Shown: one piece after another, positions 1-64,000 of the stretch
How the letters are laid out: each line of letters begins with the position of its first letter
Numbering within the stretch: position 1 is the stretch's first letter
Origin: an uncultured Bacilli bacterium
GTDB taxonomy: Bacteria > Bacillota_I > Bacilli_A > RF39 > UBA660
NCBI GenBank assembly: GCA_947632355.1
Contig: CANROY010000001.1
Coordinates: forward strand, 2,040 to 66,039
Direction: 5' to 3'
Length of the DNA stretch: 64,000 nt
The notes under the pieces: model-generated
The model's database searches: none
What the model was told of the DNA's origin: nothing
What the model saw: only the letters and a program-made list of their open reading frames with translations
Made by a program: the position numbers and the translations under genes

Positions 1-1
1 T

Positions 2-856
2 AAAATCAAACTAGAAGATGAGGATGGAAACACATACGAATTTGAAATCATTGGTATTTTTAAAGAAAACGAAGAAGAAGCAAGCACAATGTCTATGTTT
101 TCCAATTCTGCCAATACGATTGTAACAAACGCAAATGTTGTTGCAACGGTTACTTCAAGTAACGAAGATTTAAACGCAACTGTTACCCCAACCTTCCTTA
201 TTGATTCTTATGACAGCGTAGAAAAACTACAAAATGAATTTTATGAAAAAGGTTTAGATGAAAACTTTGTACTACAAACCAATGAAGAAGAAGCAACAAG
301 TGGTATTGCTAGTATTGAAAATATTAATTCATTTGCAACGACCTTTTTAGTCATTACTCTTTTGATTGGTGGTATTGTTTTATTGGTTATTAATATGATA
401 AATATTCGTGAAAGAAAATACGAAATTGGTGTTTTAAGAACAATTGGTATTAGTAAACTGAAATTAACAATGCAATTTGTATTAGAACTTGTTCTTGTTT
501 CCATTGTTGCATTAATGCTTGGAGCAGGAATTGGTGCCATCAGTTCGAAAGAAGTAAGTAATTCACTACTTGCAAATGAAATCAATAGTAGTAACGAAAG
601 AACAGAAGAAACTCTTAAAAACTTTGGTGGAGAAAATAAAAATGGTGGAATGCCAAACCTAAATGATAGAGGAGAAATGCGAGGAAAAGGAATGCCTGTT
701 GTAGAAGCATATGATTCAATTGATGCTGTTGTGGATATGAAAGTAATACTTGAATTACTTGGTATTGGATTAACACTTGTATCCGTAAGTTCCATTGCTT
801 CTATGATAAGTATCCAAAGATTTTCACCATTAACCATTTTGAAAGAGAGGTCTTAA
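2..856 (+). CDS. ABC transporter permease, FtsX family (C-terminal part; gene starts upstream of window)
   Basis: Frame 2 is open from window start; C-terminal FtsX-type 4-TM module (LVITLLIGGIVLLVINMINIRERKYEIGVLRTIGISK...); immediately followed by cognate ABC ATPase. Confidence 0.75.
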   Translation, partial: KIKLEDEDGNTYEFEIIGIFKENEEEASTMSMFSNSANTIVTNANVVATVTSSNEDLNATVTPTFLIDSYDSVEKLQNEFYEKGLDENFVLQTNEEEATSGIASIENINSFATTFLVITLLIGGIVLLVINMINIRERKYEIGVLRTIGISKLKLTMQFVLELVLVSIVALMLGAGIGAISSKEVSNSLLANEINSSNERTEETLKNFGGENKNGGMPNLNDRGEMRGKGMPVVEAYDSIDAVVDMKVILELLGIGLTLVSVSSIASMISIQRFSPLTILKERS

Positions 857-858
857 AA

Positions 859-1539
859 ATGAAAGAAAAGAAGAAAGAAAAAGTTTTATTAAGTGTACAA
901 AATGCAAGTTATAGATATAGTGATGCCGAATCAAAAGATGACTATGCATTAAAAAATGTAAGTTTTGATTTTGAAAGTGGAAAACTATATGCTATAAGAG
1001 GTCGAAGTGGTACAGGAAAAACAACTCTTTTATCCCTTATTAGTGGACTTGAGCGATGTACAGAAGGTGAAATTTTATTTGATGGTAAAAGTCTTAAGAA
1101 TATGAATTTAGATAAGTATCGTAATCGTGATATAGGAATTGTTTTTCAAAGTTATAATCTATTACCATTTATGACTGCTGCTGAAAATATCATTCTTTCT
1201 ATGGATGTGAGTGGTTTAAAAATCAAAAACAAAAAACAAAAAGCCATAGAACTTATGGAAAAAGTTGGTTTAAAAGAAACCTATGCCAATCGTAAAGTGT
1301 TAAGATTATCTGGTGGTGAACAACAAAGAGTTGCTATCGCAAGAAGTTTATCTTACAATCCAAAAATGATTATCGCCGATGAACCAACAGGAAATCTAGA
1401 TAAACAAACGGAAACAGAAATTTTAGAAATATTTAAAAAACTAGCCCACGAAGAAAATAAATGTGTTATTATTGTAACGCATTCCCAAAATGTATGTGAT
1501 ACTGTGGATGTCATATATGATTTAAAAAAGGTAGGATGA
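859..1539 (+). CDS. ABC transporter ATP-binding protein (MacB/LolD-like)
   Basis: Walker A GRSGTGKTTLLS, ABC signature LSGGEQQRVAIARSL, Walker B IIADEPTGNLD; RBS GAGAGG 6 nt upstream; TGA stop. Confidence 0.9.
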   Translation: MKEKKKEKVLLSVQNASYRYSDAESKDDYALKNVSFDFESGKLYAIRGRSGTGKTTLLSLISGLERCTEGEILFDGKSLKNMNLDKYRNRDIGIVFQSYNLLPFMTAAENIILSMDVSGLKIKNKKQKAIELMEKVGLKETYANRKVLRLSGGEQQRVAIARSLSYNPKMIIADEPTGNLDKQTETEILEIFKKLAHEENKCVIIVTHSQNVCDTVDVIYDLKKVG

Positions 1540-1542
1540 AAA

Positions 1543-1562
1543 GTTTATAAATCCTGCCTTTT
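1543..1562. repeat. 20-bp direct repeat GTTTATAAATCCTGCCTTTT (copy 1)
   Basis: Near-identical copy at 3044..3064; the two copies bracket the two minus-strand genes 1569..2947. Confidence 0.6.
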
Positions 1563-1568
1563 ACATTT

Positions 1569-2141
1569 TTACAAAATTTTACTTCTTTTATTCAATAAAA
1601 GTTCTCTAATTTCTTTCCAATTATCAACCCTAATTATATTTTGATTATCCAATTCTTCTTTTGTTAAGTCTTTGTTATGCCACGCAGTAAATAATATTTT
1701 AGTTTCTGCTCCCTCAATATTACTTATCTTATCATCTATTTTTATATCGCAATTAATAATAGACTTATCAGCAGTAAATATAAAATTTTTAGGATTAATA
1801 AAGTCTAATTGTTTATAGAGAAAATTGTATTTATTTTTTAGATTGGTACCTGCAAACTCCACTATTTCTCTCCAAATATAATCAGTACATATATAAATAG
1901 TATAATATTTACTCAATTCTTTTAATACATTATAGCAATCTGGCAAAAGTGTTGCATTTGCATACATATCTATATCTTTAAATTTACTAAAAAAATCTTC
2001 TTTCTTATCTCCTAAAATATCTTGAACATAATAATTTTTTATATTTTTATAATCCGGTATGTATCCTAAATAATCTTCTAATATTTTAGAAAAATTTCCA
2101 GAGGTTAATACACTATCCATATCTACCATTATTGATTTCAT
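1569..2141 (-). CDS. 5'(3')-deoxyribonucleotidase, HAD superfamily (NT5C/YorS-like)
   Basis: N-terminal DMDSVL HAD motif I; YTIYICTD; IDDKISNIEGAETKILFTAWHN matches the NT5C family C-terminal motifs. Confidence 0.7.
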   Translation of the reverse strand: MKSIMVDMDSVLTSGNFSKILEDYLGYIPDYKNIKNYYVQDILGDKKEDFFSKFKDIDMYANATLLPDCYNVLKELSKYYTIYICTDYIWREIVEFAGTNLKNKYNFLYKQLDFINPKNFIFTADKSIINCDIKIDDKISNIEGAETKILFTAWHNKDLTKEELDNQNIIRVDNWKEIRELLLNKRSKIL

Positions 2142-2149
2142 TGAATCAC

Positions 2150-2947
2150 CTACATTTTTCTTATTTTGTTTTCTAAAACTTTTGCATTATTATCTAACAA
2201 ACTTTTGCTTTCAAATAATTCTTTGTTAAATAAAAAGGGAGTAAATATTTTATTTTGGTCAAATTGAGGAATATTTGCTAAATCTTCCAACTTAATCCAT
2301 TCTAACGTTCCTTCTTCTGAAATAGTTTTTAAATTACCTTCAAATTCCTCTGCCGTATATACAAATATAATTCCTTCCTCCTTATCTTTCCAATAAGACA
2401 TACCTTGCAATCTAGGATTAAGTAATGTTAAACCCGTTTCTTCATAAAATTCTCTAATAATGCAATCTAAAGGTGATTCACCTTCTTCAAATTTACCACC
2501 AGGAGGAGCATAAACATGCCCCCACTTTTTGGTAAATTTAATCATTAATACTTTGTTATCCTTTTTTAAATAACAGGCAGTTGAATTAAGATGAGCAACT
2601 CTGTGCTTTTTAATAGAAAAAATCACACAACCATTTTCTTCAGATTCTTCTTTAGTATAAAAACCACTATCATAAGTATCTTGAACAATAGCATCAACAC
2701 TTTCATATCTATCTTTAAAATCTTCTTCATAATATTTAGAATAACAATCATACCAATTATCAAAAGTTTCTATTCCTTTAACATCAACAACAAATTCTTC
2801 ATCTAAATTAGGAAGTTTTAAAAATCTAATAGTATCTCCAACTCTTACTAATTTCCTTTTTTCATCATTAACTCTATATTCTCTTTTTTTCTTGCCAGAC
2901 TTTATGTCATTAAAACTAGACTCATAAAGTTTCATTATATGTTCCAT
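2150..2947 (-). CDS. NUDIX hydrolase with N-terminal ASCH-like domain
   Basis: Nudix box GGKFEEGESPLDCIIREFYEETGL (Gx5Ex7REuxEExGu); N-terminal ~110 aa beta-barrel-like ASCH-type region. Confidence 0.75.
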   Translation of the reverse strand: MEHIMKLYESSFNDIKSGKKKREYRVNDEKRKLVRVGDTIRFLKLPNLDEEFVVDVKGIETFDNWYDCYSKYYEEDFKDRYESVDAIVQDTYDSGFYTKEESEENGCVIFSIKKHRVAHLNSTACYLKKDNKVLMIKFTKKWGHVYAPPGGKFEEGESPLDCIIREFYEETGLTLLNPRLQGMSYWKDKEEGIIFVYTAEEFEGNLKTISEEGTLEWIKLEDLANIPQFDQNKIFTPFLFNKELFESKSLLDNNAKVLENKIRKM

Positions 2948-3043
2948 AGAATGCCTCCAACTAATAAAATTATACTATATTTAATCAAAACAACAACACT
3001 AAAATATGTAGTTAATTCTATAATATAAATAAAATCGATAACA

Positions 3044-3064
3044 GTTTTATAAATCCTGCCTTTT
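3044..3064. repeat. Direct repeat GTTTTATAAATCCTGCCTTTT (copy 2)
   Basis: Matches 1543..1562. Confidence 0.6.
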
Positions 3065-3111
3065 TTTTGAATTGCAACAAACTTATGTTATAATTTGTAA
3101 AAAAGTGGTGA

Positions 3112-3777
3112 ATGAATATGACTAAAGATATTAAAGAAACAAAAATTACTGAATTTTTAAATAAATATAGTTCTTTATACCCTGATTATGCAAAAAATGA
3201 ATTTAAAAATATACTGAATGGATATACAATAAACAATGATTTAATAAATCAAATATATTGTTACTTAAATTTAATTGATATAAAAAAATCTGATTATTAT
3301 ATTTTTTATAATTATCTAAAAAAGGATCAGTTTTTAAAGGATAATATGTTAGAAGTAGGATGTGGTGCCATTCCAATATTATCTTACATTATCTCTGAAA
3401 ATAATTATCAAATAACGGCTTTGGATAAAACCGTTGTTATTAAAGATTTTAAATTCCCAATTATTGAGCAAAAAATAGAGAATCATTTTAATTTTTCACA
3501 ATATAATAGTGTTGTTGCTTTTAGACCTTGTATGACAACAGAAATTATAATAAAAGAATGTTTAACAAATAAAATCCCATTTTGCATCTATTTATGTAAT
3601 TGTGCTTTATATCCACAAGAAGACTACCAACTATTTAATGAAAAGGATTGGTCAAATAAAAAATGGATTCAATATTTGGAAGATAGGATTAAGAAATATA
3701 ATATACATAATATGGAAATTAAAATAGACTACCAAACAAATTTATTTGATGAAATGCCAATTATATCCGCAAAATAA
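3112..3777 (+). CDS. Hypothetical protein (possible SAM-MTase-like Rossmann motif LEVGCGA)
   Basis: 221-aa ORF with upstream TTGAAT-16-TATAAT promoter and GTGGTG RBS; weak glycine-rich motif only. Confidence 0.45.
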   Translation: MNMTKDIKETKITEFLNKYSSLYPDYAKNEFKNILNGYTINNDLINQIYCYLNLIDIKKSDYYIFYNYLKKDQFLKDNMLEVGCGAIPILSYIISENNYQITALDKTVVIKDFKFPIIEQKIENHFNFSQYNSVVAFRPCMTTEIIIKECLTNKIPFCIYLCNCALYPQEDYQLFNEKDWSNKKWIQYLEDRIKKYNIHNMEIKIDYQTNLFDEMPIISAK

Positions 3778-3792
3778 ATTGCTATAAAAATT

Positions 3793-3823
3793 TCTTACAC
3801 AAAATAAAAATTTGTGCTACAAT
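3793..3823 (+). promoter_or_regulatory. Promoter TTCTTACAC..TGcTACAAT (extended -10); paralogue of 5336..5368
   Basis: TGnTACAAT extended -10 about 95 nt upstream of the MATE RBS; same TTTCTTACACAAAA..TTTGCTAYAATG architecture repeated at 5336. Confidence 0.55.
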
Positions 3824-3878
3824 GAATAACGTTGAGTAAAAAAAACGAAAGTCAATGAATCAATGAGTAGCAAAAATG

Positions 3879-3917
3879 CGTAAGTCCAGTTGAATAAGGG
3901 CTTACGTATTTTATTTG
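3879..3917 (+). terminator. Leader hairpin plus U-tract (attenuator/terminator) in MATE 5' leader
   Basis: CGTAAGTCC / GGGCTTACG 9-bp stem, 10-nt loop, followed by TATTTTATTTG. Confidence 0.5.
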
Positions 3918-3944
3918 CTTAAAAATAAAGGAGGAATTATATAT

Positions 3945-5330
3945 ATGAAAGAACTTGATTTAGGAAAGGACAAAATTTCAAAACTATTAAAGAAATTTGC
4001 TATTCCCTGTGTCATTAGTATGATTGTTGCAGCACTTTATAACATTGTTGACCAAATCTTTATCGGTTGGAGTGATGCCGGTGCTTTTGGAAATGCCGCT
4101 ACCAATATTGTTTATCCTTTTACCGTGATTGCCCTTGCTTTTGCTCTCCTTATTGGAGATGGTGCTGCTGCTTTATTCAATCTATCTTTAGGTGCTAAGA
4201 ATAACAACCAAGCAAATAAATCTATTGGAAATGGTTTACTACTTTTAGTTGGTATTTCTTTTGTACTCACCATTCTTGGTCTTCTATTTCAAAACCCTAT
4301 CTTAAAAATTTTTGGAGGTAATCCAAACGAAGTTTTATGCTATGAATACGCAAAATCTTACTTACAAATTATTACGTATGGCCTACCGTTTTATATTATC
4401 GGTCAAGGGTTAAATGCATCCATTCGTAGTGATGGTAGTCCCAATTATGCAATGTTTGCTACTATGCTAGGAGCTATTACCAATATCATTTTAGACCCAA
4501 TCTTCATCTTTGTATTTCATATGGGAGTAAAAGGTGCAGCACTTGCAACCATTCTTGGTCAAATTTTAACATTCTTAGTAAGTATTCTCTATATAAGGAA
4601 AGCCAAATACTTTTCTATCAACCAACAAGCCTTAAAACTAGATAAAGAAATTTGTAAAAAAATACTTTCTTTAGGTCTTGCATCCTTGATTACGCAAATT
4701 GCCATTGTGATTATTATTGCTGTTGCGAATAACTTAGTAACACAATATGGCTATACAACTCTATCTTCAACAGGAAATCCTTATGGAGTCGTTATCCCAC
4801 TTGCAGTCATTGGAATTTGTATGAAAATATTTGGTATTGTTGTATCTATTGTCATTGGAGTTTCATTAGGTGGTATGCCAATCATTGGTTTTAATCGTGG
4901 GTCAGGAAATATAGAAAGAGTAAAAGAAACCATCAAATATATCCTTATCATAAATCTTTTGATTGGTTGCATTGCTTTTTTACTCTTTGAATTTTTTCCA
5001 ACGTTCATTATTAATCTATTTGGTAAAGGAAATTCTTTTGAATACTTAGAATACGCCCAATACTGTTTAAAAATTTTCTTAGGAGGAATTATTCTAACTT
5101 GCTTAGTAAAATCTTTATCTATTCTTTTACAATCAATGGGTTCTAGTTTTAAATCCACTCTACTTGCTTTATCAAGAGACGTTCTCTTTTTTGTACCAGC
5201 CATTTTATTACTAGCCAAAATAAGTGAAAGTGTTGTTACAATGTTATGGAGTGCTTTAATTGCCGATATTTTATCTTTCCTTTTAGGAATGATACTTTTA
5301 CTAAGTGAATTTAAAAAAATAGAAAAGTAA
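3945..5330 (+). CDS. MATE family efflux transporter
   Basis: 12-TM protein with MATE N-terminal signature (KLLKKFAIPCVISMIVAALYNIVDQIFIG); AAAGGAGG RBS 8 nt upstream of ATG 3945 (ORF track start 3915 lies inside the RBS). Confidence 0.85.
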   Translation: MKELDLGKDKISKLLKKFAIPCVISMIVAALYNIVDQIFIGWSDAGAFGNAATNIVYPFTVIALAFALLIGDGAAALFNLSLGAKNNNQANKSIGNGLLLLVGISFVLTILGLLFQNPILKIFGGNPNEVLCYEYAKSYLQIITYGLPFYIIGQGLNASIRSDGSPNYAMFATMLGAITNIILDPIFIFVFHMGVKGAALATILGQILTFLVSILYIRKAKYFSINQQALKLDKEICKKILSLGLASLITQIAIVIIIAVANNLVTQYGYTTLSSTGNPYGVVIPLAVIGICMKIFGIVVSIVIGVSLGGMPIIGFNRGSGNIERVKETIKYILIINLLIGCIAFLLFEFFPTFIINLFGKGNSFEYLEYAQYCLKIFLGGIILTCLVKSLSILLQSMGSSFKSTLLALSRDVLFFVPAILLLAKISESVVTMLWSALIADILSFLLGMILLLSEFKKIEK

Positions 5331-5335
5331 AAATT

Positions 5336-5368
5336 TTCTTACACAAAAAGAAAAACTTTGCTATAATG
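5336..5368 (+). promoter_or_regulatory. Promoter TTCTTACAC..TGcTATAAT (extended -10); paralogue of 3793..3823
   Basis: Near-identical architecture to the MATE promoter. Confidence 0.55.
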
Positions 5369-5394
5369 TTTTTGGCAAAGAATAGTAGTAAACG

Positions 5395-5462
5395 ACACAT
5401 GTAGAGCATCCTGCTCGTAAATCTGATTACGGAAACTAAGGATAACTCTATATGTGTTTTTT
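5395..5462 (+). terminator. Leader terminator/attenuator: long-range stem ACACATGTAGAG / CTCTATATGTGT enclosing inner hairpin CGTAA-ATCTGA-TTACG, then U6
   Basis: Complementary arms 5395-5406 / 5446-5457 followed by TTTTTT; inner hairpin plus A-rich tail GAAACTAAGGA resembles a preQ1-I-like layout (weak). Confidence 0.45.
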
Positions 5463-5490
5463 ATTGTCTAAAATAAGGAGGTGAAATGTT

Positions 5491-6033
5491 ATGCCATCCA
5501 ATAAAAAGGAAAGAGCAATTTTTGCTTTTATCACGGTTTTGATTACAGTACACGCTTATGTATTTTATAGTTTGTATGTCATAAATGGTAGTACTTTAAT
5601 GAATGCAACTGGAGAAAGTAGTGTTTTAATTGCCATTAACCATTTAGGTGGTGTGTATATGTTTGGGCGCTATTTACCCATTTGGGCTGTTGTTTTAACA
5701 GAATTTTGTTTTGCTTATTGTATGGAAATGCTAGTTGGTAGTCCTTTTTCCTTTAAAATGGCTTGTAAAAATTTTGATATCAAAAAAACAGACCCTGTTC
5801 AATTTGAAACAGCCGTTATTTGTGCAACGGTTGCAATAATGGTTCCTGTTATGAGTTTAATTGCAGCATTCTTATATTATCCATACTATGCAGGATTTCA
5901 TATTGTAACTTTACTTGCGAATTGGTTGAAATTAATTTGTTTTAATTTTCCTTTTGCTTATTTTTCTCAACTATTTTTTATTCAACCACTCGTAAGAACA
6001 ATCTTTAAATTCTTATTCAAAAAGAATAAGTAA
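5491..6033 (+). CDS. Small polytopic membrane protein (~5 TM), possible ECF-type S component/transporter
   Basis: 180 aa, hydrophobic helices; strong RBS AAGGAGGTG; preceded by structured leader. Confidence 0.6.
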   Translation: MPSNKKERAIFAFITVLITVHAYVFYSLYVINGSTLMNATGESSVLIAINHLGGVYMFGRYLPIWAVVLTEFCFAYCMEMLVGSPFSFKMACKNFDIKKTDPVQFETAVICATVAIMVPVMSLIAAFLYYPYYAGFHIVTLLANWLKLICFNFPFAYFSQLFFIQPLVRTIFKFLFKKNK

Positions 6034-6097
6034 ATTTGTAGCAAATCATTTTGGTTTGCTTTTTTTGATATAATGCTTTTAACAGGAGGTTAGAAAA

Positions 6098-6580
6098 ATG
6101 AATCAAAACAAATTAGAAACCATTTCAAATTTATTTGAAGGTAAAGAAATAAGAAGTATTTGGGATAGCGAAAAAGGAGACTATTACTTTAGTGTGGTAG
6201 ATGTAATATCCGTTTTAACAAATGCCAATATTCCTAGAAATTATTGGAGTGATTTAAAAAGAAAATTAGAAAAGGAAGGAAGTCAACTGCACGAAAATAT
6301 CGTGCAGTTGAAAATGAAAGCACAAGATGGAAAATTAAGAGGAACTGATACTTTAAACACTAAAGGAATATTTAGACTTATAGAATCAGTTCCAAGTCCT
6401 AAAGCAGAACCATTTAAATTATGGCTTGCTAATTTAGGTAGTGAGAGAGTAGATGAAGTCTTTGACCCAGAAATTGCTATTAATAGAGTCATTGACTATT
6501 TTAGAAAACGAGGATATAGCGATAAGTGGATTAAGACACATTTTCTTACCATCCTTCAAAAAGTAAAAGCAAATAGATAG
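6098..6580 (+). CDS. Bro-N domain / DinD-like DNA-damage-inducible protein
   Basis: N-terminal FEGKEIRSIWDSEKGDYYFSVVDVISVL resembles the Bro-N/DinD fold; RBS AGGAGG. Confidence 0.5.
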   Translation: MNQNKLETISNLFEGKEIRSIWDSEKGDYYFSVVDVISVLTNANIPRNYWSDLKRKLEKEGSQLHENIVQLKMKAQDGKLRGTDTLNTKGIFRLIESVPSPKAEPFKLWLANLGSERVDEVFDPEIAINRVIDYFRKRGYSDKWIKTHFLTILQKVKANR

Positions 6581-6680
6581 TAAAGATAGATTTGCAAAGC
6601 AAATGTTAGCATCAGTTGACAAATTTCCAACTCAAACAGGTAGATTGCAACCAAAAGAAACGATATAATTTAGGTGTGAG

Positions 6681-7340
6681 GTGAAAGATTTGAATCATTT
6701 AGGTGAAAGATTATTAGAATTAAGAAAAGAGAAAAAATTATCTCAAGAAGAAGTAGCAGACAAATTAAATGTTACAAGACAAACAATTTCAAAATGGGAA
6801 ACGGACCAAAGCACACCAGACTTTGATAAAATTGTTCCTTTATGTGAATTGTATGGTATTACTCCTAACGAATTATTTATTGAATTAAAAGAAAAGGAAC
6901 CTTCAAAAAAAGTGAAACCTATATTTGATTTTGAAGAAGAAATGAAAAAGAGTAATAAAAAAGCCAAAGGAATTGCCATAAGTATTCTACTTTATTTCAT
7001 ATCAATTGTATGGATTATGATTGCCATTCCTGTTTTAAATATGAATCCTATTGTTGCATCTGCCCTATTCTTGCTTATTTGTGGACTTGCGACCGGTATC
7101 ATTGTTTATGTATGTATTCGTTATAAAAAAATAAAAAATGACGAAGAAGAAACAGAAACAGAAAAATTAATCAATCAAATCTCGAATGTAGTTGCGATTA
7201 TCGTTTTAATTTTTTATTTAGTTATTAGTTTTAAAACAATGGCTTGGAATTTAACGTGGATTATATGGGTCATCTATGGATTATTTGAAGAAATCTTAAA
7301 ATTAATATTTATGCTTAGAGGTACGAAAGATGAAAAATAA
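6681..7340 (+). CDS. XRE-family HTH transcriptional regulator with C-terminal transmembrane segments
   Basis: LSQEEVADKLNVTRQTISKWE HTH; 3 C-terminal TM helices; GTG start after AGGTGTGAGG. Confidence 0.8.
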   Translation: MKDLNHLGERLLELRKEKKLSQEEVADKLNVTRQTISKWETDQSTPDFDKIVPLCELYGITPNELFIELKEKEPSKKVKPIFDFEEEMKKSNKKAKGIAISILLYFISIVWIMIAIPVLNMNPIVASALFLLICGLATGIIVYVCIRYKKIKNDEEETETEKLINQISNVVAIIVLIFYLVISFKTMAWNLTWIIWVIYGLFEEILKLIFMLRGTKDEK

Positions 7341-8217
7341 AAAATGGATTCTAACTTTAATTATTGTACTATCCATTCTTATGATTGGACTAACCGTATT
7401 TTATATTGGACTTATCCAAAACGGCTTTTCTTTGAAAGGATTGAAACTTGGATTACAAAATAGTGAAGAATTAATAGTAGATACGACCTATGAAGAAAAC
7501 TTTAAAAAGATTACTATTGATGCAACAACAAGTAATATTTTTATAAATCATTCCAATACAAATCAGATTACAACTAAAATTTATGGTGAAAAAGAAGATA
7601 CAAACGTTGATACAACCCTTGATACTTTAACGATTAAAACAAATGAAAAAAATTGTATAGGATTTTGTTTCAACCAAAAAGCCACCAAAATAGAAATAGA
7701 ACTACCAGAAGACTTTGATGGAACCATTACCATTCAAAATAAATATGGCAATATTTCTATCGATACATTTTTAAATGCTACAATGGATATAAAAGAAGAT
7801 TGTGGAGACGTAAAAATACTTGCAGGAAAAAGTATTAAAGTTGATAATAAATATGGAGATATAGAAATTAAAAATGCAAATGATGCAACCATTAATGAGG
7901 ATTGTGGAGACGTTACGATTTCTACTATCCAGGATGTAATAGTACAAAATAGTTATGGAGATATAGAAATTGAAACAGTAACGAATTCTCTTCATCTTGA
8001 AAACGATTGTGGTGATATTCAATTAAATAACATCAACTTAAAGAAGGATTCTTATATTAAAGATGATTATGGAGATATAGAGATAGGTTTAACAAACGAA
8101 CTATTTATTGATGCAAAAACAGATTTAGGAAAAGTAAGCATAAATAAGAATACGAACGAAGCCGATGTTACTTTAAAAATTCAAAATAATTGTGGAGATA
8201 TTGAAGTTGAGAACTAG
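7330..8217 (+). CDS. DUF4097-like putative adhesin/beta-helix repeat protein (YvlB-like), N-terminal TM
   Basis: Repeated DCGDV/YGDIEI modules; 11-nt overlap with the upstream XRE regulator (coupled operon). Confidence 0.7.
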   Translation: MKNKKWILTLIIVLSILMIGLTVFYIGLIQNGFSLKGLKLGLQNSEELIVDTTYEENFKKITIDATTSNIFINHSNTNQITTKIYGEKEDTNVDTTLDTLTIKTNEKNCIGFCFNQKATKIEIELPEDFDGTITIQNKYGNISIDTFLNATMDIKEDCGDVKILAGKSIKVDNKYGDIEIKNANDATINEDCGDVTISTIQDVIVQNSYGDIEIETVTNSLHLENDCGDIQLNNINLKKDSYIKDDYGDIEIGLTNELFIDAKTDLGKVSINKNTNEADVTLKIQNNCGDIEVEN

Positions 8218-8220
8218 CAA

Positions 8221-8247
8221 ATTCTACTTGGGATTTGCTTTTTTTAT
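8221..8247 (+). terminator. Rho-independent terminator
   Basis: GCAAAT-loop-ATTTGC followed by T7. Confidence 0.7.
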
Positions 8248-8406
8248 GTTATACTATTTACAGCATACTTATTAGACTCTCTTTTTGTCCTGTTCATTTT
8301 ATTTACTTATGGAATATAGAAAAATAATCGAAAAAAACAAAAGTAAACCTTTGGTATGTTTAAAAATTTATTAAAAATAGTATAGTTCTTCTTGAAAGGA
8401 GAAAAA

Positions 8407-9119
8407 ATGATGAATCAAGAACAAATTGGAAAATTTATTGCCCAACAAAGAAAAGTAAAAGAATTAACGCAAGAAGAACTAGCAGAAAAATAGGAATTAC
8501 CAAAAATGCTGTAAGTAAGTGGGAAAGAGGTTTATGCTTAATGGATATGTCCTTATTAAAACCACTTAGTGAACTTTTAGGTGTAACTATAAATGAACTA
8601 CTTGCTGGTGAAAAGATAGAAGAAAAAGATATTGAAAAAAAGAGCGAAGAAAATATAATAGATACAATTAATTATTCAAATAAAAAAGTATCTGAAAAAA
8701 ACAAATTAATTGCTAAAATTTTATTGTTCTTTGGATTAGGTTTAATATTCAGTGCTTTTTCCGTATTCCCTAGTGAAAGCAGTTGGGGTTCTATTTATTC
8801 TGTTATCGGTATAGTTATTTCTTTACTTGGTTTTACCATTCTAAATAAAGGAAAGACATTTAGAAAAAGATTACTACTAAATATAGGATATACGATTTTC
8901 ATTATCGCCCTATTACTTGTGTTAGATTATAGCAATGTAAAACTAAATCAACAAGCACCAAGATTTAGAATCAAAACAACTACAACAGGAAATGTTATCT
9001 ACTATGATACTCTTTTCTATGATGTATATAGATGTAACTTTGATACAGAAAACGAGTATTGGGTAATTGAAAAGAATAGCAAAAAATCCATTAGCGATTT
9101 AATAAACTATTGTAAATAA
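8407..9119 (+). pseudogene. XRE-family membrane-anchored regulator disrupted by a -1 frameshift in an A5 tract (8486-8490)
   Basis: N-terminal HTH fragment MMNQEQIGKFIAQQRKVKELTQEELAEK stops at 8491. One extra A would give in-frame AEKIGITKNAVSKWERGLCLMDMSLLKPL..., continuing into ORF 8541..9119 (HTH helix 3 plus TM tail). Confidence 0.65.
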
Positions 9120-9210
9120 GTAGATTTTAGAACGAGCAAACAACCACGTTTGCTTTTTCTGTGTTATACTATAGTTAATTAAAACGAATTTAACAGAAAG
9201 GACTAAAGTT

Positions 9211-10092
9211 ATGGAACTAATTCAAGTTGGAGAAAAAACATATTACATTAAAAATCCTACCAATATCGGAATTTATCAAGTAGATGAAAAAAACGTTTAT
9301 CTTATTGATTCCGGTAATGATAAAGATGCCGGAAAGAAAATTCTAAAAATACTAGAAGAAAAAAATTGGCAAGTAAAAGGAATTATTAACACCCATTCTA
9401 ATGCTGACCATATTGGAGGAAATAAAGTGATTCAAGATAGAACCAATTGCGCTATTCTTGCTTATAACATAGAAAAATGTTTTACGGAATATCCTATTTT
9501 AGAGTCATCCTTCTTATATGGTGGATATCCTTTTAAAGAACTGCAAAACAAATTTTTACTTGCTAAAGAATCGACTGTATTACCAATAGAAAATCATTTA
9601 CCTGATGGTCTAGACTATTTTGTATTAAAAGGACATTTCTTTGCTATGATTGGTATTAAAACAAGTGATAATGTTTACTTCTTAGGAGATGCTTTATTTA
9701 GTGAAGAAACGATTAACAAATACCATCTTTTCTTTCTTTATGATGTCCGTGAATACTTAAATACTCTTGATTTTTTATCTACTTTAAATGGTACTTTGTA
9801 TATTCCTTCTCACGTTGAAGCAATCAATGACCTAAGCAATTTGATTACTTTAAATAGAAAGAAAATAAAAGAAGTTTTAGATAAAATTCAAGACATTTGC
9901 CAAGAAGAAATAACGTTTGAAGAATTAGTCCAAAAACTATTTAACGCCTATCATTTAGAAATGAATTTAAATCAATATTTCTTAATTGGAAGTACTATAA
10001 AATCTTATTTATCCTATTTAAAAGATGAAGAGAAAGTAGAATACATATTCAAAGGAAATAAGATGTATTGGAAGCAAAAAGCAAGCAATTAA
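9211..10092 (+). CDS. MBL-fold metallo-hydrolase
   Basis: THSNADHIGG (HxHxDH) metallo-beta-lactamase motif. Confidence 0.8.
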   Translation: MELIQVGEKTYYIKNPTNIGIYQVDEKNVYLIDSGNDKDAGKKILKILEEKNWQVKGIINTHSNADHIGGNKVIQDRTNCAILAYNIEKCFTEYPILESSFLYGGYPFKELQNKFLLAKESTVLPIENHLPDGLDYFVLKGHFFAMIGIKTSDNVYFLGDALFSEETINKYHLFFLYDVREYLNTLDFLSTLNGTLYIPSHVEAINDLSNLITLNRKKIKEVLDKIQDICQEEITFEELVQKLFNAYHLEMNLNQYFLIGSTIKSYLSYLKDEEKVEYIFKGNKMYWKQKASN

Positions 10093-10116
10093 AAAGCCCT
10101 TTTGGACTTTTTTGCT

Positions 10117-11625
10117 TTAAAATAAAGGTGCAAATAATCGTAAAATGGCTTGCCACAAAGATTTAAGAAATCCTGATTTTACATCCTTATCTTGTAATTC
10201 TTGACATTCTTTAAAGGTTGTTTCAAAATCTTTATAAATCTCTTTTATCGCATTGACTTCTTCCATATAAATACCATTTTCAAAATGTAAGTATAAACTA
10301 CGATAATCCATATTAATGGTTCCAACAACGGCTCTTATATCATCCGAAACAAATACTTTGGAATGCACAAATCCTTTACGAAACTTAAATATCTTTACAC
10401 CGTTATCATGTAGTACTTTAAAGAAAGAGACAGTTTGCGTATAAACAATTTTCTTATCAGGAATTCCCGGCACTAAAATGCGTACATCCACTCCCCTTTT
10501 TGCAGCACGGCATAAAGCGTTTACCATATCCGTATCTATAATTAAATAAGGTGTCATAATATACAAATACTTTTTCGCACTATTAATCATATTGATATAG
10601 ACATCTTCTCCAATTAAATCTTTATGTAGTGGAGCAACCCCATAAGGAATGACATACCCATTTTCTTCTCTTTTAGCAAATGTGTATTTAAACTTGGTAA
10701 TGTCTTTATCTTCATTGCGATTGGCATTCCATAGTGTTAAAAACATCACCGTTAAATTCCAAATGGCATCTCCAACAATTTTTATACCATTGTCTTTCCA
10801 TACACCATATTTACTATTAATATTGATATACTCATCACTTAAATTTACACCACCTGAAAAAGCAACTGCACCATCAATAATCGTCATCTTGCGATGGTCT
10901 CGATTGTTCATAAATATTCCTTTAAAAGGACTTAACTTATTAAATGGTATACATTTAATATTAAACTTGGCTAGTTCTTTTGAATAATCTGGTTTTAGCA
11001 TAGCAATACTACCCATATCATCATATAAAATACGGACCTCTACACCTTCCCCTGCCTTTTCCTTTAAAATATCCAAAATCCCATTCCACATAACCCCTTC
11101 ATTAATAATGAAGTATTCCATAAAAATAAACTTCTTGGCTTTCTTTAGTTCCTTTAATAATTCTGGATAAAACAATTCTCCATAAGGATAATACGTAATG
11201 TCATTATTTTTACTCACAACAAAATTGGTTCGATTGAGTAAATAAGAAATGTTATCCAATCCCCTATCCTCTACTTCTTTTTTTATCTTTTCGTCTTGTA
11301 CAAAATCTGAACTGTATTTTTTTTCATAAGCAAAAATATTTCTTAACAATTTGTTTTTAGAATAATTTCTTCCCAATGTAATTAATAAAATCGTCCCAAA
11401 AATAGGAAAGATTAAAATAAGAATAATCCAAGGTAAATCATTGGATAGTCTTGTACTTTCTTTTAAAATCCCCAGTACAATTAAGATACTTGCTAAACTA
11501 TAAAAAAGTGTAATGAGTCCTAAATACTTATAAAAAAATAAACGAATTAAAATAGAAAATCCAAATTGTAAAAGGACTCCAAGTACAACAATAGCTCCTC
11601 TTTTTACTGCATTTAACATAGCCAT
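10117..11625 (-). CDS. cls: Cardiolipin synthase
   Basis: Two PLD HKD motifs (HRKMTIIDG; HSKVFVSDD); N-terminal 2 TM helices. Confidence 0.9.
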   Translation of the reverse strand: MAMLNAVKRGAIVVLGVLLQFGFSILIRLFFYKYLGLITLFYSLASILIVLGILKESTRLSNDLPWIILILIFPIFGTILLITLGRNYSKNKLLRNIFAYEKKYSSDFVQDEKIKKEVEDRGLDNISYLLNRTNFVVSKNNDITYYPYGELFYPELLKELKKAKKFIFMEYFIINEGVMWNGILDILKEKAGEGVEVRILYDDMGSIAMLKPDYSKELAKFNIKCIPFNKLSPFKGIFMNNRDHRKMTIIDGAVAFSGGVNLSDEYININSKYGVWKDNGIKIVGDAIWNLTVMFLTLWNANRNEDKDITKFKYTFAKREENGYVIPYGVAPLHKDLIGEDVYINMINSAKKYLYIMTPYLIIDTDMVNALCRAAKRGVDVRILVPGIPDKKIVYTQTVSFFKVLHDNGVKIFKFRKGFVHSKVFVSDDIRAVVGTINMDYRSLYLHFENGIYMEEVNAIKEIYKDFETTFKECQELQDKDVKSGFLKSLWQAILRLFAPLF

Positions 11626-11684
11626 ACTTCCTTTTCTCTTTTTATTATAGCAAAAAGTTTTTGAAACGAAAAATAAATTATACT

Positions 11685-11718
11685 AAAAAATGATTTCACT
11701 GAATAAGCAAAATTATTT
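11685..11718. repeat. ~34-bp element AAAAATGATTYCACTGAWAAGCAAAATYATTT (copy 1) at the 3' end of the ABC exporter gene
   Basis: Near-identical copy at 15354..15388 at the 3' end of the collagen-like gene; the two copies flank the ABC exporter pair; imperfectly palindromic. Confidence 0.6.
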
Positions 11719-13437
11719 AGTCATAAATAACTTAAAATATTTTCCTTTTAATTTCAATAGTTCATTATGAGTTCCCATTTCTACAATATGTTTGTCTTCA
11801 ATGAATATTATTAAATCTGCTTCCTTAATAGTATTTAATCTATGGGCAATAATAAATGCAAACTTTCCTTTAAGTAGTGATTTATTTGCTTCAATGATAT
11901 TTTGTTCAAACTTAAAATCAAGATTAGAAGTTACTTCATCTAATATCACAATATCACCATTTTTAAGTATTGCTCTTGCATAACTTAATAATTGTTTCTC
12001 CCCAAAAGACAATAAATCTGTTTTTGCATTTATAATTGTGTCATATCCGTTTGGCAAAGAGGATATTTTCTTATCTAATCCTAATTGATTACAAACATTT
12101 TTTATTTCCGCAAATTGAATTTTATCCAATCCATAAGAAAGATTTTCCTTTATAGACATATTTAATATAACGGGTTCTTGAAAAACATAGGATATATTTT
12201 TTCTAAGTTGATTTAGTTTATAATTTTTATAATCTATACTATTAATTAAAATTTCACCATCTAATAATTCATAAAATCTAGGAATCAAATTCACAAATGT
12301 AGTTTTACCAGAACCACTTTTTCCTACTATAGCAATAGTCATAGGCTTATCAATGTTTAAATTAATATTTTCAAGAATTATATTTTCATTATCATAACTC
12401 ATTTTAACATTTTTAAATTCCAAACTTTGCACTTCATTTAAATTTTTAGTACCCATATCGTTTTCTTTTGACAAATTAGTAATTTTAAATATTCTTAAAA
12501 AAGCATTATACTTGTTAAGTATGCCATGCGTATGACTTAATAAATTTTGCATATGGTCATTTATATCATTTATATAATCAATTAATAGCATTATGGTTGA
12601 TGCAACACCAACACCCATTATTATTTCATTACCACCTATAATTAAGGTGATAATTATTGCAAAAAAAGTTAATAAAGTAAAAAATGATGTATGCAAAGCT
12701 AAAATTTTATTTGTTTTTAAATATTTTGATTTACTTTTCTCTAGTAGATTTTTTATTTCATCCATATTTATTTCTTCAAGCCTTAATGTCTTAGTAGTTG
12801 AATAACTTTCAATATATTCATTTATTTTTCCTTGTAAATCAAGTATAGTTTTTAATATTTGTTGATAGTTTTTCATATTTGCATTATAAAATGGCCAAAG
12901 AATTACATAAGAAATTATGAATATTCCAATTATAATTAAAGATATTTTAAAATTAATAAACATCATTATTATAGAAATCACTAGTATACTTCTTAATCTT
13001 ACTGCAAATATGCCAGTAAAATTCCAAATAAATAGTTGACTAGCATTAAAACTTTGGTTTGTAGTTAGTTCTAACAAATTTCCTGTTTGAATTTTATCAA
13101 GTTCACTTACATTAGTATATTGTAAAGCACTAAATATTTTACTTTTAATTTGCTTATCGTTATCATAGTAACAAATTTTTCTTTTTGTTTCTGTATAATA
13201 ATCAAATGCAAATCGAATTACTATAATGATTAGTAATATTCCTGATAAAACACACACCATTTTCAAATTTTGGTTTGGCATATAGTTATCTACTACCAAT
13301 GATAATATTACTTGATAAAATAATAAATATGGTAGTGAACTAACAAATAAAATACTAGCGATTTTGATAGTTTTTCTTTGATTGGTAGTAAAATGAAACA
13401 TTTCTTTTAAAGATTTCTTATTAAGCATAATCATCAC
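11713..13437 (-). CDS. ABC transporter ATP-binding/permease fusion protein (type I exporter half)
   Basis: 6-TM N-terminal domain plus NBD (GKSGSGKTT; LSFGEKQLLSYARAIL; ILDEVTSNLD). Confidence 0.85.
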   Translation of the reverse strand: MMIMLNKKSLKEMFHFTTNQRKTIKIASILFVSSLPYLLFYQVILSLVVDNYMPNQNLKMVCVLSGILLIIIVIRFAFDYYTETKRKICYYDNDKQIKSKIFSALQYTNVSELDKIQTGNLLELTTNQSFNASQLFIWNFTGIFAVRLRSILVISIIMMFINFKISLIIIGIFIISYVILWPFYNANMKNYQQILKTILDLQGKINEYIESYSTTKTLRLEEINMDEIKNLLEKSKSKYLKTNKILALHTSFFTLLTFFAIIITLIIGGNEIIMGVGVASTIMLLIDYINDINDHMQNLLSHTHGILNKYNAFLRIFKITNLSKENDMGTKNLNEVQSLEFKNVKMSYDNENIILENINLNIDKPMTIAIVGKSGSGKTTFVNLIPRFYELLDGEILINSIDYKNYKLNQLRKNISYVFQEPVILNMSIKENLSYGLDKIQFAEIKNVCNQLGLDKKISSLPNGYDTIINAKTDLLSFGEKQLLSYARAILKNGDIVILDEVTSNLDFKFEQNIIEANKSLLKGKFAFIIAHRLNTIKEADLIIFIEDKHIVEMGTHNELLKLKGKYFKLFMTK

Positions 13438-15193
13438 CTATATTATTTAAACTTAAATCATATAATTTTTTATAATTTTCAATATTTAATAATTCTTTAT
13501 GTGTTGAAAAATAGGCAGTTTTATTATCTAAAAATAATATTTTTTTAAATTGTGGTGCTAAGCTAACATTATGAGTAATAAAAATTTTTGTATTTTTGCT
13601 ATTCATATTACTTAATAAATTATCAAGAATTATTTTCTTATTCATTTTATCAATAGCACTAAATGAATCATCAAATATCATGATTGGTTTTTCCTTAGTA
13701 AATGCTCTTACTAAAACTAATCTTTGCCTTTGACCTTTAGATAAAGTTAAACCATTTTTTCCTAACATACTTTCATATTTTTTGTAAAATTTTTCTACAT
13801 CATCGTGAAAAGCAAATTCTTTAGATAAAGCTACCATTTCTTCATCCGACATATAAGGCATTAAAATTTTTATGTTTTCTGCAATGGTTTTAGAAAACAA
13901 ATAGGAATCCTGCAACAATAAACAAATAGTATCTCTAACATTTTGCTTATTCAAATCCCTAACTTCATAACCACCAATAGTAATGCTTCCTTCATACTCA
14001 TAAAAACCAACGAGAGTTTTTACTAAAATTGATTTCCCACTTCCTGTTGCACCTACAACTAAGACATTATCATTTGGATTGATACTAAAATTTAAATTAG
14101 TAAGTAATTTTTCGCCATTAACAAAAATAGTTGCATTTTTAAATACTATCTTTGAGTTCGTTATTTTTAAATTATTATCTTTGTCTTCTAAAGTTAAATT
14201 TAATAATTCATTTAAACGAATATAAGAAATGGCAAAAGAATTTATACATTCAAACATTTCACCAAACGATTGAAAACCTCTTCCTATTTTATTTGAGTAA
14301 CTAATCGTAACATAAATGCTACCTACAGATATAATACCTTTTATATATAAAAAGGTCCCTAAAATAAATATAAAAGGATTTTGAACTTTATTAATATTAG
14401 TTACAGTCATATTATAAACTGCATCAGTAACAACTTTTTTCTTATTAGCAATAAAATTATTTTGATTCACTTGTTCGAATCTTTCTATTTCTTTTTCTTG
14501 AAGATTATTAACTTTGATAAATTTAAAATTCGAATAATTATCATCAATTTTATCATATAATTTTCTTCTTGCTTCAATTCGTTCCTTAACAATTGGTCTA
14601 GATTTTCTAAATAACCAAATAGATAATAAAATCATAATAGAAGCAGAAATTAAAATGATACACGATAAACTAATATCTAATTTAGATAATTGTGCAATAG
14701 CAAATATTAGGATTAAAATTATATCTAAAAGATATGTTAATTGTTTATCAATAAAAGTAACTATACCATTAACATCATCCGCTATATTTTGTATTAAATC
14801 TGCTAATGATTTTTTATAAAACTCTTGATAAGTTAAATTCTGTATATGATAAAATAATTTTTGTTTTATATTGAATTGAAATTCCTGAATTATTTTATTT
14901 TTTAACATAGTTCTATAATAAGTTATAAATATAAGAAGTAATTCTATTAATAGAAGCAATAAACACATTGTAGGTATAAATGACAATTTGCCATTAAATA
15001 GATTTAAAAAGATTTCAATTACATTATTATGAACTTTTTCTTTTAACAAAATATCTAGAAAATATTGAATTATTACAGGTATAAATGTTGTTAAATATGC
15101 AATTAGCATACTAAAAACTATATATAAAATAATTCTAAATTTTGTATTTTTAAAACTTTTAATAATCAAATTAAACGACTTCACTATTATCAC
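13421..15193 (-). CDS. ABC transporter ATP-binding/permease fusion protein (type I exporter half; heterodimer partner)
   Basis: TMD plus NBD (GATGSGKSIL; LSKGQRQRLVLVRAF); 17-nt overlap with the downstream partner. Confidence 0.85.
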   Translation of the reverse strand: MIIVKSFNLIIKSFKNTKFRIILYIVFSMLIAYLTTFIPVIIQYFLDILLKEKVHNNVIEIFLNLFNGKLSFIPTMCLLLLLIELLLIFITYYRTMLKNKIIQEFQFNIKQKLFYHIQNLTYQEFYKKSLADLIQNIADDVNGIVTFIDKQLTYLLDIILILIFAIAQLSKLDISLSCIILISASIMILLSIWLFRKSRPIVKERIEARRKLYDKIDDNYSNFKFIKVNNLQEKEIERFEQVNQNNFIANKKKVVTDAVYNMTVTNINKVQNPFIFILGTFLYIKGIISVGSIYVTISYSNKIGRGFQSFGEMFECINSFAISYIRLNELLNLTLEDKDNNLKITNSKIVFKNATIFVNGEKLLTNLNFSINPNDNVLVVGATGSGKSILVKTLVGFYEYEGSITIGGYEVRDLNKQNVRDTICLLLQDSYLFSKTIAENIKILMPYMSDEEMVALSKEFAFHDDVEKFYKKYESMLGKNGLTLSKGQRQRLVLVRAFTKEKPIMIFDDSFSAIDKMNKKIILDNLLSNMNSKNTKIFITHNVSLAPQFKKILFLDNKTAYFSTHKELLNIENYKKLYDLSLNNIGDDYA

Positions 15194-15353
15194 TTCCTAA
15201 ATAGATATCAAATATATATAATACATTATACCAAAATTTTTTTATTTTCTAATAGATTCTTACTATAAAATCGTAACTTCATTTAATCGTTTTTTATATT
15301 TTAGTCAAGAAATTATAGAATAATTTATTTGATTATTAATACTATTTTATATA

Positions 15354-15388
15354 AAAATGATTCCACTGATAAGCAAAATCATTTTATT
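15354..15388. repeat. ~34-bp element (copy 2) at the 3' end of the collagen-like gene
   Basis: See 11685..11718. Confidence 0.6.
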
Positions 15389-16413
15389 TTTTGAATAAAA
15401 ATCGTGACGGCTTGACTTGCAAAAGAAGATTCCGTATTTAATTCATCAATGCTTGGACTTGTTACAATAATCGGATACTTTCCGGTATTTATAATTTCAA
15501 ACCATTCATTTGGTGTAGTTAAATTCACGTATCCTGTTGCAACAAGTAGAGTTGGTGTATTGGGATTTCCAATAACGGAATTGCCAACATAAATTGTTGG
15601 TTCTTCTACAATTCCTACTTTTTTAAGACCAACTGAAATAACATTATAACCAGGTTGGGCACTCACATTTACCGTTGTTTTCGCTTGTACTAAAATATCA
15701 ATACGATAAATCCCAGGATTATAAAAAGTTAAGGTACTATTACGGTCGCTAAAGTAGTAATTGTTATCGGTATCTAATGTTTCTATCGCAATAGGAATGG
15801 AATAACCAGGCTTTACTTCTGTTCCATTTGGTTCAACATCTTCACTTGTGGTAATAAACATAGCAGATGGGATAGAAAGAGGTCCCGGAATTCCTTGTAC
15901 TCCCTGTTCTCCTTTTGGTCCTTGTGCTCCTGTTTTTCCGGTGGGTCCGGTAGGTCCTTGTTTTCCTTCAGGACCCGTTGGTCCAATACTTCCTTGTGGT
16001 CCACGAATCAAACCAACATTTTGCCAAGTTCCTGTCTCCTCCGACCAAACATATAAATATTCTCCAACCAAATAAGAATTTCCTTCTTCTCCTTTGGGAT
16101 GATTTTTTTCAAGTTCTGAAAAAGTATCAAAGTAGCCTAGAATCGTAACACTAGTTCCATCTTTTCCACAAGGTCCCGTTGGACCCATACTACCTGTTGC
16201 TCCAGATTCTCCTTGAGGTCCCTGAGGTCCCATTTTTCCTTCCGGTCCGGTTGGACCCATACTACCTTCTTCTCCTCTTGGTCCTTGTGGTCCTTGTGGA
16301 CCCATAGGTCCCGTTGGCCCTGTAATCGAACGAATACTTGTATAAACAAGAGGTGTTTTTTGTCTTTCCCTCACCTCTTCTACTTTTCTTAAGGCTTTTT
16401 CATAAGGATTCAT
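15379..16413 (-). CDS. Collagen-like triple-helix repeat surface protein with C-terminal globular domain (BclA-like architecture)
   Basis: Two Gly-X-Y blocks ([19 protein letters not shown]...; [28 protein letters not shown]...) separated by a ~45-aa spacer; ~170-aa non-collagen C-terminal domain; RBS GAGGAGG. Confidence 0.85.
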
Positions 16414-16533
16414 TAAAAGTTACCTCCTCTAGTGTATTGTATGTAAAAAACTTTTTATCGTAAATAACATATGTTTAGAAAAGAAGCATAAACTAAATTA
16501 GTCAATACTTTTTTTCAAAACAAGGAAGAAAAT

Positions 16534-16562
16534 TTGACAAATTCGTGTAAACCTGCTATAAT
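16534..16562 (+). promoter_or_regulatory. Consensus sigma-A promoter TTGACA-17-TATAAT
   Basis: Perfect -35 TTGACA (16534-16539), 17-bp spacer, perfect -10 TATAAT (16557-16562). Confidence 0.8.
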
Positions 16563-16568
16563 GTAGGC

Positions 16569-17057
16569 ATGTGGTGCATTATTCTAGTCACCAAAATAAT
16601 ATGAAGATAGGGCTAAAAATCTATCAATTGTGCGAAGGCACTTTATATATTCTGCTTTCTTCGCCCAGAGGAGGGTGGATATATAATTTAAGATTTAAGG
16701 AAAGTTATAATGGCATATAACCAACCTCCTTTTATCGATGCAAAGAAACGATTAAAGCACATGTCGTGCGTGGTAATGTGGGATATCTTTTGAAAACATT
16801 ACTGCAAAAGCGAATAAGTATTAGAATGGGTGTTTGGGAAAACCTCTAGAGTGTCAACATCACAAAGATTAAGGTACGGACTAAGTGGCAATCGAGTAAT
16901 TAAAATGGTGACATTTAATTATTTTCCATAATGAGAAATCACCTTAGGGTAACCGAAGGCGAGAAAATAGAGAAATTCAACTCGACCTAAGCCGTAAAAT
17001 TAATTTGTGAGAAACCACTTTTAAGTTGTATAGAAAAGTTCTTCGGAACTTTTTTTC
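16569..17057 (+). ncRNA. Candidate ~490-nt structured non-coding RNA (or long cis-leader) of unknown class
   Basis: Consensus promoter upstream; no ORF over 30 codons on either strand; locally GC-enriched (~38% vs ~20% for neighbouring intergenic DNA); ends in a clean UUCG-tetraloop terminator (17034..17057) 19 nt before the next gene. Confidence 0.5.
17034..17057 (+). terminator. Rho-independent terminator AAAAGTTC-TTCG-GAACTTTT followed by T-run
   Basis: 8-bp stem, UUCG loop, T7 tail. Confidence 0.8.
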
Positions 17058-17075
17058 TAATAAAGCGAGGTTACT

Positions 17076-17588
17076 ATGAAAAACAAATGGATTCTACAAG
17101 TCTTTCTTATTTCTTTTGTATTAGCAATGGTTTTTAGTGGATTATCCTCTTCTCTTTCTGATTTAAATATAATTCTATTAATTCTAGTTTTAGTTTTCGT
17201 TATTTCAATTGGAATTGTATTTGATATGATTGGGGTTGCCACACTAACAGCCAAAGAAGCACCTTTTCACGCTAGGAATTCTAAAAAAATAAAGGAAGCC
17301 TCTGCTTGTCTTTATCTAATTAAGAATAGTACGAAAGTTTCTAGTATATGTAATGACATAGTGGGAGATATTTGTGGTATCATTAGTGGTAGTTTAGGTG
17401 CTACCCTAACCCTATACTTAACTATGAAAACGAATATTCCAATTTTAATAGCAACGATTCTTGTGACTTCACTAATTTCTTCTTTAACTGTTGGAGGAAA
17501 AGCCTACTTCAAAACCATTGCCATGAAACAAAGTGATGCCATAGTGTTAATGGCTGGTAAAGTTGTCCATTTATTTAAAAGGAAATAA
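17076..17588 (+). CDS. Hypothetical integral membrane protein (4-5 TM)
   Basis: 170-aa hydrophobic ORF, RBS GAGGT; no family recognised. Confidence 0.6.
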   Translation: MKNKWILQVFLISFVLAMVFSGLSSSLSDLNIILLILVLVFVISIGIVFDMIGVATLTAKEAPFHARNSKKIKEASACLYLIKNSTKVSSICNDIVGDICGIISGSLGATLTLYLTMKTNIPILIATILVTSLISSLTVGGKAYFKTIAMKQSDAIVLMAGKVVHLFKRK

Positions 17589-17726
17589 GTTCAAAATACA
17601 TATTCAATATAAAAGCAATACATAATATTTTACAAGTATTGTTTTTTTATTATTGATTGGTTTTATATTTTCAAAATAAAATCTTTATGTTACAATAAAC
17701 GTAAGAAAATAGAAGTGGAGTAAAAT

Positions 17727-18911
17727 ATGAAAAAAAGAAAGATTAGAACGATATGGATTGTAGCATTCCTTGTTCTATTATTAGGAACATTATCTGTTTA
17801 TTTTGTGGAAAGTTTTCGTACGACAGAACCACAAAATCCAACCCCTACCCCTACGGAACCTACACCTGTAGAAGATCCAAGAAAGGAATATGATGTTTCC
17901 TTGGTAATGGTTGGAGATGCTTTATATCACTCAGGTGTGTACAAGGATGGTTTACAAAGTGATGGTACCTACAACTTTGATAGTCAACTAGCAGATGTTA
18001 CCCCTATTATTAAAAACTATGATTTAGCCTACTACAATCAAGAAACCATTCTTGGTGGAACAGAACTTGGTTTATCCAACTATCCAAGATTTAATTCTCC
18101 TCAAGAAGTTGGAGATGCGTTTTTAAAAACGGGATTTAATTTAGTAAGTCTTGCTACCAATCATACAATGGATAGAGGAGAAACCGCCATTTTAAATTCT
18201 GTAAGTTATTGGAGAGAAAAAGAAAATGTTATGACCGCCGGAAGTTATGATTCTTTTGAAGACCGTGCAAGAAGTCATATCGGAGAAAAAAATGGAATTA
18301 CCTATGCATTTTTATCTTATACGTATGGTACCAATGGTATACCTGTACCAAATGGAAAAGAATATTTAGTAAACTTATTTGATAAAGAAACCGTTCAAAA
18401 AGATATTGAAGAAGTAAGAGATAAAGTAGATATCGTAATGGTCGCTATGCACTGGGGAGTTGAATATACCCATACACCAACGAAAGAGCAAAGAGACCAA
18501 GCTCAATTTCTTGCTGATTTAGGTGTAGATATTATTATTGGTTCTCATCCACATGTTATTGAACCTATTGAACATATTGGTAAAACAGTTGTTATTTACT
18601 CTTTAGGAAACTTTATTTCTGGACAAGATGGTTTAATGAAACGTATTGGCCTACTTGCTTCCTTAGATATTCATAAAGTCGTAGAAAACGATACAACAAC
18701 CATTAGTATTGACAATGTAAGAGGAGATTTACTTTACACATATCATAATGGTGGATATCGTAAATTTAGAGTTATTCCTTTCTATAAATTAACGAATGAT
18801 TTACTTCCAAACTACAAAAGCATTCAAGAAGAATATGAAGCCATTCTAAATAAAAATGATGACACAATAAAAGTGGGTACAAGAACTCTTGAAGAAGAAG
18901 CAAGCGTATAA
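17727..18911 (+). CDS. CapA-family protein (poly-gamma-glutamate biosynthesis/metallophosphatase-like), membrane-anchored
   Basis: N-terminal TM; MVGDALYHSGVY and GSHPHVIEPIEH motifs of the PGA_cap/MPP family. Confidence 0.8.
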   Translation: MKKRKIRTIWIVAFLVLLLGTLSVYFVESFRTTEPQNPTPTPTEPTPVEDPRKEYDVSLVMVGDALYHSGVYKDGLQSDGTYNFDSQLADVTPIIKNYDLAYYNQETILGGTELGLSNYPRFNSPQEVGDAFLKTGFNLVSLATNHTMDRGETAILNSVSYWREKENVMTAGSYDSFEDRARSHIGEKNGITYAFLSYTYGTNGIPVPNGKEYLVNLFDKETVQKDIEEVRDKVDIVMVAMHWGVEYTHTPTKEQRDQAQFLADLGVDIIIGSHPHVIEPIEHIGKTVVIYSLGNFISGQDGLMKRIGLLASLDIHKVVENDTTTISIDNVRGDLLYTYHNGGYRKFRVIPFYKLTNDLLPNYKSIQEEYEAILNKNDDTIKVGTRTLEEEASV

Positions 18912-18914
18912 AAA

Positions 18915-18941
18915 GTACATTTGGTGATGTACTTTTTTATT
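18915..18941. terminator. Bidirectional terminator between convergent genes
   Basis: AAAAGTACAT-TTGGTG-ATGTACTTTTTT. Confidence 0.75.
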
Positions 18942-18942
18942 G

Positions 18943-19518
18943 TTATAAATTTTGTTCTTTTATCTTATCAATTAACTTCAAAATAGAAGGCTTAATACTT
19001 GTAACAAAATTCTCTTTATCAGCATCCTTAAAAGATATCCATTTTATTCCTTTACTTTCATTTTCTCGATAAATTAATGGTAAATTTTCATCTGCTTCCA
19101 TTAAATAGATAAAATCAAAATGAATATGTGCTGGAACAAACTTTCTTCTTTTGATATGAGAAACTACAGGACCCGAATGAATACCAAAAAAGTTTGTATC
19201 TACTACTTTAGGTTCTATACCCGTTTCCTCTTTTGCTTCTCTTAATGCTACTTTAAGTAAATCACTTTCTCCATCTGCGTGTCCTCCTGGATAAGTCCAA
19301 CCATCTTGAATAATATGATAAACACCTAAAAACTTAGTTCTTTCTTTATTCACTATAAAAGCAGAACTTGTAAAATGGCCAAATAGATTTTCTCTTGTTA
19401 AAGTATTTTGGAATGTAGATATAAACTCTAAAAAATAGTTTTTATCCACTATTTCTTGTTCATTAAAAGGTTTATAATTTTCCAATTGTTCTTTTATATT
19501 CATAGAAAATATCACCAA
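18943..19518 (-). CDS. NUDIX hydrolase
   Basis: Nudix box GGHADGESDLLKVALREAKEETGIE. Confidence 0.8.
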   Translation of the reverse strand: MVIFSMNIKEQLENYKPFNEQEIVDKNYFLEFISTFQNTLTRENLFGHFTSSAFIVNKERTKFLGVYHIIQDGWTYPGGHADGESDLLKVALREAKEETGIEPKVVDTNFFGIHSGPVVSHIKRRKFVPAHIHFDFIYLMEADENLPLIYRENESKGIKWISFKDADKENFVTSIKPSILKLIDKIKEQNL

Positions 19519-19644
19519 CTAATCCTTTAAACTATCTAAAAATAGTATAACATAATTTAAGTGTAATTTTAAAAAATATTACTGTACTATTAACAACTTT
19601 ATATTATTGTAAAAAAATGATATAGTTTATAAAGGGGGAAAAAC

Positions 19645-19932
19645 ATGGCAAGTTCAACTAGTACTATAAATGTACAAGTAGATACAAAAACGAAAAAGGA
19701 AGCATCTAAAATCTTAAAAGATTTAGGTTTAAATATGAGTACTTTTATTAATATGGCATTAATACAAGTCGTAAAAAGAAATGACATTCCTTTTGAAGTA
19801 GAAAATCCAAAACCTAGTAAAGAACTTTTGGAGGCACTAAAAGAAGGTGAAGATATTCTAAATGGAAAAATTAAAACCAAAAAATATCATAGTGCTAAAG
19901 AGTTATTTGAAGATTTAGAAGATGAATCTTAA
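19645..19932 (+). CDS. RelB/DinJ-family antitoxin (orphan, no adjacent toxin)
   Basis: Paralogue of dinJ at 29516..29836 (STNTIISVQIDKKDKEQATKIL vs STSTINVQVDTKTKKEASKIL); RBS AAGGGGG. Confidence 0.65.
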   Translation: MASSTSTINVQVDTKTKKEASKILKDLGLNMSTFINMALIQVVKRNDIPFEVENPKPSKELLEALKEGEDILNGKIKTKKYHSAKELFEDLEDES

Positions 19933-20025
19933 CGTAAAAAATAAGACAATCCATTTCTTTAAATCTTGCTACTATAACATAATTTATACAACTTAAGTAT
20001 ACAATAATAGTAGAAAGGATTTATT

Positions 20026-20478
20026 ATGAAACAATGGATTAAAAATTTATTTTACTTATTTTTTCCTCTACTCATTGGAGGGATTGTTGGTTTTCTTATA
20101 AAAGACGCCATTGACTATACGTCTTTAGTAAGACCACCTCTTGCTCCACCAAAATTATTATTTCCAATTGCTTGGACCATCATTTATTTATTAATGGGTA
20201 TTTCCTACTATCTATTTAAAAAAGAGGATAGTGATGAAGTAACGAGTGTCATTTATTACTTACAACTATTTGTAAATGCCTTATGGAGCATTATCTTCTT
20301 CTTACTAAAATGGCGTTTTGTTGCAATTGTATGGATTCTACTTCTTGATTTACTAGTAATCTTACTCATCTACTTATTCAATCAAAGAAAAAAGATAAGT
20401 GCCCTTTTAAATATCCCTTATCTTTTATGGATACTCTTTGCAACTTATCTAACGATTGGTATTTTTATCTTAAACTAA
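20026..20478 (+). CDS. tspO: TspO/MBR family tryptophan-rich sensory protein
   Basis: 5-TM 150-aa protein with PPLAPP..FPIAWTIIYLLMG motif. Confidence 0.8.
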   Translation: MKQWIKNLFYLFFPLLIGGIVGFLIKDAIDYTSLVRPPLAPPKLLFPIAWTIIYLLMGISYYLFKKEDSDEVTSVIYYLQLFVNALWSIIFFLLKWRFVAIVWILLLDLLVILLIYLFNQRKKISALLNIPYLLWILFATYLTIGIFILN

Positions 20479-21086
20479 ACTTCTTTATGAAGTTTTTTTA
20501 ATGCTTTACTATAGAAAAATAAAATAATGATAGAACATAAGAATCCTGTAAAAACATCACTAAAATAATGAACACCTACATAAATTCTACTAAAACCAAC
20601 AAGTAATATTAAAAGACTTAAAAGCGTAATACCCATAACTTTCCAAGACTTTTGTACCTTACTTTTATAAAGCATATAAATTAAGAAGCCATAAAACGTC
20701 ATTGTCGCCATTGCGTGTCCACTTGGAAAACTATACGATTTTTCATATGCTAAATTAAGAATAGTCATCAAAGCAGGTCTTGGTCTTCTAAAGATAACCT
20801 TTAAAACATTATTTATAATCGTCGAAAGAATAATGGCACCATATAAATCAAGTAATTGTTTTTTATTCTTGTAAAATATAAGAAACAAAACACAAAGTCC
20901 TACAATCACCGCCGTGCTACCAAATCTCGTAATCACTAATAAAATACTCGTTAGCCAATTCGTACGAAGGATATGGTCATATATAAAGGTATCAATGACA
21001 TCATAACGATTGGTTGCTACCAAAAACATATTCATAAGGACAAGCAAAATAGGCACAATAATCCAATAGTCTCTTTTAGCATTCAT
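20475..21086 (-). CDS. PAP2-family phosphatase (phosphatidic acid/undecaprenyl-PP phosphatase-like)
   Basis: KVIFRRPRP, PSGHAMATM, SRIYVGVHYFSDV PAP2 motifs. Confidence 0.85.
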   Translation of the reverse strand: MNAKRDYWIIVPILLVLMNMFLVATNRYDVIDTFIYDHILRTNWLTSILLVITRFGSTAVIVGLCVLFLIFYKNKKQLLDLYGAIILSTIINNVLKVIFRRPRPALMTILNLAYEKSYSFPSGHAMATMTFYGFLIYMLYKSKVQKSWKVMGITLLSLLILLVGFSRIYVGVHYFSDVFTGFLCSIIILFFYSKALKKLHKEV

Positions 21087-22928
21087 CTAAATTTCCTCCT
21101 CGTTTATAAAAAAGATTTCATACCATTTCAAAAAGGAATAAATGGTCCATACTTTTTTATACGTATCTTTCTTTTTCTTCTTATGCAAATCAAGTAATTT
21201 TATGATATAGCTTTGGTTAAAAAACTTCCCTGCATAATCCGTTAAGAACGTATTCTTAACCTCATTATACACATCTTCTTCTCTTAACCACTCACGTAAA
21301 GGAACTGGAAATCCTAGTTTTTTCTTTTTATAGGATTCGTTTGGAATTTCTTTTTGGGCAGCACTTCTTAGTGCCACTTTCGTATTCTCTTTAGTTACCT
21401 TATCTTCTTCTGTTAATCGACTCGCAACACGAAAAACTTCTTTATCAATAAAAGGAACTCTTCCTTCAATGGAATTCGCCATGGTCATACGGTCCGCTTT
21501 TTGTAAAATATCTTTGATTAACCAAAAATGAATATCTATGGCTTGTTTTTTGGTGATATTGTCCTTATTTTGCACTGTTTTAAATACCGGTGCTGTCAAA
21601 GTTTTATTCTCAATCGTATCCTGAATTTTTAAAACTTTTTTACGTTCTTGTTCACTAAAGACTTTATTAACACCAATGTAATCGTTTTCTAATTTCATAC
21701 CACGTCTTACCACAAAATTTCGTCCACTAAACTCGGGTAGTAATTTAAAAACTAATGCCGCTAGATGGCGTAAAGGATAAGGAATTTTGTTGTACCACTT
21801 TAAATCCACTTCTTCTCGGTAATTGTTATACCCTCCAAAAAATTCATCTGCTCCTTCTCCTGATAAAACAACTTTAACATCTTCACTTGCTAACTTAGCA
21901 ACAAAATAAAGCATGATACTTGCGGGGTCGCTAGAAGGCTCATCCATATAATAAAGAATTTTGGGTATAATTTCCAAATACTCTTCCTTGGTTATTTTCT
22001 TACTTGTATTATGAATATTTAACTTCTCTGCTAAATCACGAGCGTACTCAATTTCATTGTATTTTGGATTGTCATAACCAACGGTATAGGTTTTATCAGG
22101 TCTTGCCAAACTGACAATATAGGATGAATCAATACCACTTGATAGGAAGGAACCAACTTCTACATCACTTAACATATGGTAATCCACGGATTCTTTCATG
22201 GTTTCATTAATTTCCTCTACTACTTTATTAAAATCTCGTTTCTCCGGATTAAACTCAATTTCATAGTACTTTTCCATTTTTATTTTTCCATCTTGATACA
22301 CCAAATAACTACCCGGTTCTAAACGATAAACACCTTTAAAGAATGTCTCATTTGTAGGGGTAAAACTAAAAGACAAATAAGGGCCTAGAATCTCCTCATT
22401 GAGTTCTTTTTTAAAATCAGGGTGCTCTAAAAAAGACTTAATTTCACTAGCAAAGAGAAACGTACTATCCGTTTGATAGTAGTAAAAAGGTTTTATACCA
22501 AAATTATCTCTTGCACAAAATAATGTATTTGTTTTACTATCCCAAATCGCAAAAGCAAACATTCCACGTAATTTTTTGGGTAGTTCAACTCCCCACTCTT
22601 CATATCCGTGTAGTAACACTTCTGTATCACTATTGGTCTTAAACGTATGATGATGCTTTAACTCTTCTTTTAACTCAATATAGTTATAAATTTCACCATT
22701 GAAAACGATAACCAAATCTCCAGTTTCGTTATACATGGGTTGAGAACCTAAAGATAAATCAATAATTGATAATCTTCTATGTCCTAAAGCCACTTCATCC
22801 GTAACATAATACCCTTCTCCATCTGGTCCACGGTGTTTGATACGGTCGGCCATTTTCTTAATAAGAACTTCTTTTTCTTGTTTAGTTTTCTTATCTATAA
22901 ATCCAACAATTCCACACATCTTATTCAC
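21087..22928 (-). CDS. asnB: Asparagine synthase (glutamine-hydrolysing)
   Basis: N-terminal MCGIVGF Ntn-amidotransferase nucleophile; SGGIDSS PP-loop. Confidence 0.9.
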   Translation of the reverse strand: MNKMCGIVGFIDKKTKQEKEVLIKKMADRIKHRGPDGEGYYVTDEVALGHRRLSIIDLSLGSQPMYNETGDLVIVFNGEIYNYIELKEELKHHHTFKTNSDTEVLLHGYEEWGVELPKKLRGMFAFAIWDSKTNTLFCARDNFGIKPFYYYQTDSTFLFASEIKSFLEHPDFKKELNEEILGPYLSFSFTPTNETFFKGVYRLEPGSYLVYQDGKIKMEKYYEIEFNPEKRDFNKVVEEINETMKESVDYHMLSDVEVGSFLSSGIDSSYIVSLARPDKTYTVGYDNPKYNEIEYARDLAEKLNIHNTSKKITKEEYLEIIPKILYYMDEPSSDPASIMLYFVAKLASEDVKVVLSGEGADEFFGGYNNYREEVDLKWYNKIPYPLRHLAALVFKLLPEFSGRNFVVRRGMKLENDYIGVNKVFSEQERKKVLKIQDTIENKTLTAPVFKTVQNKDNITKKQAIDIHFWLIKDILQKADRMTMANSIEGRVPFIDKEVFRVASRLTEEDKVTKENTKVALRSAAQKEIPNESYKKKKLGFPVPLREWLREEDVYNEVKNTFLTDYAGKFFNQSYIIKLLDLHKKKKKDTYKKVWTIYSFLKWYEIFFINEEEI

Positions 22929-24840
22929 CCTCTTCTAAATTAAGACGACTATAAATATCTTTTTCTAACAACAACTTACTAATCGTAAAACTATTGGCAA
23001 TCCTTGTATTCATACTTGCAATATACGCATCATCCGCATCTCCTACAAAGCCTTTATTACTAAAGTAAGTCCCTTTATCACTTCTCCAACTACGACTGGC
23101 AAAGATAGCAAGACCTTCTGCATCACTAAAGATATCGTTTCCAATGAGCATTCTAGAATCATACTCAATTCCAAATAAATTTAAAATCGTTGGTAAAACA
23201 TCAATTTGACTTGCAACTTTATCCACTTCTACGTGTTTGTTATTCGTATTCCAAATAATTAAATTACTATGATTGACTTCCACCATTTCATCTCTTTTGT
23301 AAGTAGAGATTTCATTGACTTCCTCTTCCGTAAACACATAAGGATAGTGGTCTCCCGTTAATACAAGAACAGTATCTCCTAAAATACCTGCGTTTTCTAA
23401 ATCCGCAATTAATGTTTCTAGAGCATATTCAAGTTCCATTTGTGCAGCAAGATATGCTTTTACGGTATCACTATACGGTAGGTCCTTTACAACATCCTTA
23501 TTCTTAATCGCCATTCGATTACCACCAGTGAAATTATAAGGAGCGTGTCCACTCACCGTAATATAATACGTTACAAATGGAGCATTTCCTTTATAGGTAT
23601 CAAAGGTAGCATTAATCATTTCTACATCACTTGGAAGCCAACTACAATTGATTTTCTTCTCCATACCATTTTGGCAACCCATAAAATTATTGAAACCAAG
23701 CGTTGGCATGGTAATATGTCTACTGTAATACTTATAAAACCAATTGTGATAACTAAATGTATTATAACCAAGTCTACCAAAACTATTACCAATAGCATAG
23801 TAAATATTTGGGTGTTGGTTTCGCCATAGACTTAAGATTTCTTGTGTAGGAACTAAACTTGTCATCGCTTGGAATTCTCCTCCAGTGGTACTTAAAAATT
23901 CTGGAGAATAGTAATTATTAAATTGAAAACCTTCATGAATTAATTTGTATAAAGTTGGTGTTCTTGCTTCATCTACAGCAATCGAATTAAACCCTTCTGC
24001 TAAGATAAAAATTAAATTCTTACCCTTATACATTCCGGTATATTGGTTTTTATTTGTTGGGGCTTTATTTTTTAAATACTCATAAACACTTTTTACTTCT
24101 TCATCTTTTTCGTTGGCAATCAATGTATCAAAATCAATATCCAATTTGTTATACTCTACGGTTTCTTCTTTTGTATCGACTTTGTTTTCACTCACAATCT
24201 TTTCTTCAAAACCAAATAGACTTCTTTTTAAACCTAATCTTTGGGTTGTAAACATACCTAAAATTTCTGCAGAAGTTGTAATAGAATCCAAATTATAATA
24301 TAAGTTATAAGGAGAATACAAAGAAGTTTTATCTAGATTTAAAGAGAATAATGCACCCATATAAAGAAGAACACTTGCCAAAAATAGAACAACTTTTCTA
24401 CTTATCTTTTTCTTTTCATACAAAATATTCTTTCGATAAAGTAAGAACAAAACAAAAGGTAGTAAAAATAAAAGAATCGGAATAAGGTCAGTATTGACTA
24501 AATGAAGTCCTATTTCATAAAAACTTAAAGCATTACTTACTAGTTCTAAATCTCGTATAGAAAAAGGAACGGAAAATAAAGAACAATATAAAAAGTTATA
24601 CAAATAAAATGCCGTTGTTAAAACAAACAAAAACAAAGTAATTCTTCTATTTACTTTTTCGCTTCCTAAAGAACTTAAAAAAGAAAATAAAAAAGAAAGA
24701 CTTGCACTAAACAAAAGAACTACTAAAAATTCTTTGCTTGGTAATTTATTAAACATTAATAGTTTATTAATGAGTTCTAAATACGTAATTAGTAAAAAAT
24801 AAAGTAAAAATGTAGAGCACTTTTTTTTCATATCTTTCAC
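22921..24840 (-). CDS. LTA synthase family protein (polytopic N-terminus plus extracellular sulfatase domain)
   Basis: 5 N-terminal TM helices; C-terminal alkaline-phosphatase-like sulfatase domain typical of LtaS. Confidence 0.8.
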   Translation of the reverse strand: MKDMKKKCSTFLLYFLLITYLELINKLLMFNKLPSKEFLVVLLFSASLSFLFSFLSSLGSEKVNRRITLFLFVLTTAFYLYNFLYCSLFSVPFSIRDLELVSNALSFYEIGLHLVNTDLIPILLFLLPFVLFLLYRKNILYEKKKISRKVVLFLASVLLYMGALFSLNLDKTSLYSPYNLYYNLDSITTSAEILGMFTTQRLGLKRSLFGFEEKIVSENKVDTKEETVEYNKLDIDFDTLIANEKDEEVKSVYEYLKNKAPTNKNQYTGMYKGKNLIFILAEGFNSIAVDEARTPTLYKLIHEGFQFNNYYSPEFLSTTGGEFQAMTSLVPTQEILSLWRNQHPNIYYAIGNSFGRLGYNTFSYHNWFYKYYSRHITMPTLGFNNFMGCQNGMEKKINCSWLPSDVEMINATFDTYKGNAPFVTYYITVSGHAPYNFTGGNRMAIKNKDVVKDLPYSDTVKAYLAAQMELEYALETLIADLENAGILGDTVLVLTGDHYPYVFTEEEVNEISTYKRDEMVEVNHSNLIIWNTNNKHVEVDKVASQIDVLPTILNLFGIEYDSRMLIGNDIFSDAEGLAIFASRSWRSDKGTYFSNKGFVGDADDAYIASMNTRIANSFTISKLLLEKDIYSRLNLEEGE

Positions 24841-24877
24841 CTTTTTTATTATAACACAAATTACTTAGTAAAAACAT

Positions 24878-24935
24878 CTTTTGTCTAGTTTTGTCGAAAG
24901 CCTTGTAAAATAAAAAATAAGCTTTATAATAACGT
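24878..24935 (+). promoter_or_regulatory. Repeated promoter module TTTTGTCTAGTTGTGTCGAAACGCTTGAAA..TATAATAAC (copy 1, degenerate)
   Basis: Three copies (24878, 25081, 41582); TTGAAA-17-TATAAT with a conserved upstream box. Confidence 0.5.
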
Positions 24936-25080
24936 CTCGTGTTACCGAAAAAATCAATCAAAATTTCTTTTAATTCACATAAAACATCCTTTTTTATTTA
25001 TTCCTATTTTTATATATGGTAACACAAAAAAACTTTGTAATTTTCCTATTTGCAAAGTTTTTTATTTTATTTGAAAAAAA

Positions 25081-25140
25081 CTTTTGTCTAGTTGTGTCGA
25101 AACGCTTGAAATATATATTTTTATCTATATAATAACTTCC
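25081..25140 (+). promoter_or_regulatory. Repeated promoter module (copy 2) upstream of the first Rpn paralogue
   Basis: TTGTGTCGAAACGCTTGAAATATATATTTTTATCTATATAATAAC. Confidence 0.6.
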
Positions 25141-25246
25141 CGTTACCGTGAAAGGGTGGCGCTACTACAATTTTTATCTTTTATAATTTGGGGGTTTTGG
25201 TTGTTTATTATTCTTCCAAATCTATAAATAGAAAGGATTGATAGTT

Positions 25247-25333
25247 ATGACGAAGAATGAATCACATCATTTACTTGTTGTTCTACTCGTTGTTATAGTT
25301 ATGCTTTTCGTAATTATTTTACGATTAACATAA
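25247..25333 (+). CDS. Candidate 28-aa hydrophobic peptide ([28 protein letters not shown]), type-I-toxin-like or leader peptide
   Basis: RBS GAAAGGA 8 nt upstream; single TM helix; followed by two perfect hairpins (25341-25377, 25378-25403); present only in copy 2 of the Rpn upstream module. Confidence 0.3.
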   Translation: MTKNESHHLLVVLLVVIVMLFVIILRLT

Positions 25334-25418
25334 AAAAGCGCCATATCATAAGAGAAATTCTTATGATATAACGCCAAAAACCTTTAAGGCGTTACTTTAT
25401 TTCGGTAACACTTATATT

Positions 25419-26297
25419 TTGATTATAATAAATATTTTATCTTTTAGCAAGGGGGAATGTATATTGAAAACGAAAGAAATAAGATATTTAAAAGATGAGT
25501 ATGCAAAAAAACTATTAAAGGAAGAAGATTGTAAGGAATATGTTGCTAGTATTATTGCTTCTGTCTTAGATTTACCAAAAGACTATGTAGTAAATAACCT
25601 AAAACTATTGAATAATGAAATTAATATCAATGAACATGTAAAGAACCAAGAAGCCGATGCTGTTTTTGATTTAGATGAACATATCGTAAATATTGAGATT
25701 AATTATAACAATAGTATAGAGTTGCAAACTAAAAATACTGGCTATATTGCACAACTCTATCTAACTCAAATTAAACCTGGAGAAAACTATCCCAAAATTA
25801 AACCGATTGTCCAAATAAACCTGAACAACTATGATGTATTTAATAAAAATGAATTTATCTATCATAGTGTTGTAATGGAAACAAAACATCACATCATTCG
25901 TAACAAAGATATTGAAATCTTTGATATAAATATAGATTTATTAAATGAAATCGATTATAATGAAATTGAGAAATTAAATGAAAGGGATTTAAGATGGCTT
26001 TTATACATCTTTGTATGTGGAGATAAAAGGCTACGAGAAGAGGTTTATGGGGAGAGTGAAATGATGAAGAAGGTAAATGACAAAATAGATAACTATCAAG
26101 CATTTCTAAATCAATGGTTATACTATGACAAAGAATATCTTGATAATTGTGGTTTTGAAGAGTTAGGTAGACAAAAAGCAAAAAAAGAAACAGCAAAGAA
26201 ACTCTTACAAATGAAACTAGGAACTGCCGAACAAATAGCAGAAGCAACAGGTTTAACACTAGATGAAATAGAAGATTTAAAAAAGGAAAAAGATTAA
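25419..26297 (+). CDS. Rpn-family recombination-promoting nuclease/putative transposase (PD-(D/E)XK, YhgA-like); start probably TTG at 25464
   Basis: Paralogue of 41704..42534 (identical C-terminal TAKKLLQMKLGT.EQIAEATGLTLDEIEDLKKEKD); RBS AAGGGGGA before TTG 25464. Confidence 0.75.
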   Translation: MIIINILSFSKGECILKTKEIRYLKDEYAKKLLKEEDCKEYVASIIASVLDLPKDYVVNNLKLLNNEININEHVKNQEADAVFDLDEHIVNIEINYNNSIELQTKNTGYIAQLYLTQIKPGENYPKIKPIVQINLNNYDVFNKNEFIYHSVVMETKHHIIRNKDIEIFDINIDLLNEIDYNEIEKLNERDLRWLLYIFVCGDKRLREEVYGESEMMKKVNDKIDNYQAFLNQWLYYDKEYLDNCGFEELGRQKAKKETAKKLLQMKLGTAEQIAEATGLTLDEIEDLKKEKD

Positions 26298-26305
26298 CGT
26301 TAAAG

Positions 26306-26338
26306 CAAAAAGTTTGCAATCGATTGCAAACTTTTTAT
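26306..26338. terminator. Bidirectional terminator (perfect palindrome AAAAGTTTGCAATCGATTGCAAACTTTTT)
   Basis: Between convergent Rpn and tex genes. Confidence 0.8.
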
Positions 26339-26360
26339 ATTTTTACATAAAATTAGCAGT

Positions 26361-28472
26361 TTATATCAAACTTAAATTCACTTTCTCTTTTTCCTTATCG
26401 ATAGATTCCACCGTACAAGTAACAATATCTCCGATATGTACCACATCCAAAGGATTTTTAACAAAATCTTTACTCAACTTAGAAATATGAATTAATCCAT
26501 CATTATGAAGTCCAATATCCACAAATGCCCCAAAAGACACCACATTACGAATTGTCCCCGTAAGTTCCATTCCTACTTTCAAATCATCAATCGTTAACAC
26601 ATCACTTTTTAAAAGTACATCCTCTAAACTATCCCTTGGGTCAAGTCCCGGTGTAAGTAGTTCTTTTAGTATATCTTCTACGGTATAAATATCGGCATTT
26701 AATTTCTTACTTAAACTTTTTGCATCCGCACTTTCCACTACACTCTTAAAGTGCTCATCCTTCTTATTTAAATCCAAATCTAAAGAATCTAGTATCTTCA
26801 TCGTAAGAGCATAACTCTCTGGATGGATTTTTGTTTTATCAAGTGGATTATCCCCATCATTAATTCTTAAAAAACCAATCGCTTGCTCATAGATTTTATC
26901 GGAAATCCCAGTAAGTTTTTTAATTTCTTCCCTATTTTTAAAAGAATGCTCTTTCTTAAACTTTATAATACTCTCAATACATTTTTTATTTAATCCAGAA
27001 ATATACTTTAAAATACTTTCACTTGCTGTATTAATATTCACACCCACTTCATTTACAATTTTCGATACAGTAAAATCTAAGGCTTCTGCTAAATCCGTTT
27101 GATTAACATCGTGTTGGTATTCTCCAACCCCAATACTTTTCGGGTCAATTTTTACAAGTTCTGATAAAGGGTCTTGTATTCTTCTACCAATCGAAATCGC
27201 ACTTCTTTTTTCAACCGTTAAATCTGGAAATTCACTAATCGCTAACTTACTTGCCGAATACACACTTGCACCTGCTTCACTCACTAAATTGTATTGAACC
27301 TCTAAACCTTTAATGGCTTCTGCTACAAAAAATTCACTTTCACGAGAAGCCGTTCCATTTCCAATCGCAATAATATTGGCATTATACTTTGTAATTAACT
27401 CTCTAAGCGTTTTTGTTGCCTCTACAACCTTTTTATGAGGTTCGTGAGGATAAATCGTTGCAATCTCTAAAACTTCTCCATATGGGTTTAAAACAGCCAG
27501 TTTACAGCCGGTACGAAAAGCAGGGTCAAAACCAATTACTGTTTTATTCTTAATTGGTTTCGTCATCAATAATTTCTCTAAATTCTCCTTAAACGTTTTA
27601 ATTGCTTCATGACTAGCACTCTCAAACAACTCTGCTCTTATTTCTCTTTCGACACTTGGTAAAATTAATCTTTTTAAAGCATCTTTAATAGCATCTAGAA
27701 CAATAGGAACCACAAACGAATCCTTATTCTTAATCACTCTTTCTTTATATAACTCTAAAATCTTATCTTCATCATACGTAAGACTTACTGATAAAATACC
27801 CTCTTTTTCTCCACGATTCATAGCAAGAACACGATAATGTTTTACATACTTAATACGTTCACTAAAATCATAATACATTTCATAAACTTTTTTTACGTCT
27901 TCACTATTCTTTTTCTTCTTACTTGTAATAAAACCCGTATTAAATATCAATTGTCTTACTCTACTTCTTAAACTAGCATTATCACTAATCCATTCACTAA
28001 TAATATAGGAAGCATTTACAACAGCTTTATCTATATCCATTCCAAAACCACTTGCTAAAGACTCTATACTTCCATTCGTTGGAAAAGCCATGATTTTCTT
28101 TGCTAATGGTTCTAAACCTAACTTAATCGCTTCTGTTGCTTTTGTTTTCTTTTTCTCTTTAAATGGTCTATATAAATCTTCTACTTCTACTAACTTTTCA
28201 CAAGCCTTAATCTTTGCTTCTAATTCATCAGTTAATAAATCTTTTTCTTTTATAAGTCGTAGAACATCTTCTTTTCTTTTTTCTAAATTACATAAATATT
28301 TATAACTTTGTTCTATTTCACCAATTTGTTCTTCATTTAAAGCCCCTGTTACTTCTTTTCTATATCTAGCAATAAAGGGTATTGTACAATCTTCACTCAA
28401 TAACTTTAAAACCGCTTGTACTTGTTCTTTTTTTATATTTAGATCATTTGCTAATTTATTTACTATGTCCAT
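26361..28472 (-). CDS. tex: Transcription accessory protein Tex (YqgF/HhH/S1 domains)
   Basis: N-terminal LNIKKEQVQAVLKLLSEDCTIPFIARYRKE Tex signature; C-terminal S1 domain. Confidence 0.9.
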   Translation of the reverse strand: MDIVNKLANDLNIKKEQVQAVLKLLSEDCTIPFIARYRKEVTGALNEEQIGEIEQSYKYLCNLEKRKEDVLRLIKEKDLLTDELEAKIKACEKLVEVEDLYRPFKEKKKTKATEAIKLGLEPLAKKIMAFPTNGSIESLASGFGMDIDKAVVNASYIISEWISDNASLRSRVRQLIFNTGFITSKKKKNSEDVKKVYEMYYDFSERIKYVKHYRVLAMNRGEKEGILSVSLTYDEDKILELYKERVIKNKDSFVVPIVLDAIKDALKRLILPSVEREIRAELFESASHEAIKTFKENLEKLLMTKPIKNKTVIGFDPAFRTGCKLAVLNPYGEVLEIATIYPHEPHKKVVEATKTLRELITKYNANIIAIGNGTASRESEFFVAEAIKGLEVQYNLVSEAGASVYSASKLAISEFPDLTVEKRSAISIGRRIQDPLSELVKIDPKSIGVGEYQHDVNQTDLAEALDFTVSKIVNEVGVNINTASESILKYISGLNKKCIESIIKFKKEHSFKNREEIKKLTGISDKIYEQAIGFLRINDGDNPLDKTKIHPESYALTMKILDSLDLDLNKKDEHFKSVVESADAKSLSKKLNADIYTVEDILKELLTPGLDPRDSLEDVLLKSDVLTIDDLKVGMELTGTIRNVVSFGAFVDIGLHNDGLIHISKLSKDFVKNPLDVVHIGDIVTCTVESIDKEKEKVNLSLI

Positions 28473-28517
28473 CTATATTCCTCCAAAAAAATAAGATATA
28501 GAGTTTTCTATATCTTA

Positions 28518-29057
28518 CTAAAGTCCTCTAATAAATATTTGACCACTTATTGCTTTTCCCATATCACCACTTTGGTCTTCACTTGTATTTTGATATGTAA
28601 TCGTTAATTTATAATTCTTTGTTTCACCATTTTTTACGGTAACTGAATTTTTACTTAAATCAGCACTAGCCTGAGTACCACTTGGAAACTGTCCATCACC
28701 AATTTGTTGATTTTCCTCAGTTAATACGTAAGTAATATCTTCTGGATGAGTAAAGTCATTTTTTAAATTCAATACCGCAATATAAAAACTCAAATCAGGT
28801 CCATTATTCGTAATTGAAAATGTTTTTTCAAATGTATCTCCAGGTATCATTGTTACAGTAAGAGCACCATCATCTTTTAATGTTGTTTCTACTTTTGCTG
28901 TTACGTTATTGACTTCAACGGTATCACCTTCAGTGTTTGTTTTTGCAGTATAAAAAGCATAACTTGCTGCAGATATTGCTGCTATAAATACTATCACTGC
29001 TACTATTGATATAATAAGAGTTTTTTTATTGTCTGACATATAATCACCCATTCTCAT
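28518..29057 (-). CDS. TasA/camelysin-family secreted protein with SipW-cognate-type signal peptide
   Basis: Signal ...AAISAASYAFYTAKTN; IPGDTFEKTFSITNNGPDLSFYIAV matches the TasA KPGDKLTKDFQFENNGSL region; C-terminal DQSGDMGKAIS motif shared with 32601..33485. Confidence 0.65.
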   Translation of the reverse strand: MRMGDYMSDNKKTLIISIVAVIVFIAAISAASYAFYTAKTNTEGDTVEVNNVTAKVETTLKDDGALTVTMIPGDTFEKTFSITNNGPDLSFYIAVLNLKNDFTHPEDITYVLTEENQQIGDGQFPSGTQASADLSKNSVTVKNGETKNYKLTITYQNTSEDQSGDMGKAISGQIFIRGL

Positions 29058-29208
29058 AACTTTATTATCTATTATTCTCGTTTTTTTGTCAATTATTATT
29101 CCCTTTTGTTGACATTATAGTATTAAACTCCGTTGTATTCTTTGATATTACAATTGTCAAGTTTTAAAAATATAATTACACATGCTACAAATATATAAAG
29201 ATTACTTA

Positions 29209-29541
29209 TTAATTTTGTTTATGTAATATTTCACTATGACTACCTGTATTAATTAATAAGAGTATTATTTCATCATCTAAATACTTGTATATTAGTAACC
29301 AATCAGGTTCTATATGGCAATCTCGACAATCTTTAAATCGTTTATCATTATATAAAGAATGGTCTTTGTATTTTGCATCAAGCAATTCTTTATTCGCTAA
29401 TTTTTCAATAACTAGTTTTAATTTATTTATATCTTTCCCCTGTTTCAATATTTTTTTATAATTCTTTTTAAAATCATTTGAATACTTAATTTTATATTTT
29501 GTTTTTAAATCAAAATTAGTCTTCACTATCCAAAGCCTCAA
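29209..29541 (-). CDS. yafQ: Type II toxin YafQ/RelE family (start possibly GTG ~29526)
   Basis: KIKYSNDFKKNYKKILKQGKDINKL..YKDHSL...CRDCHIEPDWLLIYK matches YafQ motifs. Confidence 0.8.
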   Translation of the reverse strand: MRLWIVKTNFDLKTKYKIKYSNDFKKNYKKILKQGKDINKLKLVIEKLANKELLDAKYKDHSLYNDKRFKDCRDCHIEPDWLLIYKYLDDEIILLLINTGSHSEILHKQN

Positions 29542-29836
29542 ATAATTCTTTTATAGTATTATAGCTTTCATATTTTTCAGGGTGTTTTTCCATATTTTTA
29601 AGTTCTTTTGCCATAGCATCTAGTTCTTTTTTTGAAAAATATTTAGAAATATTATTTTCTTCTGGTGAAAGTGCAATTTCAAATGGAATACGCTTTTTCA
29701 TAATAACTTGTTTGATTGTCATATTTATTAATCCACTTAAAGAAACACCCAACTTTTGTAAGATTTTTGTGGCTTGTTCTTTATCTTTTTTATCAATTTG
29801 AACACTAATTATAGTATTAGTACTTGCCATAAACAT
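29516..29836 (-). CDS. dinJ: Type II antitoxin DinJ/RelB family
   Basis: Upstream of and overlapping the yafQ-like toxin; DinJ-like N-terminus TNTIISVQIDKKDKEQATKILQKLGVSLS. Confidence 0.8.
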   Translation of the reverse strand: MFMASTNTIISVQIDKKDKEQATKILQKLGVSLSGLINMTIKQVIMKKRIPFEIALSPEENNISKYFSKKELDAMAKELKNMEKHPEKYESYNTIKELFEALDSED

Positions 29837-30134
29837 ACTTCCTTTCTATATAATAATATCATTAATTCATATACTTTTCAATAATTTTTATATAATATTT
29901 ATATTAATATATGATAATTTATTGCAAATAATACAAAAAATAATGAAATATATAGAAATATATTTAATAAAATATCTAGTAAAATAAAAAATTTATCTTT
30001 ACCTATATAAAGAAATGAATAAAAACATAAATGGTAATGGTTAAAATGCTAATGGCAAACTTTTTTTATTAAAAATAGCATAAAAAAATAAATAGAGTAA
30101 AATCTATTCATCTTGGATTTTAAATATTTTAGTC

Positions 30135-30945
30135 TTAATCTGCAGCAAGAGTAGTATAACCTGAACCTGCAGCAACATCTAATTTAACAGATATATCCTT
30201 ACCACTATCTTTAGATGTTTGATCAGTTTGTGCATTTGGATATTTTACTACTAAATAATATACTTTTGAACTTTCTCCATCTTTAGTATTTAAAGTTCTT
30301 CCACCTAAATTATTTTGTTTAATTTTTGTTTTGGCCTCTTTCAAAGGATCACTAGTTAAAGTACCCTCTTCTTCACTGTACTTAATGCTATTATCAGTAC
30401 TTTGAGTATTTTTGTCAATTTTTTGGCTTTCTTGTCCATTTTTCAAATCTCCATAAGCTATCAATTCACCATTAGCACCTTGAACAGCACTTCATATAGA
30501 TTCTGCATCACAACATTCTCCCGTATTATAAATATCACTAGTATTTCCTTGATCTGCATACCAATAATATATATTTGGTCCAACCGTTTGTTCTTTTAAT
30601 GAACAAGTTGTTATTTTATCAAATCCACCAGCATCTGTTGCAACAGATAAATCACCAATCTTAGATTTTATCATCCATAATTCCCACTCTAAATCAGTAT
30701 TTGTTAAATTGGTATAAGTGATTTTTAAATTAAAAGTTCCTTTATAATCATTTGCATCAGTACGTTCTTGTTTCGAAATTGTAGCTGTTGCTTCATAGAT
30801 TCCTAATCCTCCGGGATAATCTAACATATTTAATACTTCACCTGTACTAGTAAAGTTTAAATTTGCTCCATTCATTTTTTGAGTAGTTGTATTAGCTGAA
30901 CTACTTGCTCCCTCAGTTTGAGTTGATGCTACAAAGTATGCGAAA
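30135..30945 (-). pseudogene. 5'-truncated, promoterless, nonsense-containing mosaic duplicate of the TasA-like gene 32601..33485
   Basis: 30563-30945 is ~99% identical to 33027-33410 but the match stops exactly at the FAYF signal-peptide motif (no signal, start or promoter). In-frame TGA at 30489-30491 (AESI*SAVQG). The 3' half (30135-30560) is only ~70% identical, giving a diverged C-terminal domain. Confidence 0.7.
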
Positions 30946-31058
30946 TTTATAATATTTATTTTGGAAAATAAATTTAAAAAATTTATATTTTATTTTCCTA
31001 CAGGAAAATATATTGACTTTTTTGCAGCTTTATTTTATTATGTAAATGGTGATATTAT

Positions 31059-32258
31059 ATGCTTAAAAGAGAAAATTATCTAGAAAAAATAAGAGAATTT
31101 TATTCATCTGACATTATTAAAGTCATAATTGGTATGAGAAGATGTGGTAAATCCGTATTATTAAAACAAATAATTGAAGAAATAAAAGACAGTGGAATTA
31201 ACAATCAACATATTATATACATAAATTTTGAAGATGTTTCTTATTCTTCAATTCAAGATTATAAAAATTTAAACAATTTTATAAAAGATAAAATAGTAGA
31301 TAACAAAAAATATTACTTGTTTTTTGATGAAATTCAATTTGTAAATGAATGGGAAAAAGCAATTAACTCTTTTAAAGCTACTTTAAACGTTTCTATTTTT
31401 ATAACGGGTTCCAACTCAAAACTATTATCGAGTGAACTTGCAACCCTTCTCTCCGGCAGATATGTAAGTTTTAAAATTAATCCCTTTTCATTCAAAGAAA
31501 TAGTTAAATTAAAAAATTTAACAGATCCAAAAGAAATAGAAGATGCTTTTAATGACTACTTAATGTGGGGTGGTATGCCTCAAAGATTTGAATATCAATC
31601 AGAAGAAGCGAGAAATAATTACTTGATGGATGTTTTCAATTCAATTATATTAAAGGATATAATAAAAAGAAATAATATCTCAAATGTTACATTATTTGAA
31701 AGAGTAATGGAATATTTAGTTACCAATCCATCTCAAACATTTTCTCCTAAAAACATGTTAAATGAGTTTGAAAAGGAAAAAATACCTATATCAACAAAAA
31801 CAGTATATGAATGTTTAGACTATGCATTATCAGCGATGCTATTTTCAAAAGTATCTTTATATGATATAAGAGGGAAAAAGATACTTTCTAGAAAAGACAA
31901 GTATTATTTAACGGATTTAGGATTAGGCCAAATTCTAAATACAAACAAAAAAACTCAATATGGAGCTTATTTAGAGAATATTGTCTATAATGAATTAATT
32001 GTAAGAGGTTATAATGTAAGTATCGGTAATAATAATGGAAAAGAAATTGATTTTGTAGCTACAAAGCATAATCAAAAAGAATATTATCAAGTAACATTTA
32101 CTTTAGCTGAAAAAACCTGTGAAGAAAGAGAATTTGGAGCTTATGAATCTATTAAAGATAACTATCTTAAGTACGTAATTTCAACTGATAAACTTGATTA
32201 TTCTCAAAATGGAATTATTCATAAAAATATAATTGATTGGTTATTAGAAGAAGACTAG
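31059..32258 (+). CDS. AAA+ ATPase with C-terminal DUF4143 domain
   Basis: Walker A GMRRCGKS, Walker B LFFDEIQ; typical ~400-aa ATPase (DUF4143) architecture. Confidence 0.75.
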   Translation: MLKRENYLEKIREFYSSDIIKVIIGMRRCGKSVLLKQIIEEIKDSGINNQHIIYINFEDVSYSSIQDYKNLNNFIKDKIVDNKKYYLFFDEIQFVNEWEKAINSFKATLNVSIFITGSNSKLLSSELATLLSGRYVSFKINPFSFKEIVKLKNLTDPKEIEDAFNDYLMWGGMPQRFEYQSEEARNNYLMDVFNSIILKDIIKRNNISNVTLFERVMEYLVTNPSQTFSPKNMLNEFEKEKIPISTKTVYECLDYALSAMLFSKVSLYDIRGKKILSRKDKYYLTDLGLGQILNTNKKTQYGAYLENIVYNELIVRGYNVSIGNNNGKEIDFVATKHNQKEYYQVTFTLAEKTCEEREFGAYESIKDNYLKYVISTDKLDYSQNGIIHKNIIDWLLEED

Positions 32259-32600
32259 AAATAGTTTTCTTTTTAATTAATATCTTTAATTGCCATTTAA
32301 ATAACAATATAGTGCATTTTTAAATTAAAATGTATTAATGTACCCAAATGAAGCTAAGCATGTTCAAAATTGATAAAAATGGGTAATAAAAGAAAATAGA
32401 AAATAATCTTTTTTATAAAAAAGTGAATAAAAACGCGAAAGGCAATCATCAAAAGATCTAATGATGATTGCCATTTTTCATTATATATATTAATTTTTTT
32501 AAAAATAAAATCAAAACTTATGCATTCTTATTTCTTCATTAAAAAAACTATTGGTTTCTTCCAATAGTTCTCTTCGATTTTAACTTTGTTTTGATTCTTA

Positions 32601-33485
32601 TTAATCTTCAGGTGTATATAATACTGAATTTCCTTCTCCATCAATTTCAAGTTTAACACTAATTGCTTTTCCAGCATCGGTAGATTGGTCATCTTTATTA
32701 TTTGGATATTTTACTACTAAGTAGTATACTTTAGAATCTTCACCTGTAGTAGTATTTAAAGTTCTTCCACCTAATTGATTACTAGTAATTCCCTCTTTTT
32801 CTGACTTTATAGGGTCACTACTATCACTAAGAGTTTCTCCAAACTTAATTCCTGATTCATCTCCATTAGTAGAACTACTAGTAATAGCTTTATCTGTTTG
32901 TCCATGTTTTAAATCTCCATAGGCAATTAATGAACCACTAGCATCTTTAACAGCATTTCTGATTGCTTCCGCATCACAACGTTCTCCTGCATTATAATTA
33001 TCATTTGGATCGCTAGCATCTGCATACCAATAATATGTATTTGGTCCAACAGTTTGTTCTTTTAATGAACAAGTTGTTATTTTATCAAATCCACCAACAT
33101 CTGTTGCAACAGATAAATCACCAATCTTAGATTTTATCATCCATAATTCCCACTCTAAATCAGTATTTGTTAAATTGGTATAAGTGATTTTTAAATTAAA
33201 AGTTCCTTTATAATCATTTGCATCAGTACGTTCTTGTTTCGAAATTGTAGCTGTTGCTTCATAGATTCCTAATCCTCCGGGATAATCTAACATATTTAAT
33301 ACTTCACCTGTACTAGTAAAGTTTAAATTTGCTCCATTCATTTTTTGAGTAGTTGTATTAGCTGAACTACCTGCTCCCTCAGTTTGAGTTGATGCTACAA
33401 AGTATGCAAAGGTTGCTCCTACAACTGATACTAATAAAGTAGCGATTGCTATTACTGTTAGTAATATTGTGTTTCTTTTTTCCAT
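32601..33485 (-). CDS. TasA/camelysin-like secreted protein with SipW-cognate class signal peptide (VVGATFAYF)
   Basis: N-terminal TM plus GATFAYF motif characteristic of SipW-processed proteins; paralogous to 28518..29057 and to the pseudogene copy 30135..30945. Confidence 0.65.
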   Translation of the reverse strand: MEKRNTILLTVIAIATLLVSVVGATFAYFVASTQTEGAGSSANTTTQKMNGANLNFTSTGEVLNMLDYPGGLGIYEATATISKQERTDANDYKGTFNLKITYTNLTNTDLEWELWMIKSKIGDLSVATDVGGFDKITTCSLKEQTVGPNTYYWYADASDPNDNYNAGERCDAEAIRNAVKDASGSLIAYGDLKHGQTDKAITSSSTNGDESGIKFGETLSDSSDPIKSEKEGITSNQLGGRTLNTTTGEDSKVYYLVVKYPNNKDDQSTDAGKAISVKLEIDGEGNSVLYTPED

Positions 33486-33697
33486 AATATTTTATATCCT
33501 CCTTACAATAAAAATCTTATCAAATTAAATGGTTTTATGCAATACCTTTTTTGAATATTTTATGAATTTTATGCTTTTTTACATATTTTTGGTTCTTTTT
33601 CACTCTATACTTTTAAAATTGTGGATGAGTTCTAATTACACATATATTATTTCAATTTGAAGTTTCATTTTAAGGAGCTTCAAAATTTTATTATCAC

Positions 33698-33725
33698 TTT
33701 TTTGGTTCCAATTTTGAACCAAAAA
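33698..33725. repeat. Palindromic element, family B (TTTTTGGTTC-CAATTTT-GAACCAAAAA)
   Basis: Perfect 10-bp arms; member of the 33.7-35.1 kb palindrome array. Confidence 0.7.
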
Positions 33726-33738
33726 TCAATATACTATT

Positions 33739-34614
33739 TTATGACTTTTTACTTTCTATTTTTTCTAACAATGACTCTTTTACAATTTCATCTTCTAATA
33801 AATTGATAGAAAATGTTTTTTCTCCAATATGATTTAAAGAAGTTCCACAATGGTAGATAATTTCTTTATCTAATATAAAATAACGGTCATGGAATGTATT
33901 ATCATAAATTACTTTTAGATTATGATATTGTCGATTATACTTTTCTATATCAAGTTCGTGTAATAAACTGCTTTCTTTTACAATTAACGTTACTTCTATA
34001 TTTAATTCTTTTATATAATCTAATATAGTTTTATCGGCGTAACCATCTATGATTACAAGTTCTTTTTTAGCACTTTTAAAGATATCAACTACTTTTGAAT
34101 AAGCATCATAGATTTGACCATTAAAATAAATTTCATTCGTTTTTTTCTTTTCTTCAAATTTGGAAAATGACTCTTCTAATAAATTTATCCTTTTATTATC
34201 TTCTATGACTAAATTATTAATATATTTTTGTTCTATTAAATTTGTACTTATATATTTTTTCATTGCTACAAAGGCATCCATAATTCTGATACTGACTTCG
34301 GTTGCAATTTTTGATTTTAATATTGTAGCAAGCATAGCAACGCCTTGTTCAGTAAAAACTCTACTATTATATCTTCTACCACCATATTGTTTTAAACTTG
34401 AGGTCGCAATTTACGACCTCAAGTTTTCTTCTTCTATATTATTTAAAATCCAAGAAAATCTTTCAGGAAATTTCTCAATATTTCTATATACTGCTTCATT
34501 AATTCTCTTGGTTTCAACTTGATAAAGCCTTGCTAAATCACTATCGAGCATTACTTGCTTTCCCCTTATTTCATAAATTAAATTTTCTACTTTTTCTTTT
34601 GTTATTTCGTTCAT
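33739..34614 (-). pseudogene. ORF6N-domain (KilA-N-like antirepressor family) gene inactivated by a CAA-to-TAA nonsense mutation at 34411-34413
   Basis: N-terminal IYEIRGKQVMLDSDLARLYQVETKRINEAVYRNIEKFPERF (ORF6N). Same frame continues past the stop (NLRS*IATSSLKQYGGRRYNSRVFTEQGVAMLATIL...) into ORF 33739..34335. Confidence 0.7.
34394..34426. repeat. Palindromic element, family A, inside the ORF6N gene (CTTGAGGTCG-caattta-CGACCTCAAG); encodes NLRS*IATSS
   Basis: 10-bp perfect arms. The C-to-T change that creates the stop is also the only mismatch to a full 13+1+13 palindrome. Confidence 0.75.
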
Positions 34615-34634
34615 AACTACTTATCTCTTTCTAT

Positions 34635-34656
34635 TTTTTGGTCCCAAACTGGAACC
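34635..34656. repeat. Palindromic element, family B, degenerate (TTGGTCCCAAACTGGAACC)
   Basis: One arm mismatch relative to 34822..34851. Confidence 0.5.
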
Positions 34657-34698
34657 TTAGAATTAGATATAATAACTTTCTAATTCCATCAATTGTTT

Positions 34699-34731
34699 CA
34701 ACTTGAAGTCACAAATTGGGACTTCAAGTTT
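34699..34731. repeat. Palindromic element, family A (CTTGAAGTC-acaaattgg-GACTTCAAG)
   Basis: Minus-strand frame reads NLKSQFVTSS followed by a stop. Confidence 0.75.
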
Positions 34732-34760
34732 ACTTATTGCAAATTATATAACGTTACTTA

Positions 34761-34790
34761 CACTTAAGGTCGAAAATTTTGGTCTTAAAG
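34761..34790. repeat. Degenerate A-like element (CTTAAGGTCGAAAATTTTGGTCTTAAAG)
   Basis: Partial arm similarity to family A. Confidence 0.4.
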
Positions 34791-34821
34791 AATTCCATTC
34801 ATAATCTCTACCCACTTTTCT

Positions 34822-34851
34822 ATTTTTTTGGTCCCAGTTTGGGACCAAAAC
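34822..34851. repeat. Palindromic element, family B (TTTTGGTCCCA-gtt-TGGGACCAAAA)
   Basis: Perfect 11-bp arms with T/A-run flanks. Confidence 0.75.
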
Positions 34852-34880
34852 TTATTAGTTTTTAATTTCATCAAACATTT

Positions 34881-34914
34881 CATCTTGAAGTCGCAATTTG
34901 CGACTTCAAGTTTT
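34881..34914. repeat. Palindromic element, family A (CTTGAAGTCGCAA-t-TTGCGACTTCAAG)
   Basis: Perfect 13-bp arms; minus-strand frame reads NLKSQIATSR*. Confidence 0.8.
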
Positions 34915-34928
34915 ATTTTTCTATCTTC

Positions 34929-34959
34929 TTTTTTTTGGTCACAAATTGTGACCAAAAAA
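34929..34959. repeat. Palindromic element, family B (TTTTTTGGTCACAA-a-TTGTGACCAAAAAA)
   Basis: Perfect 14-bp arms; core GTCACAAATTGTGAC. Confidence 0.8.
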
Positions 34960-34974
34960 CAACTATTAGTCTAT

Positions 34975-35001
34975 TTCAAGGTTTCATTTTGAAACCTTGA
35001 A
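34975..35001. repeat. Palindromic element, hybrid/C type (TTCAAGGTTTCA-ttt-TGAAACCTTGAA)
   Basis: Perfect 12-bp arms. Confidence 0.7.
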
Positions 35002-35043
35002 ACTTTGCATTCTTTTTTATAAAGTGAGATGCAAATTTAACAC

Positions 35044-35077
35044 TAACTTGAAGTTCCAATTTGGAACTTCAAGTTTA
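35044..35077. repeat. Palindromic element, family A (CTTGAAGTTCCAA-t-TTGGAACTTCAAG)
   Basis: Perfect 13-bp arms; minus-strand frame reads NLKFQIGTSS*. Confidence 0.8.
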
Positions 35078-35184
35078 CTCTTTGCAATTTCTAAAACATA
35101 ATAATACTTCCTTTCTTAAAGTTGCTATAATAACAAAAAAAGTTTAAATTTTTTGTCGATTTAAGGACATAAAAAAAAGAAGAA

Positions 35185-35853
35185 TTAATCTTCTCTTCGA
35201 CCAAAAATAAGAATTAAACGTATGAGTTCTAAAGCACTTGCTAATACCCCTGCTACATAAGTTCCTGCTGCTGCTTTTAACATAGAAGAAACACCTTCTT
35301 GTTCATCAGTATTTGCTAACTTTAAGGTATCAATTTCTTTTTTAGCACGACGACTGGCATCAATCTCTACAGGAAGGGTTACAAGTTGAAAAATAAGTCC
35401 TGTTCCAACAAGAGTAATGCCAAGCCATATCATTTCAAAAGATTCAGCAAGTAATCCAATAAAAAGAACTAAATAAGAAAAAGTGGTAGCAAAGTGAACA
35501 ACAGGATAAAGGAAACTTCGAAGTCTCATATACGTATAGCCTTCTTTATCTTGTATAGCGTGTCCACATTCGTGAGCAGCAACTGCTAAAGAAGCAATAC
35601 TACTACCGTGGAATACTTCTTTTGATAAACGAACAACTTTTCTTTTTGGGTCATAATGGTCCGTTAAGTTTCCATTTACTTCTACAATATAAATATCTTT
35701 TAAATCATTTTGATCAAGTATTTTTCTTGCTACTTCAAAACCAGTTATTTTTCCTTCATTTTCTATAGTTCGATATTTACTATAACTACTATTCACTATG
35801 AAACTTGCAATAGCAGGAATAATAAGCATTAGTATTAATATAAGTAAATCCAT
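35185..35853 (-). CDS. Zinc metallopeptidase (membrane-associated neutral Zn-protease family, HExxH)
   Basis: AHECGHAIQ HExxH motif; N- and C-terminal TM helices. Confidence 0.75.
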   Translation of the reverse strand: MDLLILILMLIIPAIASFIVNSSYSKYRTIENEGKITGFEVARKILDQNDLKDIYIVEVNGNLTDHYDPKRKVVRLSKEVFHGSSIASLAVAAHECGHAIQDKEGYTYMRLRSFLYPVVHFATTFSYLVLFIGLLAESFEMIWLGITLVGTGLIFQLVTLPVEIDASRRAKKEIDTLKLANTDEQEGVSSMLKAAAGTYVAGVLASALELIRLILIFGRRED

Positions 35854-35862
35854 TTTTTTCTC

Positions 35863-37248
35863 CTATCTAAGGGTATAGGTTGTTCCTTCTCTTGTATCTT
35901 TTAATAGAATACCCATTTCTTCTAATTCATTACGAATAGCATCTGCACGATTGTAATCTTTATTTTCTTTGGCTATTTTTCTTTCTTCTATTTTTTGTTC
36001 AATCCATTCTTTATCTAACTTTTCATTTTCTTCTTTTAGTAAGTCTAAAGAAAATACTTTATCCCAAGAAGTAATTAAAGCTCGTTTGGTTGCATCTGTT
36101 ATATCGCTTTTTAATAAATCATAAAGTAAGGTAAGAGCATTGGAAGTATTTAAATCATCTCCAATACATTCTTTGAATTTTAGATCGTATTCTTGATATT
36201 TAGAAGCATCGACTTCTCCAGTAGATTGTAAAGATTTAATTTTACTTTTTAGTTTTTGATAAGCGTTAGTTGCATTATCTAAAGATTCATAAGTAAAGAC
36301 TAGAACTTTACGATAGGAAGTATTTAAACACATAAAACGATATGCAAGAGGATTATATCCTTTTTCTTGTAATAAAGAAAGGGTTAAGAAGTCTCCTTTT
36401 GATTTACTCATTTTACCACTCGCATCATTTAAATGTTCTCCGTGAATCCAATAATTACACCATTTATGTCCTAAGTAGGCTTCACTTTGGGCAATTTCGT
36501 TCGTATGATGCGGAAATATGTTATCAACACCACCACAATGGATATCTAGGTATTCTCCTAAAAACTTCATACTAATACCAGAACATTCAATATGCCATCC
36601 AGGATACCCTACACCCCAAGGAGAATCCCATTTTAATTCTTGACTATCAAATTTTGACTTTGTAAACCATAAAGCAAAATCGGCTTGATTTTTTTTGGCA
36701 CGATCTTCTTCTACGCCTTCACGGGCTCCTACCACCATATCATCTATTTTATGGTTGGTAAGTTTATAGTAATCCTCTAACTTGGAAGTATCAAAATAAA
36801 CATTACCACCACTTTGATAGGCATAACCAGTATCAATTAATTTGGTAATAATTTTAATGTATTCTAGGATATTATCGGTTGCTTTGGATACAGTATCTGG
36901 CCATTTAATATTTAAAGAAGCAAAATCTTTTTTGAACGCTTCAGTATAAAACTCAGCAATTTCTAATACAGACTTCTTTTCTCTTTTGGCACCACTAAGC
37001 ATCTTATCTTCTCCGGTATCGGAATCACTTGCTAAATGTCCAACATCCGTGATATTCATAACTCTTTTGACAGGGTAACCTAAATAGTTTAAAGACTTTT
37101 CTAAAATATCTTCAAAAATATAAGTCCTTAGATTCCCAATATGAGCATAGTGATAAACCGTTGGTCCACACGTATACATTTTAATGCACGTTTTATCATT
37201 GGGAATAAATTCCTCTACTTCTTTTGTTAATGTATTAAATAGTTTCAT
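35863..37248 (-). CDS. cysS: Cysteine--tRNA ligase
   Basis: HIGH (HYAHIGNLRTY) and KMSKS (KMSKSKGD) motifs intact; Cys-binding ...CGPTVY... Confidence 0.95.
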   Translation of the reverse strand: MKLFNTLTKEVEEFIPNDKTCIKMYTCGPTVYHYAHIGNLRTYIFEDILEKSLNYLGYPVKRVMNITDVGHLASDSDTGEDKMLSGAKREKKSVLEIAEFYTEAFKKDFASLNIKWPDTVSKATDNILEYIKIITKLIDTGYAYQSGGNVYFDTSKLEDYYKLTNHKIDDMVVGAREGVEEDRAKKNQADFALWFTKSKFDSQELKWDSPWGVGYPGWHIECSGISMKFLGEYLDIHCGGVDNIFPHHTNEIAQSEAYLGHKWCNYWIHGEHLNDASGKMSKSKGDFLTLSLLQEKGYNPLAYRFMCLNTSYRKVLVFTYESLDNATNAYQKLKSKIKSLQSTGEVDASKYQEYDLKFKECIGDDLNTSNALTLLYDLLKSDITDATKRALITSWDKVFSLDLLKEENEKLDKEWIEQKIEERKIAKENKDYNRADAIRNELEEMGILLKDTREGTTYTLR

Positions 37249-37259
37249 AAATAAACCTC

Positions 37260-38666
37260 CTAAATAATTTCTTCCATACGATTTAAGATTTTTTCTTTTC
37301 CTAGTAAATAGATTAAATCATAAAAAGGAATACCTTCTTTTGTTCCTGTTAAAGAAACCCGTATAGGCATATAAAAGAAAACATCTTCTACCTGACATTG
37401 TTCTTTTAAATTTTCTAAGTTTTCTTTTAAACTTTCTTTGGTCCAAGTAGTACAGCTTTTAATGGTTTCTTTAAATTTTAAAAGGGTATTTGGTATACTT
37501 TTTTCTCCTTTTAAATACGTAACAGCTTCTTCATTTAATTCTATTAAATCAGTAAATATTTGATGCGTTAAGAAACCAATTTCAGAAGCAAAAGAGATTT
37601 TTGTTTTATAAGCAAGTAGTAAAGTACGAACCCATTCTTTACTATATTTTGTTAAATCATAGCATCGTTCTAAATAAGGACGCACATAGTTGATATAGGT
37701 TTCTTCATCCATTTTTTTAATGTACGCACGATTAAACCATTTTAGTTTTTGCATATCAAAATGTGCCGGTCTTTTGACAATATTTTTATAATCAAAAACA
37801 CGTATTAATTCTTCCATAGAGAAAAGTTCTTGTTTGGTTTTTGGATTCCATCCTAGAAGTACTACATAGTTTAAAATAGCATTTGGTAAAAAACCTTGAT
37901 ACAGTAAATCATTTAGTGTATCTTTTTTTTCGCTTAAACCAAGAATATTGGGTAAATGTAAAAACTTTGGTATGGGAAAACCTAAACTCGTATACAAATG
38001 GATATATTTTGATGTACTAGATAACGTATGAATAGGACGCATGACAATATCAATTTGCATGAGTGCATCATCTAGAGCACTAGCAAACATATAAGTAGGG
38101 GTTCCATCACTTTTGATTAAGATATAGTCATCTAAAGAAGTATTGGGTATAGAAATATCTCCATAGACTAAATCATTAAAAGTAGTTGGAATTTCATCTT
38201 CTGGCATAGCAGCACGTATGACATATTTTTCTCCTAAACCAATTTTTCTTAAGGCTTCATCTTTTGGAAAATTTCTATGGGTTTTATCATATTGATAGTT
38301 TTCTTTCTTTTCAGTAGCTTCTAAACGTTTACGATTTAATTCTTCTTTTGTACAAAAACAATAGTAAGCATTATTTTTTTTCACTAATTTTTCGGCATAG
38401 GATTTATAAATTTCTAAACGTTCACTTTGAATATAAGAAGTAGAACTTTCCTTTTTAGGACCTTCATCATAATTTATAGAAAAGATTGGAAGAAGTGCAT
38501 GAAAGTTTTCTTCGTTTTTTAAGTCATAGTTTTCTTGATTCGCATCCTCAATACTGACAACAAAAGTACCACCTTCGTGTTTGGCAATTAAATAAGAATA
38601 CAAGCAATCTCTTAACTCCACTAAATCAAAAGGTTTAGAGGGATTATAAGCAAATCTTGTTCTCAT
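37260..38666 (-). CDS. Glutamyl-tRNA synthetase-like protein with degenerate class-I catalytic motifs (probable pseudo-enzyme or unusual GluRS)
   Basis: Full-length GluRS architecture with conserved synteny immediately upstream of cysS; DGTPTY.FA.A.DD, GFLPNAILNYVVLLGWNP and FDMQKLKWFN regions match. HIGH is replaced by FDLVELR, RGEDH by RPIHT, and the KLSKR region is shortened to LSEKK. Confidence 0.6.
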   Translation of the reverse strand: MRTRFAYNPSKPFDLVELRDCLYSYLIAKHEGGTFVVSIEDANQENYDLKNEENFHALLPIFSINYDEGPKKESSTSYIQSERLEIYKSYAEKLVKKNNAYYCFCTKEELNRKRLEATEKKENYQYDKTHRNFPKDEALRKIGLGEKYVIRAAMPEDEIPTTFNDLVYGDISIPNTSLDDYILIKSDGTPTYMFASALDDALMQIDIVMRPIHTLSSTSKYIHLYTSLGFPIPKFLHLPNILGLSEKKDTLNDLLYQGFLPNAILNYVVLLGWNPKTKQELFSMEELIRVFDYKNIVKRPAHFDMQKLKWFNRAYIKKMDEETYINYVRPYLERCYDLTKYSKEWVRTLLLAYKTKISFASEIGFLTHQIFTDLIELNEEAVTYLKGEKSIPNTLLKFKETIKSCTTWTKESLKENLENLKEQCQVEDVFFYMPIRVSLTGTKEGIPFYDLIYLLGKEKILNRMEEII

Positions 38667-38747
38667 AACATTCTTCCTTTCTAAAGACTTTTTTCTATTT
38701 AGTAGTATAACACAATTAAAGAAAAGAAAAAATAGTCTAGAAACAGT

Positions 38748-38795
38748 TCTTATGTAAAACGATTTGCATTTTTATTTAAAATGGTTTATAATCAA
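38748..38795 (+). promoter_or_regulatory. Plus-strand promoter TTGCAT-17-TATAAT driving a short transcript that ends at hairpin 38855-38885
   Basis: Followed by ACACCACTCT-GTAAA-GAGATGGTGT plus T5 (bidirectional hairpin), giving a candidate ~90-nt sRNA/antisense within the gltX-like leader region. Confidence 0.35.
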
Positions 38796-39282
38796 TTAAA
38801 GCGAGCCACTAAGTATAGTGCTTGCCATTGTGTAGCAAACACCACTCTGTAAAGAGATGGTGTTTTTATTATCCTTTCAAATACCAACCAGGTTCCCCTG
38901 AAGAGTCGTTTTGCTTTATCTAATCTTTTCGATTAGGCGGATAATTATCCATAACAAGATAACTATCAAATAGTCTTTCTTGTCCATTTGGACCACCTCG
39001 ATTTCTTTTAAAATTTTGGTGGCAAACCCATTACTTTTGCGGCTCGCAGGAACACTTTAGCAAAGAAAAAAAGAAAATGCAAATCACCAATTTTGCGATT
39101 TCTAGCAACTTTTGCTCAAATTCTCATGAGAAAAAGGCAAATTGTTGCGACAATTTACCTTTTTTGAGCCAATTTCGTTAAAATTGGTATTTTTTAAAAA
39201 ATTTTCAAGAAAAAAATAGTCTAGAAAGCGTTCTAAACTATTTTTTGTAAACTATTTATGCTTTGACCATAAATAAGAAATT

Positions 39283-39325
39283 TGTAATAATGTAACAATT
39301 GCAATTTCGTTATTACATTCTTATC
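39283..39325 (-). terminator. Probable terminator after clpC (TGTAATAA...TTATTACA hairpin plus U-rich tail)
   Basis: Imperfect extended hairpin immediately 3' of the clpC stop. Confidence 0.4.
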
Positions 39326-39334
39326 TTAGCAAAC

Positions 39335-41488
39335 TTATAAAGGAATTTCAATATCTATTTCACTATTATATTTCGAAATTAATTTTTTTAAGTTTCGCAA
39401 ACCATATTTTTCACATTCTGCTTGTTTTTCGAGCGTTTCAAACGTAACACTTTTATTGGTTAAGTTTTTCTTTGTATATTCTTTTAATACTTCTTCTTTT
39501 AACGGTGAAAAAGTGATAATGTCACTAAATCTTCCTAAAAATTCTTTACTAAACGTTTCGTTTAACGTTTGGTTTTTATTTTGGACAAAACCAACACTTT
39601 CATGGTCAACAACATTACTCGTCATAAAAATACTCGTATGTGTAAAATCAATTTTTTCTCCTTTAGAACACGTTACAAACCCTTCATCTAAAATTTGCAA
39701 AAATAAATTTAAAACTCTAGGATGAGCTTTTTCTATTTCATCTACTAAAATGATAGAGTAAGGGTGTTCTAAAACACTACGAAAAATATATTGGTCTTCA
39801 TACCCTACATACCCTGCACTAACCCCAATAAGGCGATTCACAGAAGTTTCTAAATTGTATTCACTCATATCTAAACGAATAAAGTTGGCTTTTAAACTTT
39901 TAGAAACCCATTTTACACTTTCCGTTTTTCCAACACCGGAAGGACCATTTAGTAATAAAGATAACGTTTTATCTTCATTCTGAAGTTTCCACCACATATT
40001 TTGAATTATTTTTTCTAAGGCTTCTTCTTGACCAAAAATATGTTCTTCTAAATTCTTTTTAATTTTGTGAATCGTTTCCTTTTTATTTTCTAATAGTGGA
40101 ATATGTAACTTCTTTTCCATTGCTTCTAAAATATCTTTTTTGGTAATAGAAGTTTTTGTTTTCTTTGTCATATTCTCTATTTTTTTATAGAGTTTTGTTT
40201 CTTGTTCTTTGTATTCCATTGCTAAATCAAAGTTGTGTTTTGCTACCGCTTTTTCTTTTTTCTTTTTTAAAGTTTCTAACTCTTGATTGATTTTTTCTAA
40301 CCCTACATATTCTACATTTTTTACTTTTACACGAGCACAAATTAAATCTAATAAATCAATGGTTTTATCCGGATTACTTTTATTTTTTATATATTTGTCT
40401 ACTAATTCTACTAAATCACAAATACATTCCTTACTAATCGTAATATGATGATGTTCTTCATATTCTTTTTTAATACCAAGTAAGATATCTTTTGTTTTTT
40501 CTGCATCCGGTTCTTCAACTTCAATTAAGTAAAATCTTCTTTCTAGTGCCTTATCTTTATAAATAGTTTTATAATACTCTTCTGTTGTGGTTGCTCCGAT
40601 ACATTTAATATCTCCTCTAGCTAAATAAGGTTTTAAAATATCAGCAGCGTTTATTGCTCCTTCTGCACCACCAGCATTAATCATAGAATGAATTTCATCA
40701 ATAAATAGAATAATATTTTTATTTTCAATGACTTCTTTTATAATTTTTGTTAAACGTTCTTCAAACTCTCCACGATACTTCGTACCTGAAACTAAAGAAC
40801 CCATCTCTAACATAACAATCGTTTTATCTTTAAGTTCATTGGGAACTAAACCTTTATTAATTCTTCTTGCTAATTCTTCTACAATTGCTGTTTTTCCAAC
40901 ACCTGCTTTTCCGATAAGTAAAGGATTACTTTTTTTCTTACGTAATAAAGATTCAATCACAGATGAGATTTCTTCTTCTCTTCCAATTGTTTTTTCGGTA
41001 TTAGATACTGTTTTATTTAAGTTATTTCCTATTTCAAATAACGTTAATTTTTCTTTTCCATTTCCTACTAGATTATATTTCAGTTCATCATAAATGCTAT
41101 CGATATCAATATCTAAACTAAGCATGATACGAATAGCAATTCCTTCTCCTTCTTCTAATAGAGCAAGAAATAAATGTCTTTCTGTTACTTTTCCTCCATT
41201 ATTTTCTTTAGCATCTTCTAAAGACGCAGCAATAATTCTTTTTAAAAGAGGTGTATAAAGAACAAAATCAGTTTCTTTGTTTGATTTTCCTACAATATTT
41301 ACAAGTTCTGTTTCAAAGGTACTATAGTTTAATCCATAGGATTTTAAAACACGTGTAACTTCATTATCTTCACTTAATATAGCGAGTAATAAGTGTTCAC
41401 TTCCTACATAGGGATGTCTTAAATCTTTACGAATTTTTTCTGCCTTTTTAAATACTTGGGCAATTTCTATTCCATAATTATCAAACAT
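39335..41488 (-). CDS. clpC: ATP-dependent Clp protease ATP-binding subunit, ClpC/ClpE-like (two AAA+ modules, Clp-N repeats, short M-domain)
   Basis: Clp_N repeat; Walker A GKAGVGKT and GPSGVGKT; Walker B ILFIDEIH / ILVDEIEKAH. Confidence 0.85.
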   Translation of the reverse strand: MFDNYGIEIAQVFKKAEKIRKDLRHPYVGSEHLLLAILSEDNEVTRVLKSYGLNYSTFETELVNIVGKSNKETDFVLYTPLLKRIIAASLEDAKENNGGKVTERHLFLALLEEGEGIAIRIMLSLDIDIDSIYDELKYNLVGNGKEKLTLFEIGNNLNKTVSNTEKTIGREEEISSVIESLLRKKKSNPLLIGKAGVGKTAIVEELARRINKGLVPNELKDKTIVMLEMGSLVSGTKYRGEFEERLTKIIKEVIENKNIILFIDEIHSMINAGGAEGAINAADILKPYLARGDIKCIGATTTEEYYKTIYKDKALERRFYLIEVEEPDAEKTKDILLGIKKEYEEHHHITISKECICDLVELVDKYIKNKSNPDKTIDLLDLICARVKVKNVEYVGLEKINQELETLKKKKEKAVAKHNFDLAMEYKEQETKLYKKIENMTKKTKTSITKKDILEAMEKKLHIPLLENKKETIHKIKKNLEEHIFGQEEALEKIIQNMWWKLQNEDKTLSLLLNGPSGVGKTESVKWVSKSLKANFIRLDMSEYNLETSVNRLIGVSAGYVGYEDQYIFRSVLEHPYSIILVDEIEKAHPRVLNLFLQILDEGFVTCSKGEKIDFTHTSIFMTSNVVDHESVGFVQNKNQTLNETFSKEFLGRFSDIITFSPLKEEVLKEYTKKNLTNKSVTFETLEKQAECEKYGLRNLKKLISKYNSEIDIEIPL

Positions 41489-41581
41489 AATTTCCTCCTA
41501 AAATATTCTATGTTCATCATGTTGGAATTAGGTTTGTTTTATACAAATTTTCATAGCATAATTTGTCGTAAATTGATAAGT

Positions 41582-41642
41582 TTGTTCTAGTTGTGTCGAA
41601 ACGCTTGAAAATAGATTTTTTTACTCTATAATAACCAACCAT
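41582..41642 (+). promoter_or_regulatory. Repeated promoter module (copy 3) upstream of the second Rpn paralogue
   Basis: TTGTGTCGAAACGCTTGAAAATAGATTTTTTTACTCTATAATAAC; TTGAAA-17-TATAAT. Confidence 0.6.
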
Positions 41643-41703
41643 ATTCATTCGAAAACCATTCCTAGGGGGTTTTGGTTGAATAAAATTGAAAGGAAATTAA
41701 GTT

Positions 41704-42534
41704 ATGATTACAGAACAAAAAGTATTATTAAAAGATGAATTTGCTAAAAAAATATTTCGTAGTGAGGATTGTAAGGAATATGTTGCTAGTGTTATTGCAG
41801 TACTCTTGCATCTAAAAAAAGAAGATGTCATGAACAATTTAACCCTTATTAATCCAGAAGTAAATGTAAATAAAAATGTAAAAAATCAGGAAGTTGATGT
41901 TATTTACGATACAAAAGAAAACTATGTCAATATCGAAATCAATTATCGAAATAGTCAAGATTTACGAATCAAAAATAATGCCTATATCGCGCAACTTTAT
42001 TTAAAACAAATAAAGCCAAAAGAAAAATACCAAATCAAACCTATTGTCCAAATCAATATTAATAACTATGACTATTATAAAAAGAAAAAATTTATCTATC
42101 ATAGTGTTGTAATGGAAGAAGAATATCATATAGCAAGAGATAAAAATATTGAAATCTTTGATATAAATGTAGATTTATTAACGGAAATCGATTATAATGA
42201 GATTGAAAAGTTAAATGAAAGGGATTTAAAGTGGCTTTTGTATATCTTCGTATGTGGAGATAAAAGGCGACGTAAAGAGGTTTATGGTGAAAGCGAAATG
42301 ATGAAGAAAGTGAATCAAAAGGTTGAGAGTTATGATGATCCATTAGATGCCTATTTATTTTATGATAAAAAGGCAATGGATGAAGCAGGAATAAAGCAAA
42401 TGATTGTTGATGATACTCATAAAGAAACAGCAAAGAAACTCTTACAAATGAAACTAGGAACTGATGAACAAATAGCAGAAGCAACAGGTTTAACACTAGA
42501 TGAAATAGAAGATTTAAAAAAGGAAAAAGATTAA
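41704..42534 (+). CDS. Rpn-family recombination-promoting nuclease/putative transposase (paralogue 2)
   Basis: ~60% identical to 25419..26297 with an identical C-terminal 35 aa. Confidence 0.8.
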   Translation: MITEQKVLLKDEFAKKIFRSEDCKEYVASVIAVLLHLKKEDVMNNLTLINPEVNVNKNVKNQEVDVIYDTKENYVNIEINYRNSQDLRIKNNAYIAQLYLKQIKPKEKYQIKPIVQININNYDYYKKKKFIYHSVVMEEEYHIARDKNIEIFDINVDLLTEIDYNEIEKLNERDLKWLLYIFVCGDKRRRKEVYGESEMMKKVNQKVESYDDPLDAYLFYDKKAMDEAGIKQMIVDDTHKETAKKLLQMKLGTDEQIAEATGLTLDEIEDLKKEKD

Positions 42535-42580
42535 TTTTCTTTCCTTAAAAATGTAACAAAAAGCGATATTCTAAAAAGAA

Positions 42581-43771
42581 CTAACCTTCTAAGTTAGTTT
42601 TTTTCTTTAATAGTTGTCTAGCAAATATATAATGGAATACACCTAATAGTAAAGCAGGTAGAATAAAAATTCTTAAGTTCATATGGAATACTACACCACA
42701 TATAAAAGTTCCTATCGCTTTACCAAGTAAACTACTACAATAACGCAAAGTTGTTAAAAATAGAGCATATTCTTCTTTTATATGATTGATAAAATATCCA
42801 GAGAATAAAAACCCATAAGGTTGATCAAATACTAATAAATACATAAGAGTAAACAAAAATAAAATTTCATTTTTCGTAATAAACACTAGAAAATAGAAAA
42901 GAATACGTACACCAAATTTGACAAATAAATTATGATTATCATTCTTAAAATTAAAATGATTTACAATAAGAATAGATAATAAACTAGAACATATACCTAA
43001 ACCTAAAATGAAAAAGCTTGCGTAATTTGAATCAAAACCCATATTATTCGTTAACAAAAGCATAGGCATACCTAAAACAGAGCCCCATATAATTTCTGCT
43101 AATCCATTAACAAATAAAAACTGATAGAGTACTTTATTTTTATTAAAATACTTCAATGTTTTTTTGATATCAAAAGAATTCTTTTTCTTACTTTCAACCG
43201 AAATAGGGAGTAAGATAAAGAAAGATAAAAAATTAAAAATAATAGAAAGCAATAAACAGATATTATAATCAATGACTGTATGAAATATTGTTTTACCTAA
43301 AAAAATAGCAACGAATAAAAAACCAAGTTTACTAAATAAAGATTCGATCATATCTTTTTTCGTATATAAAACATCACTTTTTTCTAAACTCATAAGAAGT
43401 GGATAAACACTAGCCAAGATTAGTTGACTAAAAGCAATATCAAAAAACATAAAAAACTTGATAAAAAAGAAATTCCCAGTTCCATTTAAATAAATAAGTA
43501 AAGTCCCCGTCATCATATTTAAAACTAGAGAAACACATATTCCCCATTTTAATTTTGAAGCACTCATCTTAATCGTAAAATAAAACAAAACCAAGACAGT
43601 TACAATATAAGAAATACTGATAATATGACTAATAGAAGTTGTAGACAAACCATTTGTGCTCATCCATAGTTCGCGGTAATTATCAAAAACTCCTACAGAT
43701 AGGCCAAATAAAGCTAGAAAGAAAAGAATCCAAAAACTTTTATTTTCCTTTTTGTTTTTCATATGTTCCAC
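42581..43771 (-). CDS. MFS-type transporter (12 predicted TM)
   Basis: 396-aa polytopic membrane protein with two 6-TM halves. Confidence 0.6.
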   Translation of the reverse strand: MEHMKNKKENKSFWILFFLALFGLSVGVFDNYRELWMSTNGLSTTSISHIISISYIVTVLVLFYFTIKMSASKLKWGICVSLVLNMMTGTLLIYLNGTGNFFFIKFFMFFDIAFSQLILASVYPLLMSLEKSDVLYTKKDMIESLFSKLGFLFVAIFLGKTIFHTVIDYNICLLLSIIFNFLSFFILLPISVESKKKNSFDIKKTLKYFNKNKVLYQFLFVNGLAEIIWGSVLGMPMLLLTNNMGFDSNYASFFILGLGICSSLLSILIVNHFNFKNDNHNLFVKFGVRILFYFLVFITKNEILFLFTLMYLLVFDQPYGFLFSGYFINHIKEEYALFLTTLRYCSSLLGKAIGTFICGVVFHMNLRIFILPALLLGVFHYIFARQLLKKKTNLEG

Positions 43772-43793
43772 CTTACTAGTAGTATAACATAGA

Positions 43794-44555
43794 TTATTTT
43801 AAATTGGGACTTTTTCTTTTTTGAATTTGATACGTAATGGCCATTGATAATTTCCAAGGAGCAAAACGATTTAAGAATAAACCAAGTTTGACACTTAATC
43901 CTGGTACAATGATAAGTTTCTTTTTAAACATTTTATCTATACCATACTTAGCCACTTTTTCGCTAGGCATTTCTTTAAGATTAAAGATTCCTTTTGCCAC
44001 TTTATTAAATTCCGTAGCAACAGGCCCTGGACACAAAGCACTAATATGAACATTACTTTTTTGATGTCTTAATTCTTCATAGATAGCCATTGTAAGTTTG
44101 GTAATATAATTCTTACTGGCATAATACGTATTTAAACGAGGTCCTGCTAAAAAACCTGCACTAGAGCAAACGTTTAATATATAACCAGAATCTCTTTTCA
44201 TAAAATCAATTAAAAATAGTTTTGTTAATATGTGGTAAGCTTTTATATTTAAATCGATCATTTCAAGTTCACGATTTAAATCCGTTTTATTAAACATTCC
44301 AAATAAACCGAAACCAGCATCATTGATAAGAATATCAATATTTTCTTTTTGTACTTGTTTATGTAAATTAAATACATTTTCTTCTTTTAATAAATCCATA
44401 ACAATAATTTGAACAGATACATTCACGTTCTTTTTTATTTCTTCTAATCTTTCTTTTCTTCTAGCAACAAGTATTAAATCGTAACCTAAATCCGCTAAGT
44501 AATACGCCATATCTCTACCAATACCACTACTTGCTCCTGTAATCAATGCTTTCAT
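43794..44555 (-). CDS. SDR-family NAD(P)-dependent oxidoreductase
   Basis: TGASSGIGR cofactor motif; YxxxK active site (YASKNY...K). Confidence 0.9.
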   Translation of the reverse strand: MKALITGASSGIGRDMAYYLADLGYDLILVARRKERLEEIKKNVNVSVQIIVMDLLKEENVFNLHKQVQKENIDILINDAGFGLFGMFNKTDLNRELEMIDLNIKAYHILTKLFLIDFMKRDSGYILNVCSSAGFLAGPRLNTYYASKNYITKLTMAIYEELRHQKSNVHISALCPGPVATEFNKVAKGIFNLKEMPSEKVAKYGIDKMFKKKLIIVPGLSVKLGLFLNRFAPWKLSMAITYQIQKRKSPNLK

Positions 44556-44647
44556 AATTCACCTAACCTTGCAAAATATTTATTTATAATTTATATTTAT
44601 TATAGCATAAAGAAGCAAAATTATGCTTTTTAAAGAAAGGACAATCT

Positions 44648-45667
44648 ATGAAAAAAATCTTTAAAAAAATTATTTTGATTATTTGCATCCTACTTTTCTT
44701 AGTACTTTTATTAAAATTTTTTCTATGGATATTAAAAATTGAAATAAATAAAAGCCCAAATCATTATACAGTTGAACAAATAAACCCAAAAACTTATTCA
44801 AAATATAATGACTTTTTTAATACGGCTACTTACCTAGCACCTATTCCTGGATTAAAGGAAGGAGCAGTTCCTCAAAGTATATGTTATATAAACAGTAAAA
44901 ATCTTTTTATCATTGCAGAATATCATATTGGAAAAGCCCCTAGTGTTTTACAAATAGTAGATGAAAATGGAACATATATAAAAAGCATTATCTTAAAAGA
45001 TACCCAAGGCAAAAATCTAAATGCCCACGTTGGGGGAATTGCAACAGATGAAAATACTCTTTGGGTTAGTGATGAATATAAACTATATTGGTATTCGTTA
45101 GATGATATACTATCATTATCCTCAATGGAAAGTATTTCTGCTACTGAGTACAAAGAATTAAATTTAAAAGCCGATTTTATTACTTACAACAATCAAGTGT
45201 TATGGATTGGTGAATATGAATATAAACCCTTTTATAACTCTTCTAAATTCAGTAAAAGTATAAACACCAATGCATTACTAATCGGATATAACGCAAATGA
45301 TTTTTCTCCAGAATTTGCATTCTCCTTACCTAAAAAAGTACAAGGAATTGTTTGGAACAACGACAATTTAATTGTAAGTGATTCTTTTTGGTTCTTAGAA
45401 GATTCTCATATAAAGGAATACGAAAAGGTTTTAGAAACAAAAATAGAAAAAAATATTTTTATAGATGGTAAAGAAATTCCTTTAAGAAAACTTGAAGATA
45501 GCCGCATCATTTATGAAAGGATAGCACCTCCAATGTTAGAAGGAATTGAATTGGTTAACAATAAAATCTATATGGTATTTGAAAGTGGAGCCAACAATTA
45601 CAAGTATTATACACATTATAAAGTAAATGGACTGTATACTTTATCTTTAAATCAAGAAAATATATAG
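44648..45667 (+). CDS. Hypothetical secreted/membrane-anchored protein (beta-propeller-like?)
   Basis: N-terminal TM/signal; no recognised catalytic motif. Confidence 0.5.
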   Translation: MKKIFKKIILIICILLFLVLLLKFFLWILKIEINKSPNHYTVEQINPKTYSKYNDFFNTATYLAPIPGLKEGAVPQSICYINSKNLFIIAEYHIGKAPSVLQIVDENGTYIKSIILKDTQGKNLNAHVGGIATDENTLWVSDEYKLYWYSLDDILSLSSMESISATEYKELNLKADFITYNNQVLWIGEYEYKPFYNSSKFSKSINTNALLIGYNANDFSPEFAFSLPKKVQGIVWNNDNLIVSDSFWFLEDSHIKEYEKVLETKIEKNIFIDGKEIPLRKLEDSRIIYERIAPPMLEGIELVNNKIYMVFESGANNYKYYTHYKVNGLYTLSLNQENI

Positions 45668-45721
45668 AATGTTGTATTTATTTAATATATTATAAATATA
45701 TTTTCAATAAAATAAATTAAT

Positions 45722-45752
45722 AAAGACCATAAAAAAATTAGTTTATTCACTA
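45722..45752 (-). terminator. Terminator downstream of rplQ
   Basis: AATTAGTTTAGTGAATAAACTAATT hairpin followed by T7 on the minus strand. Confidence 0.75.
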
Positions 45753-46091
45753 AACTAATTCTAATCTTACTTGTAAAGCATCGTCGCCGATTCTTTCTTT
45801 TAATTTAATAATTCTTGTATATCCACCATTACGGTTTTCATAACGTTTTGCAAGTTCATTAAATACTTTGTCAACACAATCTTTATTGTTATAAACAAAA
45901 GCAAGGGCTTTTCTACGAGAAACTAAAGTTCCACGTTTTCCATAAGTAATCATTTTATCAACAAATTTTCTTACTTCTTTGGCTTTTGCTTCTGTTGTTA
46001 CAACGCCTTCGTTCATAATAACATCAACAGTTAATCCTGCAAATACACTATGTCTTTGTCTTGTCTCTCTTCCAATTTTTCTATACGCCAT
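45750..46091 (-). CDS. rplQ: 50S ribosomal protein L17
   Basis: Sequence and size match; position after rpoA. Confidence 0.95.
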   Translation of the reverse strand: MAYRKIGRETRQRHSVFAGLTVDVIMNEGVVTTEAKAKEVRKFVDKMITYGKRGTLVSRRKALAFVYNNKDCVDKVFNELAKRYENRNGGYTRIIKLKERIGDDALQVRLELV

Positions 46092-46102
46092 AATAATCCT
46101 CC

Positions 46103-47047
46103 TTAATCGCGGAATTTAAGTCCCATTTCAGCAACTTTGTCTAAAACTTCTTTTAAAGACTTTTTACCTAAGTTACGAATCTTGGTAACTTCCACTTCTC
46201 TTTTAGAAATTAAATCTTGAACGGTATGAATACCAGCTCTTTTTAAACAGTTATATGCTCTAACTGAGAATTCGATTTCTTCAATTGGTGTTTCTAATGT
46301 TTTTGTAATCGTATCCACTTTCTTTTCAGCCATTAATCCAGAAACATCACTAATAGCATTTAAATCTGTAATGATATTAAAATGTTCAATTAAGATTTTA
46401 GCAGATAAAGCCATACATTCTTCTGGAGTAATACTTCCGTTTGTATTAATACGCATAATTAATTTATCGTAGTTTTCATTGTGTCCAACACGAGCACCTT
46501 CAACTTCATAAGATACTTTTTCAACTGGTGAATATAAAGAGTCGATTGCAATTACACCAACTTTTTTATTATCAAGTAGTGTTTGATTTTCTTTTGAATC
46601 AACATAACCTTTACCATTTGATACGGTCATTTCCATATCAATTTTTCCACCTTCAACTAAGTTACAAATAACTAAGTCTTTATTAATTACTTCTAAATCT
46701 GAATCTACTTCAATGTCTCCAGCTAAAACTGGTCCTGGAGTTGATTTAGATAAATGAATTACTTTATCTTCTTCAGTATGATTTTTTAAAACAACACTTT
46801 TAAGGGCTAAAATGATGCTTGTAACATCTTCATAAACACCTTCAATTTTTTGAAATTCGTGTAAAACACCGTCTATTTTTACACTTGTAATGGCACAACC
46901 TGGTAAGCTTGATAACATAACTCTTCTAAGAGCATTACCAATTGTTGTTCCAAATCCTCTCTCTAATGGTTCTAGTACGAATTCTCCATAATGTGCATCT
47001 TCAACATATTCTGTGATTTTGTACTCTGGTTTTTCGAATTTAATCAT
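46103..47047 (-). CDS. rpoA: DNA-directed RNA polymerase subunit alpha
   Basis: NTD/CTD architecture; synteny S11-rpoA-L17. Confidence 0.95.
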   Translation of the reverse strand: MIKFEKPEYKITEYVEDAHYGEFVLEPLERGFGTTIGNALRRVMLSSLPGCAITSVKIDGVLHEFQKIEGVYEDVTSIILALKSVVLKNHTEEDKVIHLSKSTPGPVLAGDIEVDSDLEVINKDLVICNLVEGGKIDMEMTVSNGKGYVDSKENQTLLDNKKVGVIAIDSLYSPVEKVSYEVEGARVGHNENYDKLIMRINTNGSITPEECMALSAKILIEHFNIITDLNAISDVSGLMAEKKVDTITKTLETPIEEIEFSVRAYNCLKRAGIHTVQDLISKREVEVTKIRNLGKKSLKEVLDKVAEMGLKFRD

Positions 47048-47074
47048 TTCTATATCCCTTTCCTTTCTCCCTCA

Positions 47075-47461
47075 TTAATTTCTAGGACGTTTTGGTGGAC
47101 GACAACCATTGTGTGGTACTGGAGTAATATCATCAATACTTACAACTTCTAAACCTGCTGCTTGTAAAGAACGAATAGCTGTATCTTTACCGGTTCCAAG
47201 TCCTTTAACTTTAACATCAACCTTCATAACTCCTGCATTATCGTGTGCACTCTTAGCGGCTGCTTCTGCTGCCATTCCTGCTGCATATGGAGTTTTCTTT
47301 TTACTTCCTTTATAACCAATGGTTCCACTTGATGCCCAACTAATAACATTTCCATCTTTTTCTGTAATGGTTACGATGGTGTTATTGTATGTACATTCAA
47401 TATGAGCAACGGCTTCAGGAATATTTTTCTTAACTTTTCTTTTTCTTCTGTTATATGCCAT
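47075..47461 (-). CDS. rpsK: 30S ribosomal protein S11
   Basis: Sequence and synteny. Confidence 0.95.
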
Positions 47462-47471
47462 GATTTACCTC

Positions 47472-47846
47472 CTATTTACCTACTTTTTTCTTATTTGCTA
47501 CTACTTTACCTTTACCTTTACGAGTACGAGCATTTCTACTTGTTCTTTGTCCTCTTACTGGTAATCCTTTTTTATGTCTGATACCTTGGTAGCAATTAAT
47601 TTCCATTTTATTTTTGATAGACATTTGGACATCACGACGAAGATCTCCTTCAACATCGTATTTGTCAATTTCTTTTCTTAATGCTGTAACTTCTGCATCC
47701 GTTAAGTCTTTAATTTTCTTTTCTGGATCAACACTTGCATCTACACAAATGGTTTTTGCTAAACTTCTACCAATTCCATAAATTGCTGTTAATCCAATAC
47801 AAACGTGTTTTTCGTTTGGTAATTCAATATTTTTAATTCTTGCCAT
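47472..47846 (-). CDS. rpsM: 30S ribosomal protein S13
   Basis: Sequence and synteny. Confidence 0.95.
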
Positions 47847-47858
47847 ATAATCCTCCTA

Positions 47859-47972
47859 TTACCCTTGTACTTGTTTGTGTTTTGGGTTTTCACAAATAAT
47901 CATTACTTTTCCATTTCTTTTAATTTTTTTGCATTTTCTGCAGATTGGTTTTACTGATGGTCTTTTTTTCAT
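47859..47972 (-). CDS. rpmJ: 50S ribosomal protein L36 (not in ORF track; 37 aa)
   Basis: Minus-strand [40 protein letters not shown] with CxxC..C..H zinc ribbon; RBS GGAGG. Confidence 0.9.
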
Positions 47973-47986
47973 TTTTTATACCTCCA

Positions 47987-48256
47987 TTATCTTTTATTCC
48001 ATGTTATACGCCCACGTGTTAAGTCATAAGGAGAAAGTTCAATTGTTACTGTATCACCTGGTAGAATACGTATCATATTAACGCGCATTTTACCAGAAAC
48101 GTAGGCTTCTACAGTATGTCCGTTTGGTAGTTCTACTATGTAGTCTCCGCCTTTTACAACATCCACTACTTTTCCTTCTACTTCAATTTTATCTTCTCTA
48201 GGTTGTGAATGATTTTCTAGTTTTTCGTGATTTGTTTTCATATTTTTTTTCGCCAT
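47987..48256 (-). CDS. infA: Translation initiation factor IF-1 (with ~17-aa N-terminal extension)
   Basis: Core KIEVEGKVV...[27 protein letters not shown]; RBS AGGAG 9 nt before ATG 48256. Confidence 0.9.
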
Positions 48257-48260
48257 ATTT

Positions 48261-49010
48261 TTATTCTCCTGTTAATATTTCATAACCATCCTCTGTTACA
48301 AGAACGGTATGTTCAAAATGTGCAGAGGGATATCCATCCTCTGTTACAATTACCCAGTCATCTTTATCCGTAAGACAAACGTCTTTACTTCCTAAGTTGA
48401 GCATAGGTTCAATTGCAAGTGTCATTCCCGTTTTTAAAGTAACGCCCGTGTGTTCTTCCCCAAAGTTTGGAACGTCTGGGTCTTCGTGCATATTAGTACC
48501 TATTCCGTGTCCTACCAAATCTTCCACAACACTTAATCCGTGTTCATGGGCATATACTTCTATGGCATGACTTACGTCTCCTATTTTAGCACCACTTTTT
48601 ACTTTACTCAAGCCTATTTTTAAGGCTTCTTCGGTATTTTTTACTAAATCTTCCACTTCTTTGGTTGCACTTCCTATAATATAGGTTCTTGCGGCATCCG
48701 ATTCATAACCTTTATACCTTACCGTAAAGTCGATAGAAACAACATCGCCATTTTTTAATTTTCTTGCATCCGGTATACCGTGGACAACTTCATCATTAAG
48801 GGAAATACAAATACTTTTGGGATACCCTTCATACCCTAAGCAAGAAGGAAATCCTCCCCTTTTAATAATGAAGTCGTGTGCTATTCTATCAAGTTCGTTT
48901 AAACGAACTCCCGGTTTCAAATGTTTTTTAATTTCTTCGTGTGCTAAATAATTAATATGTCCGGCTTCTCTCATAATTTCGATTTCTCGATCGCTTTTGA
49001 TACTAATCAT
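48261..49010 (-). CDS. map: Methionine aminopeptidase type I
   Basis: Sequence and synteny. Confidence 0.95.
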
Positions 49011-49653
49011 TTAAACACCTTTTTACGTTTTCAAGTATTTCTTCTTCTGTTACATTTGCGTTTACTTTCTTTAATTTACCTTTTGCTTCATAGTACGCAA
49101 TTAGTGGTTCGGTTTCACTTCTATAAACCTCATAACGATTTTTAAAAGTCTCTTCCGTATCATCTTCTCTTTGAATTAAATCTCCACCACATTGGTCGCA
49201 TACGTTTTCGACTTTTGGTTTAAATCCATCAAAGTAAACATTATAAGTCGCTTTACAAGATGTACAAACTCTTCTTCCTGTTGCTCTTTTTAGTAAAAGA
49301 GAAGAATCGATTTCTAATTGAATGACCACATAATCATCAATTCCTATTTCTTGAAATAAATCCGTTAAGTAATCGGCTTGGACAATGGTTCTTGGAAATC
49401 CATCTAAGATAAAAGATTGATTCTTTATCTTTAGAAGTTCTTCTTTAAACAAAGGTAGGATAATATCATCACCAATAAATTTTCCTTCCTTCATCAAGCC
49501 ACTTACAAAATGTCCTCTTTCACTATCCTCTTTTGCAACATTACGTAGTATATCTCCCGTAGAAATATGTTGATAACCCATATTCTCTACTAAATAACTA
49601 CTAATTGTACCCTTGCCAGCAGCAGGGGGAGCAATTAAGATGAGGTTCTTCAT
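49003..49653 (-). CDS. adk: Adenylate kinase (zinc-lid CxxC..CxxC)
   Basis: P-loop GAPPAAGKGT; Cys4 lid. Confidence 0.95.
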   Translation of the reverse strand: MKNLILIAPPAAGKGTISSYLVENMGYQHISTGDILRNVAKEDSERGHFVSGLMKEGKFIGDDIILPLFKEELLKIKNQSFILDGFPRTIVQADYLTDLFQEIGIDDYVVIQLEIDSSLLLKRATGRRVCTSCKATYNVYFDGFKPKVENVCDQCGGDLIQREDDTEETFKNRYEVYRSETEPLIAYYEAKGKLKKVNANVTEEEILENVKRCLND

Positions 49654-50912
49654 CTTACACGTCTCCTTTTTTTATAACTTCTTGAAACAAGTCCACTTTC
49701 AATTTGTTTATAGGTTTCAATTGCAACACCAACAACGATTAATATTCCGGTTCCTCCAATGGATACACTAGAAGGTAGACTAGAAATATTTCCGATTAAG
49801 ATTGGTAATGCAGATAAAATAACTAGGAATACAGAACCAACAATTGTTAATTTACCAAGAGATGTTGAAATATATTTCGTTGTATCTGCACCAGGTCTAA
49901 CACCTGGAATATATCCTCCACGTTTATTTAAGTCTTTACTCATTTCTTCTGGATTCATCATCATAAATGTATAAACATAACCAAAGAACATAATAAGTGC
50001 TATATAAAGAATAAATCCTGTCGGAGTCGTATAAACAATATATTTGTTTATAAAATCAATGGCTCCTTGATTCTTAATTAATCCTGCTATCGTTGATGGT
50101 ATGGTAAGAACAATCGATGCAAAGATAACAGGGATTACACCAGCACTATTAATCTTGATTGGTAAGAATGATGATTGTGTTCCATAAGCACTTGTTGTAT
50201 GATTTGCATATTGGATTGGAATTCTTCTTTCTGCTAAAGTAATCCATATAATTCCTACTAATACAAATAAGTAAACAATTAAGAATAGAACAAATAATCC
50301 AATTCCTACCGCTAAGTTATAAGTTCCTGCAGTAATAAAGGCATTGAAAGCACCAATAAAGATACTTGGCATACTTTCAATAATACCTGCCATAATGAGT
50401 AAGGATGAACCGTTACCAATACCTTTTTGAGTAATTTGGTCTCCTAACCATAATAGGAAAGAAGTACCTGCCGTCATAACAAGTGAAGTCTTAAGCATAA
50501 CCATAACATCTTTGGTATTTAGATAAAATATGGATATAACATAGGCTTGCACAAATGCAAATATGACCGCTAGATAACGATTGATTTTATTAATTTTTTG
50601 TCTTCCTACATAACCTTGTTCTTTTAACTCTTTAAAGTAAGGAATAATATCCATTTGTAAGAGTTGTGTAATAATGGATGCCGTAATATAAGGACTTACT
50701 CCTAAAGCAAATATAGAAAAACTTTTTAATCCTCCACCACTCATTAGGTTGAAGATTTCTAAGAAACCTAATTCTTCATAAAGAACACTTGCCCAAGGAA
50801 TGGTAATACCAGTTCCTAAACAAAATATTCCTAAAGCAAAAAGGGTGAAGTAAATTCTTTTTCTTAAATCTTTATTTTCTTTCGCAAAAAGTTTCGCGAT
50901 ATTTTTAAACAT
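49650..50912 (-). CDS. secY: Preprotein translocase subunit SecY
   Basis: 10-TM SecY signature; synteny. Confidence 0.95.
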   Translation of the reverse strand: MFKNIAKLFAKENKDLRKRIYFTLFALGIFCLGTGITIPWASVLYEELGFLEIFNLMSGGGLKSFSIFALGVSPYITASIITQLLQMDIIPYFKELKEQGYVGRQKINKINRYLAVIFAFVQAYVISIFYLNTKDVMVMLKTSLVMTAGTSFLLWLGDQITQKGIGNGSSLLIMAGIIESMPSIFIGAFNAFITAGTYNLAVGIGLFVLFLIVYLFVLVGIIWITLAERRIPIQYANHTTSAYGTQSSFLPIKINSAGVIPVIFASIVLTIPSTIAGLIKNQGAIDFINKYIVYTTPTGFILYIALIMFFGYVYTFMMMNPEEMSKDLNKRGGYIPGVRPGADTTKYISTSLGKLTIVGSVFLVILSALPILIGNISSLPSSVSIGGTGILIVVGVAIETYKQIESGLVSRSYKKRRRVR

Positions 50913-51356
50913 CTAAATCACCTCAGTTTTGCCACCAGCAGTTTCAATTGCACTAACAGCTTTACTAGAGAAACGATTTGCTTTTACCGTTAATTTTTTC
51001 TCTAACTTACCATTTGCTAGTACTTTGATACCACTTAATTGTTTTTTTATAATTCCTCTTTCTTTTAAAATTTCAGGTGTTACGACATCACCATCATTAA
51101 AGAAGGTATTTAAATCACTTAAATTAATTGTCGCAAACTTAGTTTCAAATCTTGTATTGTTGAATCCTCTTTTTGGTAATCTTCTATATAAAGGAGATTG
51201 ACCACCTTGGAACCAAGCAGAAATAGAAACACCACTTCTTGCTTTTTGTCCCTTTTGTCCATGAGTAGATGTTTTACCCATACCAGAACCTGGTCCACGT
51301 CCAACAATTTTTTTAGATTTTGTTTCTTTTGTTTTTGGTAAATTTTCTAATTTCAT
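50913..51356 (-). CDS. rplO: 50S ribosomal protein L15
   Basis: Sequence and synteny; directly abuts rpsE (no L30 gene). Confidence 0.95.
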   Translation of the reverse strand: MKLENLPKTKETKSKKIVGRGPGSGMGKTSTHGQKGQKARSGVSISAWFQGGQSPLYRRLPKRGFNNTRFETKFATINLSDLNTFFNDGDVVTPEILKERGIIKKQLSGIKVLANGKLEKKLTVKANRFSSKAVSAIETAGGKTEVI

Positions 51357-51357
51357 A

Positions 51358-51906
51358 TTATAACTCCTCTACTTTCTTTCCACGAAGAGCAGCAATTTTG
51401 GCAGGAGTTCTTTCACTTTTTAAAGCTTCAAGTGTTGCTTTTGCTACGTTAATTTTTGTATTTGAACCAAGAGATTTAGAGATAACATCTTTTACTCCAG
51501 CAAGTTCAAGTACACTACGAGCAGCACCACCAGCAATAACTCCGGTACCTTTTGTTGCAGGTTTAATTAAAACACATGCTCTACCAACTTTACCTGTTGC
51601 TTCATGAGGAATTGTTCTACCATCCATAATGGCTACTTTCATGACATTTTTATTGGCCATCATACTGGCTTTGGCAATAGCAGCAGGAACTTCATTGGCT
51701 TTTCCTGTACCAATACCAACTAGACCTTTTCTATTTCCAACAACAACGGTTGCAGAAAATCTAAAATGTCTACCACCTTTGGTAACTTTTGTAACACGTC
51801 CAATAGAGATAACTTTTTCTTCTAATAATTTTTTTCTATCATTATTATGGTCTCTATTTACACGTTTTTCTTGTACTTTTTTTGTTTCTTTTTCTTTTTC
51901 TTCCAT
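51358..51906 (-). CDS. rpsE: 30S ribosomal protein S5
   Basis: Sequence and synteny. Confidence 0.95.
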
Positions 51907-51915
51907 GATGACCTC

Positions 51916-52272
51916 CTAAAACTCAAGTCCGTTTTCACGAGCAGCTTCTGCTAAAGCTTTAACTCGTCCATGATAAAGGTTACCACCTCTATCAAAAACA
52001 ACTTGGCTTATTTTTGCTTTTTTACATTTTTCTGCAATATCTTTTCCAACCATAACGGCTGCTTCCATATTGCCACCATTTTTTAGTTTTAATGCAAGTG
52101 ATGAAGATGATGCTAAGGTTGTACCTGTTGTATCATCAATAACTTGAGCATAAATTCCATTGTTTGAGCGAAATACATTTAGTCTTGGTTTATTACTCGT
52201 TCCACTTAATGTTTGTCTTATACGATTATGTCTTCTTTTACGAACATCGTTTTTTGATTCTTTCTTTATCAT
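51916..52272 (-). CDS. rplR: 50S ribosomal protein L18
   Basis: Sequence and synteny. Confidence 0.95.
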
Positions 52273-52284
52273 ACTATCCCTCCA

Positions 52285-52821
52285 TTAAGCCGCTTTCTTA
52301 CCTTCTTTACGACGTACATATTCATCTTTGTAACGAATACCTTTTCCTTTATAAGGTTCTGGTTTTCTTACTTTACGAACATTCGCCGCAAATTCAGATA
52401 CTTTTTGTTTATCAATACCACTTAAAGTGATTTCTGTATTACTTACAAGTTCTGCTTTAATTCCTTCTGGAACAATAATTTCAACAGGATGTGAGTAACC
52501 AGCATTTATAACAATTTTATTTCCTTGAACATTAAATCTATATCCAACACCAACAGCCTCTAAGCCTTTAGAAAATCCTTCGCTTACACCAATTAACATA
52601 TTATGTATTAGAGAATTTGTTGTTCCTTGCATTACATTCGCACGAGGAGTCTCATTTGCTACATTTGTTTTAACAGAAGTATCACTGACTTCTACATTTA
52701 CTAAGTTTGAAATTGTAAGTGAAAGTTCTCCTTTAGGACCTTTAACAGTTAGCATATTATCGTTTAATGTTACAGTTACACCCGTAGGTATTTGTAACTC
52801 TCTATTTCCAATTCTACTCAT
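52285..52821 (-). CDS. rplF: 50S ribosomal protein L6
   Basis: Sequence and synteny. Confidence 0.95.
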   Translation of the reverse strand: MSRIGNRELQIPTGVTVTLNDNMLTVKGPKGELSLTISNLVNVEVSDTSVKTNVANETPRANVMQGTTNSLIHNMLIGVSEGFSKGLEAVGVGYRFNVQGNKIVINAGYSHPVEIIVPEGIKAELVSNTEITLSGIDKQKVSEFAANVRKVRKPEPYKGKGIRYKDEYVRRKEGKKAA

Positions 52822-52832
52822 AGGTTATTTCC

Positions 52833-53228
52833 TTACCAAATATAGGCAAGTACTTCGCCTCCTAATCTTTTACTTCTTGCTTCTTTGTCTGTCATAAGTC
52901 CTTGACTTGTAGAAATGATTGCGATTCCAAGTCCATTTAGTACGTGAGGAATTTCATCGGCTTTGGCATAAACACGAAGTCCAGATTTACTAATTCTTTT
53001 AAGACCAGTAATAACTCTTTCTTTTCTTTCTCCGTATTTTAAAGTTAAAGTTAACGTATCACCATTTGTACTCTTTTCATAAGTATAATCAGCAATATAA
53101 CCTTCATTTTTAAGAATTTCTGCAATTCCTAAAGTCATCTTTGTACCAATAACGGTAACTGTATCATATTTTAATTGATTTGCATTACGTATTCTTGTAA
53201 GCATATCTGCGATTTTATCTTGTACCAT
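52833..53228 (-). CDS. rpsH: 30S ribosomal protein S8
   Basis: Sequence and synteny. Confidence 0.95.
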
Positions 53229-53245
53229 CTAAAATTCCTCCTTTC

Positions 53246-53431
53246 CTACCAACTTGATTTCTTTACGCCAGGTATTTGGCCTTTGTTTGCTAATTCTCTA
53301 AAACAAATACGACAGATTTTATATTTACGTAAGACTCCATGAGGACGTCCACATCTTTCACATCTTGTGTAAGCACGTACTTTAAATTTTGGTGCTCTTT
53401 GTTGTTTTACTTTTAAACTTGTTTTTGCCAT
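53246..53431 (-). CDS. rpsZ: 30S ribosomal protein S14 type Z (zinc-binding)
   Basis: 61 aa with [14 protein letters not shown]. Confidence 0.95.
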
Positions 53432-53442
53432 ACATTCACTCC

Positions 53443-53982
53443 TTAGTTTCTAAAAGGCATACCGAAAGCTCTTAATAAACTTTCTGCTTCCTTATTTGTT
53501 TTTGCTGTTGTTACGAATACAATATCCATTCCTCTAATTTTTAAAACGTTATCGTATTCAATTTCAGGAAATATTAATTGTTCTTTAATTCCAAGTGTAT
53601 AGTTTCCATATCCATCAAAAGCATGATTAGAAATTCCACGGAAATCTCTTACACGAGGTAGAGCCACTTTAATAAGTTTCTCCATAAAATCATACATATT
53701 TTCATTACGTAGAGTTACTTTTGCTCCAATGGTTTGTCCTTCTCTTAACTTAAATCCAGCAATTGATTTTCTGGCTTTCGTTACAACAGGACTTTGACCC
53801 GTAATTAATTTTAAATCATTAACAGCTGCTTCAATGAATTTATCATCTCTTGCACCTTCACCAACACCCATGTTGATTACAATTTTTTCTAATTTAGGAA
53901 CTTGCATTACTGTTTTGTAATTAAATTCTTTCATTAGGGAAGGAATAATTTCTTTGTTATATAATTCTTTTAAAGTACTCAT
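53443..53982 (-). CDS. rplE: 50S ribosomal protein L5
   Basis: Sequence and synteny. Confidence 0.95.
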
Positions 53983-53992
53983 ATATTCTCAC

Positions 53993-54262
53993 CTATTCCT
54001 CTTTCTTTGCTTCTTTTTTTGCTTTAGAAGCCTTTGCCTTTTCTTCTATTTTCTTAACATTGGATACGTGGATTGGACTTGGCATTTCAATAATGCCACC
54101 TTTATCGTTATTATTTGTAGGTTTTTGATGTTTTTTTACAATGTTGATTCCTTCAACAACAACTTTGTCTTGTTTTTTTAATGTTACAATAACTTTACCG
54201 GTTTTTCCTTTATCTTTACCCGCTAAGATTTTAACATTGTCTCCAACTTTTATCTTCATCAC
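53993..54262 (-). CDS. rplX: 50S ribosomal protein L24
   Basis: KOW motif; synteny. Confidence 0.95.
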
Positions 54263-54269
54263 GAACCTC

Positions 54270-54638
54270 CTATAAAACCTCTGGTGCTAAAGAAACGATT
54301 TTCGCAAAATCTTTTTCTCTTAATTCTCTAGCAACAGGTCCTAATACTCTTGTTCCTACTGGTGTTTTATCATCTTTAATAATAACGCAAGCATTATCAT
54401 CAAATTTAATGTAAGAACCATCTTTTCTTTTAACACCTTGAACACTTCTAACGATTACGGCTTTTACAACTTTTCCTTTTTTAAGTCCTGAGTTTGGAAT
54501 GGCTTTTTTAACTGTTCCAACTACGATATCTCCAATATTTCCAAATTTCTTTTTAGAGCCACCTAGTACACGAATAACTAAGAGTTCTCTTGCACCTGTA
54601 TTATCGGCAACTTTTAATCTTGATTCTTGTTGTACCAT
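54270..54638 (-). CDS. rplN: 50S ribosomal protein L14
   Basis: Sequence and synteny. Confidence 0.95.
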
Positions 54639-54649
54639 ACGACTACCTC

Positions 54650-54904
54650 CTAAAGGATTACAGCATCAACTAGAATATCTACAAGTTCATATCTTTTGGT
54701 TTTTGATAATGGTCTTGTACTTCTAATTCTTACTGTATCTCCCACTTTTGCTTTATTTTCTTCATCATGGGCTGCATATTTTTTACTTGATTTAACTCTT
54801 TTTCCATATAATGGATGAGGTTTATAGGTTTCTACTAATACCGTTATGGTTTTATTATTCTTAGCAGAAACAACTTTTCCAACGAATTCTTGTCTTTTTT
54901 CCAT
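54650..54904 (-). CDS. rpsQ: 30S ribosomal protein S17
   Basis: Sequence and synteny. Confidence 0.95.
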
Positions 54905-55110
54905 TATTCGTTACCTCCCTTAGTATTTTCTCTTTCTTTTAAAACCGTTAGCATTCTAGCAACATCTTTTTTAAGTTCTCTTAGTTTAGATGGTTTATCA
55001 AGGGAAGCCGTTGCATTTTTAATTCTAAGATTTAAAAGTTCTTTTTTTGTTTCTTTTACTTTTGCAAGTATTTCTTCATCTTTTAATTTTCTTATTTCGC
55101 TAACTTTCAC
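54904..55110 (-). CDS. rpmC: 50S ribosomal protein L29
   Basis: Sequence and synteny. Confidence 0.95.
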
Positions 55111-55525
55111 TTAATTCACCCTCTTTTCTAACAAATTTTGTTTTTAAAGGTAATTTATGAGAAGCAAGTCTTAGGGCTTCACGAGCAATTTCTTCAGAAA
55201 CACCACTAATTTCAAACATAATTTTACCTTCTTTTACAACAGCAACGTATTCATCAACGTTACCTTTACCTTTACCTTGACGAGTTTCTAATGGTTTTTT
55301 CGTTATGGCTAAGTGTGGGAATATGTTAATGTAAACTTTTCCACCACGTTTCATATAACGAGTCATTGCTATACGAGCGGCTTCGATTTGACGAGCACTA
55401 ACCCAATTTCCTTCTTTTGCCATAAGGCCATATTCTCCAAAATGAAGAGTGGTATTTCCTTTTGCATGTCCATCATATGTTAATCTATGTGGTTTTCTAA
55501 ATTTAGTTCTTTTTGGCATTAACAT
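55100..55525 (-). CDS. rplP: 50S ribosomal protein L16 (start taken at [11 protein letters not shown]; ORF track extends to 55567)
   Basis: Canonical L16 N-terminus MLMPKR; upstream 14 codons overlap the rpsC 3' end. Confidence 0.9.
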
Positions 55526-56180
55526 TGTCTTCACTCTCCTTTTTTGCTTTGGTAGGAAGAATTTCACCTTTGTAGATCCAAACTTTTACACCAATTTTTC
55601 CATAAGTTGTATCGGCTTCACTATGAGCATAATCAATATCAGCTCTAAGTGTATGTAGAGGAACGGTTCCTTCTACATAGAACTCACTTCTTGCCATTTC
55701 TGCTCCGGCAAGTCTTCCTGAAACCATGGTTTTAATTCCTTTGGCTCCGGCTTTCATTGTATTTCTTAAGGCTCTTTTTTGAGCACTTCTAAATGGAGCA
55801 CGGTTTGCGATTTGGGCTGCTATATTATCAGCAACTAATTTCGCATTTAAATCTGGATTTTTAACTTCTACTATAGAAAGATAAACATCTTCTCCAACTG
55901 CTTTTGATAATTTCTTACGTAACACATCAATATCTTCTCCACCACGGCCGATAATAACACCAGGTTTTGCCGTATGAATGGTTACTTCACATTTATCTTT
56001 TTTTCTTTCAATTACAACGGAAGCAATAGCAGCATCTTTTAGGTTTTTGCGAATATATTCACGAATTTTAATATCTTTATTTAAGGTATCACCAAATTCG
56101 CTTTTTTTGCTATACCATTTAGATTCCCAATCTTTATTGACACCAAGTCTATATCCTATTGGATTTACCTTTTGTCCCAT
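55503..56180 (-). CDS. rpsC: 30S ribosomal protein S3
   Basis: KH domain; synteny. Confidence 0.95.
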
Positions 56181-56531
56181 CTAATTTGCCTCCTTTACTT
56201 TACCATCACTTACTTTAACGGTAATATGACTGGTTCTTTTATCTCTTCTATCTACATTACCACGACTTGCATATTTAATTCTTTTGTAAGTAGGTCCTGG
56301 ATTGATGTAGCATTCACTTACGAATAAATCACTTTCATTTGCTCCTTCATTGTTTACTGCATTCGCAATAGCACTTTTTAGAACTTTTTTAATTAAGCGA
56401 CTTGCTTTGGTATTCGTAGTTTCTAATATTCCTTCAGCAGTAGCAACATCTTTTCCTCTAATAAGGTCAAGAGTCATTCTTGCTTTTCTTGGTGCTATCA
56501 TAGCACTTTTATGTATTGCATAACTTTCCAT
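56181..56531 (-). CDS. rplV: 50S ribosomal protein L22
   Basis: Sequence and synteny. Confidence 0.95.
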   Translation of the reverse strand: MESYAIHKSAMIAPRKARMTLDLIRGKDVATAEGILETTNTKASRLIKKVLKSAIANAVNNEGANESDLFVSECYINPGPTYKRIKYASRGNVDRRDKRTSHITVKVSDGKVKEAN

Positions 56532-56542
56532 CTATGAACCTC

Positions 56543-56806
56543 CTACTTTTGTCCTGCGTGTCCGCCAAATTTACGAGTCATAGCGAACTCTCCTAATTTA
56601 TGTCCAACCATTTCTTCTGTAACATATACAGGAATAAATTCTTTTCCATTATGAACAGCGAATGTATGTCCTACGAAATCAGGAAATATTGTAGAACGAC
56701 GAGAATATGTTTTGATAACTTCTTTTTTATTTGCCTTATTTAATTCTTGTACTTTACTAAGTAATCTATCGAATACATAAGGGCCTTTTTTTAAACTTCT
56801 AGCCAT
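56543..56806 (-). CDS. rpsS: 30S ribosomal protein S19
   Basis: Sequence and synteny. Confidence 0.95.
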
Positions 56807-56818
56807 CAGTTATCCCTC

Positions 56819-57649
56819 CTACTTTTTCTTTCTACTAACAATAAGTTTGTTAGATGCTTTTTTATTTTTTCTAGTTTTATATCCAAGTGCAGGTTTACCC
56901 CAAGGAGTAACTGGTGTTTTACGTCCAACTGGAGCACGTCCTTCACCACCACCATGAGGGTGATCGTTAGGGTTCATAACACTACCACGGTTGGTAGGTT
57001 TAATTCCCATATGTCTTGTTCTTCCTGCTTTACCAATACTCACTAGTTCGTAATCTTCATTTCCAACAACACCAATAGTTGCACGACAAGTTCCTAAAAT
57101 CTTTCTTGTTTCACCAGATTGAAGTCTTACTAATACGTATTTTCCTTCACGACCTAATATTTGAGCAGAAGATCCAGCACTACGACATAACTCTGCACCT
57201 TTACCAGGTTTTAATTCAATACAATGAATTACTGTACCAACAGGAATATTTTCTAAAGGTAGAGCATTACCAACTTTGATATCAGCAGATGCACCACTTT
57301 CAATAATTGTTCCTACTTTTAAATCTTTTGGAGCAATGATATATCTTTTTTCTCCATCTTTATAAGAGATTAAAGCAATGTTCGCACTACGATTTGGATC
57401 GTATTCAATCGTTTCAACACGTCCAGTAACGCCATCTTTATTTCTTTTGAAATCGATTAAACGATATCTTTGTTTTGCTCCTCCACCAATATGGCGAACA
57501 GTTAATTTTCCTTGATTGTTACGTCCTCCGGTTTTACTCTTTTTGGTTGTTAATGTTTTAAGAGGTTTACTTGCAGTGATTTCTTCATTTACAAGTGTAG
57601 TCATTCCCCTACGACCATTTGTCGTTGGTTTATAATTTTTAATTGCCAT
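56819..57649 (-). CDS. rplB: 50S ribosomal protein L2
   Basis: Sequence and synteny. Confidence 0.95.
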
Positions 57650-57664
57650 AAACGTCTACCTCCC

Positions 57665-57934
57665 TTACATATCAATCGTTTCGCCATTCATAAGCGTTAC
57701 GATTGCCTTCTTATAAACTTTAGTTTTACCCGTATATCTTCCGACTCTTCTATCTTTTGGTTTTGTAAGTAATGTATTGATTTTTACAACGTGTACTCCA
57801 AAAGCTTCTTCAATTGTCTTTTTGATTTGGGTTTTTGTTGCCTTTTTATCTACTTTAAAAGTATAGACACCCTTTTGGGCATTAGCTGCACTTTTTTCAG
57901 TTATTACTGGTGCAATAATAATATCGGGATTCAT
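57665..57934 (-). CDS. rplW: 50S ribosomal protein L23
   Basis: Sequence and synteny. Confidence 0.95.
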   Translation of the reverse strand: MNPDIIIAPVITEKSAANAQKGVYTFKVDKKATKTQIKKTIEEAFGVHVVKINTLLTKPKDRRVGRYTGKTKVYKKAIVTLMNGETIDM

Positions 57935-58557
57935 TATTTTAATACCTCCTCAATATAATTAATTGCTTCTTCATCACATACAAGATAATCTGCATTGATG
58001 ATATCATAACAATTAATTTCATCAGCAAGGATATGATACGTATAACCTAAGTTTCTACTTGCCATAAATAAATCGGCATTGTCATCTTTGGTTACAAATA
58101 ATACTTTTCCTGCTAATTTTAATGTTTCTAATAAATCTTTTACTTCTTTTGTTTTTAATGAACCTAATTTAATGTCATCAAGAACAATTAATTCTTTATT
58201 AGAAAATTTGTAAGTTAAAGCACTTTTTAGAGCAAGTACTCTTTCTTTCTTATTAATTTTAAATGTGTAATCTCTTGGCGTTACTCCTAGAGCAATTCCT
58301 CCACCTCTCCATAGTGGTGAACGATTAGATCCAGCTCTTGCACGACCTGTACCTTTTTGTTTGTAAGGTTTTCTACCTCCACCTGATACTTCACTTCTTG
58401 TTTTTGTTTTGGCTGTTCCTTGACGAGCACTATCAAGTTGTAAACGTATCATTTTCTTTAAACAATCATCATTAGTTTCAATTTTCCAAATAGAATCACT
58501 TAGAGTGATATCTTTAAGTTTTTCACCTTTAGTGTTTTTAAGTTCAACTTTTGCCAT
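57934..58557 (-). CDS. rplD: 50S ribosomal protein L4
   Basis: Sequence and synteny. Confidence 0.95.
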   Translation of the reverse strand: MAKVELKNTKGEKLKDITLSDSIWKIETNDDCLKKMIRLQLDSARQGTAKTKTRSEVSGGGRKPYKQKGTGRARAGSNRSPLWRGGGIALGVTPRDYTFKINKKERVLALKSALTYKFSNKELIVLDDIKLGSLKTKEVKDLLETLKLAGKVLFVTKDDNADLFMASRNLGYTYHILADEINCYDIINADYLVCDEEAINYIEEVLK

Positions 58558-58579
58558 TTCTTATCCCTCCAATAGTGTC

Positions 58580-59443
58580 CTAATTCTCTTCTACTACTTC
58601 TTCAGTAGTCTCATCCGTTTGTTCTTCAGTAGTTTCTTCTGCTACTTCTTCTGTTTCTACAACTTCTTCTGTACTTTCTGTAGTTGTCTCTTCTGTAGTT
58701 TCAGTTTCCGTTGTTGCTTCATTTTCCGCTGTTACTTCTTCTGCTTGCTCTTTTACTTCTTCCACTTCATCTACAACTGTTTCTTCTACATAAGAAAGTA
58801 TTTCGAAATCATTTTTCTTCTTGTTATTCTTAATAGCAGATTTAATTAAAACTAATGAATTTTTAGGTCCAGGAATATTTCCACTAACCAAAATATAATT
58901 TTCATTCTCATTTACTTCAACAATTTGTAAATTTTGAATGGTAATGGTTTCATTTCCCATATGTCCTGGTAAGTTTTTACCCTTTAATACTCTTTTTGGT
59001 AACATGGTACCTAATGAACCAGGTCCTCTATGATAATGAGATCCATGTCCCATAGGTCCACGGTTTTGATTGTGTCTTTTAATAGCACCTGCAAAACCTT
59101 TACCTTTTGAAGTACCCGTAACATCAACGATTTCTCCTACTTCAAAAATACTTGCGCCGATTTGTTGTCCAATGGTATATTCACCATCTACATTTCTTAA
59201 TTCTTTTAAGAAGCGCTTAGGGGTTGTATTTGCTTTTTTAGCATGGCCAATCTCTTGACGAGTGGCATTTTTTTCTTTTTTGTCTACTACGCCTAATTGA
59301 ATTGCATTATAGCCATCACTTTCAACAGTTTTTACTTGCATAACTACGTTTGGAGTTACTTCAACAACTGTTACAGGAATTAATTGTCCATCTTTAGTGA
59401 AAACTTGTGTCATTCCAATTTTGCGTCCTAAGATTCCTTTCAT
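58580..59443 (-). CDS. rplC: 50S ribosomal protein L3 with ~75-aa acidic E/T-rich C-terminal extension
   Basis: Canonical L3 core (~210 aa) followed by [67 protein letters not shown]. Confidence 0.9.
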
Positions 59444-59464
59444 ACTTTTATTTCCTTCCTATTT

Positions 59465-59773
59465 TTATAATTTTATATCAATGTCTACGCCACTAGGTAT
59501 GTCTAAGTGTGTTAAGGCATCAATGATTTCTTTACTTGGTTCTAAGATATCAATAAGTCTTTTATGTGTACGACTTTCAAATTGTTCTCTTGAATCTTTG
59601 TATTTGTGAACTGCTCTTAATACTGTAACTTTTTCAACCTCAGTAGGAAGAGGAATTGGTCCACTTACTTTACCTCCAAGTCTTTTTACTGTTTCTACGA
59701 TCTTTAGAGCAGATAAATCTAAAATTTTATTATCATAAGCTCTTAAGTTGATACGTACTTTACTTTTTGACAT
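59465..59773 (-). CDS. rpsJ: 30S ribosomal protein S10
   Basis: Sequence; first gene of the S10 operon. Confidence 0.95.
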
Positions 59774-59906
59774 TTATGATGTCCTCCTTTCGCCTATATC
59801 TTGTATAGACTTGCTCCGTACAAATTCCCTGAATTTTAGATTTTGTTTTAACAACTCAACCTAGTGTATCAGCAACCTCGCACATCTAAGCCGTCATACA
59901 TTTTTC

Positions 59907-59935
59907 ATTATAGCAATATATTATATGAAAATCAA
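59907..59935 (-). promoter_or_regulatory. S10-operon promoter TTGATT-17-TATAAT (minus strand)
   Basis: Good -35/-10 hexamers with 17-bp spacing about 150 nt upstream of rpsJ. Confidence 0.6.
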
Positions 59936-59984
59936 GCCCAAATTTTCCAAAATTTTTACTTTTAAATTAGAATAAAAAAGAATA

Positions 59985-60341
59985 TCAATCTTGATACCCT
60001 TTGGTTTTATAATTTGCACATTTGATATACCCTTTATAATCATATACAGTACCTTTTTTGAGAACAGTAGCATATCCTTCACAAACTTCATCATTCACTT
60101 CTAAAGAATCTAAATACCCATTGTCAATTAAAGTAGATGCCTTTGTTTTTACTATTTCATTTTGTTCAGGATACAAAAATTTTTCATCCACATAGCGATC
60201 TTCCGCTACTACCAATTTACTTTCTAACTCTTTATAAACTTGTGTTTTCTTTTTATACAACAATCCAAAAATAGTTAAAAGTATAAATAAACCAACCACA
60301 AGCAGTCCCCAAATGACATACATTCTCTTCATTTTATTCAT
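59985..60341 (-). CDS. Small membrane-anchored Cys-containing protein (paralogue 3 of cassette); start ambiguous (60341/60347)
   Basis: N-terminal TM; C-terminal module VCEGYATVLKKGTVYDYKGYIKCANYKT shared with 60334..60783. Confidence 0.6.
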   Translation of the reverse strand: MNKMKRMYVIWGLLVVGLFILLTIFGLLYKKKTQVYKELESKLVVAEDRYVDEKFLYPEQNEIVKTKASTLIDNGYLDSLEVNDEVCEGYATVLKKGTVYDYKGYIKCANYKTKGYQD

Positions 60342-60783
60342 TTTCACCTATTCTCCAATTTTGAAATTCATTTGTTTTATAATTCGTACATTTTATATAG
60401 GCTTCTATTTCATAATCTTGATTTTCTTTTTTATAAACTAAAGCATAACCATCGCAAGAATCTTTATCACTTGTTATTAAATCACTATCTTCTAACAAAT
60501 GAGTATAAATTAAATTACTTGTTGGAATGGTTACAGTACCACTAATGCGATCATCATAATATTTTTGCATATAGGTAAGAGTTGCTTCACGTATTTTATT
60601 TTCAATAGAGGTATATGTAATATTTTCTTTTATACTTTCATTATTTGTTTGTGTAGAAGGTTTTATTGTATTTTCCCTTTTAAATTGAAAAGCATAAAAA
60701 ACAACAAAGAAAAGTGCGATTATTAAAATTGCACTAAAGATAATCATTTCACTTAAGCCCCAACCATTATTATTTAATTTCAT
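60334..60783 (-). CDS. Small membrane-anchored Cys-containing protein with prepilin-like N-terminus (MKLNNNG/WGLSE..., E at +5)
   Basis: RBS GGTGA; class-III-signal-like N-terminus; C-terminal SCDGYALVYKKENQDYEIEAYIKCTNYKT module with a Cys pair. Confidence 0.6.
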   Translation of the reverse strand: MKLNNNGWGLSEMIIFSAILIIALFFVVFYAFQFKRENTIKPSTQTNNESIKENITYTSIENKIREATLTYMQKYYDDRISGTVTIPTSNLIYTHLLEDSDLITSDKDSCDGYALVYKKENQDYEIEAYIKCTNYKTNEFQNWRIGENE

Positions 60784-60836
60784 TTAAATCACCACTAGTA
60801 CTTTATTATATACTATGATTTTAGAAGAAGCAAATA

Positions 60837-61100
60837 TTAATCACATTGTCTTTCTTGAATAAAGAATGGACCAAATTCCGTTGCTTTTAAGCATTCACGA
60901 TTATAAGTGATTGTTTTATAGCCAAAGCCATTACAAATAGTATTAGAGCCATCTGCATAATCTTTAACTTGTTCTGATAAACAATAAAGAGGTTTATCAC
61001 CATTTTTAACTCTAAAATAATCTACAAATACCATTATAATCCATAATAAAATTAATAATAAAACCACAACTTTTAAAATCGTTATTATAACTTTCTTCAT
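60837..61100 (-). CDS. Small membrane-anchored 4-Cys protein (paralogue 1 of cassette); start ATG 61100 (track's GTG 61109 lies in the RBS)
   Basis: RBS AGGTGA 6 nt before ATG; N-terminal TM; CLSEQ...ICNGFGYKTITYNRECLKA...QCD. Confidence 0.6.
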   Translation of the reverse strand: MKKVIITILKVVVLLLILLWIIMVFVDYFRVKNGDKPLYCLSEQVKDYADGSNTICNGFGYKTITYNRECLKATEFGPFFIQERQCD

Positions 61101-61117
61101 ATTCTTCACCTATTGTA

Positions 61118-61146
61118 ATTATATAAAATTAATCTTCTAAATTCAA
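61118..61146 (-). promoter_or_regulatory. Promoter TTGAAT-17-TATAAT for the small-protein cassette (minus strand)
   Basis: Consensus-like hexamers; TSS predicted ~10 nt before the start codon (very short leader). Confidence 0.55.
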
Positions 61147-61162
61147 TACAGAATTTTAAAGC

Positions 61163-61192
61163 CAAAAAAAAGAGTAGTTTTTCTACCCTCTT
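61163..61192 (-). terminator. Terminator downstream of rplL
   Basis: AGAGGGTAG..CTACTCT imperfect hairpin followed by T8 on the minus strand. Confidence 0.5.
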
Positions 61193-61194
61193 TG

Positions 61195-61566
61195 TTAAGC
61201 AAGTTCGATTTCTGCTCCAGCTTCTTCAAGTTGTGCTTTAATTTGATCTGCTTCATCAGCAGGAATGTTTTCTTTAACGTTTCCACCGTTATCAGCTAAA
61301 GCTTTAGCTTCAACAAGTCCAAGTCCAGTAATATCTTTTAATAATTTAATAACTTGGATTTTGTTTCCACCAGCACTCTTTAATACAACAGTTTTTGTAC
61401 TAGAACCAGCGTCTTCAACTGCTCCAGCAGCAGGTGCAGCAGCAACTGCTACAGCCGTAGGATCAATTCCTAATTCCTCTTTCATTCCATCAACTAGTTC
61501 TTTTACTTCAAGAATAGTCATTTCTTTTAAAGCACTTATAAATTCATCTTTTGTTAATTTTGCCAT
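61195..61566 (-). CDS. rplL: 50S ribosomal protein L7/L12
   Basis: Sequence and synteny. Confidence 0.95.
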   Translation of the reverse strand: MAKLTKDEFISALKEMTILEVKELVDGMKEELGIDPTAVAVAAAPAAGAVEDAGSSTKTVVLKSAGGNKIQVIKLLKDITGLGLVEAKALADNGGNVKENIPADEADQIKAQLEEAGAEIELA

Positions 61567-61581
61567 TTTTCTTTCCTCCTA

Positions 61582-62079
61582 TTAATTATTTTTTTCTAAT
61601 TGTTCAGCATATAGGTTTAAACCAATTGCTAAATCTCTAACATATTGCATCATACCACCAGCAAGCATCGTAAGTAATCCGTCTCTTGATGGGATATTTG
61701 CATATTCACGAATCGTATTAATATCAGCAACATCACCACTAATAATACCAACTCGTATATCAAGTAACTCATTTTCTTTTGCAAAATCTGAGATAACCTT
61801 GATTGGTTCTAGTAAGTCTTTACCAAATAGTATGGCATTTGGACCTTCTAGAAATCCTTCTAAATTAAGATTTAAATCATCTAATGCTCTTTTAAGCAAA
61901 GTATTTTTATACACTTTAACTTCTGCATTAGCATCTCTTAATTTATTTCTTAAACTACTTAAATCAGAAACTGTTAAACCTTGATATTGGAATAAAATAA
62001 CAGATTCACTATTTTTAATTTTATCCGTAATTTCAGCAACAATTTCTTTTTTTTCATTAAGAACTTTTTGACTTGCCAT
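61582..62079 (-). CDS. rplJ: 50S ribosomal protein L10
   Basis: Sequence and synteny. Confidence 0.95.
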   Translation of the reverse strand: MASQKVLNEKKEIVAEITDKIKNSESVILFQYQGLTVSDLSSLRNKLRDANAEVKVYKNTLLKRALDDLNLNLEGFLEGPNAILFGKDLLEPIKVISDFAKENELLDIRVGIISGDVADINTIREYANIPSRDGLLTMLAGGMMQYVRDLAIGLNLYAEQLEKNN

Positions 62080-62239
62080 ATTTCCTCCTTTTATATTTTT
62101 GAAATAGAAAAGCTCTTTTATGGGAAAAAGAGCTTATAAACATAAGTTACTTACTTTTCCCTCGGTAGGATTATTAAGATTACTCCCCTACTGTCTTTGG
62201 TAATCGGCTTTTCTATTACGTATTATATTAAATAATCCC
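62080..62239 (-). promoter_or_regulatory. rplJ 5' leader (expected L10(L12)4 autoregulatory leader region)
   Basis: 160-nt GC-enriched untranslated region between rplA and rplJ, as in other Firmicutes; structure not verified. Confidence 0.4.
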
Positions 62240-62938
62240 TTAAATGTCAAAAGAATTTTGATCTAATTTAATTCCAGGACCCATTGTAGAAGCAATCGTA
62301 ATAGAATTAATAAATTTTCCTTTAACACTTGCAGGTTTTAATTTAGAGATTGTATTAATAATATATTCTAAATTTTCTTTTAATTTTGCATCGTCAAAAG
62401 ATACTTTTCCAACAACGCTATGAATGTTTCCAAATGTATCTGTTTTATAACTAACCATACCTTTTTTAACATCTTCTACAGCACTCGCAACGTTTGTTGT
62501 TACTGTATTTGTTTTAGGGTTTGGCATTAAACCTTTTGGACCTAAAATCATACCAATTTTACCAAGTTCAGGCATCATATCAGGAGTCGCAATAATGACA
62601 TCAAAATCAAACCAATTTTCTTTTTGGATTTTTTCAATCATATCTTTTTCTCCAACATAATCAGCTCCAGCACTCTTAGCAGCTTCTGCTTGAGCACCTT
62701 TAGCAATAACTAATATTTTTTTAGATTTTCCTGTTCCATTTGGAAGTACAAAAGAACCTCTTAATTGTTGGTCAGCTTTTTTAGGATCAACATTTAGTTT
62801 AATAGCAATATCAACAGTACTATCAAATTTTGTTGTTGAAGTTTCTTTTACTAATTTTACTGCCTCTTCAATAGAATAAGCTTTATTCTTTTCTATTTTC
62901 TTAGAAGCTTCCACATATTTTTTTCCAAACTTCTTCAT
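62240..62938 (-). CDS. rplA: 50S ribosomal protein L1
   Basis: Sequence and synteny. Confidence 0.95.
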
Positions 62939-62993
62939 AATTCTCCTCCTAACTGTGGTTTATTAGCGGACTTTTTTTATTTTAAATTGTCTA

Positions 62994-63599
62994 TTATTCT
63001 TCTGTTGCAGTTTCTTCTGCAGCTTCTTCAGTAGCAGTAGGAACTTCTACATTTCCACTAGCAAGTTCTTTTGCTTCTTCTTCCATTTCTGCTAGTTCTT
63101 CATCACGTTTCGCCATTTCTGCTTCATGTTCTTGTGCTTCTTTTGCTTGTTCAGCAAGTTCAGCATCATTTAAACCTTTAACAGCAATACCCATATTTCT
63201 AGCAGTACCAGCAATAATGTTCATAGCAGCATCTACATCATAAGCATTTAAATCAGGTAATTTAGTTTCAGCGATTGCTTTTAAATCATCCTTTGAAATT
63301 GTAGCAACAATTTCATTGGCACCTTTTTTACTACCTTTTTGTATCTTGGCTGCTTTTTTAAGTAAGAATCCTGCAGGTGGAGTTTTTATAACGAAATCAA
63401 AACTTCTATCTTCATAAACAGATATTTCAACCGGTAAAACATCTCCCATTTTGTCTCTTGTTTGTTCATTAAAACGAGTACAAAAATCTTGAATGTTGAT
63501 ACCAACTGGACCTAAACATGTTCCAACGGGTGGAGCAGGTGTAGCCTTTCCAGCTTCGATTTGTAATTTTACTCTCTTTACGATTTCTTTTGCCACGAA
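62994..63599 (-). CDS. rplK: 50S ribosomal protein L11 with ~55-aa acidic C-terminal extension; GTG start 63599
   Basis: RBS AGGAGGTG then GTG ([12 protein letters not shown]...); canonical L11 core then [58 protein letters not shown]. Confidence 0.9.
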
Positions 63600-63703
63600 A
63601 AACACCTCCTATAAAAATATTTCTCGTTAGTGGTATAGGGCAAATCCGCTCTTCCCTCCCACAAACTATGCAATACAACATAATATATGCAATTGCACTT
63701 AAG

Positions 63704-63732
63704 ATAATAGCAAAATAGAAAGGAAAAGTCAA
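63704..63732 (-). promoter_or_regulatory. rplK-rplA promoter TTGACT-17-TATTAT (minus strand)
   Basis: Located ~100 nt upstream of the rplK start; leader contains a GGGAGGGAAGAGCGGAUUUGCCC segment (possible L1-binding mimic). Confidence 0.55.
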
Positions 63733-64000
63733 TCTATTTCTAGCGTTTCTCCTACTTTCTTATAACTGAGTTCTTTCGAATGAGTTTCAAGAAAATTTAT
63801 ATTTCTTAAATTTTTTTATTGTGGTGTTAAGACAATACGGAAACTGCTGTATAATTTTGCTTCACCCCCGCCACGACTGAAGGCGAAGACACCGGTGTGC
63901 GTTCCTTCATTGTAGTTGCCACCACGAATGAACCAAGGCCAGACAGAGATCACAAAAAGCCCCCAGTCATCAAAATAAGAACTAACATAATGACTATCTT

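What the first reader, a model, noticed from the sequence alone, without database searches (positions are those of the whole stretch)
3780..5490. Paralogous promoter-leader-terminator modules upstream of the MATE pump and a small membrane protein (candidate riboswitch or attenuators)
- Both genes are preceded by the same promoter architecture: TTTCTTACACAAAA-n-TTTGCTAYAATG (extended -10).
- Each is followed by a ~100-120-nt leader ending in a hairpin plus U-tract just before a strong RBS (AAAATAA(A)GGAGG).
- Leader 2 has a long-range terminator stem (ACACATGTAGAG / CTCTATATGTGT-U6) enclosing a small hairpin CGTAA-ATCTGA-TTACG. That hairpin is followed by an A-rich tail GAAACTAAGGA, which is reminiscent of the preQ1-I aptamer tail (AAAAAACUAAGG).
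- The downstream 180-aa ~5-TM protein has the size of QueT-type ECF S components.
- Leader 1 has a related CGTAAGTCC...GGGCTTACG terminator-like hairpin.
- Conditional termination controlling two transporters from duplicated regulatory modules is likely.
- The ligand class is unknown.
Basis: partly seen in the sequence, partly recalled or inferred. Interest (0 to 1): 0.5.

Follow-up and report, generated by a model that had tools for sequence, protein, structure and literature searches.

The report
Orphan riboswitch-like leaders before efflux genes
The two untranslated leaders in front of a MATE efflux pump gene and a small membrane-protein gene each belong to a widespread, conserved RNA family of gut Firmicutes that no RNA database holds. 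Each most likely switches its gene on by blocking a built-in transcription terminator when an unknown signal is present.

Summary
Both genes have near-identical promoters, 110-120 nt leaders, a hairpin plus U run, and a strong ribosome-binding site.

**Leader 2 (5380-5462)**
- It belongs to a family found upstream of the same 180-aa membrane protein in 75 of 80 genomes.
- The family has invariant GACACAYGU and GUAAAUCUGAUYACGG strands, a covarying hairpin P2, and a terminator stem whose middle pair covaries (UA, CG, AU, GC).

**Leader 1 (3858-3920)**
- It belongs to a second family with a 37-nt core: helix P1a, GWGURGC, GCGUAARUCC.
- The window scores 48.9 bits (E 2e-11) against a model built without it.
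- P1a is 95% paired with strong covariation.
- 43 of 54 downstream genes are MATE pumps.

**Shared logic**
- In every variant, the 5' strand of the terminator overlaps a conserved core strand. Three different terminator layouts achieve this, which is riboswitch logic for an ON switch.
- Rfam 15 has no match.

- The preQ1-I resemblance is not supported.
- The QueT idea is not supported.
- The small CGUAA/UUACG hairpin has no covariation support.

Whether the signal is a small molecule or a protein cannot be told from sequence. The ligand is unknown.

The parts
3794..3823 (+). Promoter 1: -35 CTTACA (3794-3799), 18-nt A-rich spacer, extended -10 TG-C-TACAAT (3815-3823)
   Evidence: The same -35 CTTACA, A-rich spacer and TGnTATAAT layout occurs upstream of the MATE genes of L001, L002 and L017.
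3858..3894 (+). Leader-1 conserved core. P1a 5' strand UCAAU 3860-3864; Box 1 GAGUAGC 3865-3871; linker 3872-3877; Box 2 GCGUAAGUCC 3878-3887; bulged A 3888; P1a 3' strand GUUGA 3889-3893.
   Evidence: R2, built without the window, gives 48.9 bits and E 2e-11, the only significant hit in 64 kb. P1a covariation was measured on 72 elements. The pattern GTAGCN{3,9}GCGTAAGTCC is expected 0.00 times by chance.
3873..3920 (+). Leader-1 intrinsic terminator ('type II' platform). The 5' strand 3873-3887 contains Box 2; loop 3888-3897; 3' strand 3898-3912; U-rich tract 3909-3916 (UUUUAUUU).
   Evidence: The MFE fold gives -28 kcal/mol, z -4.8. The same layout with U5-U8 runs occurs in 22 other type II elements.
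3945..5330 (+). MATE-family efflux transporter gene (461 aa), with RBS GGAGG at 3930-3934
   Evidence: Pfam MatE at 3.8e-37; NCBIfam TIGR00797 at 174 bits, above its cut-off.
5338..5367 (+). Promoter 2: -35 CTTACA (5338-5343), 18-nt spacer, extended -10 TG-C-TATAAT (5359-5367)
   Evidence: A comparable layout occurs in the close relatives L002, L003, L006 and L014.
5380..5448 (+). Leader-2 conserved core. Flank/P1a 5' UAGU 5386-5389; P1b A5392-C5393 with G5417-U5418; J1 GACACAUGU 5394-5402; P2 GAGC 5404-5407 / GCUC 5413-5416; J2 GUAAAUCUGAUUACGG 5417-5432; P1a 3' ACUA 5435-5438.
   Evidence: R1 gives 62.8 bits, E 4e-17, the only hit in the window. The motif occurs once per locus in 74 related loci, always upstream of the homologous gene.
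5394..5462 (+). Leader-2 terminator. Long-range stem 5394-5406 / 5446-5458, whose 5' strand is the invariant J1, followed by U run 5457-5462. In the MFE fold the stem extends to 5383-5392 / 5460-5466.
   Evidence: One search gives -32.5 kcal/mol, z -3.5. P1 is 94% paired in 75 sequences, and its middle pair is UA31, CG17, AU13, UG7, GC5.
5491..6033 (+). Gene for a 180-aa membrane protein of unknown function with four predicted TM helices; RBS GGAGG at 5477-5481
   Evidence: More than 5,000 homologues were found, whose precomputed label is PF11391/DUF2798. Our own Pfam scan was negative. The AF2 model has pLDDT 80.7. No solved structural relative was found.

Best explanation
Leaders 1 and 2 are members of two distinct but related families of cis-acting leader RNAs in gut Firmicutes. 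They regulate by conditional intrinsic termination.

**Architecture**
- Each has a compact conserved core that looks like an aptamer.
- Leader 1 core: a 3-5 bp helix P1a closing GWGURGC, a short linker, and GCGUAARUCC.
- Leader 2 core: flank helices P1a/P1b, the strand GACACAYGU, hairpin P2, and the strand GUAAAUCUGAUYACGG.
- One core strand is also the 5' half of a downstream terminator hairpin.

**Mechanism**
- By default the more stable terminator forms and transcription stops before the gene.
- When the core fold is stabilised, the terminator cannot form. RNA polymerase then reads into the MATE pump gene or the small membrane-protein gene. This is an ON switch.
- The most likely stabiliser is a small molecule that these exporters remove.

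**Shown versus inferred**
- Shown: conservation, covariation of the helices, overlap of core and terminator, and the gene association.
- Inferred: that the core binds something, that binding gives read-through rather than termination, and that the effector is a small molecule.
For: **Leader 2 family**
- 75 of 80 genomes encoding a homologue carry the motif upstream, 21-97 nt before the start codon.
- R1 finds one hit per locus in 441 kb and nowhere else.
- P1 is 94% paired, and its single variable pair takes four Watson-Crick types. All four pairs of P2 show compensatory changes, with 93% of cells paired.
- P1b pair counts are CG40, UA15, UG15.
- Flank-to-post-J2 complementarity (P1a) averages -3.28 kcal/mol against -2.07+-0.19 for permuted partners (0 of 5000).
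- J2 is complementary to its own variable region: -8.1 against -5.0 kcal/mol for shuffles. So both conserved strands are paired in the terminator state.

**Leader 1 family**
- A metagenome scan gave 63 pattern matches followed by a U run (about 60 genuine elements).
- P1a is 95.3% paired against 75.7% for shuffles, with covariation 0.642 against 0.249 (0 of 500). Sliding the partner gives at most 59% paired.
- Three different terminator layouts all overlap Box 1 or Box 2. A conserved sensor with a variable expression platform is the riboswitch signature.
- Tandem copies are common.

**Genes controlled**
- 43 of 54 downstream ORFs are MATE pumps.
- Others are an MFS transporter, CarD-like proteins, and a distant homologue of the 180-aa protein (hhalign 97.9%).
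- MATE genes neighbour the 180-aa gene in 13 of 80 loci. No regulator gene recurs nearby.

**Other points**
- No conserved upstream ORF is present.
- Default folds are the terminators, at -28 and -32.5 kcal/mol. The nascent leader-2 core folds at only -7.3 kcal/mol.
Against: - No ligand is known, and nothing here tests binding.
- The leader-1 core is very small (about 37 nt) and its boxes are nearly invariant in sequence. That would also suit a protein or trans-RNA recognition site.
- In leader 2, P1a has no fixed register. It is only 36% paired in a fixed-column test, and in the window it is just 4 bp (-2.3 kcal/mol).
- The leader-2 terminator stem closes a 39-nt interior, which is atypical for efficient intrinsic terminators.
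- The window's leader-1 U tract is interrupted (UUUUAUUU).
- Pairing of the 5' flank with sequence beyond the U run is not explained by a pure termination model.
- The direction of the switch (ON versus OFF) is inferred from topology and from exporter logic only.
Confidence: 0.55

Rival explanations
1. The architecture is the same, but the effector is a protein or another trans-acting macromolecule. An RNA-binding antiterminator encoded elsewhere would recognise the invariant boxes (GWGURGC / GCGUAARUCC; GACACAYGU / GUAAAUCUGAUYACGG) and block the terminator. This would work like LicT/SacY on RAT or HutP on the hut leader.
For: - The boxes are conserved as sequence in three different pairing contexts (loop, stem, junction).
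- The leader-1 core is tiny.
- Tandem sites are common.
- CarD-like proteins and an 80-aa protein of unknown function are themselves controlled by the element in several genomes, which would fit autoregulation.
Against: - No regulator gene recurs next to the 80 loci.
- The CarD-like and 80-aa genes are present in only a few lineages.
- The elements span Bacilli and several Clostridia families with variable neighbours.
- The P1a/P2 covariation around unpaired invariant strands is the usual aptamer pattern.
Confidence: 0.25
2. OFF switch, or a constitutive structural leader. Either the fully closed rod (P1 plus inner helices) is the ligand-bound form and binding promotes termination, or the hairpins are unregulated. 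In the unregulated case they would act as partial terminators, or as 5' stabilisers that set a low basal level.
For: - In leader 2 the whole conserved region lies inside the terminator stem. This resembles aptamers closed by a P1 helix.
- The pairing extends beyond the U run, which suggests a role for the rod in full-length mRNA.
Against: - In the leader-1 family the covarying helix that closes the conserved core (P1a) crosses the terminator in all three layouts. The sensor fold and the terminator therefore exclude each other.
- A constitutive hairpin would not need invariant unpaired strands kept across classes.
- Exporter genes are normally induced by their substrate.
Confidence: 0.1
3. Ribosome-mediated attenuation. 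A short leader peptide would sense a translation-targeting antibiotic and control the terminator, as for many resistance and efflux genes.
For: - Short ORFs exist in individual sequences. Examples are AUG AGU AGC AAA AAU GCG UAA in the window's leader 1 and MKKCVAYQRKSSL in some type B elements.
- The regulated genes are efflux pumps.
Against: - The start codons are not conserved. AACGAGUAGC, AUUAAAAAG and AAUAAAAAG variants lack AUG, and J1 reads CACGU, CAAGU or CAGGU in most leader-2 members.
- No Shine-Dalgarno sequence precedes these ORFs.
- Covariation preserves RNA helices, not codons.
Confidence: 0.03
4. Chance or generic features. The hairpins would be the terminator of the upstream gene, or repeats, and the promoter similarity would simply reflect AT-rich sequence.
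For: - 13-14-nt exact repeats are common in this 29% GC region.
- The simple terminator and promoter scans give no excess over shuffles.
Against: - Both leaders match models built from other genomes, at E 4e-17 and 2e-11.
- The motifs follow the downstream gene whatever lies upstream.
- The promoters lie between the upstream stop codon and the hairpin.
Confidence: 0.02

Closest known systems
HMP-PP (thiS motif) riboswitch, with its 'terminator-embedded aptamer' (Atilho et al. 2019, cited in PMC8632094 and PMC11109978)
   Same: - A very small conserved sensor is merged with an intrinsic terminator hairpin.
- It controls transcription.
- It occurs in Firmicutes.
   Different: - No Rfam match to thiS or to any other family.
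- The boxes are different.
- The associated genes are efflux and membrane proteins, not thiamin genes.
- Leader 2 has a much larger interior containing its own covarying hairpin.
Guanidine-IV (mepA motif) riboswitch and its Gd4v variant (PMC7736828, PMC9788692)
   Same: - ON switches that act on an intrinsic terminator.
- Frequently upstream of MATE transporter genes.
- Gd4v is enriched in gut metagenomes and has an unknown ligand.
   Different: - Those motifs are two hairpins joined by a loop-loop pseudoknot (PMC9788692). Here a single helix-closed core overlaps the terminator.
- No Rfam hit was found.
- SugE/Gdx, GNAT and transaminase genes are absent from the associated genes seen here.
preQ1-I riboswitch with QueT transporter
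   Same: - Small size.
- An A-rich stretch with CUAAGG follows a hairpin.
- A small membrane protein gene lies downstream.
   Different: - No preQ1-I, -II or -III match at E<=10.
- The hairpin lacks covariation.
- The tail is a P1a strand.
- The protein has no QueT Pfam hit and no ECF S-component fold.
Protein-dependent antiterminators (LicT/SacY-RAT, HutP, PyrR-type attenuation)
   Same: A conserved RNA site overlaps the 5' half of a terminator, and occupancy decides between termination and read-through.
   Different: - No cognate regulator gene is linked.
- The sequences are unrelated to RAT or to PyrR binding loops (my own knowledge; there is also no Rfam hit).
Ribosome-dependent attenuators of efflux and resistance genes found by Term-seq (my own knowledge)
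   Same: A premature terminator lies in the leader of an efflux gene, and expression is presumably induced.
   Different: No conserved leader peptide or leader Shine-Dalgarno sequence is present.

Membership tests
preQ1-I riboswitch (Rfam RF00522) | Match to the covariance model: a small hairpin plus an A-rich tail forming an H-type pseudoknot | tested here: not met
   cmscan of 3000-7000 at E<=10 returns no preQ1 family. None reaches gathering score in the whole window.
preQ1-I riboswitch (Rfam RF00522) | A conserved hairpin supported across relatives | tested here: not met
   In 75 sequences, the pairs of CGUAA/UUACG vary only by breaking: GC56/other19 and AU47/other28. All 500 shuffles score at least as high.
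QueT / ECF S-component transporter | Sequence membership (Pfam QueT) or the six-helix S-component fold | tested here: not met
Any curated Rfam 15 family (including guanidine-I to -IV, thiS/HMP-PP, NiCo, Na+, Li+, yjdF, T-box) | Covariance-model match at or near the gathering score | tested here: not met
   - Window: the only weak hit is caiA RNA, at 28 bits against a gathering score of 55.5 (E 0.1), resting on the hairpin plus Shine-Dalgarno sequence.
- 27 further loci holding either motif gave nothing.
- Permissive scans of L083 and L070 gave nothing.
Riboswitch (general kind) | A conserved structured domain in the 5' leader, with covarying helices around invariant unpaired nucleotides | tested here: met
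   Leader 2. Leader 1.
Riboswitch (general kind) | An expression platform that competes with the sensor fold | tested here: met
   The 5' strand of the terminator equals J1 in leader 2, and Box 1 or Box 2 in leader 1, across three layouts.
Riboswitch (general kind) | Direct, selective binding of a small molecule without protein | not testable with these tools
   This needs in-line probing, ITC, or in vitro transcription with candidate ligands.
Intrinsic (Rho-independent) terminator | A stable GC-containing hairpin directly followed by a U run | tested here: met
   - Leader 2: a 13-bp stem followed by U6. U runs follow the stem in 75 of 75 relatives.
- Leader 1: a 15-bp stem followed by UUUUAUUU in the window, and by U5-U8 in relatives.
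- Caveat: the leader-2 stem encloses 39 nt, so its efficiency is unknown.
Ribosome-mediated (leader-peptide) attenuator | A conserved short ORF with its own ribosome-binding site in the leader | tested here: not met
   AUG codons are absent in many members and no Shine-Dalgarno sequence is present.
Protein-dependent antiterminator system | A cognate RNA-binding regulator, usually linked genetically | tested here: inconclusive
   No recurrent neighbour other than MATE was found in 80 loci, within +-3 kb only. An unlinked regulator cannot be excluded.

The most novel reading that the evidence does not exclude
Two previously undescribed riboswitch classes would sense the same unknown small molecule, probably a toxic metabolite or xenobiotic of the gut environment. 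One class has a core of about 37 nt; the other has a core of about 70 nt set inside its own terminator stem. In many Firmicutes they would switch on MATE exporters, a new family of 4-TM membrane proteins (labelled DUF2798), an MFS pump, and CarD-like factors. This would point to an unrecognised detoxification regulon.
Probability: 0.4. Interest if true: 0.8.

Novelty: new member of a known kind. Interest (0 to 1): 0.68.

Why it matters
**Why it matters if true**
- It would add two orphan riboswitch-like classes.
- It would define a regulon of exporters. The shared signal would reveal what these MATE pumps and the uncharacterised 4-TM protein family actually handle.
- Orphan riboswitches have repeatedly uncovered unexpected metabolites such as guanidine, fluoride and HMP-PP.

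**Why the RNAs are good experimental material**
- They are small and have clear ON-switch logic, so ligand screens and reporter assays are practical.
- The two classes, plus three expression-platform layouts of one core, form a natural experiment on how terminators are coupled to sensors.

Tried and rejected
- **Rfam.** Scanned the whole window at gathering score. Ran permissive scans of 3000-7000, L083 and L070. Scanned 27 extra loci. Only a sub-threshold caiA hit appeared.
- **Source of the window.** An exact-sequence look-up of the 180-aa protein found no record.
- **Literature.** DUF2798 and PF11391 have no link to RNA regulation. Searching the box sequences as text found only irrelevant hits. 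The guanidine-IV and Gd4v papers describe a different architecture. The Breaker-laboratory 26-genome and 50-genome surveys report no MATE-associated motif. General orphan-riboswitch and MATE searches found nothing.
- **Fixed-register P1a in leader 2.** It is only 36% paired in both the MAFFT and the model-fitted alignments. I replaced this with a register-free permutation test, which is significant.
- **One family or two.** I tested whether the two leaders belong to one family. Neither model detects the other leader, so I treat them as two families that share a box.
- **Shared operator in the promoters.** The inverted repeat TTTTCTT/AAGAAAA is perfect only in promoter 2 and is low-complexity sequence. 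I did not pursue it.
- **Leader peptides.** Rejected, because the start codons are not conserved.
Full report
**1. The observation**

- The two promoters match over 39 nt at 82% identity, in register: 3786-3824 against 5330-5368.
- The exact 14-mer TTTCTTACACAAAA occurs only at those two places in the window.
- Both promoters consist of CTTACA, an 18-nt A-rich spacer, and an extended -10 box.
- Leader 1 folds at -28 kcal/mol (z -4.8). Leader 2 folds at -32.5 kcal/mol (z -3.5). No shuffle of 200 does as well in either case.
- Each leader ends in a hairpin, a U-rich run, and GGAGG 9-10 nt before the start codon.
- The window has 29% GC. Short exact repeats are common there, so the promoter repeat alone would be weak evidence. 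The comparative data below carry the argument.

**2. The genes**

- 3945-5330 encodes a MATE transporter (Pfam MatE 3.8e-37; TIGR00797 above its cut-off).
- 5491-6033 encodes a 180-aa protein with no Pfam or NCBIfam family in my scans, even at E<=10.
- The large protein database holds more than 5,000 homologues of this protein at 70-97% identity. They come from gut Clostridia and Bacilli, and their precomputed label is PF11391 (DUF2798).
- An AlphaFold model (pLDDT 80.7) has four long helices and a small beta hairpin.
- The protein is therefore not QueT. It has no assignable function.

**3. Leader 2 belongs to a conserved family**

I fetched 80 genomic loci that encode a homologue.

*Shared leader*
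- 75 of the 80 loci share one leader.
- Its order is: a 5' flank; AAC-GACACAYGU (J1); two variable nucleotides; a hairpin P2 of variable sequence; GUAAAUCUGAUYACGG (J2); a variable region of 13-83 nt; the complement of J1; and a U run 21-97 nt before the start codon.

*Helices P1, P2 and P1b*
- I built a composite alignment with the variable region cut out (A3).
- The J1 stem (P1) is 94% paired there. Its one variable position reads UA31, CG17, AU13, UG7, GC5.
- P2 is 93% paired, and all four of its pairs show changes on both sides.
- A two-pair helix P1b, which joins the nucleotides before J1 to the first nucleotides of J2, reads CG40, UA15, UG15.

*Model searches*
- A covariance model of the core (R1) scores the window at 62.8 bits, E 4e-17, and finds nothing else in 64 kb.
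- It finds exactly one element per locus in 441 kb, always upstream of the homologous gene.

*Flank helix P1a*
- The 5' flank is complementary to the 4-7 nt that follow J2 (P1a).
- The register differs between clades, so fixed-column counts fail at 36% paired.
- A register-free test is clear: own partners average -3.28 kcal/mol, against -2.07+-0.19 for permuted partners (0 of 5000).

- The hairpin CGUAA/UUACG can form in the window.
- Across the family its pairs vary only by breaking, always to A.C, and every shuffle scores at least as high.
- The 'preQ1-like tail' ACUA is the 3' strand of P1a.

**4. Leader 1 belongs to a second family**

*First sightings*
- MATE genes lie next to the small gene in 13 of the 80 loci.
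- Their leaders share AUCAAUGAGUAGC-n-GCGUAAGUCC with the window.

*Metagenome scan*
- 63 of the matches are followed by a U run and about 60 of these are genuine elements, mostly from human gut samples.

*Common core*
- Pooled with the elements found in the genomic loci, 72 distinct elements share the same core.
- Its order is: a 3-5 bp helix P1a; GWGURGC (Box 1); a 4-8 nt linker; GCGUAARUCC (Box 2); one purine; and P1a'.
- P1a is 95.3% paired against 75.7% for shuffles. Covariation is 0.642 against 0.249 (0 of 500). Slid partners reach at most 59% paired.
- Pair types include AU33, GC18, UA14, GU5 at one position and CG43, UA16, UG13 at another.

*Model search*
- A model built without the window (R2) scores 3858-3894 at 48.9 bits, E 2e-11. 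The next hit has E 1.6.

*Three terminator layouts around the same core*
- Type A: the terminator's 5' strand is P1a plus Box 1. Compensatory pairs are seen.
- Type B: as type A, with an extra inner helix that covaries (UA15/CG7; AU17/GC12).
- Type II: the 5' strand is Box 2. This is the window's layout.
- Types A and B often stand in tandem before one gene.

*Downstream genes*
- 43 of 54 are MATE pumps.
- The rest include an MFS transporter, CarD-like proteins, an 80-aa ORF, and a distant homologue of the 180-aa protein (hhalign probability 97.9%).

**5. Relation between the two families**

- They share the element order GUAG, hairpin or linker, (C)GUAARUC.
- They share a degenerate 12-mer that occurs only at 3880 and 5417 in the window, where 0.34 occurrences are expected by chance.
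- Neither model detects the other family.
- I treat them as two classes serving one regulon. Whether they are homologous is open.

**6. Mechanism**

*What the sequences show*
- In every variant a strand of the conserved core is also the 5' half of the terminator.
- The helix that closes the core (P1a) crosses the terminator helix.
- In leader 2, J2 is in addition complementary to its own variable region (-8.1 against -5.0 kcal/mol for shuffles). So both invariant strands are Watson-Crick paired in the terminator state.
- The terminator folds are the minimum-energy structures. The nascent leader-2 core folds at only -7.3 kcal/mol.

*What I conclude*
- The default state is termination.
- Stabilising the core fold gives read-through. 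This is an ON switch, which suits exporter genes.
- The pattern of a conserved sensor with diversified expression platforms, tandem copies, and no linked regulator favours a small-molecule riboswitch.

*What stays open*
- The near-invariant boxes and the tiny leader-1 core keep a protein or other trans factor in play.
- Leader peptides are excluded, because the start codons are not conserved.
- Nothing here tests binding. The ligand is unknown.

**7. Known families and novelty**

- Rfam 15 has no match for either motif in the window or in 27 further loci, nor in permissive scans. The only hit is sub-threshold caiA (28 bits against 55.5), which rests on the hairpin and the Shine-Dalgarno sequence.
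- Guanidine-IV and Gd4v are MATE-associated ON switches, and Gd4v is enriched in gut samples. However, they are two hairpins joined by a pseudoknot (PMC9788692, PMC7736828).
- The HMP-PP riboswitch is the closest in concept, because its aptamer is embedded in a terminator.
- I found no description of these motifs in the searchable literature.
- I rate them as new members of a known kind: orphan riboswitch-like transcription attenuators.

**8. Limits**

- The alignments A3 and A7 are composites with the variable segments removed.
- The covariation counts are per sequence, not per evolutionary event, and several clades are over-represented.
- The metagenome pattern required exact boxes. Conservation of the boxes in that set is therefore partly imposed by the search; the P1a and terminator covariation is not.
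- The source organism of the window is unknown. Its nearest relatives are uncultured Bacilli from rabbit gut.

Noticed in passing
window 16555-17034 (+): An OLE (ornate large extremophilic) RNA scores 233.5 bits. A near-consensus promoter, TTGACA-17-TGCTATAAT, lies just upstream at about 16534-16562.
   Followed up: no
window 62097-62218 (-): A ribosomal protein L10 leader scores 78.3 bits.
   Followed up: no
window 6098-6580 (+): The gene right after the small membrane-protein gene has a BRO-N domain (Pfam 2.3e-12). This suggests phage or mobile-element sequence next to the regulated pair.
   Followed up: no
L048, L066, L069 (about 60-140 nt upstream of the match start): A third leader type lies before the same gene family: GCGUAnAAUGGUUCAGCGUGArrUC, then a hairpin and a U run. 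Neither R1 nor R2 hits it. The order looks like a Box 2-like element followed by a Box 1-like element, so it may be a permuted relative. L065 has no recognisable leader.
   Followed up: partly
L079 3622-3659, L176 1680-1742, L010 833-869: Leader-1-type elements also precede CarD-like genes (Pfam CarD_TRCF_RID plus CarD_C). In L026, L027, L111 and L166 they precede an 80-aa ORF with no Pfam hit. In Ruminococcus albus 8 (L026) the order is: small membrane gene, element, 80-aa ORF, element, MATE gene.
   Followed up: partly
L082-L084, L090-L092, L099, L109, L124-L126, L132, L133, L161, L172, L180, L188: Two leader-1-type elements stand in tandem before a single MATE gene. Type A lies directly after a TATAAT box, and type B follows 70-90 nt downstream. 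Each has its own U run.
   Followed up: partly
L086, L091, L099, L174, L188 (just after the type B terminator): A conserved AAGGAGGCUAAAUCCUCUCCUC segment follows the terminator. Another gene, such as one for a DeoC-like or a GatB/YqeY-like protein, then lies before or in place of the MATE gene.
   Followed up: no
window 5383-5392 with 5460-5466, and equivalent positions in L001-L080: The 5' flank of leader 2 pairs with sequence beyond the U run more than permuted partners do: -6.06 against -3.73+-0.21 kcal/mol (0 of 5000). A pure termination model does not explain this. It may matter in the full-length mRNA.
   Followed up: partly

What the first reader, a model, noticed from the sequence alone, without database searches (positions are those of the whole stretch)
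16534..17075. Candidate ~490-nt structured RNA between the collagen-like gene and a small membrane-protein gene
- A perfect TTGACA-17-TATAAT promoter is followed by ~490 nt with no ORF over 30 codons on either strand.
- GC content there is ~38%, against ~20% for neighbouring intergenic DNA and ~27% for CDS.
- It ends in a textbook UUCG-tetraloop terminator (AAAAGTTC-TTCG-GAACTTTT plus T7) 19 nt before the next RBS.
- This is either a large independent ncRNA or an unusually long cis-regulatory leader (riboswitch or attenuator) for the downstream membrane protein 17076..17588.
- I could not match RNase P, tmRNA, SRP, 6S, T-box, or any glycine/SAM/lysine/cobalamin riboswitch cores.
- Partial resemblances only: ACCGAAGGCGAG and AGGGTGGAT.
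- Size and context are reminiscent of the large ornate RNAs of Firmicutes (ROOL, GOLLD, OLE, raiA-motif classes), but that is unverified.
Basis: partly seen in the sequence, partly recalled or inferred. Interest (0 to 1): 0.7.

Follow-up and report, generated by a model that had tools for sequence, protein, structure and literature searches.

The report
Short-form OLE RNA with oapA gene

Summary
A perfect TG-extended TTGACA-17-TATAAT promoter (16534-16562) is followed by about 490 nt of non-coding sequence that is more GC-rich than its flanks. It ends in a UUCG-capped hairpin plus a run of seven T (17034-17056).

Rfam identifies 16555-17034 as OLE RNA (RF01071; 233.5 bits against a gathering score of 50; E 1.2e-64). 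It matches the whole model, but in 480 nt instead of 616.

The missing parts are P7, P8, the distal P9 arch and P11. This matches "variant 2" OLE RNA of Fernando & Breaker 2024, which is common in reduced-genome gut Bacilli (RF39).

The downstream 170-aa membrane protein (17076-17588) is OapA:
- OLE lies directly upstream of its homologue in all 20 related loci scanned with Rfam, including a full-length OLE in Aeribacillus.
- Its predicted fold is closest to CNNM/CorB transmembrane domains.

Twenty-nine species-level short-form OLEs give strong covariation. Of 124 pairs, 70 show compensatory changes, and 97.7% of cells are paired against about 40% in slid controls.

The promoter is conserved across the clade. 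The terminator is found only in the closest relatives.

This is a known RNA class and a published variant. Interest is low to moderate.

The parts
16534..16562 (+). Sigma-70-type promoter of ole: -35 TTGACA (16534-16539), 17-nt spacer with TG at 16554-16555 (extended -10), -10 TATAAT (16557-16562). The inferred start is about A16569, 2 nt before the conserved GUGGUGCA.
   Evidence: 12/12 match, TG present. A near-consensus TTGACA-17-TATAAT sits 8-10 nt upstream of GUGGUGCA/AUGGAGCA in nearly all 29 short-form loci. The start site is inferred from spacing, not mapped.
16571..17018 (+). OLE RNA structured core, short form of 448 nt, from the 5' strand of P1 (GUGGU) to its 3' strand (ACCAC). The Rfam hit spans 16555-17034. 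A transcript ending at the terminator would be about 16569-17056, roughly 488 nt.
   Evidence: RF01071, 233.5 bits, E 1.2e-64, model 1-616. (alignment A2 of 29 species-level homologues; 124 pairs, 70 with compensatory changes, 97.7% of cells paired).
16580..16601 (+). 5' strands of long-range helices P2 (16580-16587, pairs with 16846-16853) and P3 (16589-16601, pairs with 16819-16832). P3 is the elongated helix proposed in the literature to span the membrane.
   Evidence: The P2 pair at columns 13/332 occurs as GC, UA, AU, CG and GU. P3 has 8 of 10 pairs with compensatory changes. Helix names are my assignment by position relative to published models (PMC12265935).
16606..16625 (+). P4 hairpin with loop L4 GCUAAAAA (16612-16619). 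In the cryo-EM dimer this A-rich loop forms the intermolecular A-A helix (bridge B1).
   Evidence: CUAAAAAU is invariant in all 29 sequences. Two stem pairs covary GC/AU. The bridge role comes from PMC12286853.
16629..16761 (+). Junction domain closed by a P4a-like helix (16629-16633 with 16757-16761). It contains:
- P5 (16643-16662 with 16668-16686; loop GCCCA 16663-16667);
- P6 (16692-16700 with 16728-16736, and 16704-16709 with 16716-16721; loop AAUGGCAU);
- a 20-nt variable A-rich linker (16737-16756) where full-length OLE has P7 and P8.
   Evidence: model positions about 197-277 (blocks of 44 and 36 positions) are reduced to 8 and 9 nt; covariation in P4a-like, P5 and P6; columns 174-203 are poorly conserved and vary in length.
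16764..16813 (+). P9, truncated (16764-16767 with 16810-16813; 16770-16779 with 16796-16805). The conserved GGGAU...UGAAA internal-loop motifs are closed directly by about 6 nt. The distal P9 arch, which carries the L9.3 kissing loop (dimer bridge B3), is absent.
   Evidence: 50 model positions replaced by 4 nt. (relatives L019, L054, L044 and L011 carry 20-45 nt inserts here, so the tip is variable). (7 of 10 distal pairs covary).
16836..16859 (+). P10 mini-hairpin (GGGAAAACC), the conserved CUAGAGUGU (3' strand of P2) and a short linker. The P11 hairpin of the Rfam model (positions 424-435) is missing.
   Evidence: alignment; the segment from CUAG to GGACUAAGUGG is 32 nt here against 44 nt in full-length L081.
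16860..17010 (+). 3' domain:
- P12 (16860-16866 with 17004-17010);
- P12.1 (16875-16882 with 16990-16996);
- P12.2 (16887-16897 with 16980-16987);
- P13 (16899-16907 with 16912-16919; GUGA tetraloop 16908-16911 and a one-nucleotide bulge 2 bp below the loop), which is the OapB-binding architecture;
- P14 (16920-16927 with 16962-16969);
- P14.1 (16942-16948 with 16953-16959; GUAA loop).
   Evidence: P13 has 7 of 8 and P14 has 8 of 8 pairs with compensatory changes. P13 carries a GNRA loop in 28 of 29 sequences. The OapB determinants (GNRA loop, bulge, P12.2) come from PMC7936274.
17034..17056 (+). Intrinsic-terminator-like hairpin AAAAGUUC-UUCG-GAACUUUU followed by UUU (seven U in a row). It is the likely 3' end of most ole transcripts. 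Read-through would be needed to express oapA.
   Evidence: Sequence and fold. The identical element is present only in the closest relatives L005, L006 and L007, and absent in most other short-form loci. It was not called by the terminator scan because it has only 2 G-C pairs.
17076..17588 (+). oapA: a 170-aa all-helical membrane protein, the OLE-associated protein A homologue. RBS GAGG at 17067-17070.
   Evidence: -: 2195 homologues, some carrying PF01595 (CNNM/DUF21).
- OLE lies directly upstream of the homologue in all 20 loci scanned with Rfam and in nearly all 80 by nhmmer, including Aeribacillus pallidus with a full-length OLE.
- model pLDDT 82.8. The top PDB fold hits are MtCorB (7m1t) and the CorC transmembrane domain (7cff).

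Best explanation
This locus is an ole-oapA module. It encodes a reduced-size OLE (ornate, large, extremophilic) RNA and its membrane-protein partner OapA, in an uncultured low-GC gut member of the Bacilli.

**Shown here**
- The RNA matches the OLE covariance model end to end and keeps the conserved sequence blocks.
- It folds into the OLE helices P1-P6, proximal P9, P10 and P12-P14.1, with abundant compensatory changes across 29 related species.
- It lacks P7, P8, the P9 arch and P11, which corresponds to the published 'variant 2' architecture.
- It has its own conserved strong promoter, placed so that transcription starts at the first nucleotides of P1.
- oapA follows 57 nt after P1 closes, with no promoter-like site of its own.

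**Inferred from work on Halalkalibacterium halodurans and Clostridium acetobutylicum**
- The RNA is a stable trans-acting ncRNA that binds OapA and is held at the membrane as part of a ribonucleoprotein.
- That complex helps cells cope with stresses such as excess Mg2+, cold, alcohols and poor carbon sources.

**Inferred from the sequence**
- In this subclade a weak UUCG-capped terminator between ole and oapA stops most transcripts after the RNA.
- A fraction reads through into oapA, which would give more RNA than oapA mRNA.
- The RNA keeps the L4 A-rich loop and the L5 and L6 loops used for dimer contacts, and the P13 GNRA-plus-bulge site used by OapB.
- It has lost L7 and the L9.3 kissing loop, so any dimer would rest on fewer bridges.
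For: - **Rfam.** RF01071 at 233.5 bits against a gathering score of 50, E 1.2e-64, model 1-616.
- **Linkage to oapA.** All 20 oapA-homologue loci scanned carry OLE immediately upstream. Short forms are 464-509 nt at 211-260 bits. Full-length examples are 597-667 nt at 393-534 bits. nhmmer extends this to nearly all 80 loci.
- **Covariation on 29 species-level short forms.** Of 124 pairs, 70 have changes on both sides. 97.7% of cells are paired against 37-44% when partners are slid. The covariation score is 0.407 against 0.08-0.10. None of 500 shuffles reach the observed values.
- **Promoter.** 12/12 match with extended -10, conserved in position across the clade.
- **No other plus-strand promoter-like site** between 16563 and 17076.
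- **OapA.** 2195 homologues, some PF01595. The predicted fold is closest to CNNM/CorB and CorC transmembrane domains.
- **Literature.** Variant 2 lacks P7 and P8 and is common in RF39 (PMC11332333). oapA is the commonest immediate downstream neighbour of ole (PMC12265935). OapB site. Dimer bridges L4, L5/L6/L7 and L9.3.
Against: - There is no expression, end-mapping or localisation data for this organism. The start site, the termination and the read-through are all inferred.
- The terminator hairpin is weak (2 G-C pairs; z = -0.47 in context). It occurs only in the four closest sequences, with no covariation, so its function is uncertain.
- The window is not embedded in the usual ole gene neighbourhood (isoprenoid, DNA repair, nusB/folD and so on). 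Its neighbours are a collagen-like gene and a PGA_cap gene, syntenic only in the nearest relatives.
- No OapB- or OapC-like gene was found among the plausible small ORFs of the 64-kb window. This says little about the whole genome.
- The J4a/5 'AUGA' expected for the OapC k-turn reads GGC/AGC in this subclade.
- The biochemical function of OLE itself remains unknown in the literature.
Confidence: 0.95

Rival explanations
1. The roughly 490-nt element is a cis-regulatory leader (riboswitch or attenuator). It would control oapA through conditional termination at the UUCG hairpin, rather than act as a functional RNA in its own right.
For: - oapA has no promoter-like site of its own and starts 19 nt after the T-run.
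- ole and oapA are contiguous in nearly all relatives, so the RNA is physically the 5' part of the oapA transcription unit.
Against: - The element is OLE RNA by covariance model. OLE is documented as an abundant, stable, membrane-localised RNP component that binds OapA protein.
- The terminator is absent in most short-form relatives, while the RNA is conserved throughout. The conserved structure therefore cannot exist to control that terminator.
- In L013 ole lies 2 kb from oapA with its own terminator. In L012 a separate promoter precedes oapA.
Confidence: 0.04
2. It is a decaying, non-functional OLE remnant in a reduced genome. The loss of P7, P8, the P9 arch and P11 would be erosion on the way to loss of the gene.
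For: - The RNA is 480 nt against a 616-position model and scores less than half of full-length examples.
- The hosts appear to be reduced-genome gut Bacilli, which the literature says largely lack OapB and OapC.
Against: - The same reduced architecture is kept in 29 species-level genomes whose OapA proteins are only 42-78% identical to this one.
- 70 of 124 pairs show compensatory changes, 97.7% of cells are paired, and about 180 columns are invariant.
- A conserved consensus promoter and an intact adjacent oapA are retained.
- This pattern indicates purifying selection on a smaller but functional RNA.
Confidence: 0.03
3. The region is a degraded protein-coding gene or encodes small peptides, for example the 49-aa GTG ORF at 16571-16720.
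For: Mechanical ORFs of 49, 33 and 30 aa exist in the region.
Against: - Substitutions among relatives follow base-pair covariation rather than codon periodicity.
- Insertions and deletions of non-multiples of 3 are frequent in the alignment.
- There is a strong covariance-model match to an RNA family.
Confidence: 0.01

Closest known systems
OLE RNA 'variant 2' (Fernando & Breaker 2024, mSphere, PMC11332333), common in the RF39 clade of gut Bacilli
   Same: - It lacks P7 and P8 and keeps most of the highly conserved OLE nucleotides.
- The hosts are uncultured low-GC gut Bacilli. The nearest loci are MAGs labelled Bacilli, Ca. Coprovivens, Mycoplasma sp. CAG:472 and 'Tenericutes'.
- oapA is adjacent.
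   Different: - The paper defines the class by bit-score bands with its own model and describes only the P7/P8 loss.
- Here I also see loss of the distal P9 arch and of P11, retention of the P13 OapB-type site in 28 of 29 sequences, a clade-wide dedicated promoter, and a subclade-specific terminator before oapA.
- I could not check GTDB placement in RF39 directly.
Full-length OLE RNA (Rfam RF01071; Halalkalibacterium halodurans, Clostridium acetobutylicum, Aeribacillus)
   Same: - The same conserved blocks are present: GUGGUGCA..UAUUCUAGUCA, CUAAAAAU, GCCCA, AAUGGCAU, UGCAAAAG, GGAAAAC, CGGACUAAGUGG and GACCUAAGCC.
- The helices P1-P6, proximal P9, P10 and P12-P14.1 are the same.
- oapA lies immediately downstream.
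   Different: - It is about 130 nt shorter, with no P7, P8, P9.1-9.3 or P11. Two published dimer contacts (L7 in bridge B2, L9.3 in bridge B3) therefore have no counterpart.
- It is transcribed from its own promoter rather than from inside a long operon of housekeeping genes.
- The J4a/5 sequence expected for the OapC k-turn is altered.
OLE RNA 'variant 1' (TANB77 clade)
   Same: A shortened OLE in reduced-genome gut bacteria.
   Different: Variant 1 keeps shortened P7, P8 and P9 and often lacks the OapB site at the P13 tip. The window RNA has no P7 or P8 at all and keeps the P13 GNRA loop and bulge.
OapA, and CNNM/MpfA/CorB-CorC Mg2+ transporters (DUF21, PF01595)
   Same: - The 170-aa downstream protein is all-helical.
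- Its best structural matches are the transmembrane domains of MtCorB (7m1t) and CorC (7cff).
- Some close homologues carry PF01595.
   Different: - It has no CBS-pair or CorC/HlyC domains. It consists only of the membrane domain, as described for OapA.
- The window protein itself does not reach any Pfam or NCBIfam threshold.
Other large ornate bacterial RNAs (ROOL, GOLLD, raiA motif)
   Same: Large, highly structured ncRNAs of Bacillota with unknown biochemical function.
   Different: None of these families gives a match anywhere in the window at Rfam gathering thresholds.

Membership tests
OLE RNA (RF01071) | Match to the family covariance model above the curated gathering score | tested here: met
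   233.5 bits against a gathering score of 50, E 1.2e-64, model positions 1-616, not truncated.
OLE RNA (RF01071) | Blocks of near-invariant nucleotides (about a quarter of positions) | tested here: met
   The cmscan alignment shows the conserved blocks. About 180 invariant columns occur among the 29 short-form sequences.
OLE RNA (RF01071) | Ornate secondary structure supported by covariation | tested here: met
   124 pairs in 21 helices, 70 of them with compensatory changes. 97.7% of cells are paired against 37-44% in slid controls. None of 500 shuffles reach the observed values.
OLE RNA (RF01071) | oapA gene immediately downstream | tested here: met
   The 170-aa membrane protein starts 57 nt after P1 closes. 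OLE lies upstream of its homologues in 20 of 20 loci scanned with Rfam, including full-length OLE hosts.
OLE RNA (RF01071) | Length of about 600 nt, with P7, P8, the extended P9 and P11 | tested here: not met
   The Rfam hit is 480 nt and the core is 448 nt. Model blocks of 44, 36 and 50 positions are reduced to 8, 9 and 4 nt, and the hairpin at model positions 424-435 is absent. This places it in the published short variant and does not exclude it from the family.
OLE RNA (RF01071) | Host in Bacillota, typically an anaerobe or extremophile | tested here: met
   The nearest genomic loci are gut MAGs labelled Bacilli, Ca. Coprovivens (Bacillota; Bacilli), Mycoplasma sp. CAG:472 and similar. Its nearest OapA is 78% identical.
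OLE RNA (RF01071) | Location within a cluster or operon of housekeeping genes (isoprenoid synthesis, DNA repair, nusB, folD and others) | tested here: not met
   The neighbours are a divergent collagen-like gene, then PGA_cap, NUDIX and RelB. ole has a dedicated promoter. Synteny beyond ole-oapA holds only in L005 and L006.
OLE RNA (RF01071) | OapB-binding site: P13 with a GNRA tetraloop and a one-nucleotide bulge, next to P12.2 | tested here: met
   P13 at 16899-16919 has a GUGA loop and a bulged A 2 bp below the loop. A GNRA loop is present in 28 of 29 relatives. Whether an OapB protein exists in this genome was not testable.
OLE RNA (RF01071) | K-turn at J4a/5 that binds OapC (YbxF) | tested here: inconclusive
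   The 'AUGA' in J4a/5 is present in about two thirds of short forms but reads GAAGGCAC or GAAAGCAC in the window and its nearest relatives. The partner strand (J6/7) falls in the variable linker. No L7Ae-family gene was found among the small ORFs of the window.
OLE RNA (RF01071) | Membrane localisation, RNP formation and stress phenotypes | not testable with these tools
   Known only from experiments in H. halodurans.
OLE 'variant 2' (Fernando & Breaker 2024) | Complete absence of P7 and P8, with other conserved nucleotides retained | tested here: met
   A 20-nt variable A-rich linker (16737-16756) joins P6 to the closing helix.
OLE 'variant 2' (Fernando & Breaker 2024) | Infernal score of 235-310 bits with the authors' own model | not tested
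   Their Stockholm model is not available here. The Rfam model gives 233.5 bits, which is not directly comparable.
OLE 'variant 2' (Fernando & Breaker 2024) | Host in the RF39 clade (GTDB) | not testable with these tools
   No GTDB taxonomy is available here. The record titles of relatives (Bacilli MAGs, Ca. Coprovivens, Mycoplasma sp. CAG:472, 'Tenericutes' UMGS) are consistent with RF39 from my own knowledge only.
OapA | Small multi-pass membrane protein related to the CNNM/MpfA (DUF21) transmembrane domain, encoded next to ole | tested here: met
   The model is all-helical with pLDDT 82.8. The top three PDB fold hits are CNNM/CorB and the CorC transmembrane domain (prob 1.00, 1.00 and 0.75; TM-score relative to the query 0.42-0.59; E-values are only 7e-3 to 0.9). 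PF01595 is present in several homologues. It is adjacent to ole. The window protein itself has no Pfam or NCBIfam hit.

The most novel reading that the evidence does not exclude
The roughly 450-nt form may be a natural minimal OLE ribonucleoprotein, a self-contained two-gene ole-oapA cassette with its own promoter. Such an RNA would work without the P7/P8 junction arms, the P9 kissing-loop arch, P11 and possibly the OapC k-turn. Its quaternary arrangement would then differ from the three-bridge dimer seen by cryo-EM, resting on L4 and L5/L6 contacts only or existing as a monomer. In the window's subclade, a leaky terminator would set the RNA-to-OapA ratio. If so, the clade defines by natural deletion which parts of OLE are dispensable for its still-unknown core function.
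Probability: 0.3. Interest if true: 0.45.

Novelty: already known. Interest (0 to 1): 0.22.

Why it matters
OLE is one of the largest and best-conserved bacterial RNAs whose biochemical function is still unknown. Recent work proposes that it spans the membrane as a dimer bound to OapA.

This locus adds nothing categorically new. The family model finds it, and the short architecture has been published. It is still a clean example of the smallest natural OLE form. The comparative set assembled here (29 species, strong covariation) shows what the short form keeps and what it drops:
- **Kept:** P1-P6, proximal P9, P10, P12-P14.1, the L4, L5 and L6 loops, and the P13 GNRA-plus-bulge site.
- **Dropped:** P7, P8, the P9 arch with its kissing loop, and P11.

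That is useful for designing minimal constructs for structural or functional work.

For genome annotation, 16555-17034 should be labelled ole (ncRNA), and 17076-17588 should be labelled oapA rather than hypothetical membrane protein.

Tried and rejected
- **Family libraries for the downstream protein.** Pfam and NCBIfam gave no hit. Identity came from homologue context and predicted fold instead.
- **Solved structures by sequence.** The PDB sequence search returned only chance matches to designed helical proteins.
- **OapC or OapB gene in the window.** The three small ORFs between rplL and rpsJ, where ybxF sits in Bacillus, have no Pfam hit. The other plausible small ORFs are ribosomal proteins, IF-1, RelB, YafQ, TspO, Bro-N and ORF6N. 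I found none, and 64 kb cannot speak for the genome.
- **Regex anchors for full-length OLEs.** This method of measuring inter-block distances failed for several of them. I relied on the cmscan alignment instead.
- **Block et al. 2011.** I wanted the OapA-binding palindromes, but the paper is not held. I make no claim about those sites beyond noting CUAG in P2 and ACAUGU next to the closing helix.
- **Terminator.** The consensus scan does not call it, and its folding energy is not better than shuffles. I keep it as 'terminator-like' only.
- **Rejected readings.** Riboswitch or attenuator leader, pseudogene, and decaying remnant (see the rival explanations).
Full report

Yes, with small corrections.
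- The promoter scan finds one perfect site in the region: TTGACA (16534-16539), a 17-nt spacer and TATAAT (16557-16562). It matches 12 of 12 positions and has TG upstream of the -10.
- The region does contain mechanical ORFs of 49 aa (16571-16720, GTG start), 33 aa and 30 aa. 'No ORF over 30 codons' is therefore not literally true, although none is coding (see section 4).
- GC content is 34.9% over 16534-17075 and 35.7% over the RNA core. The two flanking intergenic stretches are 23.3% and 18.1%, and the whole window is 29.5%.
- The hairpin AAAAGTTC-TTCG-GAACTTTT lies at 17034-17053, and the run of seven T ends at 17056. The following 19 nt reach the ATG at 17076, not the RBS (GAGG at 17067-17070).
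- The hairpin has only two G-C pairs. The consensus scan did not call it, and it is no more stable than shuffled sequence in its local context (z = -0.47).

**2. What is it?**

An Rfam 15 scan of the whole window at gathering thresholds returns two matches.
- The first is OLE RNA (RF01071) at 16555-17034 on the plus strand. It scores 233.5 bits against a gathering score of 50, with E = 1.2e-64. It covers model positions 1-616 without truncation, but in only 480 nt.
- The second is an unrelated L10 leader at 62097-62218.

The cmscan alignment shows the hallmark conserved blocks:
- GUGGUGCAUUAUUCUAGUCA
- GGCUAAAAAUC
- CGCCCAG
- AAUGGCAU
- CUGCAAAAGCG
- GGGAAAACC
- CUAGAGUGU
- ACGGACUAAGUGG
- GACCUAAGCCG
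- ACCAC

It also shows where sequence is missing:
- Model blocks of 44 and 36 positions (about 197-277) are reduced to 8 and 9 nt.
- A 50-position block inside the next long hairpin is reduced to 4 nt.
- The small hairpin at model positions 424-435 is absent.

**3. The downstream gene is oapA.**

- The 170-aa product of 17076-17588 has no Pfam or NCBIfam hit of its own. It has 2195 homologues in the protein collection, several of which carry PF01595 (CNNM/DUF21).
- A profile-guided scan of one genome per species returned 80 loci. The nearest are gut MAGs labelled uncultured Bacilli, at 70-78% identity. Next come Ca. Coprovivens, Mycoplasma sp. CAG:472 and 'Tenericutes' UMGS bins, then Clostridia, and Aeribacillus pallidus at 41%.
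- Rfam finds OLE immediately upstream of the homologue in all 20 loci I scanned. Short forms of 464-509 nt score 211-260 bits. Full-length forms of 597-667 nt score 393-534 bits.
- An nhmmer profile extends this linkage to nearly all 80 loci.
- An AlphaFold model of the protein (pLDDT 82.8, all-helical) is closest in the PDB to the archaeal CNNM MtCorB (7m1t) and to the CorC transmembrane domain (7cff). The literature says the same of OapA (PMC11332333; PMC12265935). The Foldseek E-values are weak (7e-3 and worse), so the fold evidence supports the assignment but does not decide it. The genomic linkage decides it.

**4. Structure and selection.**

- I aligned the core (5' GUGG to 3' CCAC/U) of 29 species-level short-form OLEs, which are 445-481 nt long. 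The window's core is 448 nt, at 16571-17018.
- RNAalifold predicts 124 pairs, and 70 of them have at least one compensatory double change.
- Counting pairs on that structure gives 97.7% of cells paired, against 37-44% when the 3' partners are slid by 1-3 columns. The covariation score is 0.407 against 0.08-0.10. None of 500 column shuffles reach the observed values on any measure.
- The structure was derived from this same alignment, which inflates 'cells paired' somewhat. The counts of double changes (70 pairs against 18-25) are not explained by that.
- The helices map onto the published OLE architecture. The names are my assignment by position; one search gives window coordinates. They are P1, P2, P3, P4 with its A-rich loop, a P4a-like closing helix, P5, P6, proximal P9, P10, P12, P12.1, P12.2, P13, P14 and P14.1.
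- This rules out a pseudogene or a small-peptide gene.

**5. Which OLE?**

- Fernando & Breaker (2024) divide OLE RNAs into three types. These are full-length, 'variant 1' (short P7, P8 and P9, often without the OapB site; TANB77 clade) and 'variant 2' (no P7 or P8; common in RF39).
- They note that these reduced-genome gut lineages largely lack OapB and OapC.
- The window RNA has a 20-nt, poorly conserved, A-rich linker (16737-16756) where P7 and P8 would be, so it fits variant 2.
- I could not apply their score bands because they used their own model. I also could not confirm GTDB placement of the host.

Beyond the published description:
- The distal P9 arch is gone. The conserved GGGAU and UGAAA motifs are separated by about 6 nt here, whereas some relatives carry 20-45-nt inserts at that point.
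- P11 is gone.
- P13 keeps a GUGA tetraloop and a one-nucleotide bulge two base pairs below the loop. This is the determinant of OapB binding defined by crystallography. 28 of the 29 sequences keep a GNRA loop there.
- Of the dimer bridges seen by cryo-EM (L4 A-A helix; L5/L6/L7; L9.3 kissing loop), the window keeps L4, L5 and L6 essentially invariant. It has no counterpart of L7 or L9.3.
- The J4a/5 'AUGA' that would supply the G-A of the OapC k-turn is present in about two thirds of short forms. It reads GGC or AGC in the window and its closest relatives. I leave the k-turn as inconclusive.

**6. Transcription unit (inference from sequence).**

- A near-consensus TTGACA-17-TATAAT, often TG-extended, lies 8-10 nt upstream of the first nucleotide of P1 in nearly every short-form locus.
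- The RNA therefore probably starts at its structural 5' end (about A16569) and needs no 5' processing. This differs from H. halodurans, where ole lies inside a long polycistronic transcript.
- In most relatives only 20-40 nt separate the 3' strand of P1 from the oapA RBS, with no terminator, so ole and oapA are co-transcribed.
- The window and its three nearest relatives (L005, L006, L007) share an identical UUCG-capped hairpin and T-run in that spacer.
- There is no plus-strand promoter-like site between 16563 and 17076, so oapA expression here would need read-through.
- I read this as a leaky terminator that favours RNA over oapA mRNA. This step is not shown.
- Architecture varies elsewhere. 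In L013 ole has its own terminator and lies 2 kb from oapA. In L012 there is a terminator followed by a fresh promoter.
- Only the ole-oapA linkage is conserved. The collagen-like and PGA_cap neighbours are syntenic only in L005 and L006.

**7. How it most likely works.**

- By homology with the experimentally studied systems, the RNA folds into the OLE architecture and binds OapA. It is held at the membrane as part of a ribonucleoprotein that helps the cell tolerate stresses such as excess Mg2+, cold, short-chain alcohols and poor carbon sources.
- OapA is related to CNNM/MpfA Mg2+ transporters.
- The biochemical activity of OLE itself is unknown in the literature, and nothing here changes that.
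- Confidence that this is an ole-oapA locus: about 0.95 or higher.
- Confidence in the terminator read-through idea: about 0.5.
- Confidence that the short form has a reduced set of protein and RNA contacts: moderate. The loss of the RNA elements is seen directly, but its consequences are not.

**8. Novelty and score.**

- The family is in Rfam, and the family model finds this copy far above threshold.
- The short architecture and its host range were published in 2024.
- The locus is at most an unannotated additional instance. The nearest species representative has an OapA that is 78% identical.
- The extra details noted here are incremental: loss of the P9 arch and P11, the retained OapB-type site, the clade-wide dedicated promoter and the subclade terminator.
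- Interest: 0.22.

Noticed in passing
window 62097-62218 (-): Ribosomal protein L10 leader (RF00557; 78.3 bits against a gathering score of 44), directly upstream of rplJ (61582-62079) and rplL (61195-61566). This is ordinary autoregulatory leader placement.
   Followed up: partly
window 59985-61109 (-): Three small ORFs (90, 149 and 120 aa) lie between rplL and rpsJ, where rpoB/rpoC and rpsL/rpsG usually sit. None has a Pfam hit. Each has an N-terminal hydrophobic helix. Two share a C-terminal motif, C(E/D)GYA.V.KK...Y...YIKC.NYKT, so they look like paralogous small membrane-anchored or secreted proteins.
   Followed up: partly
window 15379-16413 (-): A collagen-triple-helix repeat protein (PF01391) with GC of 39% in a 29.5% GC window, transcribed divergently from ole. 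A 57%-identical homologue sits in the same position only in the nearest relative, L006. Another homologue occurs in L079 at a different position.
   Followed up: partly
window 19645-19932 (+); 29209-29836 (-); 6098-6580 (+); 34411-34614 (-): Toxin-antitoxin and mobile-element-type genes: a RelB antitoxin, a RelB-YafQ pair, a Bro-N domain protein and an ORF6N domain protein. There is also a TspO/MBR membrane protein at 20026-20478.
   Followed up: no
L035:2534-2978: This short-form OLE ('Tenericutes' UMGS1021) has lost the tip of P13, including the GNRA loop (the OapB site). The other 28 short forms keep it.
   Followed up: no
L069:2334-2930: A MAG labelled 'uncultured Tenericutes' (UMGS1185) keeps a full-length 597-nt OLE (392.6 bits), although its OapA is no more distant from the window's than those of short-form hosts. 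The shortening is therefore not uniform across these reduced-genome Bacilli.
   Followed up: no
L013:528-999 and L012:484-947: In these relatives ole ends in a strong G-C-containing terminator. In L013 oapA lies 2 kb away. In L012 a new TTGACC-17-TATAAT promoter precedes oapA. The ole-oapA transcription unit has therefore been split more than once.
   Followed up: no
window 16634-16642 and alignment A2 columns 65-76: The J4a/5 segment reads GAAGGCAC in the window and its closest relatives. About two thirds of the short forms, and the full-length consensus, have (A/G)AUGA(C/U)AC there. The G-A step expected for the OapC k-turn is therefore altered in this subclade.
   Followed up: partly

Follow-up and report, generated by a model that had tools for sequence, protein, structure and literature searches.

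Sequence exchange between the gene of a remote TasA relative and its beheaded copy in uncultured gut Bacilli

Pathogens classically change their coat by recombining an expressed surface-protein gene with stored copies that are beheaded. The pilE/pilS system of Neisseria, the vlhA pseudogene reservoir of Mycoplasma synoviae and MgPa/MgPar of M. genitalium work by gene conversion from silent cassettes. Other surface proteins (vsa of M. pulmonis, vsp of M. bovis, vpma of M. agalactiae) are varied by site-specific inversion, and Rhs and CdiA toxin genes have displaced 'orphan' modules downstream.

The locus described here resembles the silent-cassette systems in several respects. It has one promoter-bearing gene with a conserved 5' end (A) and a 5'-cut copy without start codon and probably without promoter (B); exchange is bounded by short conserved blocks, the expressed alleles are mosaic or alternative between strains, and cassettes keep open frames. 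Unlike these systems, the window (the whole stretch of 64,000 nucleotides analysed) has one cassette only, which has been overwritten and bears a stop codon. It also differs in protein family and in host group (uncultured Bacilli of the rabbit gut), and one-way transfer at high rate is a trait of the classical systems. With the Rhs and CdiA modules the locus shares a 5'-cut copy that follows the main gene and starts within the conserved region, as would be expected if an incoming allele had recombined in the conserved 5' block and pushed the old body downstream. Here, however, the whole mature protein is displaced, not a C-terminal tip, and there is no immunity gene; the model bears on origin, not on function. 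A literature search revealed no report of the family or of the arrangement.

The locus and its kinship to TasA

The first-pass annotation had placed a DUF4143 ATPase gene between the two copies and a third family member and a DinJ-YafQ pair nearby, all of which are confirmed. The genes and their flanks are:

28518..29057, minus strand: third, distant family member, 179 aa, adjoining tex
29209..29836, minus strand: RelB/DinJ-type antitoxin and YafQ toxin pair (Pfam), between B and the 179-aa gene
30135..30947, minus strand: copy B, a 5'-cut paralogue of A without start codon, signal peptide or ribosome-binding site
30945..31058, no strand: spacer at the junction, from the cut end of B to the start of the ATPase; sister strains match it at 98% identity
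31059..32258, plus strand: AAA_14/DUF4143 ATPase gene (Pfam; PADLOC E 1e-148, candidate defence gene PDC-S01)
32400..32600, minus strand: 3' flank of A, with distant homology to the 3' flank of B (29950..30134); repeat family D9
32601..33485, minus strand: gene A, the expression-site copy, encoding a full-length secreted protein of 294 aa; a-type core and a-type tail
33405..33485, minus strand: signal-peptide coding block of A, sequence MEKRNTILLTVIAIATLLVSVVGATFA, invariant or near-invariant family-wide

A and B are direct repeats in the same orientation. The ATPase gene is divergent from B and convergent with A, and a promoter-like site for it, TTGACT-17-TATTAT (31013..31041, plus strand), lies in the junction spacer. 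The 179-aa protein has in common with A an N-terminal signal-like region and a C-terminal Y.L.I.Y.N..DQ..GK motif (pairwise E 1e-7). A gene of the Rpn nuclease family is found at 25419..26297.

Gene A starts with ATG, with AAGGAGG upstream at 33504..33498 according to the ORF reading, and has about 35 full-length homologues at 30-62% identity. As part of the explanation favoured below, A is probably the expressed gene, and its product a beta-sandwich protein of the wider TasA/camelysin superfamily that is secreted by means of a SipW-type signal peptide. The TasA fold is a jellyroll beta-sandwich (PDB 5OF1, 8AUR); AlphaFold models A, including its mature part, as an all-beta sandwich (pLDDT 83). 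The signal of A ends in GATFA/YF, where camelysin (CalY; PF12389, TIGR04088) has GGGTFA/YF; the GATFAYF motif was recognised by eye. Cleavage is predicted to follow TFA, by analogy to the site in TasA, where the residues directly behind the SipW cut supply the donor strand of the fibre (PMC9674648).

The first-pass annotation had called A TasA/camelysin-like with a SipW-type signal. Of this, a remote relationship stands, and so does the SipW-type N-terminus. A itself has no Pfam match at E <= 0.1 and no NCBIfam match, and does not reach the threshold of Peptidase_M73 (PF12389); neither the halves of B nor the N-terminus of A match TasA, camelysin or TIGR04088 in Pfam and NCBIfam. The 179-aa neighbour scores 15.5 bits against Peptidase_M73 (E 0.015), below the cut-off of 22.5. 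Two relatives, P0108 and P0118, pass PF12389 with 28.0 and 25.2 bits, respectively; 11 of 50 short family members match it at E <= 0.01, and the subfamily of A aligns with the short members at an hhalign probability of 100% (E 1.9e-47). Since relatives pass PF12389 and A itself has no match, the kinship is transitive: judged by sequence, A is a remote relative of TasA/camelysin, not a direct member. A search of the family profile against all PDB sequences yielded nothing at E <= 10.

TIGR04088 (cut-off 19 bits) reports neither A nor its first 60 residues, even at E <= 10. The homologue P0031, whose N-terminus is near-identical to that of A, passes at 21.5 bits, and P0108 reaches 18.3 bits. As annotated at first pass, no sipW-like gene was found in the 64-kb window, either by motif scan or by tblastn, for which nine SipW-type ORFs of relatives served as queries (all E > 1). 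Distant relatives do encode a SipW-type peptidase (TIGR02228; 112.9 and 93.5 bits) 2-6 kb from a family gene, in 10 loci.

Copy B and the 393-nt tract

B is a mosaic of an a-type core, a diverged b' segment and a b-type tail. Its parts, and the corresponding stretch of A, are:

30400..30551, minus strand: b' segment of B, directly 3' of the tract, with 15 private substitutions in 150 nt
30492..30494, minus strand: in-frame TGA of B, confined to the window lineage; A and all b-type copies have AGA here
30552..30944, minus strand: tract, B side; a-type core in B, its B-specific SNPs found again in L011 and L096
33018..33410, minus strand: tract, A side; probable donor, identical to B at 388 of 393 nt

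In local alignment, A 33410..33018 and B 30944..30552 are 98.7% identical, with a perfect run of about 270 nt and five SNPs. The identity of about 99% first claimed for 30563-30945 is thereby upheld, with the limits shifted to 30552..30944. It starts at TT(T/C)GCATACTTTGTAGCATC, the codons F-A-Y-F-V-A, as the first-pass annotation had seen at FAYF, and the sequence upstream of 30945 on the B side is unrelated to A. The open frame there (NINFLNLFSKINIINFAYF) offers no ATG, GTG or TTG and no ribosome-binding site; B indeed has neither signal peptide nor start codon. The 3' end of the tract in B falls within a 24-nt block (YYWYAD codons) common to the a and b types.

Beyond the tract, the 3' halves are about 72% identical with many indels, close to the ~70% noted before. 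Homology continues past the stop codons for ~200 nt, weak but significant (local score 47 versus 26.9 +/- 3.8 for shuffled sequence). The 3' flanks being homologous, an old duplication of gene plus flank is implied. These flanks are ~70% identical, the same level as the divergence of the a and b bodies, which fits a being native to A and b native to B.

The in-frame TGA reported at first pass (30494..30492) is a true stop codon. Under table 11 none of the 49 long ORFs is interrupted, TGA closes 3 ORFs, and TGG-encoded tryptophan amounts to 0.71% of residues; a reading of TGA as Trp (code 4) was rejected, TGA being a stop here and the table 11 ORFs intact. The codon is also carried by L094 and L096 and is fixed in the window lineage (at least three samples). 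The 15 substitutions of b' comprise 6 synonymous and 9 non-synonymous ones; the remaining 280 nt show only 3 changes. Between strains, the tail of B gives a dN/dS of 0.39, from only 18 changes. A promoter scan returned 37 sites versus 31.7 expected and is uninformative at a G+C content of 29%. B would have no secreted product, because promoter, start codon and signal peptide are replaced by the upstream region of the ATPase gene.

B might, of course, be the decaying remnant of a tandem duplicate that was cut on arrival of the ATPase gene, the tract being incidental concerted evolution and the a and b types at A the result of inter-strain recombination. The fixed TGA, the private substitutions of b' and the presence of only one cut copy in the window would agree with this history. 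We nevertheless consider it rather unlikely, in view of the strain and family data given below.

The window stems from a metagenome assembly, and at these repeats some related contigs end or run across (L094 begins at 30562; L091 takes an odd path). The tract could then be an artefact, with reads of A collapsed into B. This is most improbable and was rejected: junction, B-specific SNPs and TGA all recur in independent assemblies from other samples (L011, L012, L094, L096), and L011 and L096 show the five A/B SNPs in the right context. In L011 the junction is continuous with 206 nt of B-type core; in L096 the B-type core (VATDAGG, GPNIYY) is continuous with the b' tail bearing the TGA.

Sister strains and the direction of exchange

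Sister strains from rabbit-gut metagenomes have flanks 98-99.5% identical to the window (ATPase 98.7%, junction 98.2%, 3' flank of B 99%, RelB-YafQ 99.5%). Their contigs have a coverage of 2-3x. The cut junction of B is identical in four of them (L010, L091, L092, L093); the first-pass annotation had expected a simple duplication remnant to be absent in close relatives. In all four, B is a fully open frame of 271 codons with a b-type core, only 72.9% identical to the core of the window's B. An open frame behind the same junction speaks against decay. Because the sister strains keep this junction with a b-type core in B, the 393-nt tract of the window was most likely copied from A to B. This direction would in itself also suit a decaying B.

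The expression-site gene differs between strains as well, and carries B-type sequence in some, an outcome for which the first-pass annotation had proposed a strain comparison. On this point, and on the presence of the cut copy in relatives, the result is in favour of that annotation. In L090, the promoter and signal region of A (100% identical over 75 signal-coding nt) is joined directly to a b-type core; only 20 nt are common at the join point, well under the assembler k of 55. In L010 and L091, a b-like tail (AEGSGYTTLAE-stop) is joined to A's own 3' flank. L090 and L091 cross a repeat longer than k, and their long-range paths, including the single-copy structure of L090, may be assembler cross-paths. 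The switch between a and b at A begins at most 21 nt from the start of B homology and ends at the stop codon, again a point against mere decay of B. There are thus probably two very different expressed alleles (~72% identical) in one species on near-identical backgrounds, and B would hold one of them.

From the sequences compared, it is clear that gene conversion has taken place between A and B. The strain comparison, partly via the low-coverage contigs, suggests donation from B to A. The b-type expression-site gene of the sister strains fits such a transfer, and it fits equally an imported a allele. In the latter, equally short history, the a-type allele of A came from another strain and B never donated. 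The first 45 nt of the 3' flank of A are unusually diverged between strains (11 of 45 differ, and neither form resembles the flank of B). Identity between strains is just 90% for the 3' flank of A; this hints at an imported tract and would also suit the decay of B.

All things considered, we favour, as somewhat better than an even guess, an old pair of paralogues that exchange by homologous gene conversion, B keeping the alternative allele. B would be a paralogue of long standing in which the ATPase upstream region took the place of promoter, start codon and signal peptide. Ordinary homologous gene conversion between A and B would be anchored in short stretches identical between the diverged alleles, namely 20 nt that encode FAYFVAS, at the cut end, and the block of 24 nt that encodes YYWYAD. 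The latest event in the window lineage would be the copying of 393 nt of A into B, which also gained a nonsense codon; in the sister strains, the entire mature-protein part of the expression-site gene would be of the b type held by B. Against this explanation stands that the only tract of the window with a readable direction ran from A to B, as do the nonsense codon fixed in B, the low coverage of the sister contigs and the stability of the haplotypes.

Both haplotypes are identical across 3-5 rabbit samples each, as seen in consensus contigs only; the window type comes from ERZ27249068/285/295, the b type from ERZ27249363/368/370/377 and ERR10663776. Since they are stable at this level, there is no sign of frequent programmed switching. 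In our reading, exchange is a rare event that keeps pace with the divergence of strains, and not a fast programmed switch; B may be kept as a reservoir for surface variation. The stability would equally suit decay. It disagrees with a dedicated, frequently switching system of the pilE/pilS or vlhA kind, in which B would be the silent donor, one-way and at high rate within a clone. Such a system would account for one promoter-bearing gene with a conserved 5' end next to a promoterless copy that begins inside the conserved region, and for two expressed allele classes that match what B stores. Yet there is a single cassette, it bears a nonsense codon, and it has itself been converted, whereas the silent loci of classical systems remain unchanged. 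We therefore regard frequent switching as quite improbable.

Cut copies across the family

Of 141 family copies, 39 are without a usable 5' end, and 15 of these 39 are cut inside the signal-coding region. The window-type B is alone among 148 family regions in having an internal stop. Cut copies with one common junction have diverged to 30-40% amino-acid identity, their frames still open. Simple decay is disfavoured by this recurrence of beheaded but intact copies, which are common family-wide and, the window's B excepted, never disrupted. Copies of this kind, 5'-cut with intact variable coding sequence, are what silent-cassette systems store (39 of 141; B itself open in the four sister contigs). 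The dN/dS ratios of the cassettes, 0.3-1.0 at dS 0.8-1.0, are uninformative, since synonymous sites are saturated.

In a second species, the body of a cut copy has been replaced by that of the full gene (99.8% identity), exactly between identical blocks of 44 and 45 nt; this swap, too, overwrote the cut copy. In one genome, a 5' block of ~100 nt is 100% identical among copies with very different bodies. Between the tandem paralogues of two other genomes (L001, L003) no recent conversion tracts were seen, a point against the favoured explanation. When JGI metagenomes were scanned for the 20-nt anchor, a single contig came up, which was unrelated.

In related genomes, copies alternate in orientation, the identical block of ~100 nt spans the ribosome-binding site and the signal peptide, and the start codon is present in only some of the copies that share it. 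This is reminiscent of vsa, vsp and vpma. In contrast to these, A and B point the same way, the arrays have no recognised recombinase beside them, and the inverted repeats, 5' blocks of 133-209 nt, bracket DUF4143-type ATPase genes, which are interspersed in the family arrays of other genomes. Inverted copies with a recombination site and an adjacent recombinase, the mark of an inversion shufflon, were not found at the window locus; no recombinase gene was recognised there or among the listed array ORFs of relatives, a subset of which was run through Pfam. The L038 array (family copies, AbiEi/AbiEii, ATPase, tex) has an identical arrangement in three samples, with no inversion seen. For frequent switching these data cut both ways: copies that are start-less or signal-less and have identical 5' blocks occur across the family, but the three samples of the L038 array show no consensus-level variation and its ORFs no recognised recombinase.

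The silent-cassette interpretation of the first-pass annotation is partly supported. Exchange between A and B and the recurrence of intact cut copies speak for a donor cassette; the readable tract, running from A to B, is the reverse of pilS. As to antigenic or phase variation, alternative alleles between strains were found, and the stable haplotypes gave no hint of frequent switching. Strain swaps and recurring beheaded intact copies together point to, and do not prove, a stored-variant system for a surface protein.

Tentatively, and with more doubt than confidence, the whole family may be seen as a recombination-driven system that varies a TasA-like surface fibre in uncultured gut Bacilli. 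Each genome would hold, beside tex, one or a few start-competent genes together with intact cassettes that are start-less or signal-less. The nucleotide-identical signal-peptide block common to all copies would double as recombination anchor, DUF4143 ATPase genes would lie within segments bracketed by inverted copies of this block, and the A/B pair of the window would be a minimal two-copy version caught after exchange.

Such recombination is not known from fibre proteins of the TasA-like, SipW-dependent kind, nor from this group of uncultured gut Bacilli; with the strain pairs, the idea can be tested directly on rabbit-gut reads that are already available. If true, it would explain why the signal-peptide block is conserved at the nucleotide level far beyond the needs of secretion, and the DUF4143 ATPases, which are widespread, would gain a first genomic context. 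Toxin-antitoxin and candidate defence genes are interspersed in the family arrays. If use is made of the stored copies, commensal gut bacteria would vary a protein of matrix or fibre, perhaps in response to phages or host antibodies.

The tract common to gene A and its cut copy

Local alignment of the two regions pairs 33410..33018 of the surface-protein gene A with 30944..30552 of B, its copy without a usable 5' end, and 388 of the 393 nucleotides are identical. The near-identical central segment reported in the first-pass annotation is thus confirmed. Beyond this tract, identity falls to 55–80% with numerous indels, and the DNA upstream of 30945, past the cut end of B, is unrelated to A. Two further claims also held: B has no start codon, as no ATG, GTG or TTG occurs in its open frame upstream of 30945, and it contains an in-frame TGA. 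Table 11 leaves 49 of 49 long window ORFs intact, TGG-encoded tryptophan is at a normal level (0.71%), and TGA terminates three window ORFs. The genome therefore uses the standard code, and the TGA of B is a nonsense codon.

Features around A and B
32601..33485, minus: gene A, 294-aa protein, N-terminus MEKRNTILLTVIAIATLLVSVVGATFAYF
33504..33498, minus: strong ribosome-binding site of A, AAGGAGG
30135..30947, minus: copy B
30494..30492, minus: in-frame TGA of B (AGA at the matching codon of A)
31059..32258, plus: AAA_14/DUF4143 ATPase gene (Pfam)
29209..29836, minus: RelB-YafQ pair (Pfam)
28518..29057, minus: distant family member, 179 aa (pairwise sequence match)

The ATPase, the toxin-antitoxin pair and the third family member were all found as first described. 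The absence of sipW was borne out too: motif scan and tblastn yielded no SipW-like gene within the 64-kb window. In PADLOC the ATPase matches PDC-S01, a candidate defence gene (E 1e-148).

Other neighbours deserve mention. Just past tex lies an Rpn-family PD-(D/E)XK "recombination-promoting nuclease/putative transposase" gene (25419..26297, plus; TIGR01784 53.2 bits, cut-off 52.1); a PDDEXK_2 gene is also close to a family member in the related contig L006. An in-frame TAA (34413..34411) interrupts an ORF6N-domain gene (PADLOC candidate PDC-S05; 33739..34614, minus). The stop lies within a perfect palindrome, AACTTGAGGTCG-TAAATT-GCGACCTCAAGTT, whose loop contains it, and the reading is NLRS*IATSS. 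At this position ORF6N proteins usually have Gln (CAA). The gene is a nonsense pseudogene unless something more unusual is at work. Three further copies of the ~31-nt palindrome, with co-varying arms, occupy the intergenic region upstream (34700, 34882, 35045). They alternate, within 33690..35100, with a second palindrome, TTTTGGTCCCA...TGGGACCAAAA (33698, 34636, 34824, 34931); operator or repeat elements are possible.

Both loci in sister strains

Sister-strain contigs from other rabbit samples were located through cluster mates of window proteins. Five of them (L011, L012, L094, L095, L096) are of the window type, 99.8–100% identical to it, which shows that the haplotype is stable across samples. 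The TGA, the B junction and the SNPs specific to B all recur in them; an assembly artefact is thereby ruled out. The truncation first noticed in the window is also retained, with an identical junction, in contigs of a second type (L010, L091, L092, L093). Here the frame of B is open over its full length, AGA replacing the TGA.

Identity of second-type contigs to the window
ATPase: 98.7%
Junction spacer: 98.2%
B core: 72.9%
B tail: 95.9%
B 3' flank: 99%
RelB-YafQ: 99.5%

Bodies fall into two classes, a and b, each with a 5' core and a 3' tail. Window B combines an a-core with a b-tail. In four other contigs the core of B is of the b type, which is most simply explained if, in the window lineage, A was the source from which the 393-nt tract was copied into B. 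The tract extends from the end of homology at the cut as far as a block of 24 nt (YYWYAD codons) common to a and b. Directly 3' of it, window B (30400..30551, minus) has 15 private substitutions in 150 nt, 6 synonymous and 9 non-synonymous, the TGA included; the next 280 nt have 3. They could stem from a third donor allele, from error-prone repair where the tract ends, or from decay confined to this stretch.

The expression site, i.e., the locus of A, varies between strains, as a silent cassette had led the first-pass annotation to expect. In L090, A's promoter region and signal-coding sequence (75 nt, 100% identical to the window) run straight into a b-type core; in L010 and L091 a b-like tail (…AEGSGYTTLAE*) is joined to A's own 3' flank. 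These local joins are real, because a and b have far less sequence in common there than the assembler k of 55. The long-range paths of L090 (seemingly one gene, no ATPase) and L091 traverse an ~800-nt repeat at 2–3x coverage and may be assembler cross-paths. The species thus has two expressed allele classes, ~72% identical, on backgrounds 98–99.5% identical, and one of them is the sequence held by B.

The 3' flanks of A and B are homologous and ~70% identical, in line with the divergence of a and b. This fits an old duplication, a belonging originally to A and b to B; a b-type gene at the expression site would then be the product of a B-to-A transfer. An equally short history derives the a allele of A from another strain, and the unusually strong divergence between strains over the first 45 nt past A's stop is compatible with such an import.

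Cut copies across the family

Our census covered 78 loci, which together have 141 family copies once redundancy is removed. A usable 5' end is missing in 39, of which 15 are cut within the signal-coding region (in L001, for example, one full gene is followed by three in tandem, and L031 and L053 have three each) and 24 retain the hydrophobic region without a start codon. In L038, the copies at 2241, 3861 and 7459 differ from the full copies at 6031 and 9631 solely by ATG to AAG. L036 and L045 show start-codon-only differences as well (ATG to AAG, or GATGG to TAAGG), ribosome-binding site and signal region being intact. Such variants could be single-site OFF states, reversible via recombination in identical flanks.

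A decaying duplicate had been the alternative initially considered. Cut copies with one common junction still have open frames after diverging to 30–40% amino-acid identity, which would not be expected of neutral decay; an internal stop occurs in one of 148 family regions, the window-type B.

Within a genome, a 5' block of ~100 nt is 100% identical in nucleotides among copies with very different bodies. It underlies the first 31 residues (alignments A1 and A2; L038, L036, L034, L026) and by eye is G+C-richer than its flanks (window, 29% G+C). Such conservation far exceeds the need of secretion alone. In a second species (L003 versus L098) the full gene's body replaces that of the cut copy, 99.8% identical, and the limits of the replacement fall precisely at identical blocks of 44 and 45 nt, the flanks being 100% and 97% identical. 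Among tandem paralogues of two other genomes no recent conversion tracts were found. L003 also has a ~2.1-kb segment upstream of its family genes in duplicate, 5.6 kb apart (984..3126 and 6561..8703), coding for proteins of 243, 40 and 383 aa; the 383-aa protein contains a CBM_4_9 domain.

Relation to TasA, array context and meaning

A itself has no direct match in Pfam, NCBIfam, PADLOC or PDB sequences. Its family comprises ~35 full-length homologues at 30–62% identity and several hundred shorter relatives, nearly all found in metagenome-assembled genomes of uncultured Bacilli from the gut of rabbits ("Lapin") or from other gut samples. The first 31 residues are essentially invariant in members otherwise ~30% identical; YPGG, two invariant cysteines and KYYYLVVKYPN are further conserved. 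The proposed TasA/camelysin kinship stood through relatives and failed as a direct match. The long subfamily aligns with short members at an hhalign probability of 100%, Peptidase_M73 matches 11 of 50 short members (two above its threshold), and P0031, with an N-terminus almost identical to A's, passes TIGR04088. Distant relatives have, at ten loci, an archaeal-type signal peptidase (TIGR02228) 2–6 kb away. Judged from these profiles, A is tied to TasA/camelysin only transitively. SipW cleaves TasA just ahead of the residues forming the fibre's donor strand (PMC9674648). By analogy, B would begin two codons ahead of the mature N-terminus, and so would hold the whole mature protein and nothing else.

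Family arrays adjoin tex, as in the window, and AbiEi/AbiEii pairs and DUF4143 ATPase genes are scattered between their members.

DUF4143/AAA_14 ATPase genes in arrays
Window: 31059..32258, plus
L038: 6163..7356
L036: 967..2157 and 4445..5632
L060: 1192..2391
L046: 6695..7897

In L038 and L036, inverted 5' blocks (133–209 nt, 90–99%) bracket the ATPase genes, a potentially invertible arrangement. No recombinase gene was recognised at the window locus or among the array ORFs listed, and the L038 array is identical across samples.

Three arrays run on into a short family member, a ~950-aa protein and a SipW-type peptidase (L031 5109..9621; L033 5004..9846; L045 4555..8979), a trio resembling the tapA-sipW-tasA operon. 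The peptidase was identified by TIGR02228 on the L045 ORF; the L033 ORF had no Pfam match at E 0.001. In L033 the large protein (928 aa) contains a cadherin-like domain; its N-terminus has, as in L031 and L045, a FAY-type motif. A FemAB gene near the trio points to a cell wall in these Bacilli.

What, then, are A and B to each other? The safest statement is that they are recombination partners, that B keeps a second allele of a secreted, hypervariable protein, and that exchange is about as slow as the divergence of strains. A fast, programmed switch is a less likely possibility. Both events with readable direction, the window tract and the L003/L098 swap, overwrote the cut copy; window B carries a fixed stop codon, and haplotypes are identical across samples. 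The observation behind the silent-cassette idea is confirmed and its interpretation partly supported: exchange and the alternative allele in B speak for it, the transfers into the cut copy and the fixed stop against it. Exchange of an expressed surface-protein gene with 5'-cut stored copies is of a known kind; new is its occurrence in uncultured gut Bacilli and in a family resembling TasA.
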